In this document: positions 1 through 64,000 of the stretch, piece after piece
How positions within the stretch are numbered: the first letter of the stretch is position 1
Layout of the letters: the number at the start of each line of letters is the position of its first letter
Assembly: GCA_965645245.1 (NCBI GenBank)
Contig: OZ287068.1
Location: 2,418,001 to 2,482,000 of the forward strand
From: Massalongia carnosa
Lineage: Eukaryota
Direction of reading: 5' to 3'
Length of the DNA: 64,000 nucleotides
Made by a program: the position numbers and the translations under genes
Notes under the pieces: generated by a model
The model's database searches: none
The model's input: the letters and a program-made list of their open reading frames with translations, nothing else
Told to the model about the DNA's origin: nothing

Positions 1-1
1 T

Positions 2-1340
2 TACAGCTACGTCGTCACTACTCTCAACACCATACCGAACGAACCTCCTCAGCCAAGAGATTCAACCGACTACAAACTGATAGATGTTGCGTCATGGACC
101 TTTTGGCCAACCTATACCATGCTCAACCGGTTTTGTACCATTCTCCAGAAGCAGGGTATGTCACAGGCCAGGCGGGTCACAGCTGGGGGATATGATCCAA
201 AATCCGACCGAGAGGCAATGACCACCCAACAAAAACTTCAAGAGGACCAACTCATTATGATGGGGGTCTTCCCAGATTTCTGTCTTCTTGGCCAGGCGGA
301 AGTTGATCTCATGGGCGAGGATGCTCTGACCGCTGGCATGAAAGAGTTTTTCAAAACCCGGAAGGTTTCAGTCTGGTTGTGCTTTGGCGCGCAGATCTAC
401 CTAGACATCCACCATCTCGTTCGGGACCAAGTCGGCGAGGGCCTCAGGGAATTGCAAGTCGCAGGACCGCATGCCAAAACGATTCTGAATATAACCGTGC
501 AATTCACGAAATCTCCGCATGATTTTAGCTGGCCCAGGTCTAACGATGATGGCGTTCGGCATATCATTCAGTTCGTGGATCTTTTTCAAAAACAAGGACG
601 CGCTAGACATGGTCAGGCAGCAGGTTTTGGAGACTTGTATAGCGCTGGACAGACAGAACCGTACTGCCTGCTATCTCGCCACCCTCTGCTTCGCGGCCTG
701 ATGCAATTCACTCTCACCCTGAGGCTGCGTGATACCGGTCTGTCGACCATCCCTTGGCGCTCCATCCTCTATGTTGCACTCCTCTACCACGCGCTCCGAA
801 TGACGTCCGTGCTAGCCGACCCCTGGCCGGAGATGGACACCTTTATCGCCGTGTGTACACCTGAGAAGCTCTTCATCGGCGGCCTGCCCACCACGCTAGA
901 AGACTGTTTCAAGCGATTCTGCCTCATGGCCGGCGTTGCACCTGAATCGTTCGCGCGCAATCGCCGGCCGAAGCATGGGCATGCGGCAGAAGTGACTCGG
1001 ACCAAAAACCCGCCGAGGAACTGGTCCTCGATATCGCCTATTATGAAGATCTTCCACAAACAGCTTCTGCTCCAAGAATCAAACGAATCTACACTCTACA
1101 ATGTCAAATCGCTCGTAAACAACGATGATGCCTCGAGCGAGGTTGCAACCCCGTCCTCGTCCAGCAGCGGCTACCACCTTCTTACTTCCCTCAAAACCGC
1201 CCTAGCCGCCGAACAACCTCAGGTAATATACGATTACCTTAGCGTGCACTTCTAGAGCATGCACATTCTCCGCCAGGTGAACGCGGCGCTGCACAACAAA
1301 CTCGCCCCGCTCTTCGGCGCCGAATACGTCCTAGCAGGGC
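2..1340 (+). pseudogene. Fungal conserved hypothetical protein (resembles DUF6604-associated family), 5' partial, probably with a premature stop
   Basis: Frame is open from base 2 to TAG 1253-1255. Motifs EDALTAGM, VWLCFGAQIYLDIHH and YDYLSVH. Protein-like text SMHILRQVNAALHNKLAPLFGAEY continues in frame after the stop. Family call is from memory. Confidence 0.5.
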
Positions 1341-1727
1341 GGCGCTATGATTTCCTAAATAGCTTTTCCTTTTTTTGTTTTCTCTTTATATAAGAGTTTG
1401 GATCGGTACTGTGTTAATCAGTTGCAACGAAAGGTTCTACCCAGATTGTAGACTAGAAAACATATTCAGACCTTCTATATCCAAATGCTACTTTATATTC
1501 AAGGTAAATATGTGCTCCGTAATCCGTAGAGAGTGATCAGTCACCCCCTGTGCCCCTTCACTCCTTAAACGGCTCGGGTCAGCCTTACCCGGAGGGTCTT
1601 CACTAAAAATACCTGAGACTTCTGTCTGCTCAAATTCTCAAAAATCTACCATTCTTACATCCTTACACAGCATCATCAATAGCCATTACCTGATACTATA
1701 TTATAAAAACGATCAGCTTTAACCAAA

Positions 1728-2700
1728 ATGTTCGCCTTAATATTATTATGACAGAATCACTAGTTATACGAGCATGTTTCAATAGTTCATCATTCTTGAT
1801 TGTATTCTTATTATGCATCATCATTCAGTCATTACTTATCCACCGCTATTCAAAGAGTCTTCTTCATATGATGAAAGTATATGTTCTACTCCAAGAAAAT
1901 TCGTTTTCGCTCACCTGAGCAGCTTCAGTCAGGTCCTGAACAAGAATTTCCCTCGGTTGAGTTCTTACGGGAGAAGGGCCTGTGAAGAGTTTTTTTCATC
2001 CTTTCCCCCAACGCCCCTTGATTTCAATAGCATAGCTTCTTCCCTAACTTTAGCTTAGCAGTTAGTCCGCAAGTCGGAAGTCGCATAAGATGAATTTACG
2101 ATTCGATAACTAGCAAGTCTCACCGTATAAAACACGTGCAGAGAGGTGATTGTTGGAGCCCTATGAGCGGCTCCATCTAGTATACAGATGCTCATCGCAG
2201 TTAACTCAGATATATCTAAAGAGATACAAGGCCATATAGTTACAAATCATTCCTCCGGGCTGCTATACATCAAGCCTCTACTTATATCGCCTTTCTCTTC
2301 TCTTCAGTCCATATCAAGATCTTTGGCAGCCTACACTCCAGTAGCCCTTAAGTTTTCTCCGACCTAGAATACAATAAAAAACATCTAATCAATTGTCCCC
2401 ATCAATTTATCCACCTCTTGACAGCACAAACGGAAGCACCTGTTGTTTTCGAAAGCTCTGGTGTTAACTCTCAGCAGCCTATACGCCTGCTGGAGCTTCC
2501 CCACAACCATCTTTCCTACCCAAGAATTTGTGCTGATTTTGTGTCCGTTCACGTATGTCTGGCATGAGCAAGATTTAAGACCAGCCGTACACATCGTGCC
2601 ATACGAAATCGAAGAACCAAGTGCGGCATACATCTTCGGGATTGCCCCCCTGCAAATGCTATAGAATAATACAGGACAACAAAAATGCACCGGAAAATTT
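1728..2700 (+). pseudogene. Possible degraded gene relic
   Basis: Protein-like segments (ORFs 1813-2058, 2443-2664) broken by many TAA/TAG stops. No recognisable family. Confidence 0.25.
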
Positions 2701-3246
2701 ATGGATGTAGCTTAGTTGGCGATCGTTCCTGCCTTCAAATTATATTATCAATGTCTTAGAATATTTTACATATTATAAGTACATTTTGAATGTATCAGAT
2801 CAGGTTTTATACGATATATATGCCTAGTTAGTTGGTTTGTTGGTTATTTTATCCAGTTAATCTCCACAGCGCCTGACACGCACACACAACACGCGCTGAA
2901 ACGAGGAGGGGAGGAGGGCTAGCAAGGGGAGTGGAAGGATGAGTAAGAAAGAAAGAAAGGGAAGGAAAATATTGGGGAGGTGAGGTCAAAGTTCTACTTG
3001 GAAGGCTATCCTGCTGGGTTATTGGGAATTAGAAAAGAGTGTGGGGGGTAAGGAATTCGGGTTTTGGGAGGTAGAGGATCTTCTGAAATCTCTACCCGAA
3101 AAGGGAGTTTAAGCTATCCTACGTACTGTACCATCCCCCGCCCATTAGTGCGAAACCCCGACCCCCCCACCCAAAAAAATAACAGATACCCATAAAACCC
3201 AGTCTACCACAGCCTCAACCTCTTCCCGTATTGTAGGCAGAATATA

Positions 3247-4516
3247 TCACTTCAGGGGCAACGCGATTGGGACTTTCCGCCGCGCCTGAATGCTGGCGGC
3301 GTAGAGGGCGTCCTTGAAGGCGAAGAGGAAGGCAGCGGTGATGACGCTTTGGGTGACTTTGGGCCCGATACCTGTGTGGGTGTGTTAGTGGGAGTGATTT
3401 AAGGGGTCGTTTTCTGGAGCAGCGGGGGGCTCCTCAAAAGGGAGCTGATAGAGGGATGTCGGCGCGAGCTAGCTGATCCTAACCTAGAAAGCTGTCATGA
3501 AGACGTACCTTTATATAAACCACCCCATCCTTCCTCTCTCACCACCCTCTTCAAGCTCCCGATCATATTATCCTGCGGTCCTTCCTTCTTCGCCACATGC
3601 ATCCGACTCTTAATCGTGATGTACGGATACGTGATGCTCGTTGCCAATAGCTTCCCAATCGCTCCAAGAACGAACGCATCCCGCGGCAAGACTCTCCCTC
3701 GTCTCTTCTCCAGTGCGTCCTTCAATTTCTCAAAAATGGTATATTGAAGAATCGGATTGATAACAAGCACAAGAGCGGGAAGAACGCCAGCGAATAAGGC
3801 GGCGGGGCCTTCTTCACGGAGGAGCGAGAGGATTGTACTGAGGGTCGAGGGTTTCTGGGATTTCTGATTGGTAGACGGATAGGGAAGCGAGAAGGGCGAA
3901 TCGACAGTACGGGCCGTCATGCGGGTGTTTATGACCCATATGGGGTTTGTGATGAGGACTGTGGCGCTCCCTGCGAGTGCGCCGGCGAGCATTGCCTCGA
4001 CCGTAGTGAGCTTTTGGGAGGCACGGCCAGCACGGAGGGCCGCCTGGGTGAAGAGGGTGCGTGTCCATTCATACCCTTTAAGAAAAGTACATGAGCAAAA
4101 CACAAGAGCAGTGGAGAGCACAGGGCATACAGTAATAGTACACGAAGTTCGTCACGCTGATACCAAACAAGGCGGAATCCAGTCCAGAGTAAAGACCCGT
4201 TATCCCCTCACTCTGCACAATGCGGCGAGCGGCATCGTATGTTGACGACTGCGCTCTTTTCGATTCAACTTGAGCACGAGTAGACAAAGTGATCAGAGGG
4301 TAGCTAGTATCACCAAGTTAGGCAATGAATAGCATAAGTAAAGAAAACATTTTGGTGGGGAAGGGACTAGCGCTCCACTGACGTCAGGGTCATGGACAAA
4401 AGTCCCCCGCCAGCTCCTGCAAGGGCATGGGCGATGTTATCACCCTGTTGAGCGGCCGAGGTAGCGGGCACTGAGTCGTGGATTGGGGAAGCAGGAGCTT
4501 TGGAGGGTGAAGACAT
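3247..4516 (-). CDS. PMP47: Peroxisomal adenine nucleotide carrier (PMP47/Ant1-like, mitochondrial carrier family), 4 exons
   Basis: ATG at 4516. Exons encode AHALAGAGGGLLSMTLT / YPLITLSTRAQVE...NFVYYY / YEWTR...NPIWVINTRM...LVLVINPILQYTIFE...TYPYITIKSRMH / GIGPKVTQSVITAAFLF. TGA at 3247-3249. GT-AG introns. Confidence 0.9.
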
Positions 4517-4659
4517 TGCTGATAAGATGAGGAAGGGGACTTGGAAGAGGACGTTTGGACTTCATATATATATCCAACTGCCGTGATCTGGGTTGCGGGG
4601 AGAGTTGACATCTAATGCATATTTACCTCGGCTGTTTGGCGAGACTCTCCCGAGGAACT

Positions 4660-5813
4660 TTGTGGACCACTCTGCTTGTCTAACTGATTTCATGCTAAAG
4701 CTGTATCATTTGATAATGGGTAGAACCAGACCTGTTTAGAGCTGATTTTCCGAGCCGTTATGCAGGCCTTTTCTCAGATATTCAGCCCTATGAGAGCATG
4801 GCATGCAACTTCTATACATAGCCCTAATTCTAGTTCGGCTAACCCTATGCTATATCCAAATTGGATCGTTAGGTACTTACTTTAATCATGGTCTTGCCAC
4901 AAGGAGCATCTGCAGCGTGTAGAGTAGTTACCTCTAGCATCTACTCCGTACAGAGTTGTAGCCTCACACCTCCAAGACGAGCTTCCTAGGAACCCATCGC
5001 AATACTTGATCAGCATGAGCACACCCCCTCCTGCATAATAAAAAACCCCGGGTGCAGATTACGGCGGGTGCATTGGTTCGCATTAGCTTGCATATGTTCC
5101 CACTCGATCAGTAACCCTCAGAAGTGCAGCTCAATGCGGGAATGCAGGAAGACCGAGGGATCGGGTGAGATTAGTTGCGTTCACGAATAGCGATAAAGAG
5201 GGGTGCATATCCTCAACAGAGGCAGCTATCCTGCTCCCACCACTGCATTTATCTTCTGTAGTGAAACCACCCACTGTGCTCCACAGCAAACCTAAATTTC
5301 TCGTCTCTACTCGGTCTGGCTGCGCAAACAGATCAAACAGTGAAGCTTCCCTGGCAGAAACTGTCGGGCCTGTTGGCTGGTCTGTCACATGGAAGCGCTA
5401 CCGTGCCGCACTACACAGCACAATCGGACACAATCGCGGCCGAGCTGCAGATCCGCAACAAACTATCGCTATACGCACTCGCGGGTGGATTCCAAGAACT
5501 TTGGGCTCCTAGCCGAAGTCTTCGCCGAGACCGCGGTGGCGAGTTTTGGCTCTCCGCCACCAAACGCACGGTTTAGCCGCTGTGCAGGCGTTCATTAAGG
5601 CGCAGGTGAAAGGCATCATCACCCAGCACACTATTAGCACAGCCGTGGTGGACTTCACCTAAAGGCATAAACCCTACTGCCTATGTGGTCGCGAACTTTC
5701 TTGGTCAGGGGATGTTGACGGGCCGGACACTGGTGTTTTATGGCAAATATAAGGATCAACGGACTTTCGATGCCGGATCATGGAAGACGGAAAACAGGGT
5801 CTTGACACTTTTG
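4660..5813 (+). ncRNA. Candidate telomerase RNA (TER/TR)
   Basis: Template-like CTAACCCTA 4839-4847 directly 3' of hairpin TAGCC 4820-4824/GGCTA 4837-4841. Pseudoknot CACTGCA 5241-5247/TGTAGTG 5257-5263 with U-rich loop TTTATCT and partner AAACAGAT 5326-5333. Long-range helix 4727-4777 with 5351-5384. Three-way junction 5680-5754. ACTTTTG|GTAAGC at 5807-5819. No credible protein ORF. The 5' end is approximate. Confidence 0.75.
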
Positions 5814-5870
5814 GTAAGCTGGATTTCTGCCATCGTGATACGACCTGTAAACGCTAATGCTGCATCTCAG
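5814..5870 (+). other. Terminal intron of the candidate telomerase RNA precursor
   Basis: 5' splice site GTAAGC 5814-5819, branch site GCTAAT 5853-5858 and 3' splice site CAG 5868-5870, with no flanking coding exons. Confidence 0.65.
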
Positions 5871-6373
5871 CCATAAGGAACTGTTGGAAACCTTGCGATC
5901 CTTGCGGACACGCATGCTTGGTTAAGGAAACCACGCGTGAGGAAGCAGAAGCTTGGTCAGAAATAAAGGGGAAATTTGCTCATCAAACCTACGGTGAGTA
6001 TATGGGTACACTCATGGGTTGTAAAGAAGATGGAACTAGCCGAGTAAAAAAGCGCTATAAGAGCGTATGAGCTAAATGACGCTGAGAAATTGCTAGACAC
6101 ATGAATATATGACAGGCAAAATGAAAGATTGGTCAAAGCTGATCGATGAGGGAACGAAAGACTACTGTGAACCACGAGCGGAACAATGCGGATGGAAAGG
6201 CCCCTCCAAAATCGTGAAGATCTCTGAGGCATCCACTGGTTATGTATGAAAGCGGAACACCAAGAGTGTGTTCAAGCTTACGGCGCAAGCCTTATCTGAA
6301 TGCAACACTAAGCGCAGCTTAATGGTACTAAAGAGCTACATCTTCGATTGTAACTAATTGCCGAATAAAATGA

Positions 6374-7735
6374 TCATGTTAGAAGAATATCGTACCCATC
6401 CTTATGAATCTTCACAGCTTCCGCTTCGTTGCCATAACGTCGACGCACCAGCTCAAAGATAACCAACCCTGCGCTAGTGCTTGGCACTTGTTTTATTGTG
6501 GTGAGGAGAAATCCCCTGTACAGCCAGCGCCTCCATCCTCCAAATCGTTTAACATACACGAGGCATCGTTGGTAAGTTCTCGCATACGCTGTTCGAGTAT
6601 GGGACAAAAGAGCGGGCTTGCCGTTGGATGTTAGTTGGTCGGGAATACGCATTAAAGTATCATGATGAATGTTCTGGACTAATGTAACGGGATGTTGGAT
6701 ACCCTGTTGAGCGATGGAGGCAGTGATACCGGCTAACATCAGAAATGTAGGTTCGATGGCATAGTGAGGTCTGATGGTTGCAGAATCGTCGTTGTATTTC
6801 GATTTAGCTGGTAGCATTGAACGCTTGTATGCATCGAGGCCTCCGTAATACCTAGTCACAAAAGCATAGTAGCTCTGGGCCTTGACATACTCGAACGTAG
6901 CGAAGAACGCGGCACATCCAAAGGAGTCCTTCATAAGGGACAATCCCAAACCCCCGAAGACCCTACGAATACCAATTTGGGATATTTTGGCTCGTCCGTA
7001 TTGCCACATGCTCTTATATTTGCCCTCCAGTATATCACTGGCCTGAAAGCGAGCCTGTAAAGCATCGACAGGGGCTGCTACCACGGATTGAATTGCACCA
7101 GCCATAAAGCCAGCTGTAACTGTGCTAGAAATTGGTGGGGCTGGGTAAACCCGTTTCAAAGACTGTGACGATGGATGGTGCAGAACGCCTAGAATCTTAA
7201 GGTAAGAAGAATAGAGAACAGCGCCAACTCTAAAGGGATCAGTATCGCCACGGAAATCATAACCCAGATTCATGTTACCCGATATTTGCCAGCATAGGCG
7301 GCAATACTTGATTAGGTATGAAGCTCCATCCGTATTCTCGCACAGCATGCGATAACAGACCCGGAGTACTCATGCGCCATGACCATGATTCCTTAGCTTG
7401 CACTCGTGGGTTGATAGCTCGAGCAAAGGCCTAGTAGTCCAATGAGCCCAGTCCTTACTCAATCTTGACTTCCGTACCAGATAACTACCAAATATAAGCT
7501 AAAATGACCACCTTAGACGTCTTTGACGGATGACTTACTCCACGCGAGTACGAAAGAATGCCTTGACAGGTGCTCGAAAATAGAATGCTATTAGTTGTGC
7601 TCCTATAGCCCTAGCACCAGCAGCAGACGCTCCAGTTGCAGCGGTACTCTTTGTATCTCTCCACTGGATCAACGGCGTAATTTGCACATCATTAATGTTG
7701 ATGGTTGAAGATACTAAATCAGGGGTTTTGACCAT
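6374..7735 (-). CDS. Fungal mitochondrial carrier-like protein, multi-exon (start uncertain)
   Basis: TAATGASAAGARAIGAQLIAFYFRAPVKAFFRTRV, AGFMAGAIQSVVAAPVDALQARF, KDSFGCAAFFATFEYVK, YRGFLLTTIKQVPSTSAGLVIFE. Carrier Px[D/E]xx[K/R]-like motif. Confidence 0.8.
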
Positions 7736-8005
7736 AATACTGCGTTAGCTCTTGCATCCAGTGATTCATCGAAGCCATGGAGCCATGCGATCTATAATTT
7801 GAGATAAGGTCGATTTCTCCGGTGCTTCGCCGCCGAAAAGGAGAATGGACATGATACTCGAAGCTAATTTAGCCCGTTACAGGATATTAGCGCTAACTTG
7901 ATCTGTGTGCACTATAACGCGGTTCGCGGCATCTTAATCTTTGCCTCACTGCCTACTCGACAAACCAAGCTTCCCATTCCCCAAAGAACCCTCCACCTTT
8001 ACCAA

Positions 8006-11000
8006 ATGGCGGAAGAAGTCAAAATCGACAAGCAGGTCTTCCATGATCGCCTTTCTCATTTCATTTCAGCATGGAAAGCAGACAAACGCTCAAATGACGC
8101 GCTGTTTGGAGGAGTGGGCTCGATTGTAATATTGATGGGAAAGAATGAGGAAACCATCACTTTCCAGAAGAATAATGCCATACATGTATATTCAAAGCCA
8201 ACCTGCTCTCTCAAGCTACCAAAGCGGTGGCTAACAAACCCCTAACTACAGTTCTGGCTTCTTGGTTATGAATTTCCAGCAACGTTGTTGCTCTTCACCA
8301 CGGAAATACTTTATATTGTTACCACGGTCAAAAAAGGTACTTGATCAGCGCTTATAAAGGTCTACTTATTAAGCTAATCCAAACGCGCCAACTCAGCAAA
8401 GCATCTTGAGCCTCTGAAAGGGGGCAAGGTTCCCATCGAGATTCTTGTTCGTGGAAAGGACATAGAGCAGAACGCGAAACATTTCAGAAGATGCCTAGAC
8501 GTTATTAAAGACGCAGGGGTAACTGATACAGAGGTGGCTTGAACCATGAGATCCGCTAATACGGCCTCAGAAAAAAGTTGGAACAATCGCTAAAGATACT
8601 TCAACTGGCCCATTCATCGACGAATGGAAGAAGACTTTCGGTGATATCTCTAAAGATGTAGAAGAAATGGACATTACCACTGCTCTCTCTGCTGCAGCTT
8701 TGGCTGTCAAAGATGAGAATGAGCTTGTGAGTCTTTTCATCTTTTGTGATCAGGCCGGTACAGTAAAGGAGCCCGCTGACCTTTGGATTAGCGGTCTATG
8801 CGTAATGCTTCACGAGCTTGCACAGGCCTTATGGCGGAGTTCTTCGTTGAGGAAATGTCTGAAATTCTGGATGAAGAGAAAAAAGTAACGCACAAAGATC
8901 TTGCAGACAAGATCGATCAAAAAATCGACGACGCAAAGTTTTTCCAAACACTCAAGTCGAAGCTGCCGGCGGATTTCGACTCAAGTCAACTTGACTGGAT
9001 CTATGGCCCAGTAATACAAAGTGGTGGTAACTACGATCTAAAGCTGACTGCACAATCCGATACGAACTCTTTACACGCCGGAACCATAATAGCTGGCCTA
9101 GGTCTTCGCTATAAGAGCTACTGTTCAATGATTGCTCGTACTTATTTGGTAGACCCAAATGAGTCTCAGGAGAGCAACTACAAACTTTTGTTAAGTATTC
9201 ACGAAGCTGTGCTGAAAGATGCCAGAGACGGGGTTTTGGTCAAGGATCTCTATCACAAGGCCATCGGCATCATAAAAACTAAGAAGCCGGAGATGGAGAA
9301 GCATTTCTTAAAGACCGTTGGGGGAGGAATTGGTATCGAAACACGAGACACTACTTTAACCATCAACGCAAAAAACACTAGAACACTCAAAGATGGAATG
9401 ACGCTCTGCGTCTCGACTGGTTTCAGCGATATCGAGAATCCGTCCCCTCAGGATAAGAAAAGCAACTCCTACTCGCTGTTCATCGCAGACACTATCCGGA
9501 TCAGGAGAGATCAGGATCCAGCTAACTTTACGAGTTCTGCTGCGTCCGATCTTGGAGCAACTTCTTTCTTCTTCAAAGATGATGAAGAGGAAGAGCCAGC
9601 GGCCAAGGCGAAGCCCAAAAAGGACACTAAGGTCGGCGCAGTGGCAGCCAGCAATATCACAAAAACCAAACTTCGTGCGGAGCGAAACACCCAAGCTGAT
9701 GAGGGCGCAGAAGCTCGCCGTAGAGAGCATCAAAAGGAGCTTGCGGCCAAAAAGCAACAAGAAGGTTTAGCTCAATACAGCGAAGCTGTCGGTGACGAAA
9801 ACGGTGTGGCTCAGAAGAAGTTTAAGAAATTCGAGTCCTACAAACGGGATAACCAGTTTCCATCACGAGTCAAGGATCTAGTAATCCTGGTTGACGTCAA
9901 GGCAGCTACCGTTGTATTACCAATCATGGGTAGACCTGTCCCTTTTCACATAAACACGATCAAGAATGCTAGCAAAAGCGATGAAGGGGAGTTCGCATAT
10001 CTGCGCATTAATTTTCTATCTCCTGGGCAGGGTGTGGGCAGAAAAGACGATCAGCCGTTTGAAGATGCAACTGCACACTTTGTTAGAAGTCTTACTTTCA
10101 GGTCTAGAGATGCCGACCGGATGCAGGATATAGCGCAGCAAATCACCGATTTTCGGAAGAACTCCGTTCGTCGGGAACAAGAGAAAAAAGAATTGGAAGA
10201 TGTTGTCGAGCAAGATAAGCTTAGCGAGATTCGAAGTATGTATGGAAGAATTCTCCAGCCAACAGATGCTAACCGGTCTAGATCGTAAACCGCATCGGCT
10301 TGACAACGTGTTTGTTCGACCAGCTCTAGATGGCAAACGCATGTCTGGCGAAGTCGAAATACATCAGAATGGACTACGGTATCGCGATCCTCGTGGAAGC
10401 AATATCGATATTCTCTTCAGCAATGTTAAGCATTTGTTCTTTCAACCCTCGACTCATGAGCTGATCGTCATCATTCATGTCCATCTCAAGAACCCTATTA
10501 TGATAGGGAAGAAAAAGGCAAAAGACGTTCAATTCTACCGTGAAGCCACAGACATGCAGTTTGACGAGACTGGAAACCGGAAGCGAAAGCACAGGTACGG
10601 CGACGAGGAAGAGTTCGAGCAAGAGCAAGAGGAGCGAAGACGAAGAGCATTGCTCGACAAGCAGTTTAAGATTTTTGCGGATAAGGTGCAGCAGGCCGGG
10701 CAAGAAAATGTCGGTGGGGTTGACATACCGTTCCGAGAGCTGGGATTCAATGGTGTCCCGAATCGATCCAATGTGCTTTGCCAGCCTACCACCGACTGTC
10801 TCGTCCAGTTGACCGAGCCGCCTTTTATGGTCATCACCTTGGAGGAGCTGGAAGTCGTTCATCTCGAACATGTCCAGTTTGGGCTGAAGAATTTCGACAT
10901 GGTCTGCGTGTTCAAGGACTTCCACCGTCCTCCCGTTCATATCAATACCATTCCCGTTGAAAGCTTGGAATCCGTCAAGGAGTGGCTCGACTCGGTGAAC

Positions 11001-11372
11001 ATTGCCTATTCCGAAGGTCCGCTGAACCTTAACTGGGGTACCATCATGAAGACTATCATAGCGGACCCACATCAGTTTTTCGCCGACGGGGGATGGGCTT
11101 TCTTGTCCACCGAGTCTGATGACGAAGATCAGGATGAAGAGGAGGAGGAATCGGCGTTTGAGATGTCGGATTCGGAAGTGGCGGCATCGGACGAATCATC
11201 CGAAGACGAATCGGACTTTGACGATGACGCATCTGCCGACGAGGGGGATGCAAGCTTGGACGAGGAGAGCGGAGGGGAGGATTGGGATGTTTTGGAGAAG
11301 AAGGCAAAGAAGAAGGATCGTGAGGGGGGGTTGGACGACGAGGAGGAAGGCTCGAAAAAGCGGAAACGCTAG
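8006..11372 (+). CDS. SPT16: FACT complex subunit Spt16/Cdc68, 6 exons
   Basis: [75 protein letters not shown] and an acidic C-terminal tail. Introns near 8186-8251, 8337-8396, 8519-8570, 8727-8791 and 10237-10281. Confidence 0.97.
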
Positions 11373-12502
11373 TGATTCGACCGTCTGCGTGTAGTGCGAG
11401 GAGAGAATCGGAAGCTATATTTAGGTAATTGAGCAGGAGCCAGTTATCATCACCGCTATGGTGCGGATCTCAAGTTGGATTCTCCACACATCTGTGTTAT
11501 TTATCTCCTTTGGCCGCATCGGTGGAAAACGCAATTGTTCTTCCCAAACTTCTTTCGCGCTTACTCTCTGGAACAGAAGGAGCTTGCCTCTTCTGGCGGG
11601 AATTTCCGTAGGGAATTTGGAGAGAATCGGGTAATGAACGCCTTTCACGTATGAAGGGGCCTAACCTAATTAGCACGCACGCATCTAATTCTAGAAGAAA
11701 GGGGGTACATAAGTGTCTCCAGTTCCTTCATTACCCCCCCCAATTCCCTTCCACTTTCCTCAGAACGCAAGTTTCCGGACATCCCATTCACTCACCCGCT
11801 AAAAACCCCTTCGCTCCCTATCCCCTCTCCTCCCCCCCCGGTTTTTTCCCCCCGGCGATACTCTACTTACCCACTCACTCGCTCATTTCCTCGTTAAGCC
11901 AACCCCTCTCCCCTTTTCCCCCGCTCCGGCACAAGACAGGGTAAGTGCTTATTTATAGCTTATATGTTTCGTTTTGCTTGGCTTTTTTGGCGACAAGTCT
12001 CGTGTGAAGTTGCTTTTGAGGGGAGGGTGGATATATATATATAAGAGAGATATACGACGGAAGATGGAAGATTGGGTGCTTCTTTTTGTTTGTTTCTGTG
12101 TGCTGGGATGAATGCGTAGATTGGGTAGATGGATGAAAGAAGAGGAGAAAACGCAACAACACACGCAACATGCAATGTGACGAAAATAAAGGGGGAAAAG
12201 GGGTAGCATTTTTCTTTCCAAAACTGCCAATCCGAAAATAAAATTAAAAACAAATCAAAAAAGCCCACACACACACACACACACACACAAGCTTTACCTA
12301 TCAATATCATATAAACTTTAAAACCCGCCCTTTCTCCACCCCTCATTCTTTTGACCTATCTCCAATTAACCTAACCACTCTCCTCCTCCTCCTCCTTCTT
12401 CCCTCTTCCCTCCTATCTTCGATTCAGCCAGCCAAACAGCCAACTAACCCCCCCCCCCCCCCCCCTCTTCCCTCTCCCCTAACTAAAAAAAACCCCACGT
12501 CT

Positions 12503-13733
12503 CTAGTTCCCCTGACGCAAGAGCTTGAAAATGGTCACCATGCGCGCGTTCTGACCCGGTGAGAAGCCGGTATAACTGCTGCTGATCAGTCATGATGATG
12601 ATGATAAGAAGAACAACATAACAATAGCAAGGACTTCCTACTCTGCTACTCGTCCACCCCTTTCCCGGGAACGGAAAAGGAGGAAGCCATGCGAAAAGAA
12701 AGAAGAAAAAAACTCACCACTCATCGCTGCTGTAATCCATGAAATTCCAGACCGGATCCCCCCCGGGGCCCTTGCCCGGGCAGGTGTCCTTGCCGACGGG
12801 ACAGCCCTGGGTGCTGGTGGCCTCCTGCCTCGTGTCGTCAATGTAATCGCCGGGGTTGGCGTTAGCGCAGCTCTCGCCCTGGAAGGTGTGCAGGAGGCCG
12901 AACCAATGGCCGACCTCGTGCACGGCGGTGCCGCCGAGGTTGTACCCCTGCAGCGGGCCGCCGGGCATGCTCTGGGCGAGGATATTGCAGCCGTCGCTGG
13001 CGTAGGCGGAGCGGGGAAAGGGGACGCTAGTGGCGCAGGAGGGGGAGGAGGGGCAGGGGGTGGCGGGGGGGTGGGTGATGACGGTGGGGAGGGTGCAGTG
13101 GCCTAAGATGATGGTGGGGGGGCCGTTGGGGGCTTGGGAGGGGGCGGAAAGGTTGGTTTGGAAGTATAGGTTCAGGGCGGCGTAGGAGCCAGTGCGGAGG
13201 ACGGATTTCATGGCCGAGGAGGCGGTGTCGGTGGCCCAGGCGGTATTGATGGTGTAGGTGTATGGCAGGATGCGGAAGGTGATGTTCGCGGGGCTGTAGG
13301 CGGTGTTGAGGACCGTGGCCTGGAAAGAAAATTAAAAGGGGTGAAGGGGTTTGGGAGAGCGGGAAGCGGGGGAAAGTCGCAGACGCACTTGATCGTTGAA
13401 GAATGCGGCGATGGCATCTTGCGTGTAAAGGTGCGCCTGGTCCAACGTGGTGACGAAATGCATATACGTATCCACCACGATGCCCGCTGGCGCTTGGCGC
13501 GAACGTAGCCGGTGCTGGCCATGGAGCTTCGCGTGCGCAGAACGCAGCCCCTCGCTCGGAGGACCGGTGCCGCATGCGCGGGAGATGGTGGTGTGGGCTT
13601 CCTCCAGGCGGAGCGGGGGGTTGGGGGACCCGAGAGCGAGCGGTGCGGTGCCGCAAAGCAGAAGGAGGAGTAGGAGGAGGAAGAAGAAGAAGAAGAAGAA
13701 GAAGAAGAAGAGTCGGTTGGAAGAGAAATGCAT
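12503..13733 (-). CDS. Secreted M43 (pappalysin/Mep1-like) zinc metalloprotease, 3 exons
   Basis: Hydrophobic signal peptide, RACGT propeptide, HEVGHWFGLLH (HExxHxxGxxH) and Met-turn NFMDYS. Last exon YTGFSPGQNARM...TAG at 12503-12505. Confidence 0.88.
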
Positions 13734-14285
13734 TCTTGCGTCAAGGGGCTTTGTGGTGATTTCGTTATATGAGTGCTTGTTATGCAAGGGGGGGGGGGGG
13801 GGGGTTGGGAGGTTGGAGGAATGGGGAATACCCATGCGTACAGCGGTTGGGCGGAGTAGATGTAGGGAAATGTTATATGAGAGATCGGCTAGCGGGCTGG
13901 AGATGGCTTCACCTCGCCATTGAGAACAGGCCCCATGATGTCAGCGGCGTAGACAACACCGGGATCGGAATTTCGAGATTCCACACAGAAGCTTCCGATG
14001 GTGTTGTTTTGGGACGCTGCTTGCGGACATTCCTGAGCTCTCAGCACAAAGCAGATGCTTCGGCTGAAATTACGCTTGTAAGCAAGAGTCACCAAGATGT
14101 AGCCTCAAAGTTAAATAGGCCGGTGCGTTGCCATGAAATGCATGATTGAAACGACAGTCAAATGACGAGTTCCTTAGCTCTATTGGATGGCAACAATTGA
14201 GATTCATGAAAGATAACGTTTATCAGATATATCAAAACGCCCAACTCCAAGCCCACATTCCATACCAAAACATAAAAAGAAGACT

Positions 14286-15888
14286 TCATGCTGCATCATT
14301 TCCAGGTCTGGAAATTCCGGTCGCAGTCGCCGTGCTTGGCTGGTCATTGTTCCACGACAAGTAGGTATGGTCTCCGAGTTTTCTATAAACCAGCTCAGCA
14401 CGTCGTAATCAGAAAAACGAATAGGGACATACCTTGGCTTGATGAGGTGTGCTACCGTGAACAAGACACCCAGGACAATGCAAATGCCTCCAACGACAAC
14501 GTAGGCAATGCCGAGGAATGGATTCTTCCCTCCCATGACCGTTCGAGTCGAGATGATAATTGATTTAGTTCCGCCGTAGTCTGTGACCGGGAAATCTAGA
14601 ATGCTTTAGCATCTGACTAGTTGAGGCCTTTGATCGACGTACTAAGTTCAACTTCCACCTGATATGTCCCGCACTTCATGGTGTCGTGGTCGTTTCTCTT
14701 CGCGAGCTTGCTGAAGGCTGGAAGACCTGCGGTTCTCATCCAGACCTGAAATTCTTCGTCTTCGTTTAAGTTTGGTGGAGGATGCTCGGCGGTGTAACCA
14801 TTAGGCCATCGTTCCTTCCAGTTAGGCGGCACGGCAATATCTTCGGGCTTATATTTGGTGTTGCCGTACAAAGCTTTATCGCTGTCCCAGGAGATTCCCT
14901 TGTTGGTCATTTCGTAAGTCTTGTTGGGCTCGCTACTGTTGGTGGTACTGATTAGAAAAACCTCCCTAAACGTATCATTGAACAACGAGTTGGCAATAAG
15001 TCCACACGGATAATAAGGTTTATTGGCCTTATCATCCACCTTCAACGGGTCACAGAATCCTTTTTGAATGTCAGGCACTGATAGCGCGTCGCCCCTGAGC
15101 TGATGTGTATCTAACGACTTCACGTAGCGACGGTGATTTTGGTAAAAATTCGTAAGACGGTAGTAAAACAGTACCGGCGGCTCTAGGTCTTGAGGGATGG
15201 CGAAATTCAGAGTGCATATCGTGGTGGGAGTTTTCTTCGTATCCGTTCCATATTTGATGTGGTCAACTTCGTGCCTCTGCCATTGCGCGCCTCGGGCAAG
15301 CGTACAGTGTCCCGACTTGAACGACGATGACACTTTGTCTGACGGGATGTCATGGAACTCTTCCGGATTCGTTGCGGTACGTAGAGGTGCCAGTGTTTGA
15401 CACTCAGAGTAGTCAATGATTAGCTCTTGCACCTACTACCCATATCAGCGAAACTTGCGCCCATGACAATGACTCCGATCGACTTTGAGTATCCGCCATG
15501 CACGAACCTGAGCGCTTGCGTATAGCAGCAGTCCCCCGATGGGTGCAAAGATGATGCCAATTGCGAGGAACAGCGGTAGAACCGTCTTTGGCGTTAGAAT
15601 GGGCCTACGAGTGGCAGGTTAACAATTTGAGCAGAAGAACGAGCTCCAACGAATCGACCAGGGATCTCACTGCCATGCTTTCAGTCGCTGCTGCCGGAAC
15701 GCAGTATCTAACACCCACAAGATCCGCATCAGCCTTTATGGGCCGAAGGAGATGACCACTTGCTGGCCTGACTGGAGAGGATGCATGAACTTACTTGCTG
15801 GCCTTCTACTCTTTGATTGCTTTGGAGCGTCCTGATCATGCGCTTGAGCATCTATTGAGTCCGTATGGGCAACCGGTCTTTGAGACAT
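14286..15888 (-). CDS. CDC50: CDC50/LEM3 family flippase beta subunit
   Basis: [84 protein letters not shown] and [14 protein letters not shown] at 14286-14288. Confidence 0.93.
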
Positions 15889-17544
15889 CTTGGTTTTGCC
15901 TTCAAGATGAAAAGGCTGAGCATTGATAGATGAAGAGAGCCTGGAGAGGTTCTTGTTCGATATTACCCCAAATTTCGGCTGACGGCGGAGTCTGTTGCTC
16001 TCCGTTACTGTCGCAGAATGCGACGCAGCATTCACAACTATTTATAGCAAGCTGTACATGCTGATCTTTGCATAACTAACCAACATAACTAGTTGATGCA
16101 GTACTCAGTCACGTGATTGGCTGAGTCGCACTTTCTCTCGTAAATATGGTTTGAATCCCACAGAAAACCGTTGAAATCTAACAGAAGTGGGGGAAAAGAG
16201 AGAAATACATACACTGTGAAGGACGTCACATCCCTATCCTGGAAGTCTTACGCGATTGGAGATCATAATGTTTGTTGTTGGATATCTAAGCAGTTTTTTA
16301 AAGCTTCATCAGCCTCCCTAAATGTTTCTCTGAGTATGTATGCTCTACATGCTGCTGAAGAATATATGACCCAAGTACTAAAGTTTCCATAGTTATCTGC
16401 CTCTGTGCCATATACTCCAAAATGCAGGAAATTCGCAGGCTGGAGAACACCACTTTATCTTTTCTAAGTATCAAGCGTTAAAATCGATCGCTTTTCTCCA
16501 CGAGGATCTTTTATACATGAAGAGAATTTTACATTTTCGATTCCAATTCCATTCTCCCACTCTCCCCCTTTCCCCTCAAGCCTCCTCATCCCTCCCCAAT
16601 ATCCCCGAAATATCCCCTCAGCCTCCCCTCCCCCCCTCCCAAACCAAACCCAAAGAGAGAGAAAGAGCAGCACACATGAAGGGGAAAGGAAGAAAGAAAA
16701 GAACCAAGGCTCTATTTGGGGAGGAGGAATAGAAAAAGGAACGGAGGAAAATGGCGATATCAAATTCGCATACATACATATATACCCATATACAGACAAA
16801 AAGATGAGTGAGAAATAGTGGACCAAACAAAGTATCTCGGGGAATGCCGGAGTGTGGCGGTCAAGTCGAGTCGGGACGAACTGGAAGGATGAATTCTCCG
16901 TGGTAGGTAGACGAGAAGTGATTCACGGGGCAAGGCGCTAAGTAGTCGGAAAATAGTGAACAATATACGGATAGCCAGAATAGTCACGCGGAAACCCCGA
17001 TTGCGAATCAGATTTATTCATGCTGGTAACAACTCGCCGCCGCCACCACCAGCAGGCAAACGGCGGAGTTTGGTCCTGCTACTAAAGTAAAACTAGCTAG
17101 ATAGATATTCAAAGTTGCCCACCTCCTTTCCTCTCGAACGATCCTGGCTTTCACAGCGCCAGAAACTTCACCCACCGCTTCATCACATCGCCCCTCGTAC
17201 TGATCCAGCGAATTTCACCCAACCCCCGGAGATGCATGTAATCGCCAATGCGTCCCGTTCAACAATAAATCTGGCGAGAGGAGTGTGTAATGTCCCAGAG
17301 CAAAAAAAAAAAACACATGATTGTAGATAAAATGGAGATGAACTGTCATGCTGTGCGGGACCAGACAGCTAGCCTTGGACAGAAACGGTAGAGAGGGGGG
17401 TTGGTCATCAAGTATGGTATCGCCAAAACCCCGGTAAATGCACGCTAGATAAAGAGGAGATAGCCATTCCGTAATGAAACATGATGTCGTAAAGGAGCCA
17501 TCAACGACGTGCCGATTCAGGAAGGGAGCACGCCAGCTGAGAGC

Positions 17545-18720
17545 TTACAGGAGGTGTTGGAAGTAGACCGCGTTGAACCAGCCCACTTTATCGTAGGCGG
17601 TCCACAGCTTGCTGGCCTTGTTGACGTCAATCTTGCAAGCTTGTTGAGCGTCCGTCTTGCGAAACTCCTTGTTGATCCGCAAAGCGTTCAACCGCGCTTC
17701 GAAGATCCGTCGTTTGCTGCAAAGATAGGTGGCACAGCTCAGGCGCAGGGTCGATGCGAGATTCAGCTCGGCTTCGTGGAGTTTTCCGCGGTCGGCGTCG
17801 TTGGTAAGATCCAGCAGATTGCTGCTGGGCCAGTCCGCCTTCAGCGCCTTGGGGTTGCCAAGGGGCAGAGTCGAGGTGGGTGGCGAATAATCCGGCAAAG
17901 CGTTGTAGTCCACATCTTCCGGACGCTTGGTAGCCGGAGCCCGCGTCTCCGGTGTGGCGGATCGGCCCTGGGCGGGATAGGCAAGGAGCCTCGCCTTGGG
18001 CGATGCCTTGGGAGTGCGTTTGGCCCGCGGGCTGGAAGTGGCCGTCAGGGCAGCCGCGGCGGCTTTGATCGCTCGCTTCGGCGGCTTGACGGCGGGACCG
18101 GGAGCGATGTTGACCAGCGGGGATGCCTTCGTGCCCGGTTTGGCACAGATCCGTTTGGCTCGCCAATACTGCTCCTCCGTCTCCTCGCGCGTTCGCTTCA
18201 TGTAGGCTCCAGGATCACGGTTGTACATGCGGCCAATGTGGGAGACGCAGGACAAGGCGAGCAGGTATTCTTCCCGCGTGGGTCGGTTCACCTTCTTGTT
18301 GAATTGTGCCATGTGCATCGACATGTGTTTGGCGACAATCTCCTCTGGCATCATGTTCGACGGCTCTGGCGGGAACAGCGGTTGATCGATCGGGATCTCG
18401 GAGTGGTCCGAGGGGGTGGGATAAAGGACAGGATCTCGGGTGGCGTGGGAACCTTCGTCCTTGCCTCCCCCATCAGTGATGGTATCTCTGTGGTATTGCT
18501 TCTCGAGCCACGGCGAAACGGGTGGAGATGGTAGGATGGCTGTCGTCGGGGTAGCGCGAGATGGCGAACGGGTCATTGGAGCGAGTTTGTTGCCTGGGCT
18601 GAGCGACGGCGGTGGGATGTGATATGCCTGCTCAGTGGCGTTAAGCGTCGGGCTGAACGACTCCAACGGTTTGGCCTCTGGCGGAGACATAAGGCTTGAA
18701 ATGGATGGAAGGCGTGTCAT
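17545..18720 (-). CDS. SWIRM domain protein (Fun19-like)
   Basis: LPSISSLMSPPE, LPDYSPP, LHEAELNLASTLRLSCATYLCSKRRIF and FRKTDAQQACKIDVNKASKLWTAYDKVGWF. An upstream exon cannot be excluded. Confidence 0.9.
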   Translation of the reverse strand: MTRLPSISSLMSPPEAKPLESFSPTLNATEQAYHIPPPSLSPGNKLAPMTRSPSRATPTTAILPSPPVSPWLEKQYHRDTITDGGGKDEGSHATRDPVLYPTPSDHSEIPIDQPLFPPEPSNMMPEEIVAKHMSMHMAQFNKKVNRPTREEYLLALSCVSHIGRMYNRDPGAYMKRTREETEEQYWRAKRICAKPGTKASPLVNIAPGPAVKPPKRAIKAAAAALTATSSPRAKRTPKASPKARLLAYPAQGRSATPETRAPATKRPEDVDYNALPDYSPPTSTLPLGNPKALKADWPSSNLLDLTNDADRGKLHEAELNLASTLRLSCATYLCSKRRIFEARLNALRINKEFRKTDAQQACKIDVNKASKLWTAYDKVGWFNAVYFQHLL

Positions 18721-19749
18721 ATTTGTCGACGTGGTGGGGGATGGAGGAAGTTGATGGTAGGAGGAAGTTGGGTCGAGATGGAGCACGACACAATGTGCTG
18801 TACTTCTGAGTGGAAGTCAATAGAAGGACATGGAGATCAATATCAATATGGTTATTCGATGATTTGTCATTCGTGAATGGCCACCATTCCGAACGAGTGG
18901 CAAAGAGTTGTTGACGAGTCAATGCCACCACTTAGTCTGCATCGGAATTGGGTCAAATATTTGACGAATTGGAGATGTCGCGAGAAGGTAGTGATGGGTA
19001 TCGTTCTGTCCAGCAGTCAATGGGGGAGTTTAATGAGTTGCGGTGAGATTGATAGGAATGGGAGCGAAAGGCTTGTAAATGGGTTGGGGGCGGATTGGGG
19101 AGATTTTATAGTGAAACGGTTTGCTTTCAAGGCTGCCGCCGTGTGAGTGAATCAGGGAAGGCAGCAGTCGCAGAAGATGAATGACTCTGAGATCAAAGAA
19201 GGCGAATGACTCTCTATCCGTCCAACTCTCTCGCTCGCTCGCTCTCGTTCGTTCGTTTCTATTGACCTTGTCTTTCTTTTTCCGTTTGGATCATGTTCAC
19301 TGGGTTCAGGTGGTTCAATTAGCGGCAACGCACAGATTCAATAAAGGATTTAGAGGGGGAGGGAGAGGGAGAAGGGAGAGGGGAGAGGGGAGAGGGGAGG
19401 GGGGGATGGGTCTCAGGTATAATATGAAGTGATGGTGAATAAGGCAGAGCTTTTGCGAGGCGTAGTCGGCGTAGCGGACAATAATACGCAACAGGCAACA
19501 GGCAACAAAGGAAGGTCGATGACTGTGGAGTGATGACCATGAATGACCTAGGAATGACCTAGAAATGACCTGTTCCAGAACGATGAATGGACTAAAAAGC
19601 GAGTGGGTGGGCGTGTTGCTATTATTGTCGACTCATCGGTTCAGGTCATTGATCCCATTGAGGCCATCTGATTGGTCAATGGCTGAACACCAGATGCAAT
19701 GATGGAGAATGGAGAATGTTCCTCCGAGTGAGGCGACACCGATCACTTT

Positions 19750-19848
19750 GGATGGCTTGAATGGCTTGAATGGCTTGAATGGCTTGAATGGCTTGAATGG
19801 CTTGAATGGCTTGAATGGCTTGAATGGCTTGAATGGCTTGAATGGCTT
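19750..19848. repeat. Tandem repeat (GAATGGCTT) x11
   Basis: Ten perfect units plus one imperfect first unit. Confidence 0.97.
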
Positions 19849-20119
19849 AGAGAGTGGCAGAACCCTATCATCGGGCGTCAATGCTCTAAAGGAATTGGGG
19901 GGGGAAAGGAAGACGACGAAAGGATGTGATGAGATTTCCACGCGAAGCGAATGAGCGATGACTCTTCGTACGTCGATTCAGGATTAGGTGGGTCGCACGA
20001 CACGTAACTACACTACTCTACTCTCCGTACTCTAGACTCTAGACTCTAGAGACTCTGACGGTGGTAGCCTAAGCTAGCGGGAAGCTAGCGTCATCGGCTT
20101 TGCTGCATACAGCGGTCCA

Positions 20120-20175
20120 GAGTGCTATGTACGGAGTGCTATGTACGGAGTGCTATGTACGGAGTACTATGTACG
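20120..20175. repeat. Tandem repeat (GAGTGCTATGTACG) x4
   Basis: Three perfect units and one with a single substitution. Confidence 0.95.
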
Positions 20176-20582
20176 TTTCTGCATGCTCGTTTTACGCCGT
20201 ACGTTGTACGCTGTATGCTGTACGCTGTATCGAGTGGTCATAGAGTGCCACAGTGCATACCCATTCCGACCAAGGGACCCTGTCAGAAAAAGCATGTCAT
20301 ACACAACCCCAGTTAGCGAGTTGAGCTAGACCAGCACCTATCCGCATCCGATGCTGATTCAGATGGATTAGATAAAGGATCTTTGCCCTTAACGAGAAAT
20401 CCAATTGACTTCCCTTAGGTGCCTCGGCATACTGTATTGATTCGCCTCGATAGAGGGGGAACAACCGTCCTATTCAATTCATGATGGATTCTTTGTCATC
20501 ACTTCCCCCGAACGAGCATCTCCCATTACATTCTAAATGTTTCTCCCAGCAATCCAAGGGTCTCGGATCAACCCTCTCAATG

Positions 20583-20667
20583 GGTAACTGGCAACTGGCA
20601 ACTGGCAACTGGCAACTGGCAACTGGCGCTGATAATGGCAATGGCAATGGCAATGGCAATAGCAATG
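20583..20667. repeat. Adjacent tandem repeats (GGCAACT)n and (AATGGC)n
   Basis: Read directly from the sequence. Confidence 0.9.
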
Positions 20668-21681
20668 AACAACCAGTCTCGTCATCAATGGCATAATTCA
20701 AGGAAGTCATTCGTGCGAGATCAGGTCATACCCCCTCATGTCAATGGACATGGACATGGTTCACTTTCTCACAAGTTTCAGTCATCTGTTTCAGTCATCT
20801 GCTCCTTCCACACCCGCACTGGACTGGATCCAACATCCCTTGTTGGTAGCGTACATACTACCGTAGTCACCGGATGGACGTCGGTTGATGAGTAATATCA
20901 GATTCCCTATCAACCGGTGGAAAAGGAAAGAAAGCTCCGGAGGGATCCGTACGACGATTAGTGAAAGATGGACGAGATAGATTATGATGCACGTGATGTC
21001 GTGATATCTTGACGCTCCTGTCCATAATGTGACGATATCGTTGGAATCTATACTACAGAGTATGAGTTGCATGAGTGTTTCAAGTGTTTGCCTCATTTTC
21101 TAGCTCTATCAACGGTTGTACCTTGCTCGAAACTCTTCAGGCCCTGTATACTCGAAAGGGAAATACCCAAGTTTCCTGCATCAACGCTACAATGGAATAT
21201 CTATATCCTCAGGAGTGTATAACCTTGCAGTCTTCACCAACACAACGCTGTTGCAAGACGTATACTCTGTTGCCTCTTGATATGATTGATATGGTTTCTT
21301 TAAACCAACGAAAAGGGCATTTTCTCAACTCTCGTAAAGTTTCCATGCCCTAATGGCGCCATTGAGGAAAACCCTCCCTGCTACGGTGACTCGCCGGCTA
21401 GTATGAAAGTGTCGAGGAGTCTGTTCACTCGGACGTGTCTTTGGGAGGTCCCTCCAAGAAATATCTTTGGCATCTCATCTCCGTGTATGTCTTGTGCGCC
21501 GCATCTCATCGACTCACATCTCGCGGTTGGAGCCTGCATAAAAGCTGTACCGCTCTTATCATGAACCAAACACCTCAATTGACAGCGTTTGATCCAGTGA
21601 GCTGTATCTCCATCTCAAATCCCCCCGGTCGATGGATCTCCTAGGTGGCATCCTGATTACTGCATGGCTAACCGTGAGATA

Positions 21682-22130
21682 ATGACAGACGAGCAGCAGC
21701 ACTATAGACGGATCCCCGGTGGAAGCCCTCGCCTGCGGCTTGGAGCTTCAAGAAATACGTCGCCGGCAAAGTGCCGAGCGGGCTGTTTACTTGCACCGTG
21801 GCACCCTACCGTCCCGTACGACTAGAGCGAGAAACGTACAAACAGCTTACTGTCTCCATCGACGCTGGCCTTGGGAATGGAACGAGGATGGCACGCTTAC
21901 AACGGAAGGAGTAAGTCCATCGCCGCCTAGCCTCCAGGGTCTCAATCAAACTAAAAGGAGACAATGCAAGCTCCGAAAGCGCGAATTTGTGCCCAAGTGG
22001 CCCATGCGTCCTTCGGGGAAAGCAGCTACCCCGGCAGCGATGGAACAGGTAAACTTTTTGCATTATTTTTCTAGCCCCCATCCTGAGGGAAAAAGCAACT
22101 TTGCTAAGCGTTTGCCAGTTCGAGCGTATG
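21682..22130 (+). pseudogene. Possible degraded fragment of a fungal hypothetical protein
   Basis: EFVPKWP...FLHYFSSPH...AKRLP resembles a motif recalled from uncharacterised fungal proteins. No clean gene structure. Confidence 0.3.
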
Positions 22131-23304
22131 ACTCAAGTCGTAACGTGCATGAGGCAACCCCGATGCGCCGTTTGCTCCGCAACGTTCGATGCAAACGGCG
22201 CCATTGGGGGAATCGTGCCTCGCCTCTGTTGCTGCACGCCCATGTGCGTGGTCTGCCACGTTATAAGTTTGGAGGGGCCCAGCAGAGCGTGTATGGTGCG
22301 CGGGATGGTCGTGCCCCAGGGCTAGCGGTCAGTTTCCGTCAGGGTGGATAGGGGGAAATCTTGTGTTGCCAGCATCATCATCATCAACCTAAAACCACTC
22401 TCCTACATTAACTTAGCTAAGTTACTCTATCTTCATCCCCAACACTCCCGCTACCCTCCCTCCCACGCAACGTCAACCAAACTCCCACCGTTCCGCTAAA
22501 TACCCCCCTGTCCTCCTCCTCCTCCTCCTCCTCCTATCCCCCCCCCCCTTTCTCGCGTGAACCCAATATAGCGAGAGAAAGAAAAAGACAAGCCACCCCC
22601 CTTTTTTACTCCCGGATCGCAGCGAGGGGCTAAGGTATCTACCTCGGGTATATATATCTACCTATATACCTCCTATAATCAAAACCAACTGTACCGAAAC
22701 TTTGGGAGAAGGAACTTGATGGGGATGGGGTGGGATACGATGGGATAACGGACACATATAACACGTAGCTAGGTGAATAGGTGGGTGCTCTGGATACAAG
22801 TAGGTTAAACAGATAGATAGATAGACGGACAAGTTGATTGATTAGTTAAGTAAGTAGGTAATTAAGTAAAAATTAGATGAATGTCGTTATCGTGTTACCT
22901 AGCTAGGTATCTACAACACCTCCCCGTTTCCAAAACCCCCAACCCCCCAAACTCCTTACCTCTTATCCCAAGTTCAATCACAAACTTCATATCTCTTCAC
23001 TCTCTCAGTCCTTAATTTCTCAACATATACCTATCATAACAAAAACCCCCCGTTTTAAAAAATAACAACAACAACAACAACAACAAAATAAACAGAAGAA
23101 AAAAAAAGAGATTTCATTATATATATATATAGATATGAATTCAACGAGTTGATCGACTTAGTTGGAAAATTAGTGAATGAATGAGGCTAAGTATGTAAGT
23201 GAACCCCCCCGTCGTCGTTGTCGTCGACGAAACTGTTTTTTAAACTATGTATCGCACCCGAAAACGAACGATTGATTTTTCTTGTTATGGGACTGTGTTG
23301 GTTC

Positions 23305-23307
<3 letters not shown>

Positions 23308-23340
<33 letters not shown>
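23308..23340. repeat. (TG)n microsatellite
   Basis: Read directly. Similar simple repeats at 12265-12288 (AC) and ~45900-45920 (GA). Confidence 0.95.
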
Positions 23341-23344
<4 letters not shown>

Positions 23345-24048
23345 TTCATGTTTTTGTTTTCTGGTCCCCCGCAAGGGAGGGTTGGAGAAATGGAAGCGTT
23401 ATTTTCTCCTCAAATCACTCATTTCACTCACCCCCTGTTATGCCCAATAGTGCTTTTGCAAATTCTGTAGGTAGATAGATAGATAGATGCGAGAGAGTAA
23501 CTATAGATGAAGAGGGCAAGGGGGGGGGGGGGGGTGGTTAAAAAAAGGTACACCTATGAAAACTCCGTCGTGGGCCTCGGGTTTGGCCGGTTTATTTTTT
23601 TCGTACTGATTCTAGGAGATAGAAAGGTCCGGGGGAAAACGAATCATCAGGCTCAGGAAAGGTCGGGTTAGGTCAGGGCAAGCGGGTTATCATTCTCTCC
23701 TATTCCTATCCCTATTCCTTGCGCGATCGCCATTCAATGAACCGCTTTGTGCATCAACTCGGCAGCAAAACCCCCTTTTTCTGGCACTTATGCTTCAGCA
23801 ACCCCCCCTCGGACCGAAGATCTTACAAAACATGCACAGCTGAAAAACGAAAATACTCATAGCGCCACTATGCTTTGCTCCTTCCTTCCCTTTCAACACT
23901 TGCCCAACGGGGATGGTGGTTTTTTTATGCGGATTTGATGGTGTGCATGAAGAATGACGATGAAGAAGATACCAGTGCGTATGGTGAAATCTCTCAATCT
24001 AGCGCCTGCCGTTTTTTTGCGGGATCGAACGAAGGTGATGAGGGCGGT

Positions 24049-25082
24049 CTAGTTGGCGCAAACCGCTTGGATGTGGCCAGGCTGCTTGCATTTGTAGCAA
24101 ACGCGCTCCGTGCTTGGTTCCGTAGGGCAATCGCGGCTCAGATGACCAACTTCACCGCCTGCGTACCATTAGTGTCCGGATGGATCTGACAAGGTTTCTG
24201 CAACAAACGTACAGTTGTAACACTTCTGGCCTTGAGTGCAGTCGCGAGACAAATGGCCGTAGCCACCGCAAGAATAACAGTTCTGTCCTTGGCGCCCTCC
24301 CGCACCAGCGCCATAAGCACCCCCTCCGCCACCACCGTATCCCGCCTGAGCCTGGTATCCGCCGCCGTATCCACCTGCACCGGCTTCATTGCAGTTGCGA
24401 GCGATATGGCCGACCTTGCCGCACTTGTAGCATTCCTGGCCACCACCGCCACCGCCTCCGCTAGAGTAGCCGCCTGCACCAGCACCAGCGCTCATACCTC
24501 CTCCTCCGCCGGCATTGGCGCCAGGGTTGGAGCAATCACGCGAAATATGGCCAGCTTCGCCGCAGCGGTAGCAAGACTTTTCCTTTTGCGGCGCGTTGCA
24601 TTCACGGCTCACATGGCCTTCTTCGCCGCAGTTATAGCAGGTTGGTGTGCCACGCTTTGGGCAGTCGCGGGCCTGATGAGAGTTATCACCGCCTATTTGG
24701 AGAAACGTTAGTATTGGCAGTGATGTAAACTTCCTTGAAAAACCTGGTACTAGAAAGCAGAAGCATCTTTATGGGTGGGTTTTCTGCGAAAAAGAATGGT
24801 AAAGCACAGCGAAATAGTATCTCTTGCTATTGCTTTACAATCATCGTTGCTTCCCAAATAAAGACACCATATCGAGCGGTTGGTTATCAGGAAAAACCAC
24901 ATATCGATCAGCACAGACCGCATGGTTTTTGAGCACATAACAATCAAGGGCCCTTGATATCGCCATCCACGAAAAAACGCCGAAAGATCAAATAGTTCTC
25001 ATGAAAGGAAATTGTGTGGAAAAATCATAAAAGAGTACTAACAATTGTAACAACCGCGTCCGCCTGGCGCCTGATAATCCAT
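24049..25082 (-). CDS. GIS2: CNBP/Gis2/Byr3-like CCHC zinc-knuckle RNA-binding protein, 3 coding exons
   Basis: ATG at 25082 ([13 protein letters not shown]). Seven CX2CX4HX4C knuckles with Gly-rich linkers. Intron 24693-25042 and a 5' UTR intron at ~25103-25204. TAG at 24049-24051. Confidence 0.92.
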
Positions 25083-26161
25083 GATTATTTGCGCTCAGTG
25101 ATCTGAAGAAAAAGGTTGTCAAAGGTCAGCGATTACCCAAAAGAAAGGCATCCAGGATCGCCGAGGTGAGAGGTCGCACGCAATCAGCGAAAGCTATGAC
25201 CAACCTTTGCTTGATATACACGTATGTGAAAATAGCTTGAGCAAGTGAAGCTGGGACTGAGAGGTGGAAGGTTGCGATGGCAAGAAATGAAGGTTTGCGT
25301 TACTTCCAAAATACACGGTACCTGATCGTGGGCGTCCGGATCAACTTTTCCACCTTGCGCCGCGGGGCAAAGAACGCTAATCCCGGATTGGCTCGTTTAA
25401 ACTTTCCTTCTCGGCCCATACCACCCGGATGGGGACCTGGCTCAAACACGTTTCCACGTGAAAGCGACTCGATGCTTTCCCCAGCGGAGCTACCTGACAA
25501 CGAAAACAACCATTATTTCGGGAAGGCGAGGGAGAATGCTAACCACCTGACGAACAAGCAATCGCCATGGGTTGAAGGAGCGGCCAAGAAGCTTTAGCTA
25601 TATCTTTTATCTGGTGGAGCAACTATAGGGGCCATGATACCTATAAAGAAGATGTTTGAATACACGACTCTCAGTCCTCCCTAAATAATGGCACTCAACC
25701 ATTCGAATACTTTTATTTAATTTCTACTCTTTGCATATTCAGTCACCCACTCCGCAATTTCTACTAACAGCTATTTATTCTGCTTTCCCAAGTGTTCATT
25801 CGTTCGTTCATATATATAGTCAGGCAATCACCCATCCCAAACCAACCACTCAGCGAGACAACTATACGTCTTCTCATGAAGTCAGTTCGGCACCAAGCAG
25901 GTAGCCTGTGGGCTTTGCCGCTTTAGCAATGTGCTCGTCGAATCCCCCCCCCCCATCGTGCCGTGGAGGGATGAGTAGAGGCAGGTGGGGAAGGAGAATG
26001 GAATAGCCAGAGGAATAGCTTAGGGGCTAGCTGGATGGGTAGATGGACGACTGATTGTGAGGAAGATGTAACAATTCCGAAGCTAGGTTTACTTGCAGCA
26101 ATCCCGAGGTTATAACTATCCGCTTCATTTCACTTCATGGCAATCTATCCTAATGGAAATT

Positions 26162-27920
26162 CTAACTAAAATCATACACGACTAGAGTTTGTGCTCCTTG
26201 CGTTTTTTCGTGAAGGACCACTACCTTTTCTTCATCAAACGCCACCCATCCCTTGGTGGTTGCAACGTCCTGCGCGCCTAGCCCCTGAGAGGCTCCAGAC
26301 CGTGTGCCGAACGCTACAAAACCGTTACGTTCATCTTCAGGGCTGTCCCTTTCGATCCCCATTTTCTCAGGCCGCACTTGAACGCTTGCTGCTCCGGCAG
26401 CTACACGCCGTCTTGACGAGTTGGAGGATACACCACCTTCAAGCTCCCACACACGGAGTTCATTCCCCTGGGTACTCACTGATACAGCTTTACCCCGGTC
26501 ACCAACATAAGCTCCAGACACAGAAGATGTATGGCCCCACAACCGACTCCCGGTTCCGATGGACAGTTGATGAGTATTGGATGTTACCATGTACAGTGTC
26601 AAAGTGTTGTCCGAATGCGCTGCTAGCAGATATGGGTGGGTGTAGGACAGTGTTGTTGGTTTTGCTAAGATAGCAAGACTGGAACCACTTCGAATGGGTG
26701 AAGGGGTCCTTGAATCCGGCGGAGATGGCTGCTGTTGTGGAGCTAGTGGAGCGAAACCCTCATTTGCCGCACAAGCCAAGCGAGACTCAAGAACGCTACC
26801 TCTTGAGGTTAGGCGGATTTCTTGCAACCCGACTGCCCATCCTGCTAGAAACGTCGGCATAGCATACGCAATAGATGCGAGAATGCTGGTCGAGGAGGTT
26901 CTAATCGTTAGGGATAATGGAGGCCACGCGGTATGCGATTTCAAAGACGATATTAAGCTCGGTGAGATGAGCTTCGCATGGCCGAGCTTGTCGTTTCCAG
27001 ATGAGTTAAAACGATAGAGTGAGAGTAGTTGCGCTTCGGTCATGGTCAGGAGATACGGTACGGCATATGCAATGGCAGAGATCTGGCCGTTGGAAGAAGG
27101 AGCATGGGTATAGAGGTGGGCAAACTTTTTTTCTTTCGCAAAGAGCTGATAGATACTGAATTTCCCATCTGCAAAACCGACAGCGACGTCCACCCGATTA
27201 GGAGTAGAGTTAGTAGAATCTATTGCTAAAGACGTTGGAAGGAAAGAAGTTCCATCAGAATTGTCGTCGGGAGCTAGCAGCACGGTGGCTAACAGTTGCT
27301 GCTCGTCTTTCATTTGCCACGCTCTCAAACCAGTAGTTGAATCAGTTGTTATCACAATGCCCTCGGTCAAGCGAACTAAAAGGGGAGGTACTGATGGCCT
27401 TTCAGCGATTTGGGTCTCCCTCATCCTACAACAACCTCGAGACCAGTTATGCCTCAACCTGTACTGTCTTTTCCAATTAGTCGCCCTTCCTCTCTTAACC
27501 AGGTTATCGTCTTCCAGCCACCTGGATCTTTTCGACGAGAAGTGTAGCGATTTGGCTGAAACCTCTCTGTCTCGAAGGCCTGGGATCCGCGAGGCACGAG
27601 GCCGAACGAATCGATCGTAAAAGGCTGATTTCCATAGCTGTGAGTCTGTAGCAAGCCCTTTAAATCGGCAAGAAAGTCTTTGCGATCAGCCAGAAAATCG
27701 TTGCAGAATGATACATAGATGCTCACCTTTCGCAAACTATCAGTTCTGATATAGTTAGGTAAGAAAGAGTTCTTAGAATGAGCTCGTCACTCAATGAAGA
27801 GAATATATCTGGCTTGTTGGTACGAAGACGCTTTACTCGGTGATCCTCGTCAATATCCTGGTCGAGATGTCTTTTTGGCATTTCTTTCACATTGAAATGA
27901 TGCATGAGCTCGAGCAACAT
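26162..27920 (-). CDS. F-box protein with WD40-like C-terminal region
   Basis: F-box FSSLSDELILRTLSYL, then DSQLWKSAFYDRFVRPR, NWKRQYRLRHNWSRG and RLWGHTSSVSG. One intron at ~27665-27727. The start may be ATG 27881. Confidence 0.85.
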
Positions 27921-28087
27921 AATCGGTTAGCCCTATCCACAGCCTTAGAGCGCCACACCGCCACATCTCCTGGTTAAGTTAGAGCCAAACACCCCTAGTT
28001 ACAGTAGAGACTTTGTCACGCTCGGCTACGATAAGATAACAGACAAACTTTTAGCACCGACGCGTCCACTAACTTGATGCTACGGAT

Positions 28088-30941
28088 ATGGAAGCATTCA
28101 AGCAGTACAGGGTCAAAGTTCTCAACGCTGTCAACAACCAGTGGAACGAGTTTGACTTAGCCTTGAAAGAGGAGCTTACCCTGCGTAAGTCGGCGAGTTC
28201 AAGTCTCGCATGTCATTACGATATGTTTCAATTAGCTAACTTAAGTTTTAGGTGACCAGAAGTTTGCCTCGGAAAAAGAATATCTCCAAGAAGAAATCGA
28301 TACGCTTAGGCAAAAACCATCTCGAATCACAGAACTAGAAGATGAGAACCGTATTTTGCGGTCTAAGCTGGAGGTCACTGTTGCGGATCAAAACCCAACG
28401 GAAAAGGAAGAACTAAAGTTTGAAGTCAGAAGCCTGACTGAAGCCTCTGATGGATCTACGGGATTGGGAGCTGACGGTCAGCTACATTTGCTACGCGCTG
28501 ATTATGGGAAGTTGGTGGCAGCACATAAGACATTAATGGAAAAGTATAGTCAAAGCCTTGCAACCAATAAGAAATGGCAGGTGTTCTACAAAGGACAAAA
28601 AAAGAAACGCAACGAAATGAAAACTCTTCCAAGCCTAGGAGATATATCTAGAGAGAACGTTGATCTAACCAGGAGACATGAACCTACTTCCAGCGCCCTT
28701 GCGCCGCCTTCCTCGAGATCCCTAAGTTATGGCTCAACGTCTACTTCGCCTAGTAACGCCGGAGTTACGCATAGGCGCTCCAACTGGCCCCAGGCAGAAT
28801 CCAGTTTAAGCGGTCGCCATCAGAATAATGGCTCTAGTATAAAGGATATTCACCATGGGGAAGACACGTCTGACATTCAAAACCCATGTTCTGTTAATTC
28901 TGCAGAGACCTGCGCTGTATCGCAAAATGTTCCAGTTCTAGACCCTTCTCCAACTAATCCAAATCAAGACTCAGTCAATCAGGAGGTAAAACCTAAAATC
29001 GAGTCAACGGATGACGATTCTAATCTTCCAATTATTGTATCTGAAAGGCCTGTGAAAAGAAGAAGAAATCTAGCACCAAGAGAGACCAATATGGAATTGC
29101 ATAAGGGTGCCAAAGCTCCTGCTGGTCAGATTGAAACACCTATTCATATCAAAAGTGATCCAGGTTCTAGCAGTCCTGCAGCTTCCATCGCTCACCTAGG
29201 ACTTATGAATCCGCAAGACAGCATGGATTTAGATGAAGTTGGTGAGAGACACTTCACACCACGGAAACGCCGGCGCTTACTAGACGAAATGCGCCTAAGA
29301 TACTCAGGACTTAGAGAGCCATTAGTCTCAGGAAATAATGAGCCTTTTCTAGACCATAGATTCAATCATCGGAGCCCTGAAAGCCTGAACGATCTTGTTT
29401 CTGGCCCCGAAGACAGGAACTTAATAGATGCGCTTCCTCTTTCTGATGAGACGGTATTCACTAAGAATGCTGAAAGGTACGAGGGCAGGATTGAGGAAGA
29501 GCAAAAATGTGATCTTGCAAGGGAGGCGGGAGTGGCGGAGAATGCACAGGTTTCCGAACGGGTACAAAGCAGGAGTGCCAAAGCTGGGAGGCAAAAATTG
29601 TCGAATCATAAACAACGGCCAGATTTTACCACTCCGCTTAAAGTAGCGTCAAAGGACAGCATCACAAAGCCCACCTCACTTAGAGGAAGCACTACATACT
29701 CTACCACAAATGCCGTAGGCGAAATCCATGGCGGACAGATTAGATCATTAGTTTCCTTCACTAACGAACTCTGTGGAAAGAAAGCCACTTTACGAAGGTC
29801 CGGTAAACTAAACGTTGTAGAGCAGGTAGCACCTGAAATTCTACGATCTACAGATCCGAACATTCAATTCTTACCAAGAACAAGCAAGCCTTCGCCAGAT
29901 CGCAGGCGGTTCTTAACTTCAAGCCGGGAGCGGGAGCGGGCATCTGCTATCTTTGCAGATGATGGAGAGGAGTATATTCCGGAGGATGATGGAGAAGGGC
30001 ATCCTGCCTTGGAGATAGGAACAACAGACGAGGAGAACCAGTCCAAAGACTGTTTATATAACACATCGAATGCTGCAGATATGGAGCAACGGCTTGCTAC
30101 TCTATTGGCTCAGCCGTCTCCTCAAAACCCGCGGCTACATTTGAGCTGTTCTAATAAAAATTCCAACGAACCTAAGACAGTCCTCTCTACACCACTCGGC
30201 CTTGCTTCACGACAGATTAACATCAAAGATCCGGTGACTCCGAACAATTTGCATCATCAAAACTCGGCATTCGGCAGCATGAAAGAGGGCAAACTCACGC
30301 GACCAAGCACTAGGTCTCGAGCTGAAGTTCGGCCCACCAGCGTAAAGCTTTCTCTCCTTAATGATCCGGAAGACATGCTGCCCAAGCACGAGCCCCTTCG
30401 AATCCGCCCCCCGAGTACCCTGAGCCCCGCTGATTTCAAGCTCAATCCGGCCCACAACCACGGCTACGACCACCCATACAGCGAGGTGGTCCGCAACCGC
30501 GACCAACGCAAATGCATGCCCGGCTGCACGCGTGTAGGCTGCTGCGGCACCGCCCTCCGCAAGGCCGTCGAGATGGGCGGCTCCGCCGCCCCGTCAACAC
30601 TCGGGCTCTCCCCCGAAGGTGTCTTGGAACAGGAGCAGCACCTGCTGGAAGAGTATCTGGGGGATGACGCACCGCGGCGGCTCAAGGGCATCTCGGACAC
30701 GGAACGGCGGCAACTGCTGCTGAAAGCGCAGACGGAGCGGTTCGCGGACCGCTTCGGGAAGCACCGGTACGTGTACGGGCGTGCTCACACGCCGCCCGGG
30801 TACTGGGAGACGGACATGCCGGACACGCAGCAGCAGGAGCGGTTCCGGGCCAAGGCGAAGGCGATGGAAAAGGACAAGGTGAGGGAGATGTATAGGGAGG
30901 CTATGAGGCCGGATGGCCGGTATAGGTTTCGCGACGAGTAG
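28088..30941 (+). CDS. SAE2: SAE2/CtIP/Ctp1-like DNA end-resection protein
   Basis: N-terminal coiled coil and a C-terminal conserved block EVVRNRDQRKCMPGCTRVGCC...FGKHR...TPPGYWETDMPDTQ. Intron at ~28186-28251. Confidence 0.85.
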
Positions 30942-31938
30942 AGGGTTTGCGCTATGGATGAGAATGAGAGCTATTGACAATGCTGGGGGGGGGGGGAGGG
31001 GGGGGTTAGGAGCTGCGTGATTGGACCTGATGTGACTTTTCGGCCCGTAGTAGCTACGTAGCCATACATATCATTGGACTTCTTCCCCAACTCCTTCGTT
31101 GTATAGAACCTGCATTTTCCTGCGTGAAATAGATAAGTATGTTGCTCTTCTTAGGCAGAAAATAAAAATAAAAGAACGAAACATTTCCCCCCCCCGATCT
31201 TCCTCACTCAAACACTTTATCACAAAAGGACATGCTATCTAACTTATCTTCCGTCTCGATCGGTACTTACTTGGTTGATCGGTTGCCTGATACGCAGTAT
31301 GTATATAATTATAAGCAGAAAATTACAGGGTTTGGGTTTTCGAGGAGTTGGTGATGTCAAATGTTAGAGAGGTTGGGCGAAATGCGCGAAGGATTCGGAG
31401 AAGTTTCGGAGAAGTCAAGAGGGGGAGGGGGAATCGAAAGTCAGGGGTACTTGAGCCCAGGATGATTCAGTTCGTTCATGACTGTCTTATCCTATCCTAT
31501 CCTACACGTATCCGATTCGGAAGGGGGAAGGCAGTTCCGCTTTGTTCTACCCTATAAACCTCTTCCCTCAAAAGACCCAAACAAAAAAATCTTGATAATC
31601 GTCCGCGCACACGAAAATAGGGAAGGAGGATTTCATCGCAACATTCATTACAATATTTACATCTCTAGGTAACAAAAGAAGCACATGGCATGAACTTGCT
31701 CACTTTTCTTGCCAAACGTGACTTCCAACATCGTTCATGAAGACAGAAAATATCCGGCTACCCGAAAAATGCCCGTCCTGCTACATTTCGACGTTAGCTG
31801 CTTATAAGTCCCGGGTTTTCCATAGCGCTGCTCCAAAGCTCCAAAGAATTTCTTTTGGCGACTATATTTCTGCCGTCGTGGTTCTGGTATCGTGAGAACA
31901 GGGCGTTTAAAGATCCTATCAACAAAGTATATCTTTCC

Positions 31939-34807
31939 TTAAGACGTCACCCTTTGGTAAAAGAGCAGATAGGCAACCTTGTTGTCTTTAACAGAGGAAC
32001 GGCCGATCGGAGTCATCTTTCCAGAGGAGTTTATCGGCGTAGGAGTTCCATCAGCTACTCCTGACAATTTCTTTTTCGTCGCTCCTGAAGCTGAGGCCGC
32101 GCTGGTAACCTGGTTCCATCCCTTTTCGGACCGAGATTGATCCTCACCTTCCGAACCAAGTTGATCATAGACATTGCCGCTCAGGGCATGGCCTGATTTT
32201 TGTTGCTCAAGCGCTGTAGCAAGAACCTTTGGGTCTTCTTCGCAGCCTCCTTCAGCAACATCTTCACTACGAACGCGGCGGATAACAGTATCGTCTAGCC
32301 GAATCCACTCGCGCCCATCTTGCCTTCGGACATCAACCGTATAATGCCCTCCGCTGGCGTTTTTACCATGGTGGTAAACCACGCCAATAAGACGATATTT
32401 AGGGATCCCTCCGTGAGCCAACAAACCCCCCCTTCTATGTTGGGCGAAAATTTCTTTAGGAAGATCCAATTCCAATGGATAGCCAATTTTCTTCCAGATT
32501 TTTTGGGTGCCTCCAGCGTTATCGTACTGAAAGCGTTTTAAGTGAAGAATCAAGACTTGTGGGAGGCTTTCGATTGTCACTTGTTTGGTCGCGATATACC
32601 CAGGCCCTCGAGGCGAGTTGAAATCCCCATGTAGAGTCTCGGGACGAGTTAATCCATTCAACGCGTCAATAATATTATGAACGTTGGGAGAGCCGATGTC
32701 GAGCTGTAGTGGTTGGTAGGGTTCGAAAGTCACCGAGTTTTTCATTCCTGGAACTCGTAACTCTGATCGAAGTTTTCCGCCAAATATTTTTGTGATTGGA
32801 GATTCCATTGCGATGGCGCCGGATGAACGCGTGATGGAAGGTTTTTGCTTAGGCCCAACTTCAAGCCAGCCGCTCTCACCCGTTGTGGTGGACTGGGTAG
32901 ATTCACTGATTGGAGACATGATTCCGTTGGTTGGAGTTGACGTGCCAGAAGAATTTGGTATAGACAGTTTCATCGCCTTGCTACATTCATCATGCATCTC
33001 CTCTAAAAGAAATCCTAAAAATTCCTCCGCATCTTGCTGATGCCCGCGCTGTAGGATTTTTTAGGAATGTCATATTTAGTGCGGAGTTAGGACCTACCCT
33101 CATGGAGGCAAACCGTGGTAATCGTCGAATAACTTCGTATACAAATTCAGGAATGAAAGCGTCTCCATACTGTTCAAGCTCATTGTCCTTCAGACGCATT
33201 CTTAGCTGTTCAACAGAGATCGCCGAGTCAATGATAGAAAATTCCCGAATAAAGAGAATCCTATTCAGAAATCAAGATTAGATATAACCTATTTGAATCT
33301 ATCCGACTTGACTCACATGGCATCTACAAGGGGCGTTTCAGTTTTGAAAGAGTGAACAGCTTGTCGGCCAATTCTTTCAAGAAAATCATAGAAGGGGTTA
33401 CAAAAGACAAGTATCTGTAGAACCTGTGCCGAGTTAACATACTTATCACATATGCTGAAAATGATGGATACATACCGAATTCATGTAACACATATTACCG
33501 GTATTGACGAGCCCTCTCGGCTCCACAAAAGAAACCTTTGCATCATCGTTAGCCTCCTCGACTTTATATGAGCTCAATGCTTCCGCCAAAGACGTGATCT
33601 TCGAGGTGGCCAGTCCATTAGATTTCCCTGCGCCATTGACCAGCTTTTTATCGCTGCTCTTGTTGCTGGGAATGGGCTGCGCTTTTGTTCGTACGAGATC
33701 AGCCCATGATTTGGGAGGTTTGGTGGATTGCAAAGGTTCGGCAACGGGGGATCCAAGGACGCTAGACACATCTATGTCACTATTTCGGGCTTCACTTTTG
33801 ATAGTAATATCAAGCTGTTTTTCATTGGAGGGTTCCCGGGGTTTAAAGGCCTCAGGGGCAGCGCCAGCTAAAGGCCTTTTTGATGCCCGTGGCGCCAAAG
33901 GGAAGTTGGGAATGATAGGTATGATGGGTAGTGGGTATGAGTTTAGACGACTCGAGCGCTTGATAGTTGAGCTGGTGTGTGGTTGAGATATCACTTGCCC
34001 CACAACAGACGAAGGCGTTGTAGGTTGCGTAGAATCATCTTCCGACGGAGCATGCGAGGTCGTAGGAGTTTCAAGGCTTGATGTTATAGGTTCTGGACCT
34101 TCAGGTGATTGTGTCTCTTGCGGTTGCTGCGATTCCTCCACGGCTCCGTCAAGATCGGGCAGATCATCACGAGCAGGTAATTCCACAGGCACATTAGAAG
34201 ACTGTGGAGCTGGTTTTCTCCGGCGCCGTCTTGGACCTCTTAATGGAAACGAACCGATGGTGAAGGAGTACCAGGGAAGCTTCGTTTCAGTTAGCTTTGA
34301 TACCATAATGATTTTTTTCAGAAAGATAATGCTTACTGGGGGGTAGTATGGCATGCGTTGACTAGGTGGAGGTGGTGGCATTAGAGGAGCAAGATGGAAA
34401 CCCGACCCATTCGTCGGCCCCAGTGGCAGGGCGTGTAAGGATGCGCTAGACGAAGACGGGGAAAGCATGTCTTGGTGAGAATGGACAGATGACGATGAGG
34501 CATGTTGTGTTGGCAGTGGTCGAGGCGGGAATGATGCAGGACTGTGATGCATTTGATATGGCACGTTCATCATAGGGGCATAGTGCGGATAGGGTCTAGG
34601 TACTTGGACTGGCATCTGCTGATACTGATACCATTGTGGGGGGTGTTGTTGCTGATACTGCTGGGGATGTTGGTAGGAATTCTGATAGCCGTGATATGGC
34701 GGGGCATAGTGAGAGGATCGCGCAAGAGGTGGATATGGAATATCAGATTGATGTCTTCCATTGTGAAGCGGAATAGCTGGCTGCATTGGGAGATGGGCGT
34801 TCATCAC
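31939..34807 (-). CDS. UBP3: Ubiquitin C-terminal hydrolase Ubp3/USP10 family, multi-exon
   Basis: Low-complexity N-terminus with LPWYS and PKSWADL. Cys box PRGLVNTGNMCYMNS, HQQDAEEFLGFLL, LHLKRFQYD and His box VVYHHGKNASGGHYTVDV. Confidence 0.92.
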
Positions 34808-35498
34808 ACCGAAGGAAGCCTCAATGGCTTCCTTTTACCGAAGGAGCAGCTGCCGCTGCCAGGGTGTTGAGCTTGAAGTCAAACTTCGAATAGGGACTGA
34901 GTATTTTCCAGATAACATCGGAAGACCAAACGCGACTGGGTTGGAAAGGGAGCCACGGCAGGATTGACGAAGGAGAAACAGATGTGGCCGACGTTCCCTG
35001 AGCTAGATTGTAAACCCCCAAGTCTCCACTAACTTTAGAAATCAGATCACTGCTTCAAAGCCTAAGAGAAGATCTAAGATGCCAAAACATATGCTCATAA
35101 AGCACAAGAGTAATACTCAGACAGCGAACCGACTACTGTAAGTATATGCAAGTTATGTGGGTGTAGAGAGGAAGGTGGTTGAGTTCTTAAACCTGTGGAA
35201 GGTAATTGGTTGAACAACAACGAACGTTTTCTTAACTAATACTCGGAGCGGAAACACGAAAGGTACAGGTTATGTAAGACGTGATTACGTAACCGAATCA
35301 AAAGGGAATCGGAAGACTCGATGACACTCTCCGCCCCTCCTCTGCAACTTAGAAACCAACCCCCGTCCTTTCCATCAAAGAGTCTTAACTCTCAACTTTC
35401 AAAGCAGAACAGACTCTCTAAAGCATCACTCGACTACCTAATCTCGTGATTTCATACTTACCGATCTAAATTTATGTCTATCGTCTTATCTCGCCGTC

Positions 35499-37890
35499 AT
35501 GTCTAATTCAGCACTTTCTTTGATTACTTCTAAGAACACTAACATTACTTCTCAAACTCCCCCGCCCTCCCAGGCACAATCTGGCTCATCTCTTGGGGCT
35601 GAAAATTACCAGCAACGAAGAAGTGGGGGCTCTGGCAGTTTTGGTGCGGGCGCCGCGTCTCGGGCTACACCCTTTGCTGCGAGAAACAATCAATCCTTTC
35701 GGAAGCAGCACAAAACCCAAAGACGATCTAGACTTACAGATGAGGATGCGGCAGCTGAATCTGTAAGCCAGGTTTTTAACAAGGGAGGTGTGAATCTGAT
35801 GCTAATAACGTTAATAGGCGGCAATGCAGTCTACCAGCAGCCGAAAAGGGCAAACATCGATCACTCATCTCATGACCTTTGCCTTGCCCCCTCGTCCACA
35901 ACATCACCAACATTCTCACTATGGTCGTAATACTCGGAGGAATCCAACGTGGGGCATTGGCTCCGGCTATCATGCAGTCGATAAGGCAAAGTATGCTTGA
36001 TCTTCACGTTCGGCTTGAGTGTAAGGCTTATAAGCATCAAGATATATTCACGCCAATTACCGCTTTGTTGTTAATCCCAAAGGTGATTATCATGCACAAG
36101 CGATGGATGCGGATGTGCATTTAGATTGGAACTCCGTTATGCAGATCCTGGTATCAGCACAGTCGCAGTCGGCAAACTGCCCAATTTGTTTGTCCACCCC
36201 TGTCGCTCCACGTATGGCCAAGTGCGGGCATATCTTTTGCCTGCCATGTCTTATCCGCTACATGCATTCCACCGACGACACAAGCCCTGTACCTGAAAAG
36301 AAGGCTAGATGGAAAAAGTGCCCAATTTGCTGGGATAGCCTCTATATCTCTGAAACCCGTGCAGTTCGTTGGTTTGCCGGACAAGAAGGTGTGGCTCCTA
36401 GAGAGGGATGTGACGTTGTTCTTCGATTGATCAGCCGAGAGCCAGGGAGTACTCTTGCGTTACCTCGGGATGGAGCCGAGACATTGGACAGGGCTGATGA
36501 CATTCCGTGGTACTTCGCTGCTGAAGTTATGGACTATGGGCGGGTTATGAAAGGAAGCGAGGATTATATGGTAGCACAGTACGAACGCGAAATCAAAGAG
36601 CTGCAGCAACAGGAACGAGAGGATGAGCTCATGTTTGGGGAAGAAACCCTGTGGACGAAGAAAGCGGTCTCGACTATCATGCATGCAATAGAAAAGCTGA
36701 AGGGAATCGGTAATCCACCCAGCGCGCCGCAGCAGCCCATCGAAAAGAAGCCAAAGCGCACTCCTATCAAGTTTCATGAGTCTTCTGATAGTGTTCCGGA
36801 CTATTTTCACGTTCAGCATGCTGCAAAGTCTGGTCAATCATTCTCTGGGAGCTCTCCTACCCCATTGAATCAAAACAAGGGAATGGTCTCAAGTGAGGCT
36901 GACAATGGATCAACTCCTCATACATCCGCTTTGTCTGCTCGGATCAATGACACTCATGGAACCAATTACCGCTCACTACCCCAAGCACAGGCCGTTCATC
37001 ACATTACCCCCCCTCAAAGAGCAAGCTACAATGCCGTGACTTCCCCCCCGCAAAAGGAGTTATCGTTTTACTTTTACGAAGCTTTACTTCATTACTATCT
37101 ATCCCCGCTAGACATTCGTATTCTTAAGACAGCCTTTGGAGACTTTAGTTCGTTTCCCTCAACAATTCTTCCCCGTGTCGAGCGAGTCTCCACGGGTCAC
37201 ATTGTTGACGATGAATTGCGGAGGCGAGCGAAATATTTAGCCCACTTACCTCATGGCTGCGAGGTGGGGTTTCTTGAGTGTGATTGGACTGATGTCGTGG
37301 TGCCCGAGGTCTTAAGTGCCTTCTCACCAGAGATAGAACGACGGCGTAAAAGGAATCGAGAAAAGGAATTGCGCGAAGAGAAAGAACGCGTTAGGGCCGA
37401 GAAAGAAGAGGATGATAAACGATGGGCGGCGGCGAGAAGGAAACCGCCCAGCACTACCCACGATACCCTGGCCAAGGCTCTTCCGCCCTTGGAGGAGCGG
37501 CTTGAAAGTTCCTCGATGGCAAACACAGTGGCAAGTTCCTCACCGCCGTGGGCCTCCTCGCGCAGACACAGCGGTTCTGCCTTTGCCTCCCTAGCTTCCC
37601 CTTCCACAAGCCCTGTTGTTTCCAGAACGGTGTGGGGCACCACCGCCGTTGTACGGACAACCTCCCCCCCGCTTCCCGTGACGTCCATAGCGCTTGAACC
37701 ATCCGATAATGATGGATGGCTCCAGGACTGGGAACAAGACTTAATGCAGGAAGAGGATCTAGTGACATGCCTCGAAGGCAGTTTCATTGATCACGAAAGT
37801 GCTCCGGCAGGGACTGCATGTTTGATTGGTAAGAAGAGAAAGAATAAGAAAATCACGCTCATGACGACGAATGCACGGCGAGGAGCCTGA
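35499..37890 (+). CDS. MAG2: RING E3 ligase Mag2/RNF10 family, 3 exons
   Basis: TSITHLMTFALPPR, YIHANYRFVV, C3HC4 RING CPICL...CGHIFCLPC...CPIC, YLSPLDIRIL, RRRAKYLAHLP and terminal KKITLMTT. Confidence 0.9.
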
Positions 37891-38634
37891 GATGAGATGG
37901 GTTCAGGTAGGTCGAGGGAAATTCCAGCAAGCACGTCTAGCGCCATGTACGTGTCTTGCTCAATTGGCATTGTAGCATATTTGGTCTAGGATCAGAACCA
38001 GCTTTAGATATCCAAGAGCCATGTGCTTGATATTGCCAAGAAGGCGAAGCCAATGTTTATGTCTTAGCTTTAGATCTCAGTATGCCGTGTCCTCTACTCC
38101 ATCATCTCTATAAAGGACATCAATTACCTTGCAGATATAATTAATGCTACGTTCAAGGATAAGGTTCGAGGACGAAGAACTCCGTGGGTAGGTACGTGCT
38201 GCCTATACGGATAGTTTTGCCTCGCCTGTTCATAACTCCAGTGTGGTTCGTGGTTGGTTGGATGAATCGCGTTGACATTCTTTGTTTTGTGCTACCTGCA
38301 TGTGTTCTGCTGACTGCGCATTTTGGGTATCTTTTTTGCTGTCGAGTCACCAGGTGCCCAAGCAGGAGCGTTGCGAAGTGAAACACAACTCCTCGGAAAC
38401 ACAATCGGAGGCAGTCCGCCTACTAATGTAGGATTGCTTAATAATAAACTCAGTAGTAACGTTTCGTGTTAACCTTCTTGATTTGGAAGTGCTTAGAACT
38501 CTCAAGTTTAGTATAAAGAAGATGATTATAGTCTTTTCTTTTCTATATTGCTGCGTTATAAGCTTTCTACTAAATCCGTTTTAAACCTCTACTATATTGA
38601 TCTTTTCAACGGTCCTATCTACGTCACTTTCATC

Positions 38635-39633
38635 ATGTCCGCTAATGCTCTCCCAAAGTCAATGAAAGCACTGATACACAATATCGAGACTCAGAAATTA
38701 ATTTTCACGTCTGTCGAGGTTCCCACTCCGTCCTCGGCGGAGTATCTGGTTCGCGTTCATGCTGTGACTTTGTCTGCCGGCGAGTTGTTCTGGACGAGAC
38801 CCGAAGAACTGACAGAATCCATTCCGGGCGTTGAATTCGCCGGCGAGGTCGTTACCTCTCCCCAAACATCCCGTTTCCAGCCGGGCGACGAGGTCTACGC
38901 TCGTACTACGTTCCCGCGGCCAGGAGCGGCCAGGGAGTATACTATAGCTTTGGAGCACGAATTGGCGCGCAAACCGTCGAACCTAACAGCGGAGGAGGCG
39001 GTTAGCGTGCCCATGTCGGCGGAGACGGCATGGCAGGCTCTGTTTGTTCATGGAGGTCTGTCCGCTCCCGAGGTTGGGAAGAAGGCAAATGAGAATAGAG
39101 GGAAGAGGGTGCTCGTGACCGGAGCATCGGGCGGTTGTGGCGTATGGATCGTTCAGCTCGCGAAAGCTGCAGGCGCCTACGTCGTTGGTACGTGCGGACC
39201 TCAGAACCAAGAACTCGTCCGAGGCCTAGGAGCGGATGAGGTGCTGGATTACTCGAAGACCGGGCCAAAAGCCTGGACGGAGGCGGATGAAGCGAGAAAG
39301 GTCGATTTGGTGGTAGATTGCGTGGGGGGCGCTTCCCTCGACGAGGCCTGGACTGCTGTCAAAGATGGCGGGCTGGTGCTGACCATTGCCCCCAAACCCG
39401 GTTATGCCCAGCCAACGAGACCATCCGAAGGCGTGGGGAGAGACGTCAGCGGTCGCTTTTTCATCATGACGGCGGATGGCAGTCAGCTTGAAAAAGTCAC
39501 GCGGTTGATTGAAGAGGGAGTCTATAAGCCTTTGGTAGATAGCGTGTGGAAATTCGAAGATTGGGAGAAAGCGTTGGAGAAGGTGAACGGAGGCCATGCG
39601 AGAGGGAAGGTTGTTTTGCGCATCAAGGAATAG
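38635..39633 (+). CDS. NADPH:quinone reductase-like MDR oxidoreductase
   Basis: Single exon. IPGVEFAGEV, VLVTGASGGCG, LGADEVLDY and GHARGKVVL. Confidence 0.9.
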   Translation: MSANALPKSMKALIHNIETQKLIFTSVEVPTPSSAEYLVRVHAVTLSAGELFWTRPEELTESIPGVEFAGEVVTSPQTSRFQPGDEVYARTTFPRPGAAREYTIALEHELARKPSNLTAEEAVSVPMSAETAWQALFVHGGLSAPEVGKKANENRGKRVLVTGASGGCGVWIVQLAKAAGAYVVGTCGPQNQELVRGLGADEVLDYSKTGPKAWTEADEARKVDLVVDCVGGASLDEAWTAVKDGGLVLTIAPKPGYAQPTRPSEGVGRDVSGRFFIMTADGSQLEKVTRLIEEGVYKPLVDSVWKFEDWEKALEKVNGGHARGKVVLRIKE

Positions 39634-40391
39634 GGGGTTGAGTGATCTCCTTCAGTAATGAAGAAGGGGGTTTGGACATTTTTTTTGGCAAAATTTTCTC
39701 TCCATTTCGATAGAATATGAACCATTCTCCATACCTGCTCTCTCCCATCATATCGCTCTGAACTACCGACGTAAATCCTTTGAAACGGAAATTGATACTT
39801 TGTGCTCTGTGTACACCCTGATCATGAATGCGGCCTGATATCATCAACAAAAATACTAGTCTAGTCTCTTCTCGAAGGATGAAGTAGTTAGTCGGAGACA
39901 CATCCTATGTAGAGTTATGGTAGGGTAAAGTTGTTGGATAACACGGATAGGTACTCATCCGATGAGCTTCTGAGTGGAAGCTTCTAGGGTGGAAACGGGG
40001 ATCTTGACTTGAAAATATGTATAGCTTTTGTCGAGCTCTTGATTTTAAAAACAGTTACATTTGAGACGTGATAACCTGATTGATGAACATTAATTTAGGA
40101 GGTGCTGATGAAATATCTTACCTAAAATTGTATGATTTGATTAAATATAGATTTTGAATGCGGACCCCTAACTTTATTTCCAAAGTCTTGGCATGATGCA
40201 GTAAACATGACTCCATTTAGATTTTTTTTTTTGCAATAGCCAATGTCGTCATGACAGTCTGGGTTTATTGACCGACCTGTGTTCCTGGCCTCAGTTTCTG
40301 TAACGTTAATCATATCATCAACTCACCCCAATCGAAAAGGTGGTGTAAGCGTGTTGTGAGATTCCAAGAAAGTTCTTACTTTGGAAGAAAT

Positions 40392-42196
40392 ATGCCCCAG
40401 ACACGCGCTCAGAGCGGAGTCACCCCTAGGTATATGTGAACCCAATGCAATCCGGCCCTGCCCCCATCTTAACCACTCTTAACAAAGATTGATCGCTAAC
40501 TTAGTTATAGGAAAACCGAGCATCCTGGATACGTTGAGACGCCAACGTATCGTAGACGAACTCGTCAGTCAATTACTCCTGACATCCAGCATAGAGACTT
40601 GGACAGAAATGGATTCCTGAACGTGAACGGTGACGGAAAACTAAAAAAACTAAACGGTAAGCCTTCGAATCGACAGAAGACGGATGAAACTCCGAAGGCC
40701 AATGGCATCCTATCCAACGGCTCAGCACATAAACATAAGGAAGAGGGCAAGGACTCGCGTATAGATTACACCGGGCACTTTGAGTTTGGTGGCTCTTGGG
40801 GCGTCAGTGCAATGATGCTTGGTTTTCCAATGCTCATGTACTACATGTGGATCGGCGCAACGTACTACGACGGTCGCTTTCCGCTACCGTCCAAAGGAGA
40901 GAGCTGGGTGCAGTTTTCGAGGCACCTAGCGAACCTGATATATGAAGGCGCGTTTCCATCAGCAAAAGCTTGGACCATGTACTGGACCTTCTTCCTGTTC
41001 GAAGCTGTATGCTACATTTATCTGCCAGGCATCACGGTCATGGGGAAACCGTTAGAACACGAGGGTGGTAGGCGTCTCACCTACTATTGTTCCGGGCTAT
41101 GGTCTTTCTATGTCACAATTGGATTGCTGTTCGTACTCCACGTTACTGGATTTTTCAAGCTTTACACCATCATAGATGAATTTGGACCCCTGATGTCTGT
41201 AGCCATCATTTCTGGCTTTCTGGTTTCGCTATTTGCATATTTTTCTGCGCAATATCGAGGAGCGGAGCATCGAATGACGGGTTATTTCCTTTACGACTTC
41301 TTCATGGGCGCGGAGCTGAATCCAAGGATGTTCGGAATCTTGGATTTCAAGATGTTCTTCGAGGTCAGGTTGCCATGGTACATCTTGCTCATGGTGACAT
41401 GTGCTACCGCAGCCCGCCAGTATGAGAAATTTGGCTGGGTTTCGGGGGAAGTGGCATTTCTCGTCATGGCCCATTTCCTATACGCGAATGCTTGCGCAAA
41501 AGGAGAAGAGTGTATCGTCACCACATGGTAAGCAAAAGGATCAACTCTAAAATTTTTGGAGGTTTCTCACCGATCATAAGGGATATGTACTACGAGAAAT
41601 GGGGTTTCATGCTCATCTTCTGGAACATGGCCGGGGTTCCGCTAAGCTACTGCCATTGTACACTTTACTTGGCGAACCATGCCCCTTCGATGTACCGTTG
41701 GAACCGCTACGCGCTTGTCCTGCTGTACATTTCCTACCTCGTTGTGTACTGGATCTGGGACACCACCAACAGCCAGAAGAATCGTTTCAGGCAACAAGAA
41801 CGGGGTACGCTGCTGGAGCGGAAAGCTTTCCCCCAGCTGCCATGGCAAACGGTCAAAACCCCTAAAACCATCCAGACCAAGAGCGGCGATGCGATTCTGG
41901 TGGACGGATGGTGTAGGTTTCCCAATCCGCTCGACTCGTTGGTCGGTATACTTATCCAAATTGCAGATGGCTATGCGCGCAAGATACATTACACCGCCGA
42001 TCTCTATTTCGCCTTGACCTGGGGTCTGATTACGGGCTTCGATAGTCCCTTTCCATGGTTTTATCCCATCTTCTTCGCAGCCATGATTTCTCATCGCGCC
42101 ATTCGAGACATACAGCGGTGCCAAGCCAAGTACGGGGAGGCGTGGGAGGAGTACACGAGGCAGGTCCCGTATCTTTTCATACCATATGTATTTTAG
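40392..42196 (+). CDS. ERG4: Delta24(24(1))-sterol reductase, 4 exons
   Basis: [58 protein letters not shown] and [15 protein letters not shown]. Introns at ~40430-40510, 41528-41580 and 41912-41967. Confidence 0.95.
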
Positions 42197-42801
42197 CCCG
42201 TCGATTTGGCTTTTTTCTGTATTTCGATGTGTACAGGGCGCTACCACATCGTACACGTGTGGTTTAGGATATCATTGTTAATCTGTAATGTTAATCCATC
42301 GGGATACCCCTGGCTGCTCCATCTGATCCCTTCGACGTACCCTGTGCTGTCTCATTGTCGCAGCGATGAAGGAACGATATCTGCTATGCTCAGGGGTTTG
42401 AACTATCGGGACAGGCCACCCCTGCATCACTGGCCTCCCAAGTCCATGATAGACCTTATGAGAAATGATCGTAACACCAAAGAAAGGGGGTTAGGCTGAC
42501 GGTATCGAGGATGTCACATGATTTGATTAACGTCAAAGAGGAGACGAAAGGGATAGCTGGGTGGGACGTGAATTGAGCAACTATCAAACATTACTGTTAC
42601 TTCCGGCTGTTGGAAAAAGGAGAATTCCTATCACTAGGTCCCTTTCGTTGATTTCGGAGGTTTCGGGGAACCGAACCCTAGAGTTACAAGCAAAGTTTAG
42701 ATACTTATATATCGCCCATCTCTTCTCCCGGGCCGCTCCTGCTTGACTTCTCCCCATCCGCCACCTTTCCCCTTTCCCGGACTAACTACCTATTCCCAAA
42801 C

Positions 42802-44187
42802 ATGTTGATCACCGAAAGTTTTCAAGATGTCTCCACCCACGCCGACGGGAACGGAAGTATTAGTATGTACGGAGTACCTACATACCTACTAGTTATTGAT
42901 CTTCTACCCCACAAAACAAGCCGCGTGAAATTTGGCTAAACGGACTCTCTACTAACTCCCCCCCCCCTTTTTTCTCGCAACAGGAATCTTCATCTTCCAT
43001 CCCACCGTCCCGAACTTCCCTCGCGCCCGCTTCCCTGGCGTGGTGGTGTTTAGTGAAATTTATCAAGGCAAGCTTAACATACATACATATCCACACCCAA
43101 ATCCTATCTAATACATATACTGGGACACGCGAAAATGCCCTTTCGTATCTACGTATAAAGGCTATCTATACCAATTAAGTTTACTAATACACGCATATTT
43201 AACCAGTGACGGGCCCCGTGGCGAGGTTCGCCCGGCAGATAGCGGGGCATGGATATATTGTTGCGGCGCCGTCCTCGTACCACGAGTTCACGGGCCCGGA
43301 GCCCCTCGAATATGACGGGCCCGGCACCGATGCGGGAAACAAGTGGAAGGTGGAGAAGGTAAGCTGGGATACTTCTATTTCCTCCTCATTCCCCGTTATG
43401 TCCCACATATACCTATATACCTACATGTGTATCTCACCAACCCCCCCGTAAAGAAACTGTCCGCCTACGATGAAGACGCCGCGCTGGCCGTGTCCGCGCT
43501 CCTGCACCTGAAAACCTGCAACGGGAGAATCGGCGCGACGGGCATGTGTCTGGGCGGCCATCTAGCCTATCGCGCCGCACTCGACGCGCGCGTGGCGGCC
43601 GCGGTGTGTTACTTTGCAACGGATCTTCACGGGCGTTCGCTCGGGCTGGGTATGCGGGACGATAGCCTGGAGAGGGCGGGTGAGGTTGGGGGGGAGTTGA
43701 TCATGGTGAGATGGTTTTCTTGTCTTGTCTCATCTTGGCTCCGCTCCGCTTGGCTGTTTCGTCGTTTTGGGGGGAAGGGGGAAGGGAGAAGGGGGGGGCT
43801 TATGACTTTTCGCAGATCTTCGGCAAGAGGGACAATCACGTTCCCCCCGAGGGGCGGGACTTGATCCGGAAGACCCTACACGAGAAAGGGGTCTGTTTCA
43901 GCTTCTATGAAGTGGCTCACGCACAGCGTTAGTTTCCCTCCCCTTTTTCTTCTTCTTTTTTCAGGGGTAAATGAATGCTCTGCGGGGCCTGCTTATTTGT
44001 TGCCGTCATTAACTCTACGTACTCATACATAGACGCCTTCATCCGCGACGAGCTTAGCAAAGGCCGCTACGACCCCGCCGTGTCGGGCGTCTGCTTCCAG
44101 ATGCTGCTGGAGCTGTTTGGGCGCGTGCTGAACGTGGATCTGGGGCCGCGTGATGGAGGGGAGGTGGGCGGGGAGGAGGGGTGTTAG
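42802..44187 (+). CDS. Dienelactone hydrolase family protein, multi-exon
   Basis: MLITESFQDV, VVVFSEIYQVTGPVARF, nucleophile motif GMCLGG, IFGKRDNHVP and AFIRDELSKGRYDPA. Confidence 0.9.
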
Positions 44188-44653
44188 GTTGGGAGGGGGA
44201 TTTTTGGATATTTAAGGACAGAATAATACGGTGTCCAGAAGTCTTGATTTAGGGATGGATGGGGATGGAAATACTGGTTGGATGAGAAAACGGCTGATAA
44301 TACGTATACGATGACATAGGTGGAGAAAAATGGAGATGCTATGTAAGGTATTTTTGGCTGTCATTGGGAAAGACTTATTCCGTAGTGAGTTAGTTTATCA
44401 AACATAATTAACAGCAGTGGTCAGAAGTGCGCAGTTAACTAACTCAACGAATGAACGAATAATTATTTCTATTATCGTATATATATACACACATACATAC
44501 ATATAACTTTTCTAGGTATTTATTACTGCTATGTATGTACGTATGTATAGACAAGCGCGCATTTTTACATTTGTACGTAGATAGGGATAAAGAGAGGTAG
44601 GTAGGTAGCCAGAAACGGGGAGGACTAGTTATTGGGGAAGAAGCTTTAGTGAT

Positions 44654-45749
44654 GATGATGATGTATTCATACTCCAATATGTCACCGGCCGTAGGCCGGC
44701 CCATGCGGGCAAAGCTATCTAAGTTATGTTACATGGAAAACCTTTTTCAGGTGTAAAAACCATATCCCTTGATACCTGTCCGATGTGACACCGGGTCGAC
44801 GTCGGACAGGAGACGCAGAGCGAAAATATTGTGAGAACTGTGACGCCTTGTGAGATGGGAAGGAAAAGATAAGTGAAACTACTGTTGATTGTACAATAGT
44901 GTAGATGTCAGTGAGAAGTGGGTCAGTAGACCTGTTTTCATTAGTCAAGCAGTTAATATCTTTAGAGTTTTTGATGTTTCGGTTAGCTGTTGATAGTTGT
45001 TCGTGCCAGCGGCGCGAAACATCTGTTCTCTATTGTCAATAAGTCTACAGAACATGATTACGTGTTCTGGAGTTTGTCTGTGTCAGTCACATGGGCAGGC
45101 CGGTGAGGTGACGGCGGGGACCCGTCGCTGATAGAGGAAGTCAGCTAGACCGATCTTACCGGTGCGGATCTGTGTTGGCAGGGCGCTTTCTGTCTTTTTT
45201 AGCAGCGTGTGTGTTTTCAGTCGTTTTTTGTCCAGTGGGACTGATTGCGCTATGAAGGGTTCGGTGACGCGATTTTGATATGCGCTTCACGAGTCGTTTC
45301 AGAATTTCAGCTATCGTGCTTTAATTGTCCGCATTTGTTTTTGACGAGCCAACGCTGCTACGGAGACTTCGCGGTGGGGGGGGGGGGGGGGGGGGGGGTC
45401 GGACCATGGTGGGTGTGCTTTGGGTGGTTGAACGATTTTTGCGTCGATCAGTAGGTTTTTGGCTCAGGTGTGCTTCAGCTCTCTTGGAGTGGATTTTTGA
45501 AGGTGTTTGCGACCTGCCTTGCCTCGGAGTTTGTTAACTATTTTACTGCATGCGGAAGAAATGACCTTCGATTGACCTCCGGCTCGGAGTCGATGTCTGG
45601 CCTGCGCCTGTAAAGTGTCGAGGTGTACATCTATTGCTATGTATGTCTCTGCTTCAAGAACTGGAATGGGAGTGGCTTTAAAGGCACCGGTTGTGGTGCG
45701 AAGGCAGTTGTTATGCATAACGGAGAGCTTACTCGTTGACGTTTTTGAT
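44654..45749 (-). mobile_element. 5'-truncated Tad-like LINE copy
   Basis: Homologous to ~49822-50915, with a (CAT)n tail. 14-bp TSD GAAGCTTTAGTGAT at 44640-44653 and 45750-45763. Confidence 0.93.
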
Positions 45750-47104
45750 GAAGCTTTAGTGATAGAATCTAGGAAAGAAAGAATTTGACAATCGAAAAGA
45801 TAGCAATAACAATGGGGAAGTATAGATCTTTATTTTTTGATGACGGGGAGACCACTTCAAATATCTACACCTTTCGTTCACAATGTCTCTTATATATGGG
45901 GAGAGAGAGAGAGAGAGAGAAAGCCCTAGTCTATGATGAGTTATTAGATGAAGGCATTATTATTGTAGTTGGGTTTCCCGTTCATCTCTAGTTGCCGGTG
46001 GACTCGATCCTTTAGCGACCTGCTGCACAGGGGGAGACTTGGAGAAGAGGTTTCGAAGCTGTGGTAATACGGATTGTGGCCTGCTTCGCCACCGCTTAGG
46101 CCGGGTTGATGCGGAAGAGTGTAAATAAGGAGGGAGGGGCGAGAGATCCTCTCAGTTCTTATCTTTATTCTCCATTATTCTCGCTGATGGTCTCTGAGAC
46201 ATCTTTCTCTTTCTTCTCACGTTCTTCTTCCCGGTCGAATTAAAGACATTTTAATTTTTGTAATTTCTATCGGTTGCATTTCGGGGCTCAGCATCATTTT
46301 TGAATGGGTTCATTTTTGTGTTAACAGCTGGTCGCTTCGGGGAAGTTGTCGGTGGGTTCGTTCTAGGTTTTGAGGACACGTGATTATCAAAGAACCCCTG
46401 TGTTTGAAAGATGAGGAAGCGTGCGTCAAGGGAGGCAATGTCTTCTTTAGAGATTCATGCCCTCTCAGCGGCCAGTTTTCTTCTATCTTTCTTTACCAGA
46501 TCCAGATGTTTCTTTGCCGCCATTAAGTCCACATACAGTAGCCTGGTACTCGATCATCGATGTCTCGAGAGACGTGGAGGAGATTCATAAAGAAAACGGT
46601 TAGACTTGATGGTGAAGTGCTCAAGGAGATATTTCCTGCTCTTTGGCACGTGGAGCGAAGGACTCGTCATATCTTTACTAGCATAATGATATTATGGCTG
46701 AGTGAGTTTTTTTCGTTCAAGTTCAGTCGTGCTTCTTTCTGCACCAGCAGTACAAAAATTACCGATAAAGTCTCGGTTGCTGATCCCCTGCGCTTATTCA
46801 AACCCACAGCCATCTCAAACAGGTTGAAGGAAGCGTAGTATTGCTCAGGGAAAGGCTTCGCTGCGATGGAGCGCTATTGCAAGCCTATCATTGGTTCTTC
46901 GCATTGAAGCTCTATGACGACAATCATTTGCCCTGTGATGAGCAAATAGTGAGACAGTAGTGTTCGAGACGAAGAAACTTGATTTATGTAAAAGCTCTCT
47001 TGGATGAGCATCATCTCTCAAAAGTATCATGAGAATCCTACGTCGATAGCAGCCATGGAGGTGAACATCATCCGCGCTGCCGACATATCCAATGCCATTT
47101 GTGA

Positions 47105-49348
47105 TCAAATTGTCGGATCCATCTTCATTATGTTCATCATGTTGTCTTCGTCATTAAGCTCCTTCGCCCCTATTATTTGATTTCTCTTCCGATTTGGCGA
47201 CATCGGTAATAGAGCCGGTCAGATGGCCTTCAATATCTTAGCCCGCTCAAAGTCGATCACTACGACCCGCTTCGTCTCCTCATTCCAAAGTAAGTTCGAC
47301 ATTCGTATATCTCGGTGCAAAACCCCAGCTCCGTGAATGGCATTGACTGCGTGGACCAGGTCGGACGTCCACATCTGCCGCTCCGTGCCGTTGGGTATCC
47401 TGCTGCCATACAGACACTCTCCGGATCAGGACAAGAGCAACATGTGAATGATACAAATTCCTGCATCGTAGTAGTACGGTTTATTCAGGTCAATATTACC
47501 TAAACAGACTGGAACGTAAACTCCCTGGACTGTCATCAGCAGCCGATAGACCTCAGCTTCGTGTCGAAGGTCCTTCACAAAAGCCAGGACTGTCCCTTTG
47601 GCCAGTAGCGTGTATCCGTATGACGTCAGCGTGACCATGAAAAGAGCTCCTCGGGCGCCCTGCTTTCCCAACGGCTGACAAGCGTCACTTCGATTCTGCC
47701 GAAGCTGTACTTCCAGGAGCATCCGGAATTTCTCACCATCGAGCTGATGCCGATCGCCCTGATGCCATTTCTCGCAGTGGTTCGATAAATTCGGGCAACG
47801 ACGGTCAAGCGGTCCTCCTCGAGCCAGTCATTGCAAGCATGATTGCGTACAGAATGAACGTCTTTGGTCTCCGCGCGAGGAAGAATTTGCGCCTCGCGGA
47901 GGACGAGCACGCTGACTTCCTATGCCGCGTATGCGGCCTTGAGGTCGAGATGGAGTATCGTGTTGAAAAGATTCATCATCAGTCGGGGGGGGGGGGAGTC
48001 CTGGTCGTCATTGAAAGTAGTATTAGACACTGAACGACAAGAAACCTTCCTTGGGCGGAGACGTTGACGAATGGGAGATCGGACGAGAACGTCGAGGCTG
48101 TATGTTTGCGAACGATATTCACGGTGATTTTTCTGCAGTTTCTGGAGTTTCGGGGATTTCCTTGAGAATGGCGATATAATCCACCTCCCAGATTTCGAGT
48201 GCGTCTATGAGATCCTCACGCCATTCCCAATTTCCTTGAGCTGACTCAAGAGCAAGGATACTGAAGGCTAAGACTTGACTGATGGCAGTGCGATGCAGGT
48301 AATCATCAGTGCTTGTAAAATCTTCGTTCTGCGCGTTTACGTCCCTGTTGGGTTCGGCCAAGTGATAATAGGCTATCTTCACATTATCCTCCAGCTTGAT
48401 ATGAAGGAAAACGAAAGCCTCTCCCGTGGTGATATAACCATACTGAGTTCCGCTCCTAACCATGTAAGAAAAGGTCTGGGTCACGACGGCGGCCACCAGT
48501 CGTGACCGGCATGATATTCAAAATGGGTGACGGTGCCCTCTGGTCCCGGCATCCAGACCCAGTTGATAAAATGGTCTACCTCCATCTTGGCACGACCAGG
48601 GTGAAGGACCTGGCGCAGCACGGCGAGTGTGAGCTTGTGGGGTGGTTTGTACTCAACAACAAGGGCCGGCTTCCGAAGGCCCTCCACCGTAGTGTAGACA
48701 CAAATCTGATCTGGCCGGGGACGAGGTTTAGAAAGGACAGGATGGTGAGGCGTGGAAGGTTGCAGGTGTTGAGCTTCAAGCCTCTGGGCAACTTCCTCGG
48801 CGTCATCGCTCAAGGCATTCATATGATTATCAAATGTAATTCCTCCAGTCAGTCCAAACTCACTTTGCATGTCATCCAGGGACTGCAGATGTTCCACAAT
48901 TAGGGTAACCGGCGTTTCCACAACTTCTCGTTGAAGGTTCTGAAGGTCGTTCTCACTCGCCTGTTTCCGTGACGTCACTCTTGCACCAAGAGTCTTGATG
49001 AAATGGCTGCTTTCGAAGACTCTGGGCATGTTATCGAGTGGATAGAGGGAATAAAGCAGCTCTAAAGTTTCCTTGTGTTTCGAGAAAGTCTTCCCACGAA
49101 TGTAGATAGTCCGGACGGATTTTGGCCTTCGCATTGCTGGGATCTCCTTGAGTGCTTTGAGACTTGACAGTTTGAATGGATATCGACTTCGACAAATGTT
49201 CATGACAGAGATCAAGGTATTCGATAAGGGTGGTTTGGCGAAGGCCCCGTTGGCCTTCTTGTTCGCGCAGTTCTGCTCGTTCTCGCAGCTCTTGCTCTTC
49301 TCGCAACAGTTGCCTTAATTCCTCGAGCTCCAGCGAATGTCGTGCCAT
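47105..49348 (-). pseudogene. Spok-family (spore-killer-like) nuclease-kinase gene, disrupted
   Basis: Coiled coil, then TTLIEYLDLCH, nuclease RPDQICV...VEYKPPHK...TQTFSYM...YGYITTG, Cys cluster FCTQSCL...CPN..H, and kinase GKQGARG...AKGT...HEAEVY...LHRDIRMSNLLW...IDFERA. Frameshifts near 49075 and 48497. Stops at 48119, 47828, 47426 and 47219. Confidence 0.85.
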
Positions 49349-49821
49349 ATTTGGGGCTGTCTTGATTAAAAGGTTGTTTTTAAAATGTGAGGGCGGGTTT
49401 ATTGCCTCAGTTACGGCGGACCAAACCCTCATAACGAAAAATCTAACTGTGATGTGCTTTCTCTTAAACTTCAACAGATATTTTTCAAAACATGTCGTCA
49501 GCATTTATTAATTTAAGTTCATACAAATCATACATCACATTTTTATTGCAGCGACACTGTAATATGTCAGAAATAAAAAATCTTTCGTTTGAAAATCACT
49601 TCGTACAAATTACGCCGCGAAACCGGTTGGGTTTTCGCCTCAAAATTGCTTTTTCGCCATCGGTTTTTCTCGTCGGAAGTCGATTATTTTTGAAACTCGA
49701 GAAACAGAAAATAAACTAAAGATAACTGAATTCTGATAATTACGAATCTTCGACAATTGAAGATTTAAATGAAGCATGATGCTCAGACTATTGAAATAGG
49801 TATATGTCTATAGCTATATGA

Positions 49822-52800
49822 TGATGATGATGTATTCATACTCCGATATGACACCGGCCGTAGGCCGGCCCATGCGGGCAAAGCTACCTAAGTTATGTTA
49901 CTTGGAAAACCTTTCACAGGTGTAAAAACCATATCCCTTGATACCCGTCTGATGTGACTACGGGTCGACGTCGGGCGGGAGACGCAGTGCAAAAGACGTG
50001 TGGGAACTGTAATGCCTTGTAAAAAGAGAAGAAAGAAAGAAAGGTTCAACTATTGTTGATTGTACAATAATGTTGATGCTAGTGAGAACTGATTCAATAA
50101 GCCTGTTTTCATTAGCCAAGCAGTTAGTATCTTCAGAGTTTTTGATGATTCGGTCAGCTGCTGATAGTCGCTCGTGCCGGCGGCGCGAAACATCTGTTCT
50201 CTATTGTCAATAAGTCTGCAGAACATGATTACATGTTCTGGAGTTTGTCTGTGCCAGCCACATGAGCAGGCCGGTGAGGTGACGGAGGGCACCCGTCGCT
50301 TGTAGAGGAAGTCAGCTAACCCGATCTTGCTAGTGCGGATTTGTATTGTTAGAGCGCTTTCTGCCTTTTTTAGCAGCGTGTGTATTTCAGCCGTTTTTTG
50401 CTCAGTGGGACTGATTGTGCTATGGAGGGTTCGATGACGCGATTTTGATATGCGCACCACGAGTCGTTCCAGACCTTCATTTGTCGTGCTTTGATTGTTT
50501 GCATCTGCTTGTGTCGGGCCGTTGCCGCAACGGTAGCTTCGCGGTGCCACGCCGGGTAGACTTCGAACCATGGTGGGTGTGCCTTTGGTGGTTGAACTAT
50601 TATTGAGTCGATCAGTAGGCTTTTGGCCCAGATGTGTTTCAGCTCTCCCGGGGTGGGCTTTTGAAGTCATTTGCGACCTGCCTTGCCTCGAAGTTTGTCA
50701 GTTATTTTGTTGCATGCGGAGGAGATGATCTTCAATTGGCCTCCGGCTCGGAGCCGGTGCCTTGCCTGTGCTTGTAGCATGTCGAGATGCGTGTCTATGG
50801 GTGCTATGAATGTCTCTGCTTCTAGTACTGAGATGGGAGTGGCTTTAAAGGCACCGGCTATGGTGCGAAGGCAATTGTTTTGCATGACGGAGAGCTTGCT
50901 CGTTGACGTTTTTGACTTTTTGACTTCTTTGGGCATGTGCCATACGGTTGACCCATATGTCATGGCCGGACGCACCACGGCACTGTAAACTTGTCTTGGC
51001 TTGGCGAAGGTGGCACCCCAGGCTAATGTGGAAATTTTTATTAATGCCATGGATTGTTTGACCATTTTCTCTTGCGTTCTGCGAACGTGCGGTCCCCATT
51101 TCAATTTGGTGTCGATTTGTAGGCCCAATACTCTGATGTCCGTTTTTGGTTCAATTTCGGTGCTAGCAATATTGATGGATGCAGTCATGTTGAATCTTTT
51201 GGGATTTCTGGACAAGCGTATGAGTTCGTACTTCGTCGGAGCAAATACGGACGCGTGCCGGGAAGCCAACGTCTCACATTGTCTGTGTATTGCCTCTAGA
51301 GTTTTGCAGTTTTCCTAGGTGCTTTTTCCATATGCCAAAATGTTTGCGTCGTCTACGAATCCTATGGCACTTGTGTTTTTGCCTGGTCGATCACATATTT
51401 CCAATAGATCTGCATTGTAAAATAGGTAAAGAATGGATGACAGGGGAGAGCCCTGCGGGATACCCGTTCTTACCGCAAACCGCCCGGTGACTTTTCGATT
51501 TATTGCTAAGGTGGTGCTTCGATCGCTCAGAAAGCTGTTTAACCAGTCGGTGATCCATTTTGGAATTTTTCTTTTCCGTTGGTTGTGCGTTAGTCGTTGA
51601 TGTGATACCGTATCGAACGCGCCGGCAACGTCCATGCTTAGCAGTGTGGCTACTTTGTCTTTTCCCTGTCCCCAAATCGTGTGAACCTGTTCAGTTAGCA
51701 GTTCCAGTGCTGACTCTGGATCTGCCCTTCCTTGCTCCCATCTGTGTCGGGTAGGAGCCGGTGTGTTTCCGCTAGATAGGTTATTTTTGATCCAATGATG
51801 GATTCCATAACTTTACTGAGCGTGTTGAGCAGTGCAATTGGTCGGTAGGCTTTCGGCGTGGTATAGTCTCCTTTGCCTGTTTTTTTCAGCGCTATTGTGT
51901 TTACCATTTTGAAGGCCCGCGGGTGGTACGAGTGTGACGCACGCCTGAAACAGAGGTGTTAGTAGTTCGACAAGTTTTTCGCTGCATGCTTTGAGTATTC
52001 TGTTAGATATGCCGTCTGGGCCCGGTGCCTTATCGGACTTGAGTTGACTCAGGGCCGTCGATACTTCTGACTTGGTGATGATTATTGGGCAGTGCGGCGA
52101 TATAGGATAGAAGGATCCTTCTATGTCGCTTAGGTCGGCCGGTGGTGGTGCGGGAAAGAAGACACCTTTCAGCATTTCGGCTTTTTGGTCAAACGTGTCT
52201 GCTACTTGGTCATTGAATTTTAGCATCGGCATTTTGGATACTTCTCTAGATAGATGAATTTTGTCTTTGGCCCATTTCGCTAGCCGCCATAGTCCCTGAG
52301 GCGTTTCGGTGGCCTTACTGATTTCTTGACGAAAGTTTGTTCTCTTTGCCTTTTGAATGATTTTCTGTTTTTTATCACTGGATTTCATATAGTTAGACCA
52401 GTCCGTTAGGTCTAACGTGCTGGACCATATGCGGCGTAGTTTCCGTGTGGCTTTGGTGGCAATGCTGCATTCTTCTGTCCAGAATGGCTTAGCATATTCG
52501 CTAGATTTTGCCCATGGAACTGCTTCGTTGATGACATTTTGTAGAAATTTTTGAATCGATTCCGTGTACGCATCAATCTCGGCAGTGGTGCGGGGAGACT
52601 CCGGTATAGGGGCGTGTCGTTCGGCCTCCCTTAATTTTTCCAGGTTTAGAAGTTTCCATGCTCTGCGTTTGATTTTCGGTTGCGGCTCGCTTCCGAGTAG
52701 GATGCGGGTTGATATCGGTACGTGATCGGACGATTGATTCAATTCTGATCTGGACATGCAGTGTTCGAGTCTTTCGACTAGATATTCTGACATGAAAACC

Positions 52801-55285
52801 AAATCTATCGTGCTAGACGTGTTTCTTGCTTCCCATGTTACGGTGCCTTTCAGCAGTGTCAACGAAAGATTATGATCATCGATTATTTCTAGTAATTGAT
52901 CAGCAGCAGCGTGCTGTGTGGGTCTTGAGGGACCATTCCAAAAGGGATGATGCAGGTTGAAATCTCTAAGTAGTATGTGATGCGCATCGGCGGTAAGCAT
53001 GCTCCGAGCCGCCGGTAAGGTCGTGGGACTGTCAGTGGATGAATAGGAGGCGGGAGAGGGGTTATACACATTATGGACGTGAATTGTTTCCATAACGCCT
53101 TCGGTGTAGGTCTTTATTTTCAAAGTGCACATGTTGTCATGGTGCGAATAAGGATAATCTAGGAAAGGTAGTCACAAGAAGGTTGCTAAGATTGCTAAGC
53201 GATACCCCCGACATTTAGCGTCGCGGAGGTAGCGCATTGGGTTTAGCGGGAAGCTAACCTCATCAAGGTTAGTAAAGGGATCAAGGAGTTATAAGAAAAT
53301 CTCTGCAGCAATTGCTGCTTTCTTCTTTGTGTTCGTCTTGTTTAGCATAGCTATTAGCTAGCCATCAAGACCATCATCACCACCACTTGGGTAGGCCTTC
53401 TATTGCCCACCCGTTACACATGTCGGCCGAGGTGAATTCCACCTCCCAGCTGTCAGTGTCTATTAGGTTGTTGACATAAAAGCACACTCTGGTGTCACCT
53501 CCTGGGCGGTATAGGAGGTGAAAGCCGCTTTGATGAGAACTAAGCGATGTGGGGGCGGATGGATTGCGCCACGGTTCCTGTATTGCAATAATATCATAGT
53601 CCTGGGTGTTTGTGTCTGCTAAGAGGGGTATCATAGTACTCACTCTGTCATTTCTGACATTATACTGCAATATAGAGAGGGATTTTGTGTCCCTCATAGG
53701 AATTCCATCGTTTCGGCCGCTGTGTTCGATGTGACCTGAGTTCCTGCCGTTAATGCTACGGAATCTGCATGAGGCCTACCCAGCACTGGTTTTGCTAAGG
53801 CCTTTACCATATTTTCAGGATTCATGATGCCTATATTAGCCCAGGTGGGTGCGTCGTCTCCCCGATGAGGGCCCGGGGGTGTGCCGGATGAGGGCGTAGC
53901 GTTATGTATTTTCTTCTCTTGCTGTTTACTATCTTCCACGTTGACGGAATTTCGTCCGTTTGTGTGACTGTGGGTGTCGACTCTCGTTGAAGTTGAAATT
54001 GAATTGAGGGCGGTTGTGATTCGATTGCATAGAGGGGGGCGCGGTTTTGCATTGCTATTTCAGTTTTTCGCTTTTCAGCTTTTCAGACTTTGCATTCTGT
54101 GGACCATGCTTCGTGTCCCTTTTCTCCGCATACGGCGCAACGGCGATATTGCCCCGTTATCTCCAGATTGCATTCTTTGCTTTGATGTCCACCGGCGCAG
54201 TGACCACAGGCGGCGGGATTGCGGCATGATCTACCGATGTGTCCGTATTTTTGGCAGTTGAAGCATTGAGTCATGGTGCAACCACGTGTAAAGCGCTCGC
54301 AGTCATTTATTTCGTAGCTTTCCATTAGGCCCTCGGTGATGAGCCGGTTAGCCATCTCGGCGGTGGCGACCTCTATATGAAGCGTCGAGTACGCTTTTTT
54401 CTCTCTGATGGCCTTGATTGACCAGGCTACTTTGACGATCTTCAGGTTAGGGTGCAGGCGTGCGTTAGCGGCCTGAAGGTAGGTGATGGCTGTTGATTGA
54501 TTGGCCACTTTGATGTTTTCCACCCTGATTCCATTCGCTCTTACGGTGAAGGTGCGGGTGTGCACCGCAGCTGAAGCGGCCACCATGCGGGTCAAATCGG
54601 TCTTCTCCTGCAGGGTCTTCTTTGCTTCCAATGACTCTGCGTGAATCCTGATGTCGCCGTTTAACAAACGCGACACTCCCCTTATTCCTTCAGCTCCATT
54701 TTGTAGTGTTTCTACCAACTCCTTGGTTGGCATTAGCTTCATTTTTTCCTTGTCCGCATCCTCCGTGATGTGAACGGTGATTTCCCGGGCACGTCGCGCT
54801 TCTCTTGGTGTGGGTGCTTTGTCTTTGCGGGCCTGTTGAGGCTTGATGTTTTGGTTCTCTGGGGGTGCGGGCTCATCTCGGCCTTGCCCTATGGCAGCAG
54901 CGGCATAGCTGCGAGGAGTGGTCTCATTGCGCTCTATGCGTGTCAATGATTGTTGGATTGCCTGTAATGTGTCACCTATGTTGTTGGGAGTTTCTGCAAC
55001 TTTGTCATCGACTAGATTTTGCGCTTGCAAAATTTCTGCTGAGTTTCTCAGCAACTGCAACGCCTCCGGGTCACCAACGGTGCCCACTCGATCAAGATAC
55101 TCCTTGATCTTTACGTGCAAACCTTTCCTCCTTTCGCTGTGCGCTCTCGAGAGCGCGTTTGATTGTTCGAGTGTAGTTATTTTCCGATATCGTATATGTT
55201 CTTTCAGCTGCTTATGTCTTCATCAATAAGTGAACAGTTTAGTCAAAAAGTCTTTTGTTATTTGTCCCTTTTATCTATTTATGTG
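49822..55285 (-). mobile_element. Near full-length Tad-like LINE, inactivated
   Basis: ORF1 (~53694-55200) has three CCHC knuckles. ORF2 from ATG 53697 has an APE endonuclease (LQYNV, IAIQEPW, DFNLHHP, SDH), RT (KAPGPDG, YRPIALL, GIPQGSPLS, FVDD) and a C-terminal CCHC. (CAT)n tail. 9-bp TSD GCTATATGA at 49813-49821 and 55286-55294. Confidence 0.95.
53135..53418. mobile_element. Solo LTR (284 bp) inserted in LINE ORF2
   Basis: TG...CA ends (TGTCATGG...CCGTTACA). 5-bp TSD CATGT at 53130-53134 and 53419-53423. Removing it restores EFTSADMCTLKIK. Confidence 0.92.
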
Positions 55286-55398
55286 GCTATATGACTATGT
55301 AATAATAAGTGTACCTTCTGTTAAGCGAGGTGATCTTTATCTTGGGACTAGGCCTAATGTGGCTTCTACGGTTTCCTAGATGCTATGTTCATTGTACT

Positions 55399-55846
55399 TG
55401 TCATGAAATCGAACCAACCCGATCCAGAATCAATCCCGCAGATGAATCTGACTAAGCTCCCGTTCCTCTATTCAGCTTAGTCAGAATCTCATTAACTAAA
55501 TCGAGTTTAGACCCCTCTCAACGGCTTCAGGTCAAAGCTGTACCATCACCATCAAAGCGTACCAACGACAGGAGAACCTCATCTCCACCTTTTATCGTCA
55601 AACACCTCGTCAAACCTTCGTGCCGTACGTCTCCTAATAGGGGGAGATGAACACTGATCGAATCTTCATGCAAAGGGGTTCGAGACAAATATAAAAGGAA
55701 GGACAAGTTAATTAGATTGTTGACTCCTTGTCCGACGTCTTGTATAGCAATCCATCACCTAGCTATAGCCTTATTAATAAAGACATCTTGATCACCCAAT
55801 CCAATTCCTAGGAACATTAGTTCAATCCCCTGCCCAGTCCTTGACA
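55399..55846 (+). repeat. 5' LTR
   Basis: TGTCA...TGACA ends, TATAAAA at ~55690. No difference from the 3' LTR seen by eye. Confidence 0.97.
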
Positions 55847-55916
55847 TTACGTCGGACCTACATCGAAAGGTGCCTTTCATAGCACTAGCCCCTGTCCCCC
55901 CTCATATTCCACCATC

Positions 55917-57110
55917 ATGTCTTCGTCTTCAGAAGAGATGACCGTCCCCCAAAATCCTCTCATCGACGAGAACGTGAAGTTGTTTCAAAACCAGTTCCAA
56001 ACCAATCCTGAAGCATTCGTCGCGGAAATACGACGACTTCAAGACGAGGTGGCCCGGTTGCAGGCCGCCCCAGCTCCCGACCCCCCTATACCCACTCCAG
56101 CATCAACCTCGTCTCCCTCGTCCGTTCCGGCAATGGACCCTCAGATAGCTGCCCTCCTGCAGCTCCTTTTGACCCGGAATTCCGAGTCCAAAACCGATCT
56201 TCGTTCCGAAAAACTTCCCGACATCTCCGAGTACGATGGAGATGAAGCCAAGTTGGACTCCTGGGAACAGAGCCTGATTCAACGGATGCACGTTAATCAT
56301 GATCGATACTCCACCGATGCCTCCAAGATTGCATACGCGGAGAATCGGCTCACCATCGGGAAACGAGCTCACAACCTTATGAATGCGTATCGAGTGGATG
56401 GCATTTGTAGACTCACCACCTTCTCCGAATGGCGTTCTGCTCTTCGCCTAGCCTGCGGCAACCCCTTCGAACAAGAGGATGCCCGTAAGTACCTTCGAGA
56501 AACCCTCAAGCAGGGCTCTCTGAGTTTCGAAGAGTACAACACTCTCTTCTCTCAGAAAAAAGACCGATCCAGAATGGAAGACGCTTCGTTGATTGATGCC
56601 ATGAAGGCAAACATCAACTACTCCGTTCAAACAGCGGCCGTCCACTACCGAGTCCCCGGCACCAATCTGGAGCCAATCACCTTCGACGAGCACGTCGCAA
56701 TGTGGTTAAGCACGGACCGGAAAATCCGTCAGATCCGTCATCTGGCACCCAAGGCCACGACTCCGGCCACATCAGCTCCCGCCAATCGAAGAAACGGCAC
56801 CAACCTTCCTGCTGCCCCTTTCCCCCGCACTGTCGTCACGGGCACGGTCACCCCATTGATCCCAACCCCCGCCTTCCCCCCAGCTGGAGACCCCATGGAC
56901 CTAAGTCAGGCCATGGCGGCTGTCAAAGGTCAGTCGTTGAAAACCGAGGGAGTAAGGAAGATCTGCGAGAATTGGAACCTGTGCTTCTATTGCAAATTGC
57001 AACACCTCGGGTCGGCCTCCGACTGTCCAAATAAGCCTACCAAACGCCTTCGCAACATGGAAGTCGTCTCGACCCTCACTCCCGAGACTGACGACTCGGG
57101 AAACGTCTAG
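55917..57110 (+). CDS. gag: Gypsy Gag
   Basis: SEKLPDISEYDG, LKQGSLSFEEY, DPMDLS and a C-terminal CFYC...H...CP knuckle. Confidence 0.93.
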   Translation: MSSSSEEMTVPQNPLIDENVKLFQNQFQTNPEAFVAEIRRLQDEVARLQAAPAPDPPIPTPASTSSPSSVPAMDPQIAALLQLLLTRNSESKTDLRSEKLPDISEYDGDEAKLDSWEQSLIQRMHVNHDRYSTDASKIAYAENRLTIGKRAHNLMNAYRVDGICRLTTFSEWRSALRLACGNPFEQEDARKYLRETLKQGSLSFEEYNTLFSQKKDRSRMEDASLIDAMKANINYSVQTAAVHYRVPGTNLEPITFDEHVAMWLSTDRKIRQIRHLAPKATTPATSAPANRRNGTNLPAAPFPRTVVTGTVTPLIPTPAFPPAGDPMDLSQAMAAVKGQSLKTEGVRKICENWNLCFYCKLQHLGSASDCPNKPTKRLRNMEVVSTLTPETDDSGNV

Positions 57111-60100
57111 ACTCTGCGCATCGTCGCGCGCAGAGCCCTATTTTAATTTCTTCTTGTCTGTTAGCCAACTCGTTTTCTCCCCCCCTTCAATCAAACACTC
57201 GTTTTTCCGCAGCCTCCGCTTTGGAGCTGTTTGAAACCGAAGAAGCGTTTCGAGATAGCCACCTAGTGGTATCATGTATCTTACGTTTAGGTAGATCTCG
57301 AATTCAAGCTCTCAATCTGATTGATTGTGGTGCATCTGGCTATGCATTCATTGACAAGAAGTTTGCGCAAACTCACCAAATCCCCCTTCATCCCCTCAAA
57401 TACGCCCGACGCCTTGAAGGCTTCGACGGTCAGCCGGCTCTGACTGGAAATATCACTCATGTGGCCGAGGTAATCATGGACTTAAACGGACATGTAGAAA
57501 GATTATTCCTTTTCGTAACAGGACTGAAAACCTACCCCATCGTCCTGGGACACCCGTGGTTGCGACGACATCAAGCTCTCGCTGATTTCGAGTCCAACTC
57601 TCTCTCCCTGTCTTCCTCTTTCTGCCTGGCTCATTGTAGCCCTCATCCAGTCAAGGTGAAGGCCTACACGGGCGAGAAATTCCTATCTCCTGCGGAAAGT
57701 CAGGAAGTATGGGAATCGGAAAACTACTCGTCCAATAGTCAAATCCTGTCCGAAAAACCTGTCCTGTCCGATAAAACCACGCCGCGCGATAGTAAGACAA
57801 CTTCTCTCGAAAATCAGGACATCAGTCGTATCGAAAAAGCGATTGAACAGGGCGACTCACCGAAAATCCGATATCGAAGTCCCTCTTCGTATCGCACCTC
57901 CACTCAGCGACATGCTGCCCAGCAGAATCGCAATCCTCCTGTTTTGGACGTCTGTGAAATCGGCGCCCTCAACTTCAACTATCTCGGACGAAAAAAGAGT
58001 CACGAGATGTTTGCTCTCTCCTTGAAAGAAATCGATCACTTTCTCGGCCTGACTCAACCTGAACCTAAGCCTGAACCCAAACCCGAATCTCGCCTTCGTC
58101 AAGAGACTGACTGGGCACACTCGAAACCAACCTACCAACCCAACCCCCGGTCCAGCCCTAGTGAAAAGAAATATCACTTAGCCCTGTTCCGTATGAACCA
58201 GGCTCTGACACAGTTATGTTCAGTGACCGAACCCGAACCTCAACCCTTGACACTGCAATCATCAGTGACCGCCGAAGAACTGAACGCTTATCGTGAGCGA
58301 AAGAACGTCGACCCAGCCCCCCTTCTACCCAAACAGTATCACGACTTTCTGGATGTCTTCTCCAAAAAAGAATCGGACGTCCTGCCCGAACACCGACCCT
58401 ACGACCATGCCATAAAGCTAAAAGAAGGCTCTCCAATCCCGAATCAAGCTCTTTATGGCATGAGTCGAACCGAAATCGAAGAACTCCGACGCTACCTTGA
58501 TGAGAACCTGTCGAAAGGCTTCATCCGAGCTAGTAAATCCCCCGCTGCCTCCCCAGTCATGTTCGTAAAGAAGCCAGGAGGAGGACTTCGCTTCTGTGTC
58601 GACTATCGAGGCCTCAATGCCATCACGATTAAGAATCGGTATCCGCTTCCCCTGATCACCGAAACCCTGAATCGCCTGAGTCGGGCTAAGATATTCACCA
58701 AGCTGGACATTATTTCAGCGTTCAATCGGCTCCGCATCAAGGAAGGAGATGAAGAACTCACCGCATTCAGAACCCGTTTTGGCCTCTTCGAATCCCTGGT
58801 CCTACCATTCGGCCTCTGTAACGGCCCCGCCTCCTTTCAACACTTCATCAATGATACTCTTCGAGAGTATCTCGACGACTTTTGCACGGCCTATCTAGAT
58901 GACATTCTCATCTACAGCGAAATTGAAAGCGAGCATGAAATCCACGTCAAACGTATCCTCATCAAGCTGAGAGAAGCCGGGCTGCAAGTAGACATCACCA
59001 AATGCAAATTTCATGTCACAGAAGTTGCCTATCTCGGACTAATCGTAACCACCGAGGGAATCAAAATGGACCCCGCTAAAATCGAAACAGTAACTCATTG
59101 GCCAATACCGATCAATATGAAAGATGTACAAAGCTTTCTGGGATTTGCTAACTTCTATAGACGATTCGTATACGGCTTTAGTAAGATAGCCGGCCCACTG
59201 ACGAATCTAACCAAAAAGGAGGTCAGCTTTCAATGGACTGACAAATGTCAACAGGCATTCGAAACTCTAAAAAAAGCTTTCACCTCGGAACTAATACTGA
59301 TGCATTTCGATCCCGATCGTCCTATCATCGTGGAAACCGATGCTTCGGACTACGTCTCTGGTGGTATCCTTTCTCAGTATGACAACGAGAACGTGCTTCG
59401 CCCCATCGCATACTTCTCCAAGAAACACAACCCGGCCGAATGCAATTATGAGATCTATGACAAGGAACTCATGGCCATCGTCCGATGCTTCGAAGAATGG
59501 AGACCGGAATTGGAAGGTTCTGCTCACCCCATCAGCGTTATCTCAGATCATAAGAATTTGGAATACTTCGCTTCAACCAAACAACTCAGTCGTCGTCAAG
59601 CTCGCTGGTCCGAATTCTTATCCCGATTTGACTTTAAAATAGTCTATCGACCCGGAAAAGCTGGTGGAAAACCAGATGCACTGACTCGTCGCTCAGGAGA
59701 CCTCCCTAAAGAGGGGGATGAAACTGATGAAAGACATAAACATCAGCATCAAACCATCCTGAAAACTCATAACCTGGACGACGAAGTGGCGAAAAGTTTC
59801 TTATCCACGATTATCCTAGCCCCCGCGTTCATCGAACAGGATCCCGAGTCCGTTGAACATGATCACGAGTTCATTGAACCTGAACCACAGCTGGATCAGC
59901 CTGCCGACCAAACCAATCCTGGCCAAGACCCGACCGACGTCCCAACTCAGCTGTTATGGGAACAAGCTCTGGAACAGGATCAATTCTCTCTGAAAGTTCT
60001 AGACATGCTTCGCAATAATGTCAGATATCATAACGGCATTCAGCTAGCCGAATGTGAAGATAAAGAAGGGATTCTTTATTTTCGAAACCGTCGATACGTC

Positions 60101-61489
60101 CCCAATTCGGATCGGCTCCGTCTCCGTCTCATTCAACAGGCACACGACAGCGTAGCAGGTGGCCATCCCGGTCGTTCCAAATGCTACGAACTAATGAATC
60201 GATCATACTGGTGGCCCAGTATGCATCAAACCGTCAAACGATTCATTCGTAACTGTCACACCTGTAGACGATCCAAACCATCCCGCCAACGATACCAAGG
60301 ATGGCTACGCCCTCTGTCCCCACCCGAACGTCGATGGCGTGACGTTTCCATGGACTACGTAGGTCCGCTGCCTCCGAGCACCTTCATGGGTATAACCTAT
60401 CGTTATATCCTCGTCTTCATCGATCGCCTTTCCAAGATGCGACATTTCGTCCCCACCACCTCCATGGAGGTAGAAGAGGCTGCTAATTCCTTCTACCAAA
60501 ATGTATGGAAATTACACGGTCTCCCAGACGCCTTGATTTCGGATCGAGGCACCCAATTCACCTCCGATTTCTGGGACATCATGTGTAAACGGCTTAGAAT
60601 TGATGCTAGGCTATCAACCAGTTTTCATCCCGAGACAGATGGCCAAACCGAGAGGGCTAATGCAACCATGGAGCACTATCTTCGGGCATACGTCAATTAC
60701 ATGCAAGATGACTGGGCCCAGTACTTACCCGGTGCCGAATTCTCCAGCAATAACACCGACTCCTCCAGCATTCTCGCCTCTCCCTTCCTGGCTACTTATG
60801 GACAACACCCCAGGGTAGGATTCGAACCCGAAGGGCCCCTTCCGCAAGACCTGACCGCCCAGGGAATCGCTAACCTGATCGCCGCCAATCGATTCGTAGA
60901 CAAGATGCGAGACGTAGACACTCACCTACGAGAAGAGATGTTGATCGCGCAGGCCTCATACGAATCTTCCGCCAATGAGAACCGCCGTCCCTGTCCTCGT
61001 TATCTTGTAGGAGACATGGTATGGCTGAACACCCGAAATATCCAGACAGCCCGTCCGGCAGCCAAACTGGACGATCGAAATGTCGGTCCTTACCGAGTCT
61101 GTAAGGTGTTCGCCAACCCTCTTGTTGTTCAACTGGAACTCCCCGACACGGTTAAAATTCATCCGGTCTTTCATGTAAATCTGCTACAACACGACGCAGA
61201 CGACCCCCTCCCAGGACAAATTCCCGAGCTTCGCGACCCAATAATAGCCGAAGATGGACAGCGAGAATGGTATGTCAACAGCATTCTGAACTCGAAACTG
61301 GACAGACGTTATCAACCTCCGCTTCTCAAGTATTTCGTCAACTGGGAAGGACATACCCCCACCTGGGAGCCATTTCACCTACTAACCAACTGTCAACAAG
61401 CTCTGGACGAATTCCACGAAGCCTATCCTGGTGCATCCGGCCCACATCTCACCCCCTGTTCCATTCCTCGATGTCGCTGTCATGAATAA
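57101..61489 (+). CDS. pol: Gypsy Pol (protease, RT, RNase H, integrase, chromodomain), in the -1 frame to gag
   Basis: LIDCGA, LRFCVDYRGLN, YLDDILIYS, ETDASD, integrase H-H-C-C and D,D(35)E region, chromodomain WYVNSIL...VNWEGHTPTWEP. Frame is open back to 57101. Confidence 0.97.
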   Translation, partial: KRLDSAHRRAQSPILISSCLLANSFSPPLQSNTRFSAASALELFETEEAFRDSHLVVSCILRLGRSRIQALNLIDCGASGYAFIDKKFAQTHQIPLHPLKYARRLEGFDGQPALTGNITHVAEVIMDLNGHVERLFLFVTGLKTYPIVLGHPWLRRHQALADFESNSLSLSSSFCLAHCSPHPVKVKAYTGEKFLSPAESQEVWESENYSSNSQILSEKPVLSDKTTPRDSKTTSLENQDISRIEKAIEQGDSPKIRYRSPSSYRTSTQRHAAQQNRNPPVLDVCEIGALNFNYLGRKKSHEMFALSLKEIDHFLGLTQPEPKPEPKPESRLRQETDWAHSKPTYQPNPRSSPSEKKYHLALFRMNQALTQLCSVTEPEPQPLTLQSSVTAEELNAYRERKNVDPAPLLPKQYHDFLDVFSKKESDVLPEHRPYDHAIKLKEGSPIPNQALYGMSRTEIEELRRYLDENLSKGFIRASKSPAASPVMFVKKPGGGLRFCVDYRGLNAITIKNRYPLPLITETLNRLSRAKIFTKLDIISAFNRLRIKEGDEELTAFRTRFGLFESLVLPFGLCNGPASFQHFINDTLREYLDDFCTAYLDDILIYSEIESEHEIHVKRILIKLREAGLQVDITKCKFHVTEVAYLGLIVTTEGIKMDPAKIETVTHWPIPINMKDVQSFLGFANFYRRFVYGFSKIAGPLTNLTKKEVSFQWTDKCQQAFETLKKAFTSELILMHFDPDRPIIVETDASDYVSGGILSQYDNENVLRPIAYFSKKHNPAECNYEIYDKELMAIVRCFEEWRPELEGSAHPISVISDHKNLEYFASTKQLSRRQARWSEFLSRFDFKIVYRPGKAGGKPDALTRRSGDLPKEGDETDERHKHQHQTILKTHNLDDEVAKSFLSTIILAPAFIEQDPESVEHDHEFIEPEPQLDQPADQTNPGQDPTDVPTQLLWEQALEQDQFSLKVLDMLRNNVRYHNGIQLAECEDKEGILYFRNRRYVPNSDRLRLRLIQQAHDSVAGGHPGRSKCYELMNRSYWWPSMHQTVKRFIRNCHTCRRSKPSRQRYQGWLRPLSPPERRWRDVSMDYVGPLPPSTFMGITYRYILVFIDRLSKMRHFVPTTSMEVEEAANSFYQNVWKLHGLPDALISDRGTQFTSDFWDIMCKRLRIDARLSTSFHPETDGQTERANATMEHYLRAYVNYMQDDWAQYLPGAEFSSNNTDSSSILASPFLATYGQHPRVGFEPEGPLPQDLTAQGIANLIAANRFVDKMRDVDTHLREEMLIAQASYESSANENRRPCPRYLVGDMVWLNTRNIQTARPAAKLDDRNVGPYRVCKVFANPLVVQLELPDTVKIHPVFHVNLLQHDADDPLPGQIPELRDPIIAEDGQREWYVNSILNSKLDRRYQPPLLKYFVNWEGHTPTWEPFHLLTNCQQALDEFHEAYPGASGPHLTPCSIPRCRCHE

Positions 61490-61529
61490 AACTGCTTCGC
61501 AGGAGCTCAGCTCTTGAAAGGGGAGCTAC

Positions 61530-61977
61530 TGTCATGAAATCGAACCAACCCGATCCAGAATCAATCCCGCAGATGAATCTGACTAAGCTCCCGTTCCTCT
61601 ATTCAGCTTAGTCAGAATCTCATTAACTAAATCGAGTTTAGACCCCTCTCAACGGCTTCAGGTCAAAGCTGTACCATCACCATCAAAGCGTACCAACGAC
61701 AGGAGAACCTCATCTCCACCTTTTATCGTCAAACACCTCGTCAAACCTTCGTGCCGTACGTCTCCTAATAGGGGGAGATGAACACTGATCGAATCTTCAT
61801 GCAAAGGGGTTCGAGACAAATATAAAAGGAAGGACAAGTTAATTAGATTGTTGACTCCTTGTCCGACGTCTTGTATAGCAATCCATCACCTAGCTATAGC
61901 CTTATTAATAAAGACATCTTGATCACCCAATCCAATTCCTAGGAACATTAGTTCAATCCCCTGCCCAGTCCTTGACA
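61530..61977 (+). repeat. 3' LTR
   Basis: Direct repeat of 55399-55846. Confidence 0.97.
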
Positions 61978-62660
61978 GTACTGATAGGAGTTGGATATTC
62001 AACACAGACTGTATTCGACGTGTTTCAAGAATTAAAGAAAACATATAACGAGAATGTTAAACAATTAAATCAAATCATCGACAAGATTGAAAATTTTCAG
62101 AAAAAATTGGATCAACTGAACGTAATGAATGTTCAGATTAGATTAGATCAGTTCCAGTCTAACCGTATCGGTTACTTATGACCTTTAGCGGTGTCTTAAG
62201 CAGCCTAGGCTCGGATAAACTATTATCACTTCGCTTAGTAGAGGGTGACCACTTAAAAGGAGAAAACTGCTTCATAGCAACTCTTCATCTTATACATTAG
62301 GGTCATACACATTGTCATTTATTACATAGCCATATAGTCATAGTCATATACCTATTTCAACAGAACGCGATAGTTAGTAGAATATCAGAAGAAAATGCTG
62401 AAAAAAGCACGACGTTTGATTTTCGAGACTGTTAATTATCCTCCAACCCTTTATAGGTGTAGCGCAGCCCTGCGAGCCTTGGCGCGCTAGTAGACAAATC
62501 TCGAAACTTTCGCACTTTGTAGCTAGCACTAGAAATTGCATTCGTTACCCATACAAGCCCTCAATAGTCATTGCGATCACGTAGAATTGCTCCCCGACTC
62601 TGTAGCTATCTTGGCCGAAAGTTATATCGTCCCTTCTGTTGTGGCTGCATTGTGGCAACC

Positions 62661-63287
62661 ATGGGGAGCTCTTTTGTCGTGCCCAACGACGCCCCCCCGA
62701 TTCACTAGACGAGCATCGTCACTTCCTCACCAATGTGCTTAATAACTTAACTAACTGCGAGGCATATCAGAAGCAAAGACCTATGAAGGTTCAGTCTTAC
62801 ACCCTGTTACTCTCCAGTATGCTCAGCCTACTGGAGAAGATGCGCAACCAGCCCACGATGGATCAGCTCCAAGCTACCATCAACCAAATAAAGAACACTG
62901 CAGAGCAAACGCTCACTAAAGTCACCTATGTCGAGCGCAAGCAAGACACCGCCCGCACAACACCCACTACCTCCTCCGCGGCCACTACTGGCTACAAGAG
63001 GACGATGACCTGGGCAGAACGGGCAGCCTTTGCTGCCTCGGCCCCAACGATCTCTACGCTTTCGGGGACGTCCATCCCTGCTCCTATACTAGAAGAGAAA
63101 GCTCGTGAAATCGTCGTCAAACTGAACAACGAAGCCATAGCAAAGGATCTGGCCAAAGTGGCCTCCTCAGCGCTCAAAGACAGAATCAACGCGGCAATAT
63201 CTAACGCGTTAAAGCATCATAACAACACGAGAATTCCGACCAATCAAAACGCTCCCGCCCCCCCTATTTCCAATGGCACAGCCACGG
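62661..63287 (+). mobile_element. N-terminal part of a second LINE-family ORF1 (Gag-like), cut by a hAT insertion
   Basis: Coiled coil, TWAERAA and AREIVVKLN parallel SYAAAA and AREITVHI of the other LINE ORF1. Frameshift in the C-run at ~62692. Confidence 0.6.
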
Positions 63288-64000
63288 TAGGGCTAGGAAA
63301 AATACGTCAGTTGGGCCAACTGACACGTATTATACGTCACGTGCAGACTTGGACCCTGTCTTTTTGGTATAATATTACTTAAGCATGTCAAATTTATCTT
63401 TCTCATAGATCAATACCTGAAATTACTAGACATTTCTACCTAATTTGAGGTACCTTCCTATTATCTCTATACATACATTGATCATGTCTCGACAATCTGG
63501 ACATTCTGGCGGTCGACCGAAAAATGCATTGGTAGATGAGAATTTCGTTGATGTCATCATTGAAGGCATGAAATACCCTCAGCATCGTTGTACGCATTGC
63601 GGATATCAGTCTGCCAAAGTTGCTACCAGGGGTCAGCAGCATTTGCAGACATGCAATGCCTTTCAAGAAGTGCAAGAAAGAAGACAGCAAGAGACGTCTT
63701 CTAGAAGCAGCAAATCTTTGATTCAATTGCCCATCACCTCTTTGATTCGTCCCTTAAATCAAGCCCAAGTTGCGCATGCTCATCGCGCTGCTGCAATGTC
63801 CGTCTTTATGACCAATCTTCCGTTTAACCACTTCGAAAATCCCTATGTGATTGCTCATCATCAAGCACTGCATCCTGGATATAAACCTCCACATCATAAG
63901 CTCGTTGGCGGGAAATTATTGGACGACGCCTATGAGACGGTTAAACTGAAAGTAAATCAGCAGTTAGATGCCTGCAGTTATCTCAACTTCTTTACCGACG
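63288..64000 (+). mobile_element. hAT DNA transposon, left part
   Basis: Starts TAGGGCTAGGAAAA (hAT-like TIR), followed by subterminal palindromes and a transposase ORF. Confidence 0.8.
63484..64000 (+). CDS. hAT transposase, 3' partial
   Basis: ATG at 63484. BED-finger-like CTHC...HLQTC, then NLPFNHFENP...PGYKPP...LLDDAYE...LNFFTD. Open to the window end and absent from the ORF track. Confidence 0.85.
   Translation, partial: MSRQSGHSGGRPKNALVDENFVDVIIEGMKYPQHRCTHCGYQSAKVATRGQQHLQTCNAFQEVQERRQQETSSRSSKSLIQLPITSLIRPLNQAQVAHAHRAAAMSVFMTNLPFNHFENPYVIAHHQALHPGYKPPHHKLVGGKLLDDAYETVKLKVNQQLDACSYLNFFTD

What the first reader, a model, noticed from the sequence alone, without database searches (positions are those of the whole stretch)
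31939..37890. Writer and eraser of 40S ubiquitylation share one divergent promoter (UBP3/USP10 and MAG2/RNF10)
Seen: the two ATGs face away from each other across 691 bp (34808-35498). Established: RNF10/Mag2 monoubiquitylates uS3 in ribosome quality control and 18S non-functional rRNA decay, and USP10 (Ubp3 family) removes 40S ubiquitin marks. Inference: a co-regulated E3/DUB gene pair that fixes their stoichiometry. The CNBP/Gis2 translation regulator lies ~7 kb away.
Basis: partly seen in the sequence, partly recalled or inferred. Interest (0 to 1): 0.7.

Follow-up and report, generated by a model that had tools for sequence, protein, structure and literature searches.

The report
Ancient head-to-head UBP3–MAG2 gene pair
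In this lichen fungus the genes for an enzyme that tags the small ribosomal subunit with ubiquitin and one that removes the tag sit back to back, an old arrangement kept in most filamentous fungi examined, but it may owe more to such gene pairs being hard to break than to a need to balance the two enzymes.

Summary
Observation confirmed. Intact single-copy UBP3/USP10-type (884 aa, minus) and MAG2/RNF10-type (762 aa, plus) genes face apart across 694 bp (not 691). The pair is old: consecutive locus tags or accessions in 21 of 22 comparable assemblies, and head-to-head in 30 of 38 informative metagenome species clusters. It changed twice on the tree, against 8 times for the co-directional MAG2–ERG4 junction. 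S. pombe keeps the orthologues two loci apart.

Selection for fixed stoichiometry is not shown:
- After UBP3 left in one Dothideomycete clade, an unrelated hydrolase became MAG2's head-to-head partner and stayed (6 of 7 clusters).
- Unrelated genes (SPT16, ATG8, ERD2, a NOP2-like gene) share the ancestral block.
- Ubp3's cofactor Bre5 is unlinked, and budding yeast separates the pair.
- The GIS2 link is lineage-restricted.

The spacer holds a conserved GCCCCTC motif nearer MAG2. In 11 of 11 Dothideomycete relatives a 54–59-nt hairpin lies just before the UBP3 start; its model does not hit this window, whose leader folds well but differently. No RNA data. Verdict: a new member of the known class of conserved fungal divergent pairs; co-regulation plausible, untested.

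The parts
31939..34804 (-). UBP3/USP10-type deubiquitylase gene, 5 exons, 884 aa: Pro/Gln-rich N-terminus, USP domain with Cys and His boxes intact
35499..37890 (+). MAG2/RNF10-type C3HC4 RING E3 ligase gene, 3 exons, 762 aa
34805..35498 (.). 694-bp divergent spacer holding both 5' leaders and promoter(s); relatives 454-1986 bp, median 866
34806..34867 (-). Structured stretch just upstream of the UBP3 ATG, with a perfect 9-bp inverted repeat at 34812-34834; z -2.8, 2 of 200 shuffles fold as well; not matched by the Dothideomycete hairpin model
35332..35339 (+). CGCCCCTC motif 167 nt before the MAG2 ATG; its GCCCCTC core is in 10 of 19 thinned spacers (0.5 expected; no shuffled set reached it)
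35279..35292 (+). ACGT-core elements; relatives often carry CACGTG here (9 of 19, 1.2 expected, p 0.06 after correction)
40500..43864 (+). ERG4/ERG24-family and dienelactone-hydrolase (DLH) genes, the rest of the ancestral UBP3-MAG2-ERG4-DLH block; here a zinc dehydrogenase gene (38512-39633) lies between MAG2 and ERG4
8792..11372 (+). SPT16, a member of the same ancestral block in S. pombe (SPBP8B7.19) and two genes from UBP3 in some Lecanorales loci
24169..24768 (-).

Best explanation
UBP3 and MAG2 were already near neighbours in an ancestral ascomycete block that also held unrelated housekeeping genes. In the Pezizomycotina classes sampled they are an immediate head-to-head pair with a spacer of usually under 1 kb. 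The junction lasts because a compact divergent spacer carrying MAG2's conserved promoter motifs is a poor place for a rearrangement break, whoever the partner is. The two genes probably share open chromatin and are loosely co-expressed (inferred), and their products probably write and erase the uS3 ubiquitin mark as in yeast and human cells (from literature, not shown here). The linkage is not needed to set their ratio. Shown: gene identity, orientation, conservation, break counts, motifs. Inferred: shared promoter use, co-expression, cause of retention.
For: Head-to-head kept in 30 of 38 informative clusters with 2 changes on the tree; co-directional MAG2-ERG4 kept in 13 of 33 with 8 changes. 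In the clade that lost UBP3, DLH is head-to-head with MAG2 in 6 of 7 clusters. S. pombe has spt16 (.19), ubp3 (.21), an ER-lumen receptor gene, P8B7.23 and atg8 together; in this genome SPT16, ATG8, the best Nop2-family hit and one of two ERD2 hits all lie on the pair's contig, the last three 0.26-0.70 Mb away. PMC2871058 reports that divergent pairs with short spacers are the best conserved in fungi and lists 51 top pairs, many unrelated in function. Motifs lie nearer MAG2 in all 19 occurrences. Budding yeast: UBP3 = YER151C, MAG2 next to YLR426W, so different chromosomes.
Against: Of the genes in the ancestral block, it is the functionally matched pair that stayed adjacent, and it stayed close even in S. 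pombe. The same paper finds that conserved divergent fungal pairs are enriched for shared function. The DLH control is one clade and a shorter time span. GCCCCTC is absent from 7 of 7 spacers that lost UBP3, though 6 are one clade whose UBP3-keeping relatives also lack that exact form. No genome-wide background for head-to-head pairs was computed.
Confidence: 0.58

Rival explanations
1. One reading: selection keeps the pair on one bidirectional promoter so that writer and eraser are made in a fixed ratio, setting the threshold for 40S ubiquitylation and decay.
For: Only 2 breaks on the tree; 21 of 22 assemblies adjacent; conserved spacer motifs across three classes; in human cells the USP10:RNF10 ratio is proposed to set the threshold (bioRxiv 2021.04.20.440649, passages); yeast Ubp3 removes uS3 ubiquitin (PMC5704183, abstract).
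Against: An unrelated partner is kept equally well; the obligate cofactor Bre5 is unlinked; separated in budding yeast; co-directional with a gene between in S. pombe; human RNF10 is raised on stress by uORF control of translation, so the ratio is meant to move (PMC12008924, passages); PMC5704183 names Hel2, not Mag2, as the ligase opposed by Ubp3.
Confidence: 0.25
2. Coupled transcription, uncoupled translation: the pair is transcribed together, while a stable stem-loop before the UBP3 start codon makes the eraser's synthesis depend on scanning capacity, so the writer:eraser ratio shifts under initiation stress.
For: UBP3 leaders (-80..-1): 15 of 26 with z below -1.5, against 1 of 34 MAG2 leaders. 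Dothideomycetes: 11 of 11 carry a 54-59-nt hairpin ending 17-27 nt before the ATG, -30 to -36.5 kcal/mol; 95% of cells paired, 0 of 500 shuffles as high, G-U changes favour the UBP3 sense strand. Window leader z -2.8. The fungal SDC hairpin represses its gene in a reporter (PMC5640933, passages).
Against: The signal is mostly one class: mean z Dothideomycetes -3.4, Lecanoromycetes -0.9, Leotiomycetes -0.3, Eurotiomycetes 0.0. The model finds nothing in the window or other classes. Only 2 of 20 pairs show two-sided change, which shuffles match (262 of 500), and 10 never vary. That the hairpin lies in the mature mRNA is not shown. It says nothing about why the genes are linked.
Confidence: 0.12
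3. The functional match is only apparent: in filamentous fungi Ubp3 acts mainly on other substrates and does not oppose Mag2, so the pair is plain synteny between unrelated genes.
For: M. oryzae Ubp3 is reported to act on ribophagy and Smo1 (PMC9599802, passages); yeast Ubp3 was tied to 60S rather than 40S turnover.
Against: Both proteins are intact, single-copy members of their families; the opposition is shown in human cells and Ubp3 acts on uS3 in yeast.
Confidence: 0.05

Closest known systems
Conserved divergent gene pairs of fungi (PMC2871058, Table 1 and Table S2: RAD7/RAD16, RPL21/RPS9, ARPC4/UBP6, MCM2/mlo2)
   Same: Head-to-head orientation, spacer under about 1 kb, kept across Pezizomycotina classes.
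   Different: Not among the 51 pairs of Table 1; searches of Table S2 found no UCH/zf-C3HC4 row, but unnamed rows could hide it. Shallower than those pairs: S. pombe keeps linkage, not the orientation. The products are opposing enzymes, not subunits of one complex.
RNF10-USP10 (human iRQC) and Mag2, Ubp3 (yeast 18S NRD, uS3 deubiquitylation)
   Same: Same two protein families, with RING and catalytic residues intact.
   Different: There the genes are unlinked (yeast; human: recalled) and RNF10 is tuned by uORFs. No conserved uORF was found before fungal MAG2 (upstream ATG in 13 of 34 leaders, scattered).
SDC motif (PMC5640933) and RPL12 5' UTR structure (PMC8216456)
   Same: A conserved hairpin upstream of a fungal coding sequence; SDC represses expression.
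   Different: Different gene and sequence; the UBP3 hairpin is longer (20 modelled pairs with bulges) and so far seen only in part of the Dothideomycetes; it is not among the motifs named in the passages read, and Rfam has no match in the window region.

Membership tests
UBP3/USP10 deubiquitylases | USP (UCH) domain with intact Cys and His boxes behind a long low-complexity N-terminus | tested here: met
UBP3/USP10 deubiquitylases | Orthology: single copy, best relatives named UBP3/USP10 | tested here: met
   62-80% identity over the last exon to proteins named UBP3 or hydrolase 10; paralogues in the own genome 29-38%; a chordate USP10 cluster scores 0.91 for a lichen homologue. No tree with yeast or human sequences was built.
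UBP3/USP10 deubiquitylases | Binding to Bre5/G3BP and removal of uS3 ubiquitin | not testable with these tools
   A Bre5-like gene exists on contig C3; no solved-structure match to exon 2
MAG2/RNF10 ligases | C3HC4 RING with the family's flanking and C-terminal conserved blocks | tested here: met
   32% over 584 columns with S. pombe P8B7.23, E 5e-95; homologue named MAG2
MAG2/RNF10 ligases | uS3 monoubiquitylation activity | not testable with these tools
   literature only
Conserved fungal divergent gene pairs | Head-to-head, short spacer, kept across classes | tested here: met
Bidirectional promoter | Two start sites close together driven by shared elements | not testable with these tools
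   no RNA run listed; motifs sit nearer MAG2
Bidirectional promoter | Co-expression above other neighbours | not testable with these tools
   no expression data
Functionally selected cluster | Retention above same-orientation background | tested here: inconclusive
   above the co-directional neighbour (2 against 8 changes) but matched by the unrelated DLH-MAG2 head-to-head junction (6 of 7); no genome-wide background
Dothideomycete UBP3 leader hairpin (model R1) | Match of the window's leader to the covariance model | tested here: not met
   no window hit at E up to 10 over 66 sources

The most novel reading that the evidence does not exclude
The locus is a genomically wired rheostat for 40S ribosome quality control: writer and eraser of uS3 ubiquitylation are co-transcribed from an ancient shared promoter, and an undescribed stem-loop before the UBP3 start codon lets scanning ribosomes themselves set how much eraser is made, the fungal counterpart of the uORF control on human RNF10.
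Probability: 0.12. Interest if true: 0.72.

Novelty: new member of a known kind. Interest (0 to 1): 0.4.

Why it matters
The USP10:RNF10 ratio is proposed to set how readily cells destroy 40S subunits, but how the ratio is set is little known outside human cell lines. A natural head-to-head arrangement, a clade that lost it and a candidate leader hairpin give ready handles in laboratory moulds: one spacer to mutate and natural unlinked controls. If the linkage is only a hard-to-break junction, it is a clear warning that conserved eukaryotic neighbours with matching functions need a same-orientation control.

Tried and rejected
- Expression: no RNA holder listed. Contigs of two other runs laid on 33900-36400 showed no differences or joints; one may be the source sample. 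Neither result bears on expression.
- Sordariomycetes untested: no metagenome locus could be assigned to them. For M. oryzae only UBP3 = MGG_05996 and one neighbour, MGG_05995 (translin), were found; supplements gave nothing.
- Deep fungi: MAG2 accessions were found for Lipomyces, Protomyces, Pyronema, Synchytrium and others, but no matching UBP3 accessions, so they are uncounted.
- GIS2 as part of a module: rejected. SAE2, which abuts UBP3 here, is absent from all 30 loci with UBP3 and 3 kb or more beyond it.
- Conserved MAG2 uORFs: rejected.
- MAG2 as the 'RING finger 3' UTR' structure of PMC8216456: no class-wide conservation seen by eye in 42 3' regions; that paper's supplement could not be read, so it is not excluded by gene id.
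- A conserved N-terminal extension of UBP3: in-frame stops upstream in several relatives.
- One hairpin family across classes: not found.
- Rfam: no match in 31000-39000.
- A model-based tree did not finish; the FastTree tree was used.
- Earlier scan findings: none relevant.
- No complex prediction was run, since binding is not claimed.
Full report
1. The observation. The window comes from a lichen-forming fungus; the closest named MAG2 relative is from Pseudocyphellaria. Splicing at canonical sites gives two intact genes: an 884-aa USP-domain protein on the minus strand (34804-31939, five exons) and a 762-aa C3HC4 RING protein on the plus strand (35499-37890, three exons). Each has one strong match in the genome. 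Homologues are named UBP3 or ubiquitin hydrolase 10 and MAG2 or P8B7.23, and the RING protein aligns over its length with S. pombe P8B7.23. Orthology is well supported, though no tree with yeast or human sequences was built.

2. Conservation in annotated genomes. Among the top 120 hits of each of three searches, 18 assemblies showed a positional locus tag for both genes; 17 are consecutive and one (Xylographa opegraphella, 11 apart, contigs of different length) is not. Cluster look-ups added 4 of 4 in Leotiomycetes, giving 21 of 22. These span Lecanoromycetes, Candelariomycetes, Lichinomycetes in the wide sense, Eurotiomycetes and Leotiomycetes (class labels recalled). Tags show adjacency, not orientation, and hits are biased to close relatives.

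3. Conservation with context. One metagenome scan kept the best 80 of 380 confirmed MAG2 loci, which fall into 52 clusters at 95% identity. Upstream, 38 clusters were informative and 14 too short: UBP3 head-to-head in 30, a dienelactone hydrolase (DLH) in 6, something else in 2. Downstream, 33 were informative: ERG4 adjacent in 13, not in 20. On the MAG2 tree the UBP3 junction changes 2 times and the ERG4 junction 8 times (11 losses if it arose once). The order UBP3, MAG2, ERG4, DLH recurs in Lecanoromycetes and Penicillium-like loci, and its genes stay together in shuffled order in Leotiomycetes and Dothideomycetes, so it is the likely ancestral block. No Sordariomycete or Pezizomycete locus could be recognised.

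4. Controls that weaken the functional reading. (a) One break is a whole clade grouping with Elasticomyces and Cryomyces. Its relatives have DLH, UBP3, MAG2 in a row (L040, L072); in it UBP3 is gone from between them, and DLH has stayed head-to-head with MAG2 in 6 of 7 clusters. MAG2's 5' junction is durable with an unrelated partner, though this is one clade. (b) PMC2871058 (text parts 1-3 of 7; Table S2 searched and part 1 read; one supplementary file unreadable) shows that short-spacer divergent pairs are the best conserved in fungi and lists 51 top pairs, many unrelated, without this one. (c) In S. pombe ubp3 is SPBP8B7.21 (PMC3032702, passage), the MAG2 member is P8B7.23, an ER-lumen receptor gene is co-directional and atg8 convergent with it, and spt16 is SPBP8B7.19 (PMC3034197, passage); nop2 as .20c is recalled. 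In this genome SPT16 is 21 kb from UBP3, and ATG8, the best Nop2-family hit and one of two ERD2 hits lie on the same contig 0.26-0.70 Mb away. The deep linkage is thus part of an old block with unrelated genes, not two genes brought together. (d) The Bre5-like cofactor gene is on contig C3. (e) Budding yeast has the genes on different chromosomes. (f) GIS2, POF12 and SAE2 appear in only 2 of 80 loci, one cluster, which lacks UBP3; the flanks would not reach GIS2 in the window's own arrangement, but SAE2 is missing from all 30 loci with room for it.

5. The spacer. Lengths in 26 relatives run 454-1986 bp, median 866. Sequence does not align across six lichen species, but in 19 thinned spacers (-450..-120 from MAG2) GCCCCTC occurs in 10 against 0.5 expected, beyond the best word of any of 200 shuffled sets; TGACTC in 10 (p 0.01 after correction) and CACGTG in 9 (p 0.06). 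The species are related, so these p-values are optimistic. The window has the first motif at 35333-35339 and lacks exact copies of the other two. The motifs are always nearer MAG2, and TGACTC persists in 2 of 7 spacers without UBP3 (0.9 expected). Likeness of TGACTC to the Gcn4/CpcA site and of CACGTG to an E-box is recalled. They show a conserved promoter, not a shared one.

6. An unexpected element. The 80 nt before the UBP3 ATG fold better than shuffles in 15 of 26 species (z below -1.5), against 1 of 34 for MAG2, and the signal fades further upstream. By class it is mainly Dothideomycete (mean z -3.4; others -0.9, -0.3, 0.0). There 11 of 11 leaders carry a 54-59-nt hairpin ending 17-27 nt before the ATG at -30 to -36.5 kcal/mol. 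Of 219 cells 95% pair, no shuffle of 500 reaches that, and many changes are G-U on the UBP3 sense strand; but only 2 of 20 pairs change on both sides and 10 are invariant. The model built from them hits only those leaders, not the window or other classes. The window's leader folds with z -2.8 around a different 9-bp stem. Leotiomycete leaders share another small element with two possible helices, without a folding-energy signal. Rfam has nothing here, and the two fungal RNA screens read in passages name no UBP3 motif (PMC8216456, supplement unreadable; PMC5640933).

7. Mechanism. From papers: USP10 opposes RNF10 on uS3 and uS5, and their ratio is proposed to set the threshold (bioRxiv 2021.04.20.440649, passages); Mag2 is the RNF10 orthologue needed for 18S NRD, and human RNF10 is raised through uORFs (PMC12008924, passages); yeast Ubp3 deubiquitylates uS3, there against Hel2 (PMC5704183, abstract). 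The most likely account (0.58) is an ancient neighbour pair kept by the general durability of a compact divergent spacer, with loose co-expression as a by-product. Selection for a fixed ratio gets 0.25, a co-transcribed but translationally tuned module 0.12, and no functional link in moulds 0.05.

8. Novelty and score. Searches for the gene names with 'head-to-head' or 'bidirectional promoter', for Mag2 with Ubp3, for fungal gene-order work and for the S. pombe ids listed no paper on this linkage; the library lacks most subscription journals, and cluster databases were not searched. It is a new member of a known kind. A specialist in ribosome quality control would find it neat and testable, not startling, and the hairpin is a lead in relatives, not a property shown for this window. 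Interest 0.4.

Noticed in passing
L039:3654-3717 (-) and ten other Dothideomycete loci: Conserved 54-59-nt stem-loop ending 17-27 nt before the UBP3 start codon, apparently undescribed; candidate translational control element.
   Followed up: yes
L027:8635-8705 (-), L028, L030, L032, L035, L065: Leotiomycete UBP3 leaders have a G-rich arm that can pair either with an upstream arm or with a conserved arm touching the ATG; L030 shows a compensatory change. Possible two-state fold.
   Followed up: partly
L043, L049-L051, L053, L068, L069, L071, L080: UBP3 has left the block in one Dothideomycete clade, leaving DLH head-to-head with MAG2; whether UBP3 is kept elsewhere was not checked.
   Followed up: partly
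G000 contig C2, 2.43-3.15 Mb: Homologues of S. pombe's SPBP8B7 neighbours (SPT16, UBP3, MAG2, ATG8, a NOP2-like and an ERD2 gene) share one contig: a trace of pan-ascomycete synteny.
   Followed up: partly
literature ids: A Cryptococcus UCH gene is listed as divergent with fibrillarin, probably UBP3 (CNAG_06920), and S. pombe ubp3 faces nop2 (recalled): UBP3's head-to-head partner may often be a ribosome-related gene.
   Followed up: no
window 34280-34336 (-): UBP3 intron 1 is 57 nt, in frame and stop-free; retention would insert 19 residues just before a conserved Leu-Pro-Trp motif.
   Followed up: no
window 35474 (+): Out-of-frame ATG 25 nt before the MAG2 start opens a 10-codon ORF overlapping it; not conserved in position.
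   Followed up: yes
window 38512-39633 (+): Zinc-binding dehydrogenase gene between MAG2 and ERG4, seen in 0 of 80 related loci: a lineage-specific insertion.
   Followed up: partly
L039, L040, L052, L059, L073, L077, L082, just after the MAG2 stop: A shared motif of about 20 nt in Pleosporales-like MAG2 3' regions, seen by eye.
   Followed up: no
window 55845-61489 (+) and about 48400-55200 (-): A Ty3/gypsy-type retrotransposon with long open frames (RT, RNase H, integrase) next to a LINE-like element split over several frames.
   Followed up: no
window 18800-24100: About 5 kb without a recognised gene between the SWIRM and GIS2 genes, with a short tandem repeat near 19700-19850.
   Followed up: no

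Follow-up and report, generated by a model that had tools for sequence, protein, structure and literature searches.

Anatomy of the locus

The window analyzed here is a 64,000-nucleotide stretch, G000:C2:2418001-2482000. An intronless Spok-family pseudogene comprising a coiled coil, a PD-(D/E)XK nuclease, a Cys cluster and a kinase lies on its minus strand at 49348-47027. The features of this copy are as follows.

47027..49348, minus strand: Spok-family pseudogene, entire former coding region (read through with an X for each of the 8 breaks, 774 positions; the present frame has 105 codons)
49235..49348, minus strand: short N-terminal coiled-coil-like helix (58% E/K/R/Q over the first 40 residues; a long helix in the model of an intact relative)
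48790..49234, minus strand, limits approximate: Spok domain 1 region with TTLxEYL, ENDL and FDNH motifs (contains the first frameshift near 49074; residues 3-185 33% identical to FOXG_17087, E 2e-30)
48150..48720, minus strand, limits approximate: PD-(D/E)XK nuclease domain with RPDQICVY, EYKPPHK and QTFSY (= QxxxY) (41% identical to FOXG_17087, E 4e-36; frameshift near 48507 inside)
47860..48149, minus strand: disordered linker (frameshifts near 48122 and 47998; pLDDT <50 at residues 442-509 of the intact relative)
47715..47859, minus strand: Cys cluster C-x3-C-x13-C-x5-H-x9-H (premature stop 47830 within the x13 spacer)
47190..47714, minus strand: kinase domain with GARG loop, AKG lysine, HRDIRMSN and DFE (47% identical to FOXG_17087, E 6e-50; premature stops 47428 and 47221)

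Six-frame translation placed the ATG at 49348 and the original stop at 47029-47027. A first-pass annotation had named the coiled coil, nuclease (EYKPPHK), Cys cluster and kinase (HRD, N, DFE), and all were recovered on the minus strand in the order it gave. Its start, 49348, coincides with the ATG, but its end, 47105, marks only the last of the four premature stops, and the frame continues to the original stop.

The N-terminal sequence LEELRQLLREE is found at 49327-49295, and on the same strand are the nuclease motifs RPDQICVY (48717-48694), EYKPPHK (48654-48634) and QTFSY (48478-48464), the Cys-cluster motifs CTQSC (47851-47837) and CPNLSNH (47797-47777), and the kinase motifs GARGALF (47659-47639), HRDIRMSN (47317-47294) and IDFER (47257-47243). 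The kinase matched the Pfam families Pkinase (E 5.5e-9) and Kdo (E 4.6e-7). In the Cys cluster, C-x3-C-x13-C-x5-H is exact and the last spacer is x9, compared with x7 in the Spok definition; the three Cys and both His are invariant across 135 aligned homologues. The window copy is collinear with its sister copy on contig C14 and with the reference proteins, with no intron-sized gaps, indicating an intronless gene, and nine paralogues are single open frames. A link with the Crinkler-type nuclease-kinase effectors is possible.

The model of an intact relative, P0243 (mean pLDDT 85), showed a helix at residues 2-49 at the N-terminus, the disordered linker and a kinase fold. Structure searches with this full-length model gave kinases only, and the kinase fold was matched at Z 13.6. 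The N-terminal, nuclease half was modeled on the intact paralogue on contig C13 rather than on the broken copy (pLDDT 89.8). Its best match was the BpuSI restriction endonuclease (Z 9.7, rmsd 3.8, 154 aligned), a mitoribosomal protein ranked second (Z 8.4), and the other PD-(D/E)XK matches included DrdV (Z 7.4), EcoR124I HsdR (Z 6.5) and Vibrio vulnificus HsdR 3h1t (Z 6.5, rmsd 3.3, 123 aligned); these VIA Z values are moderate, and Foldseek returned no match for the nuclease half at E 0.001 or better. The V. vulnificus HsdR is named in PMC6660238 as the best HHpred match of SPOK3.

Membership in the Spok family

A tblastn search of the region with FuSpok1 yielded three collinear matches (214, 106 and 40 bits; E 4e-89), while the best score among 100 base shuffles of the region was 24.3 bits. 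The read-through window copy was 35-37% identical over about 700-750 residues to FPOAC1_003985 (FuSpok1), FOXG_12586 and FOXG_17087 (E 4e-116 to 6e-131), which are reference Spoks in Supplementary Table 2 of PMC12693581; according to the same source, FuSpok1 is toxic in yeast once its kinase is disabled. Against FOXG_17087, identity was 33%, 41% and 47% for the N-terminal, nuclease and kinase regions listed above and 39% for the Cys cluster (E 6e-11), whereas the linker alone matched weakly. The proposed Spok assignment is thus upheld domain by domain, and the similarity extends through the N-terminal, nuclease and Cys regions rather than being limited to the kinase. Across its own Cys cluster, FuSpok1 is read in the wrong frame in the database model, in line with an error described in PMC12693581, so that region was anchored by the other reference proteins. 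Nearly all homologue matches carried the precomputed, nameless family PF27653.

In a quick-search, unrooted tree of 83 rows built without Podospora sequences, the window and C14 copies fell in a 16-row clade (SH-aLRT 96) whose named members are lichens, apart from the FuSpok1 clade. With respect to the Podospora-type clade II (Vogan et al. 2019), the lineage in this tree lies outside the clade of FuSpok1 and Polytolypa. Podospora SPOK sequences were absent among the best 120 matches of each protein search. The 14 closest intact relatives are 772-811 residues long; 13 fit all six motif patterns and the remaining one fits five, and the lineage is kept intact in other lichens at 60-70% identity. 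Spok homologues and pseudogenes across ascomycetes, including among repeats in Fusarium, are already in print, and the window copy is, as judged by its sequence, an additional member of this known family.

Breaks and decay

The four frameshifts of the window copy, mapped against the sister copy, lie near 49074, 48507, 48122 and 47998 (C run), and the four premature stops are in codons starting at 47830, 47428, 47221 and 47107. These counts agree with the first-pass view that the catalytic motifs survive among several stops and frameshifts. With its first break at codon 92, the gene yields only a 105-aa stub. No open frame spanning nuclease and kinase is present in the window copy, as the frame ends after 105 codons, and a stub without nuclease or kinase would neither kill nor protect.

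Contigs over 45760-49810 were obtained from four of nine listed runs (X1, X2, X4 and X5), one per sample and from three studies; X1 may be the source sample. These contigs collapse variants and are unphased, their depth is not equivalent to copy number, and 52 substitutions and 15 loose ends stand outside the tally. At position 49072, a sister-type form at about half depth accompanied the window-type form in all four runs, so the first frameshift of the window copy is present in each sample. At position 48505, both forms were found side by side at about half depth in three of the four. The X2 contigs did not cover the unique left flank at 45760-46847, and such a hole in contigs proves nothing. 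Two additional single-base losses were seen in X2, at 48160 and 47985. In X5, one low-depth contig with sister-type letters departs from the gene at window position 48494, inside the nuclease domain, perhaps reflecting an independent insertion.

These data bear on whether the gene is really intact, with breaks that reflect faulty assembly or overlooked introns. For Spok genes, both false introns and recurring long-read errors have been documented, and one break falls in a C run; however, there are eight separate breaks, the relatives are collinear without intron-sized gaps, and independent contigs carry both forms at 49072 and 48505. For the window copy, assembly error and hidden introns are refuted by the contigs of the other runs, and we assign this reading practically no probability.

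Over the 768 codons compared, the window and C14 copies differ by 25 silent and 51 residue-changing differences, giving a pairwise dN/dS of 0.57. The changes were polarized with the 14 intact relatives, and nine of the 51 differing codons were ambiguous and were dropped. Of the 42 polarizable amino-acid changes, 31 fell on the window branch and 11 on the C14 branch (p 0.003); the window copy has thus been dead longer than the C14 copy. RIP was rejected as the cause of decay, with indices of 0.53 and 1.25 and no signature. Two of the four premature stops of the window copy are C-to-T changes at CpG.

The sister copy on contig C14

The segment shared by the two copies is as follows.

46928..49406, no strand assigned: segment common to the window and the sister copy (versus G000:C14:1715689-1718175, 95.9% identical over 2.49 kb)

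A DDE transposon is located 58 bp upstream of the ATG of the sister copy, flanked by a 5-bp target duplication with one mismatch, and about 20 further matching bases follow beyond it. The shared segment carries a 5-base repeat at each end, which was considered as an element end and rejected, since the upstream end is the transposon insertion in the sister copy. The element (L019:6176-7492) is a 1.3-kb DDE_3 transposon with inverted ends of about 70 bp and about 20 copies at 97-99% identity; six other copies are flanked by 5-bp target duplications (one mismatched), not by TA. The target duplication of Tc1/mariner elements is TA. Directly upstream of the sister copy, two inverted, 96% identical gene regions with an NDC10_II domain (L019:7521-9673 and L049:507-2661) were found, which we take to be Crypton-like.

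The sister copy is broken by a single 1-bp frameshift within the nuclease, corresponding to 48552, which leaves 288 residues. This frameshift was seen at half depth in X1 and X4 and is therefore real. In X2 it accounted for 0 of 55 depth, in a run where a sister-type contig occurs at 48505 and two contigs cross 49444, upstream of the transposon site. The X2 data suggest that the sister copy may be open in that sample. In X5 the frameshift was found in 0 of 9.5, yet only the window-type form was present at that site.

Copies in the genome and the poison-antidote model

PMC6660238 describes the nuclease Lys as necessary for killing, and both the kinase Asp and the Cys cluster as necessary for resistance. 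There, a protein truncated to residues 1-490 is toxic, and one toxic kinase mutant escaped by acquiring a stop at codon 282. Spok killing works through DNA damage, as described in PMC9972908. In the tested Spoks of the literature, protection comes from the Cys cluster and kinase of that very protein, in cis as well as in trans, with the result that nuclei or spores lacking the gene die. According to PMC12693581, four of six Fusarium homologues were inert in yeast though their motifs were conserved; motifs are therefore no guarantee of toxicity.

Given the domain order, motifs, folds, breaks and copy census observed here, we consider it likely that a single-gene poison-antidote of the Spok family lies dead at this locus; its ancestor would have worked in this way, and other full-frame members of the family may still do so. 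Against this explanation, the lineage forms a clade separate from FuSpok1 and is only 35-38% identical in sequence to the tested Spoks.

Four protein searches converged on at least 18 Spok-like loci in the 52-Mb, 25-contig genome, belonging to four to six lineages. The host is probably a lichen-forming ascomycete: the named homologues closest to the window copy come from lichens, and 62% of the sampled words occur in a run labelled as a lichen metagenome. The 11 tree rows from this genome fell into six groups, at least four of which are forced by strong branches, with between-group identities of about 26-50%. Uninterrupted frames of 727-833 codons were found at nine of the 18 loci, bearing out the earlier expectation of intact paralogues elsewhere. 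Eight of these carry every motif, except for one QxxxY variant (QAYSD, C16:311k), and the ninth lacks the Cys cluster. Contig C16 holds a cluster of four copies.

The other nine loci are broken, and an intact nuclease is missing from all of them. Broken copies offer a test of the poison-antidote model from sequence alone: the nuclease is expected always to be lost first. In all six full-length broken copies, the first break precedes the end of the nuclease (codon 92 in the window copy, 266 in C14, 239 in C5, 107 in C16:860k and 133 in C18, and an 895-bp insertion at 321 in C16:362k), and three partial copies likewise have no intact nuclease. For the six full-length copies, this pattern has a p of about 0.19 under random placement and is not significant; it is consistent with the poison-antidote model and is no proof of it.

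The C19:1430k copy (L021:3860-6118), which is 98% DNA-identical to the C5 copy, has lost its entire Cys cluster to a 219-bp in-frame deletion bounded by two KHGD repeats, but keeps the nuclease and kinase motifs. Such a copy should be toxic unless it is silent or is rescued by relatives that are 93-95% identical, and it counts against the poison-antidote model. Two remnants on contig C3, at about 122 kb (L046:3493-5037) and 2428 kb (L047:3986-4513), have lost the nuclease core and keep the kinase side; the former lies just downstream of a copia element and is open over 515 codons. Their sequences make resistance-only alleles possible.

Coiled-coil length changes in frame among the paralogues. 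The copies fit published Spok behavior in their variable coiled-coil length, high copy number, pseudogenes and repeat-rich flanks. A locus on contig C20 (L031:4149-6984) begins like a Spok, but with a coiled-coil repeat of 7 residues that runs very long; it is cut inside the nuclease and present as an inverted partial duplication. On contig C1, an intact Spok paralogue is immediately preceded, on its own strand, by an HNH_2 endonuclease gene (L024:2472-3599).

The census also bears on an alternative in which the genes are Spoks by descent but the lichen lineage never drove: they would encode a regulated nuclease-kinase serving the host, in non-self cell death or defense against intruding nuclei, and the window copy would be a decayed redundant duplicate. 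Co-option of a native function is raised in PMC12693581, though deemed unlikely there, and four of the six genes were inert; in addition, the lineage has been kept intact at 60-70% identity in other lichens, and a TPR-repeat gene adjoins one intact copy. The 18 loci in four to six deep lineages, half of them broken, with recent duplications at 93-99% identity and mostly near transposons, instead describe a birth-and-death pattern more typical of selfish genes, and both copies of the window lineage are dispensable in this genome. We regard a host function as unlikely and favor the poison-antidote reading.

The transposon island and carriage

The transposon island that houses the window copy spans about 21 kb of a 3.6-Mb contig and is bordered by core genes, with ERG4/ERG24 and dienelactone hydrolase genes on the left flank and ordinary genes on the right. 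From left to right, the island consists of a LINE remnant, about 1 kb of single-copy DNA, the Spok copy, the broken LINE and the young Ty3/gypsy element listed below, a piece resembling LINE ORF1 and, just outside the window, a hAT fragment.

44642..45748, minus strand: LINE 3' remnant (84% identical to the LINE end at 49812-50915)
49812..55300, minus strand, right end approximate: broken LINE (endonuclease and reverse transcriptase pieces)
55399..61981, plus strand: young Ty3/gypsy LTR retrotransposon (LTRs 99.8% identical, open pol frame)

The transposon island of the first-pass annotation is therefore real and made up of identifiable elements. Its suggestion that the gene travelled with or accumulated among transposable elements stands only in part: no terminal repeats or target duplications bounding the window copy were found and no Starship captain is near, so the data support only that the copy lies among such elements. 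An ankyrin-repeat gene (L042:3743-4591) just right of the window adjoins the hAT fragment at the island's right edge. A 60-bp element at window positions 49611-49670 has 115 candidate matches in the genome (40 scored, at 86-94% identity) and is probably a transposon end or MITE.

Spoks are known as Starship cargo (PMC9156397). Starship carriage of the window copy was rejected: the sole DUF3435 captain found on contig C2, in a search that gives a lower bound, is at 807-808 kb, 1.6 Mb away, and core genes flank the island on both sides. Among the other Spok loci, only C20:1072k has a captain no more than about 300 kb away and is on its cargo side. About 20 DUF3435 loci occur across the genome, several in near-identical sets, for example on C11, C13 and C19. 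A Pfam transposon domain was confirmed in the 10-kb stretch around 11 of the 17 other Spok loci, in a check of one ORF per locus for most loci and none at C1. Two of four neighboring stretches also had such a domain, and enrichment of Spok loci beside transposons is therefore not claimed.

The genomic setting bears on a second alternative, a vegetative addiction module that guards repeat-rich regions or nuclei against loss, with the same biochemistry as a meiotic spore killer and a different site of action. For Fusarium, bioRxiv 10.64898/2026.10.04.756499 reports a spok that acts through hyphal fusion and curbs the loss of a dispensable chromosome; in the present genome, four copies are clustered on contig C16. 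The window copy, in contrast, lies in a small island flanked by core genes, and its 3.6-Mb contig is not an evident accessory chromosome. Vegetative addiction is conceivable, if somewhat doubtful, and has a better chance than a host function.

Proposed history and significance

Under the favored explanation, a dead poison-antidote Spok, the ancestor of the window copy would have been a working Spok that duplicated to give the window and C14 copies, now 4% apart. The break that first killed the window copy probably lay ahead of the nuclease or inside it; no other first hit would be safe, since losing only the antidote is toxic. The copy would then have decayed through ordinary point mutation and slippage, not RIP, with the later breaks neutral, and persists today as an inert remnant in a transposon-rich patch. 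Other full-frame members of the family may still act as toxin-antidote genes.

The dead copy alone matters little; its value is as a pointer to the 18-locus family and to intact homologues in many lichens. The family census and the possibly polymorphic sister locus carry more weight. A literature search, with mostly open-access coverage, turned up no work on Spoks from lichen fungi, and such homologues may be listed in the supplements to broad surveys. We tentatively raise the possibility that lichen-forming fungi hold a diverse arsenal of active Spok poison-antidotes. This genome might then display their whole life cycle: eight complete copies of several deep lineages, fresh duplicates, nine nuclease-disarmed copies, kinase-bearing remnants as possible resistance-only suppressors, and a sister locus that may segregate working and dead alleles between thalli. 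If so, spore killing or nuclear competition would become testable in lichens, and if the intact Spoks kill, selfish drive would have a bearing on the fertility of lichens, on thalli of mixed genotype and on the turnover of genomes.

Comparison with known systems

Compared by description with Podospora SPOK1-4 (PMC6660238 and PMC9972908), the window copy has the published anatomy of a coiled coil, domain 1, a PD-(D/E)XK nuclease with QxxxY, a Cys cluster and a kinase. As for SPOK3 (PMC6660238), V. vulnificus HsdR is a structural neighbor of the nuclease half, here in the model of the C13 paralogue. Unlike SPOK1-4, the last Cys-cluster spacer is x9, not x7, and no Starship was found here.

With FuSpok1, the window copy shares an identical RPDQICVY and EYKPPHKLT, and PDQ...EYK and QTFSY align. 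Like FuSpok1, FOXG_17087 and FOXG_12586, as described in PMC12693581, it is a single-exon gene of a multicopy family in repeat-rich regions. Unlike FuSpok1 and the other FuSpoks, it belongs to a separate clade, has a much shorter coiled coil, is broken at eight places and resides in what is apparently a lichen fungus instead of Fusarium.

The closest named relatives are OEA41_006350 of Lepraria neglecta (66% identity) and MMC19_001469 of Ptychographa xylographoides (61%), which match over the full length and fall in the same clade (SH-aLRT 96). Unlike the window copy, both are uninterrupted, and they are annotated merely as hypothetical or kinase-domain proteins.
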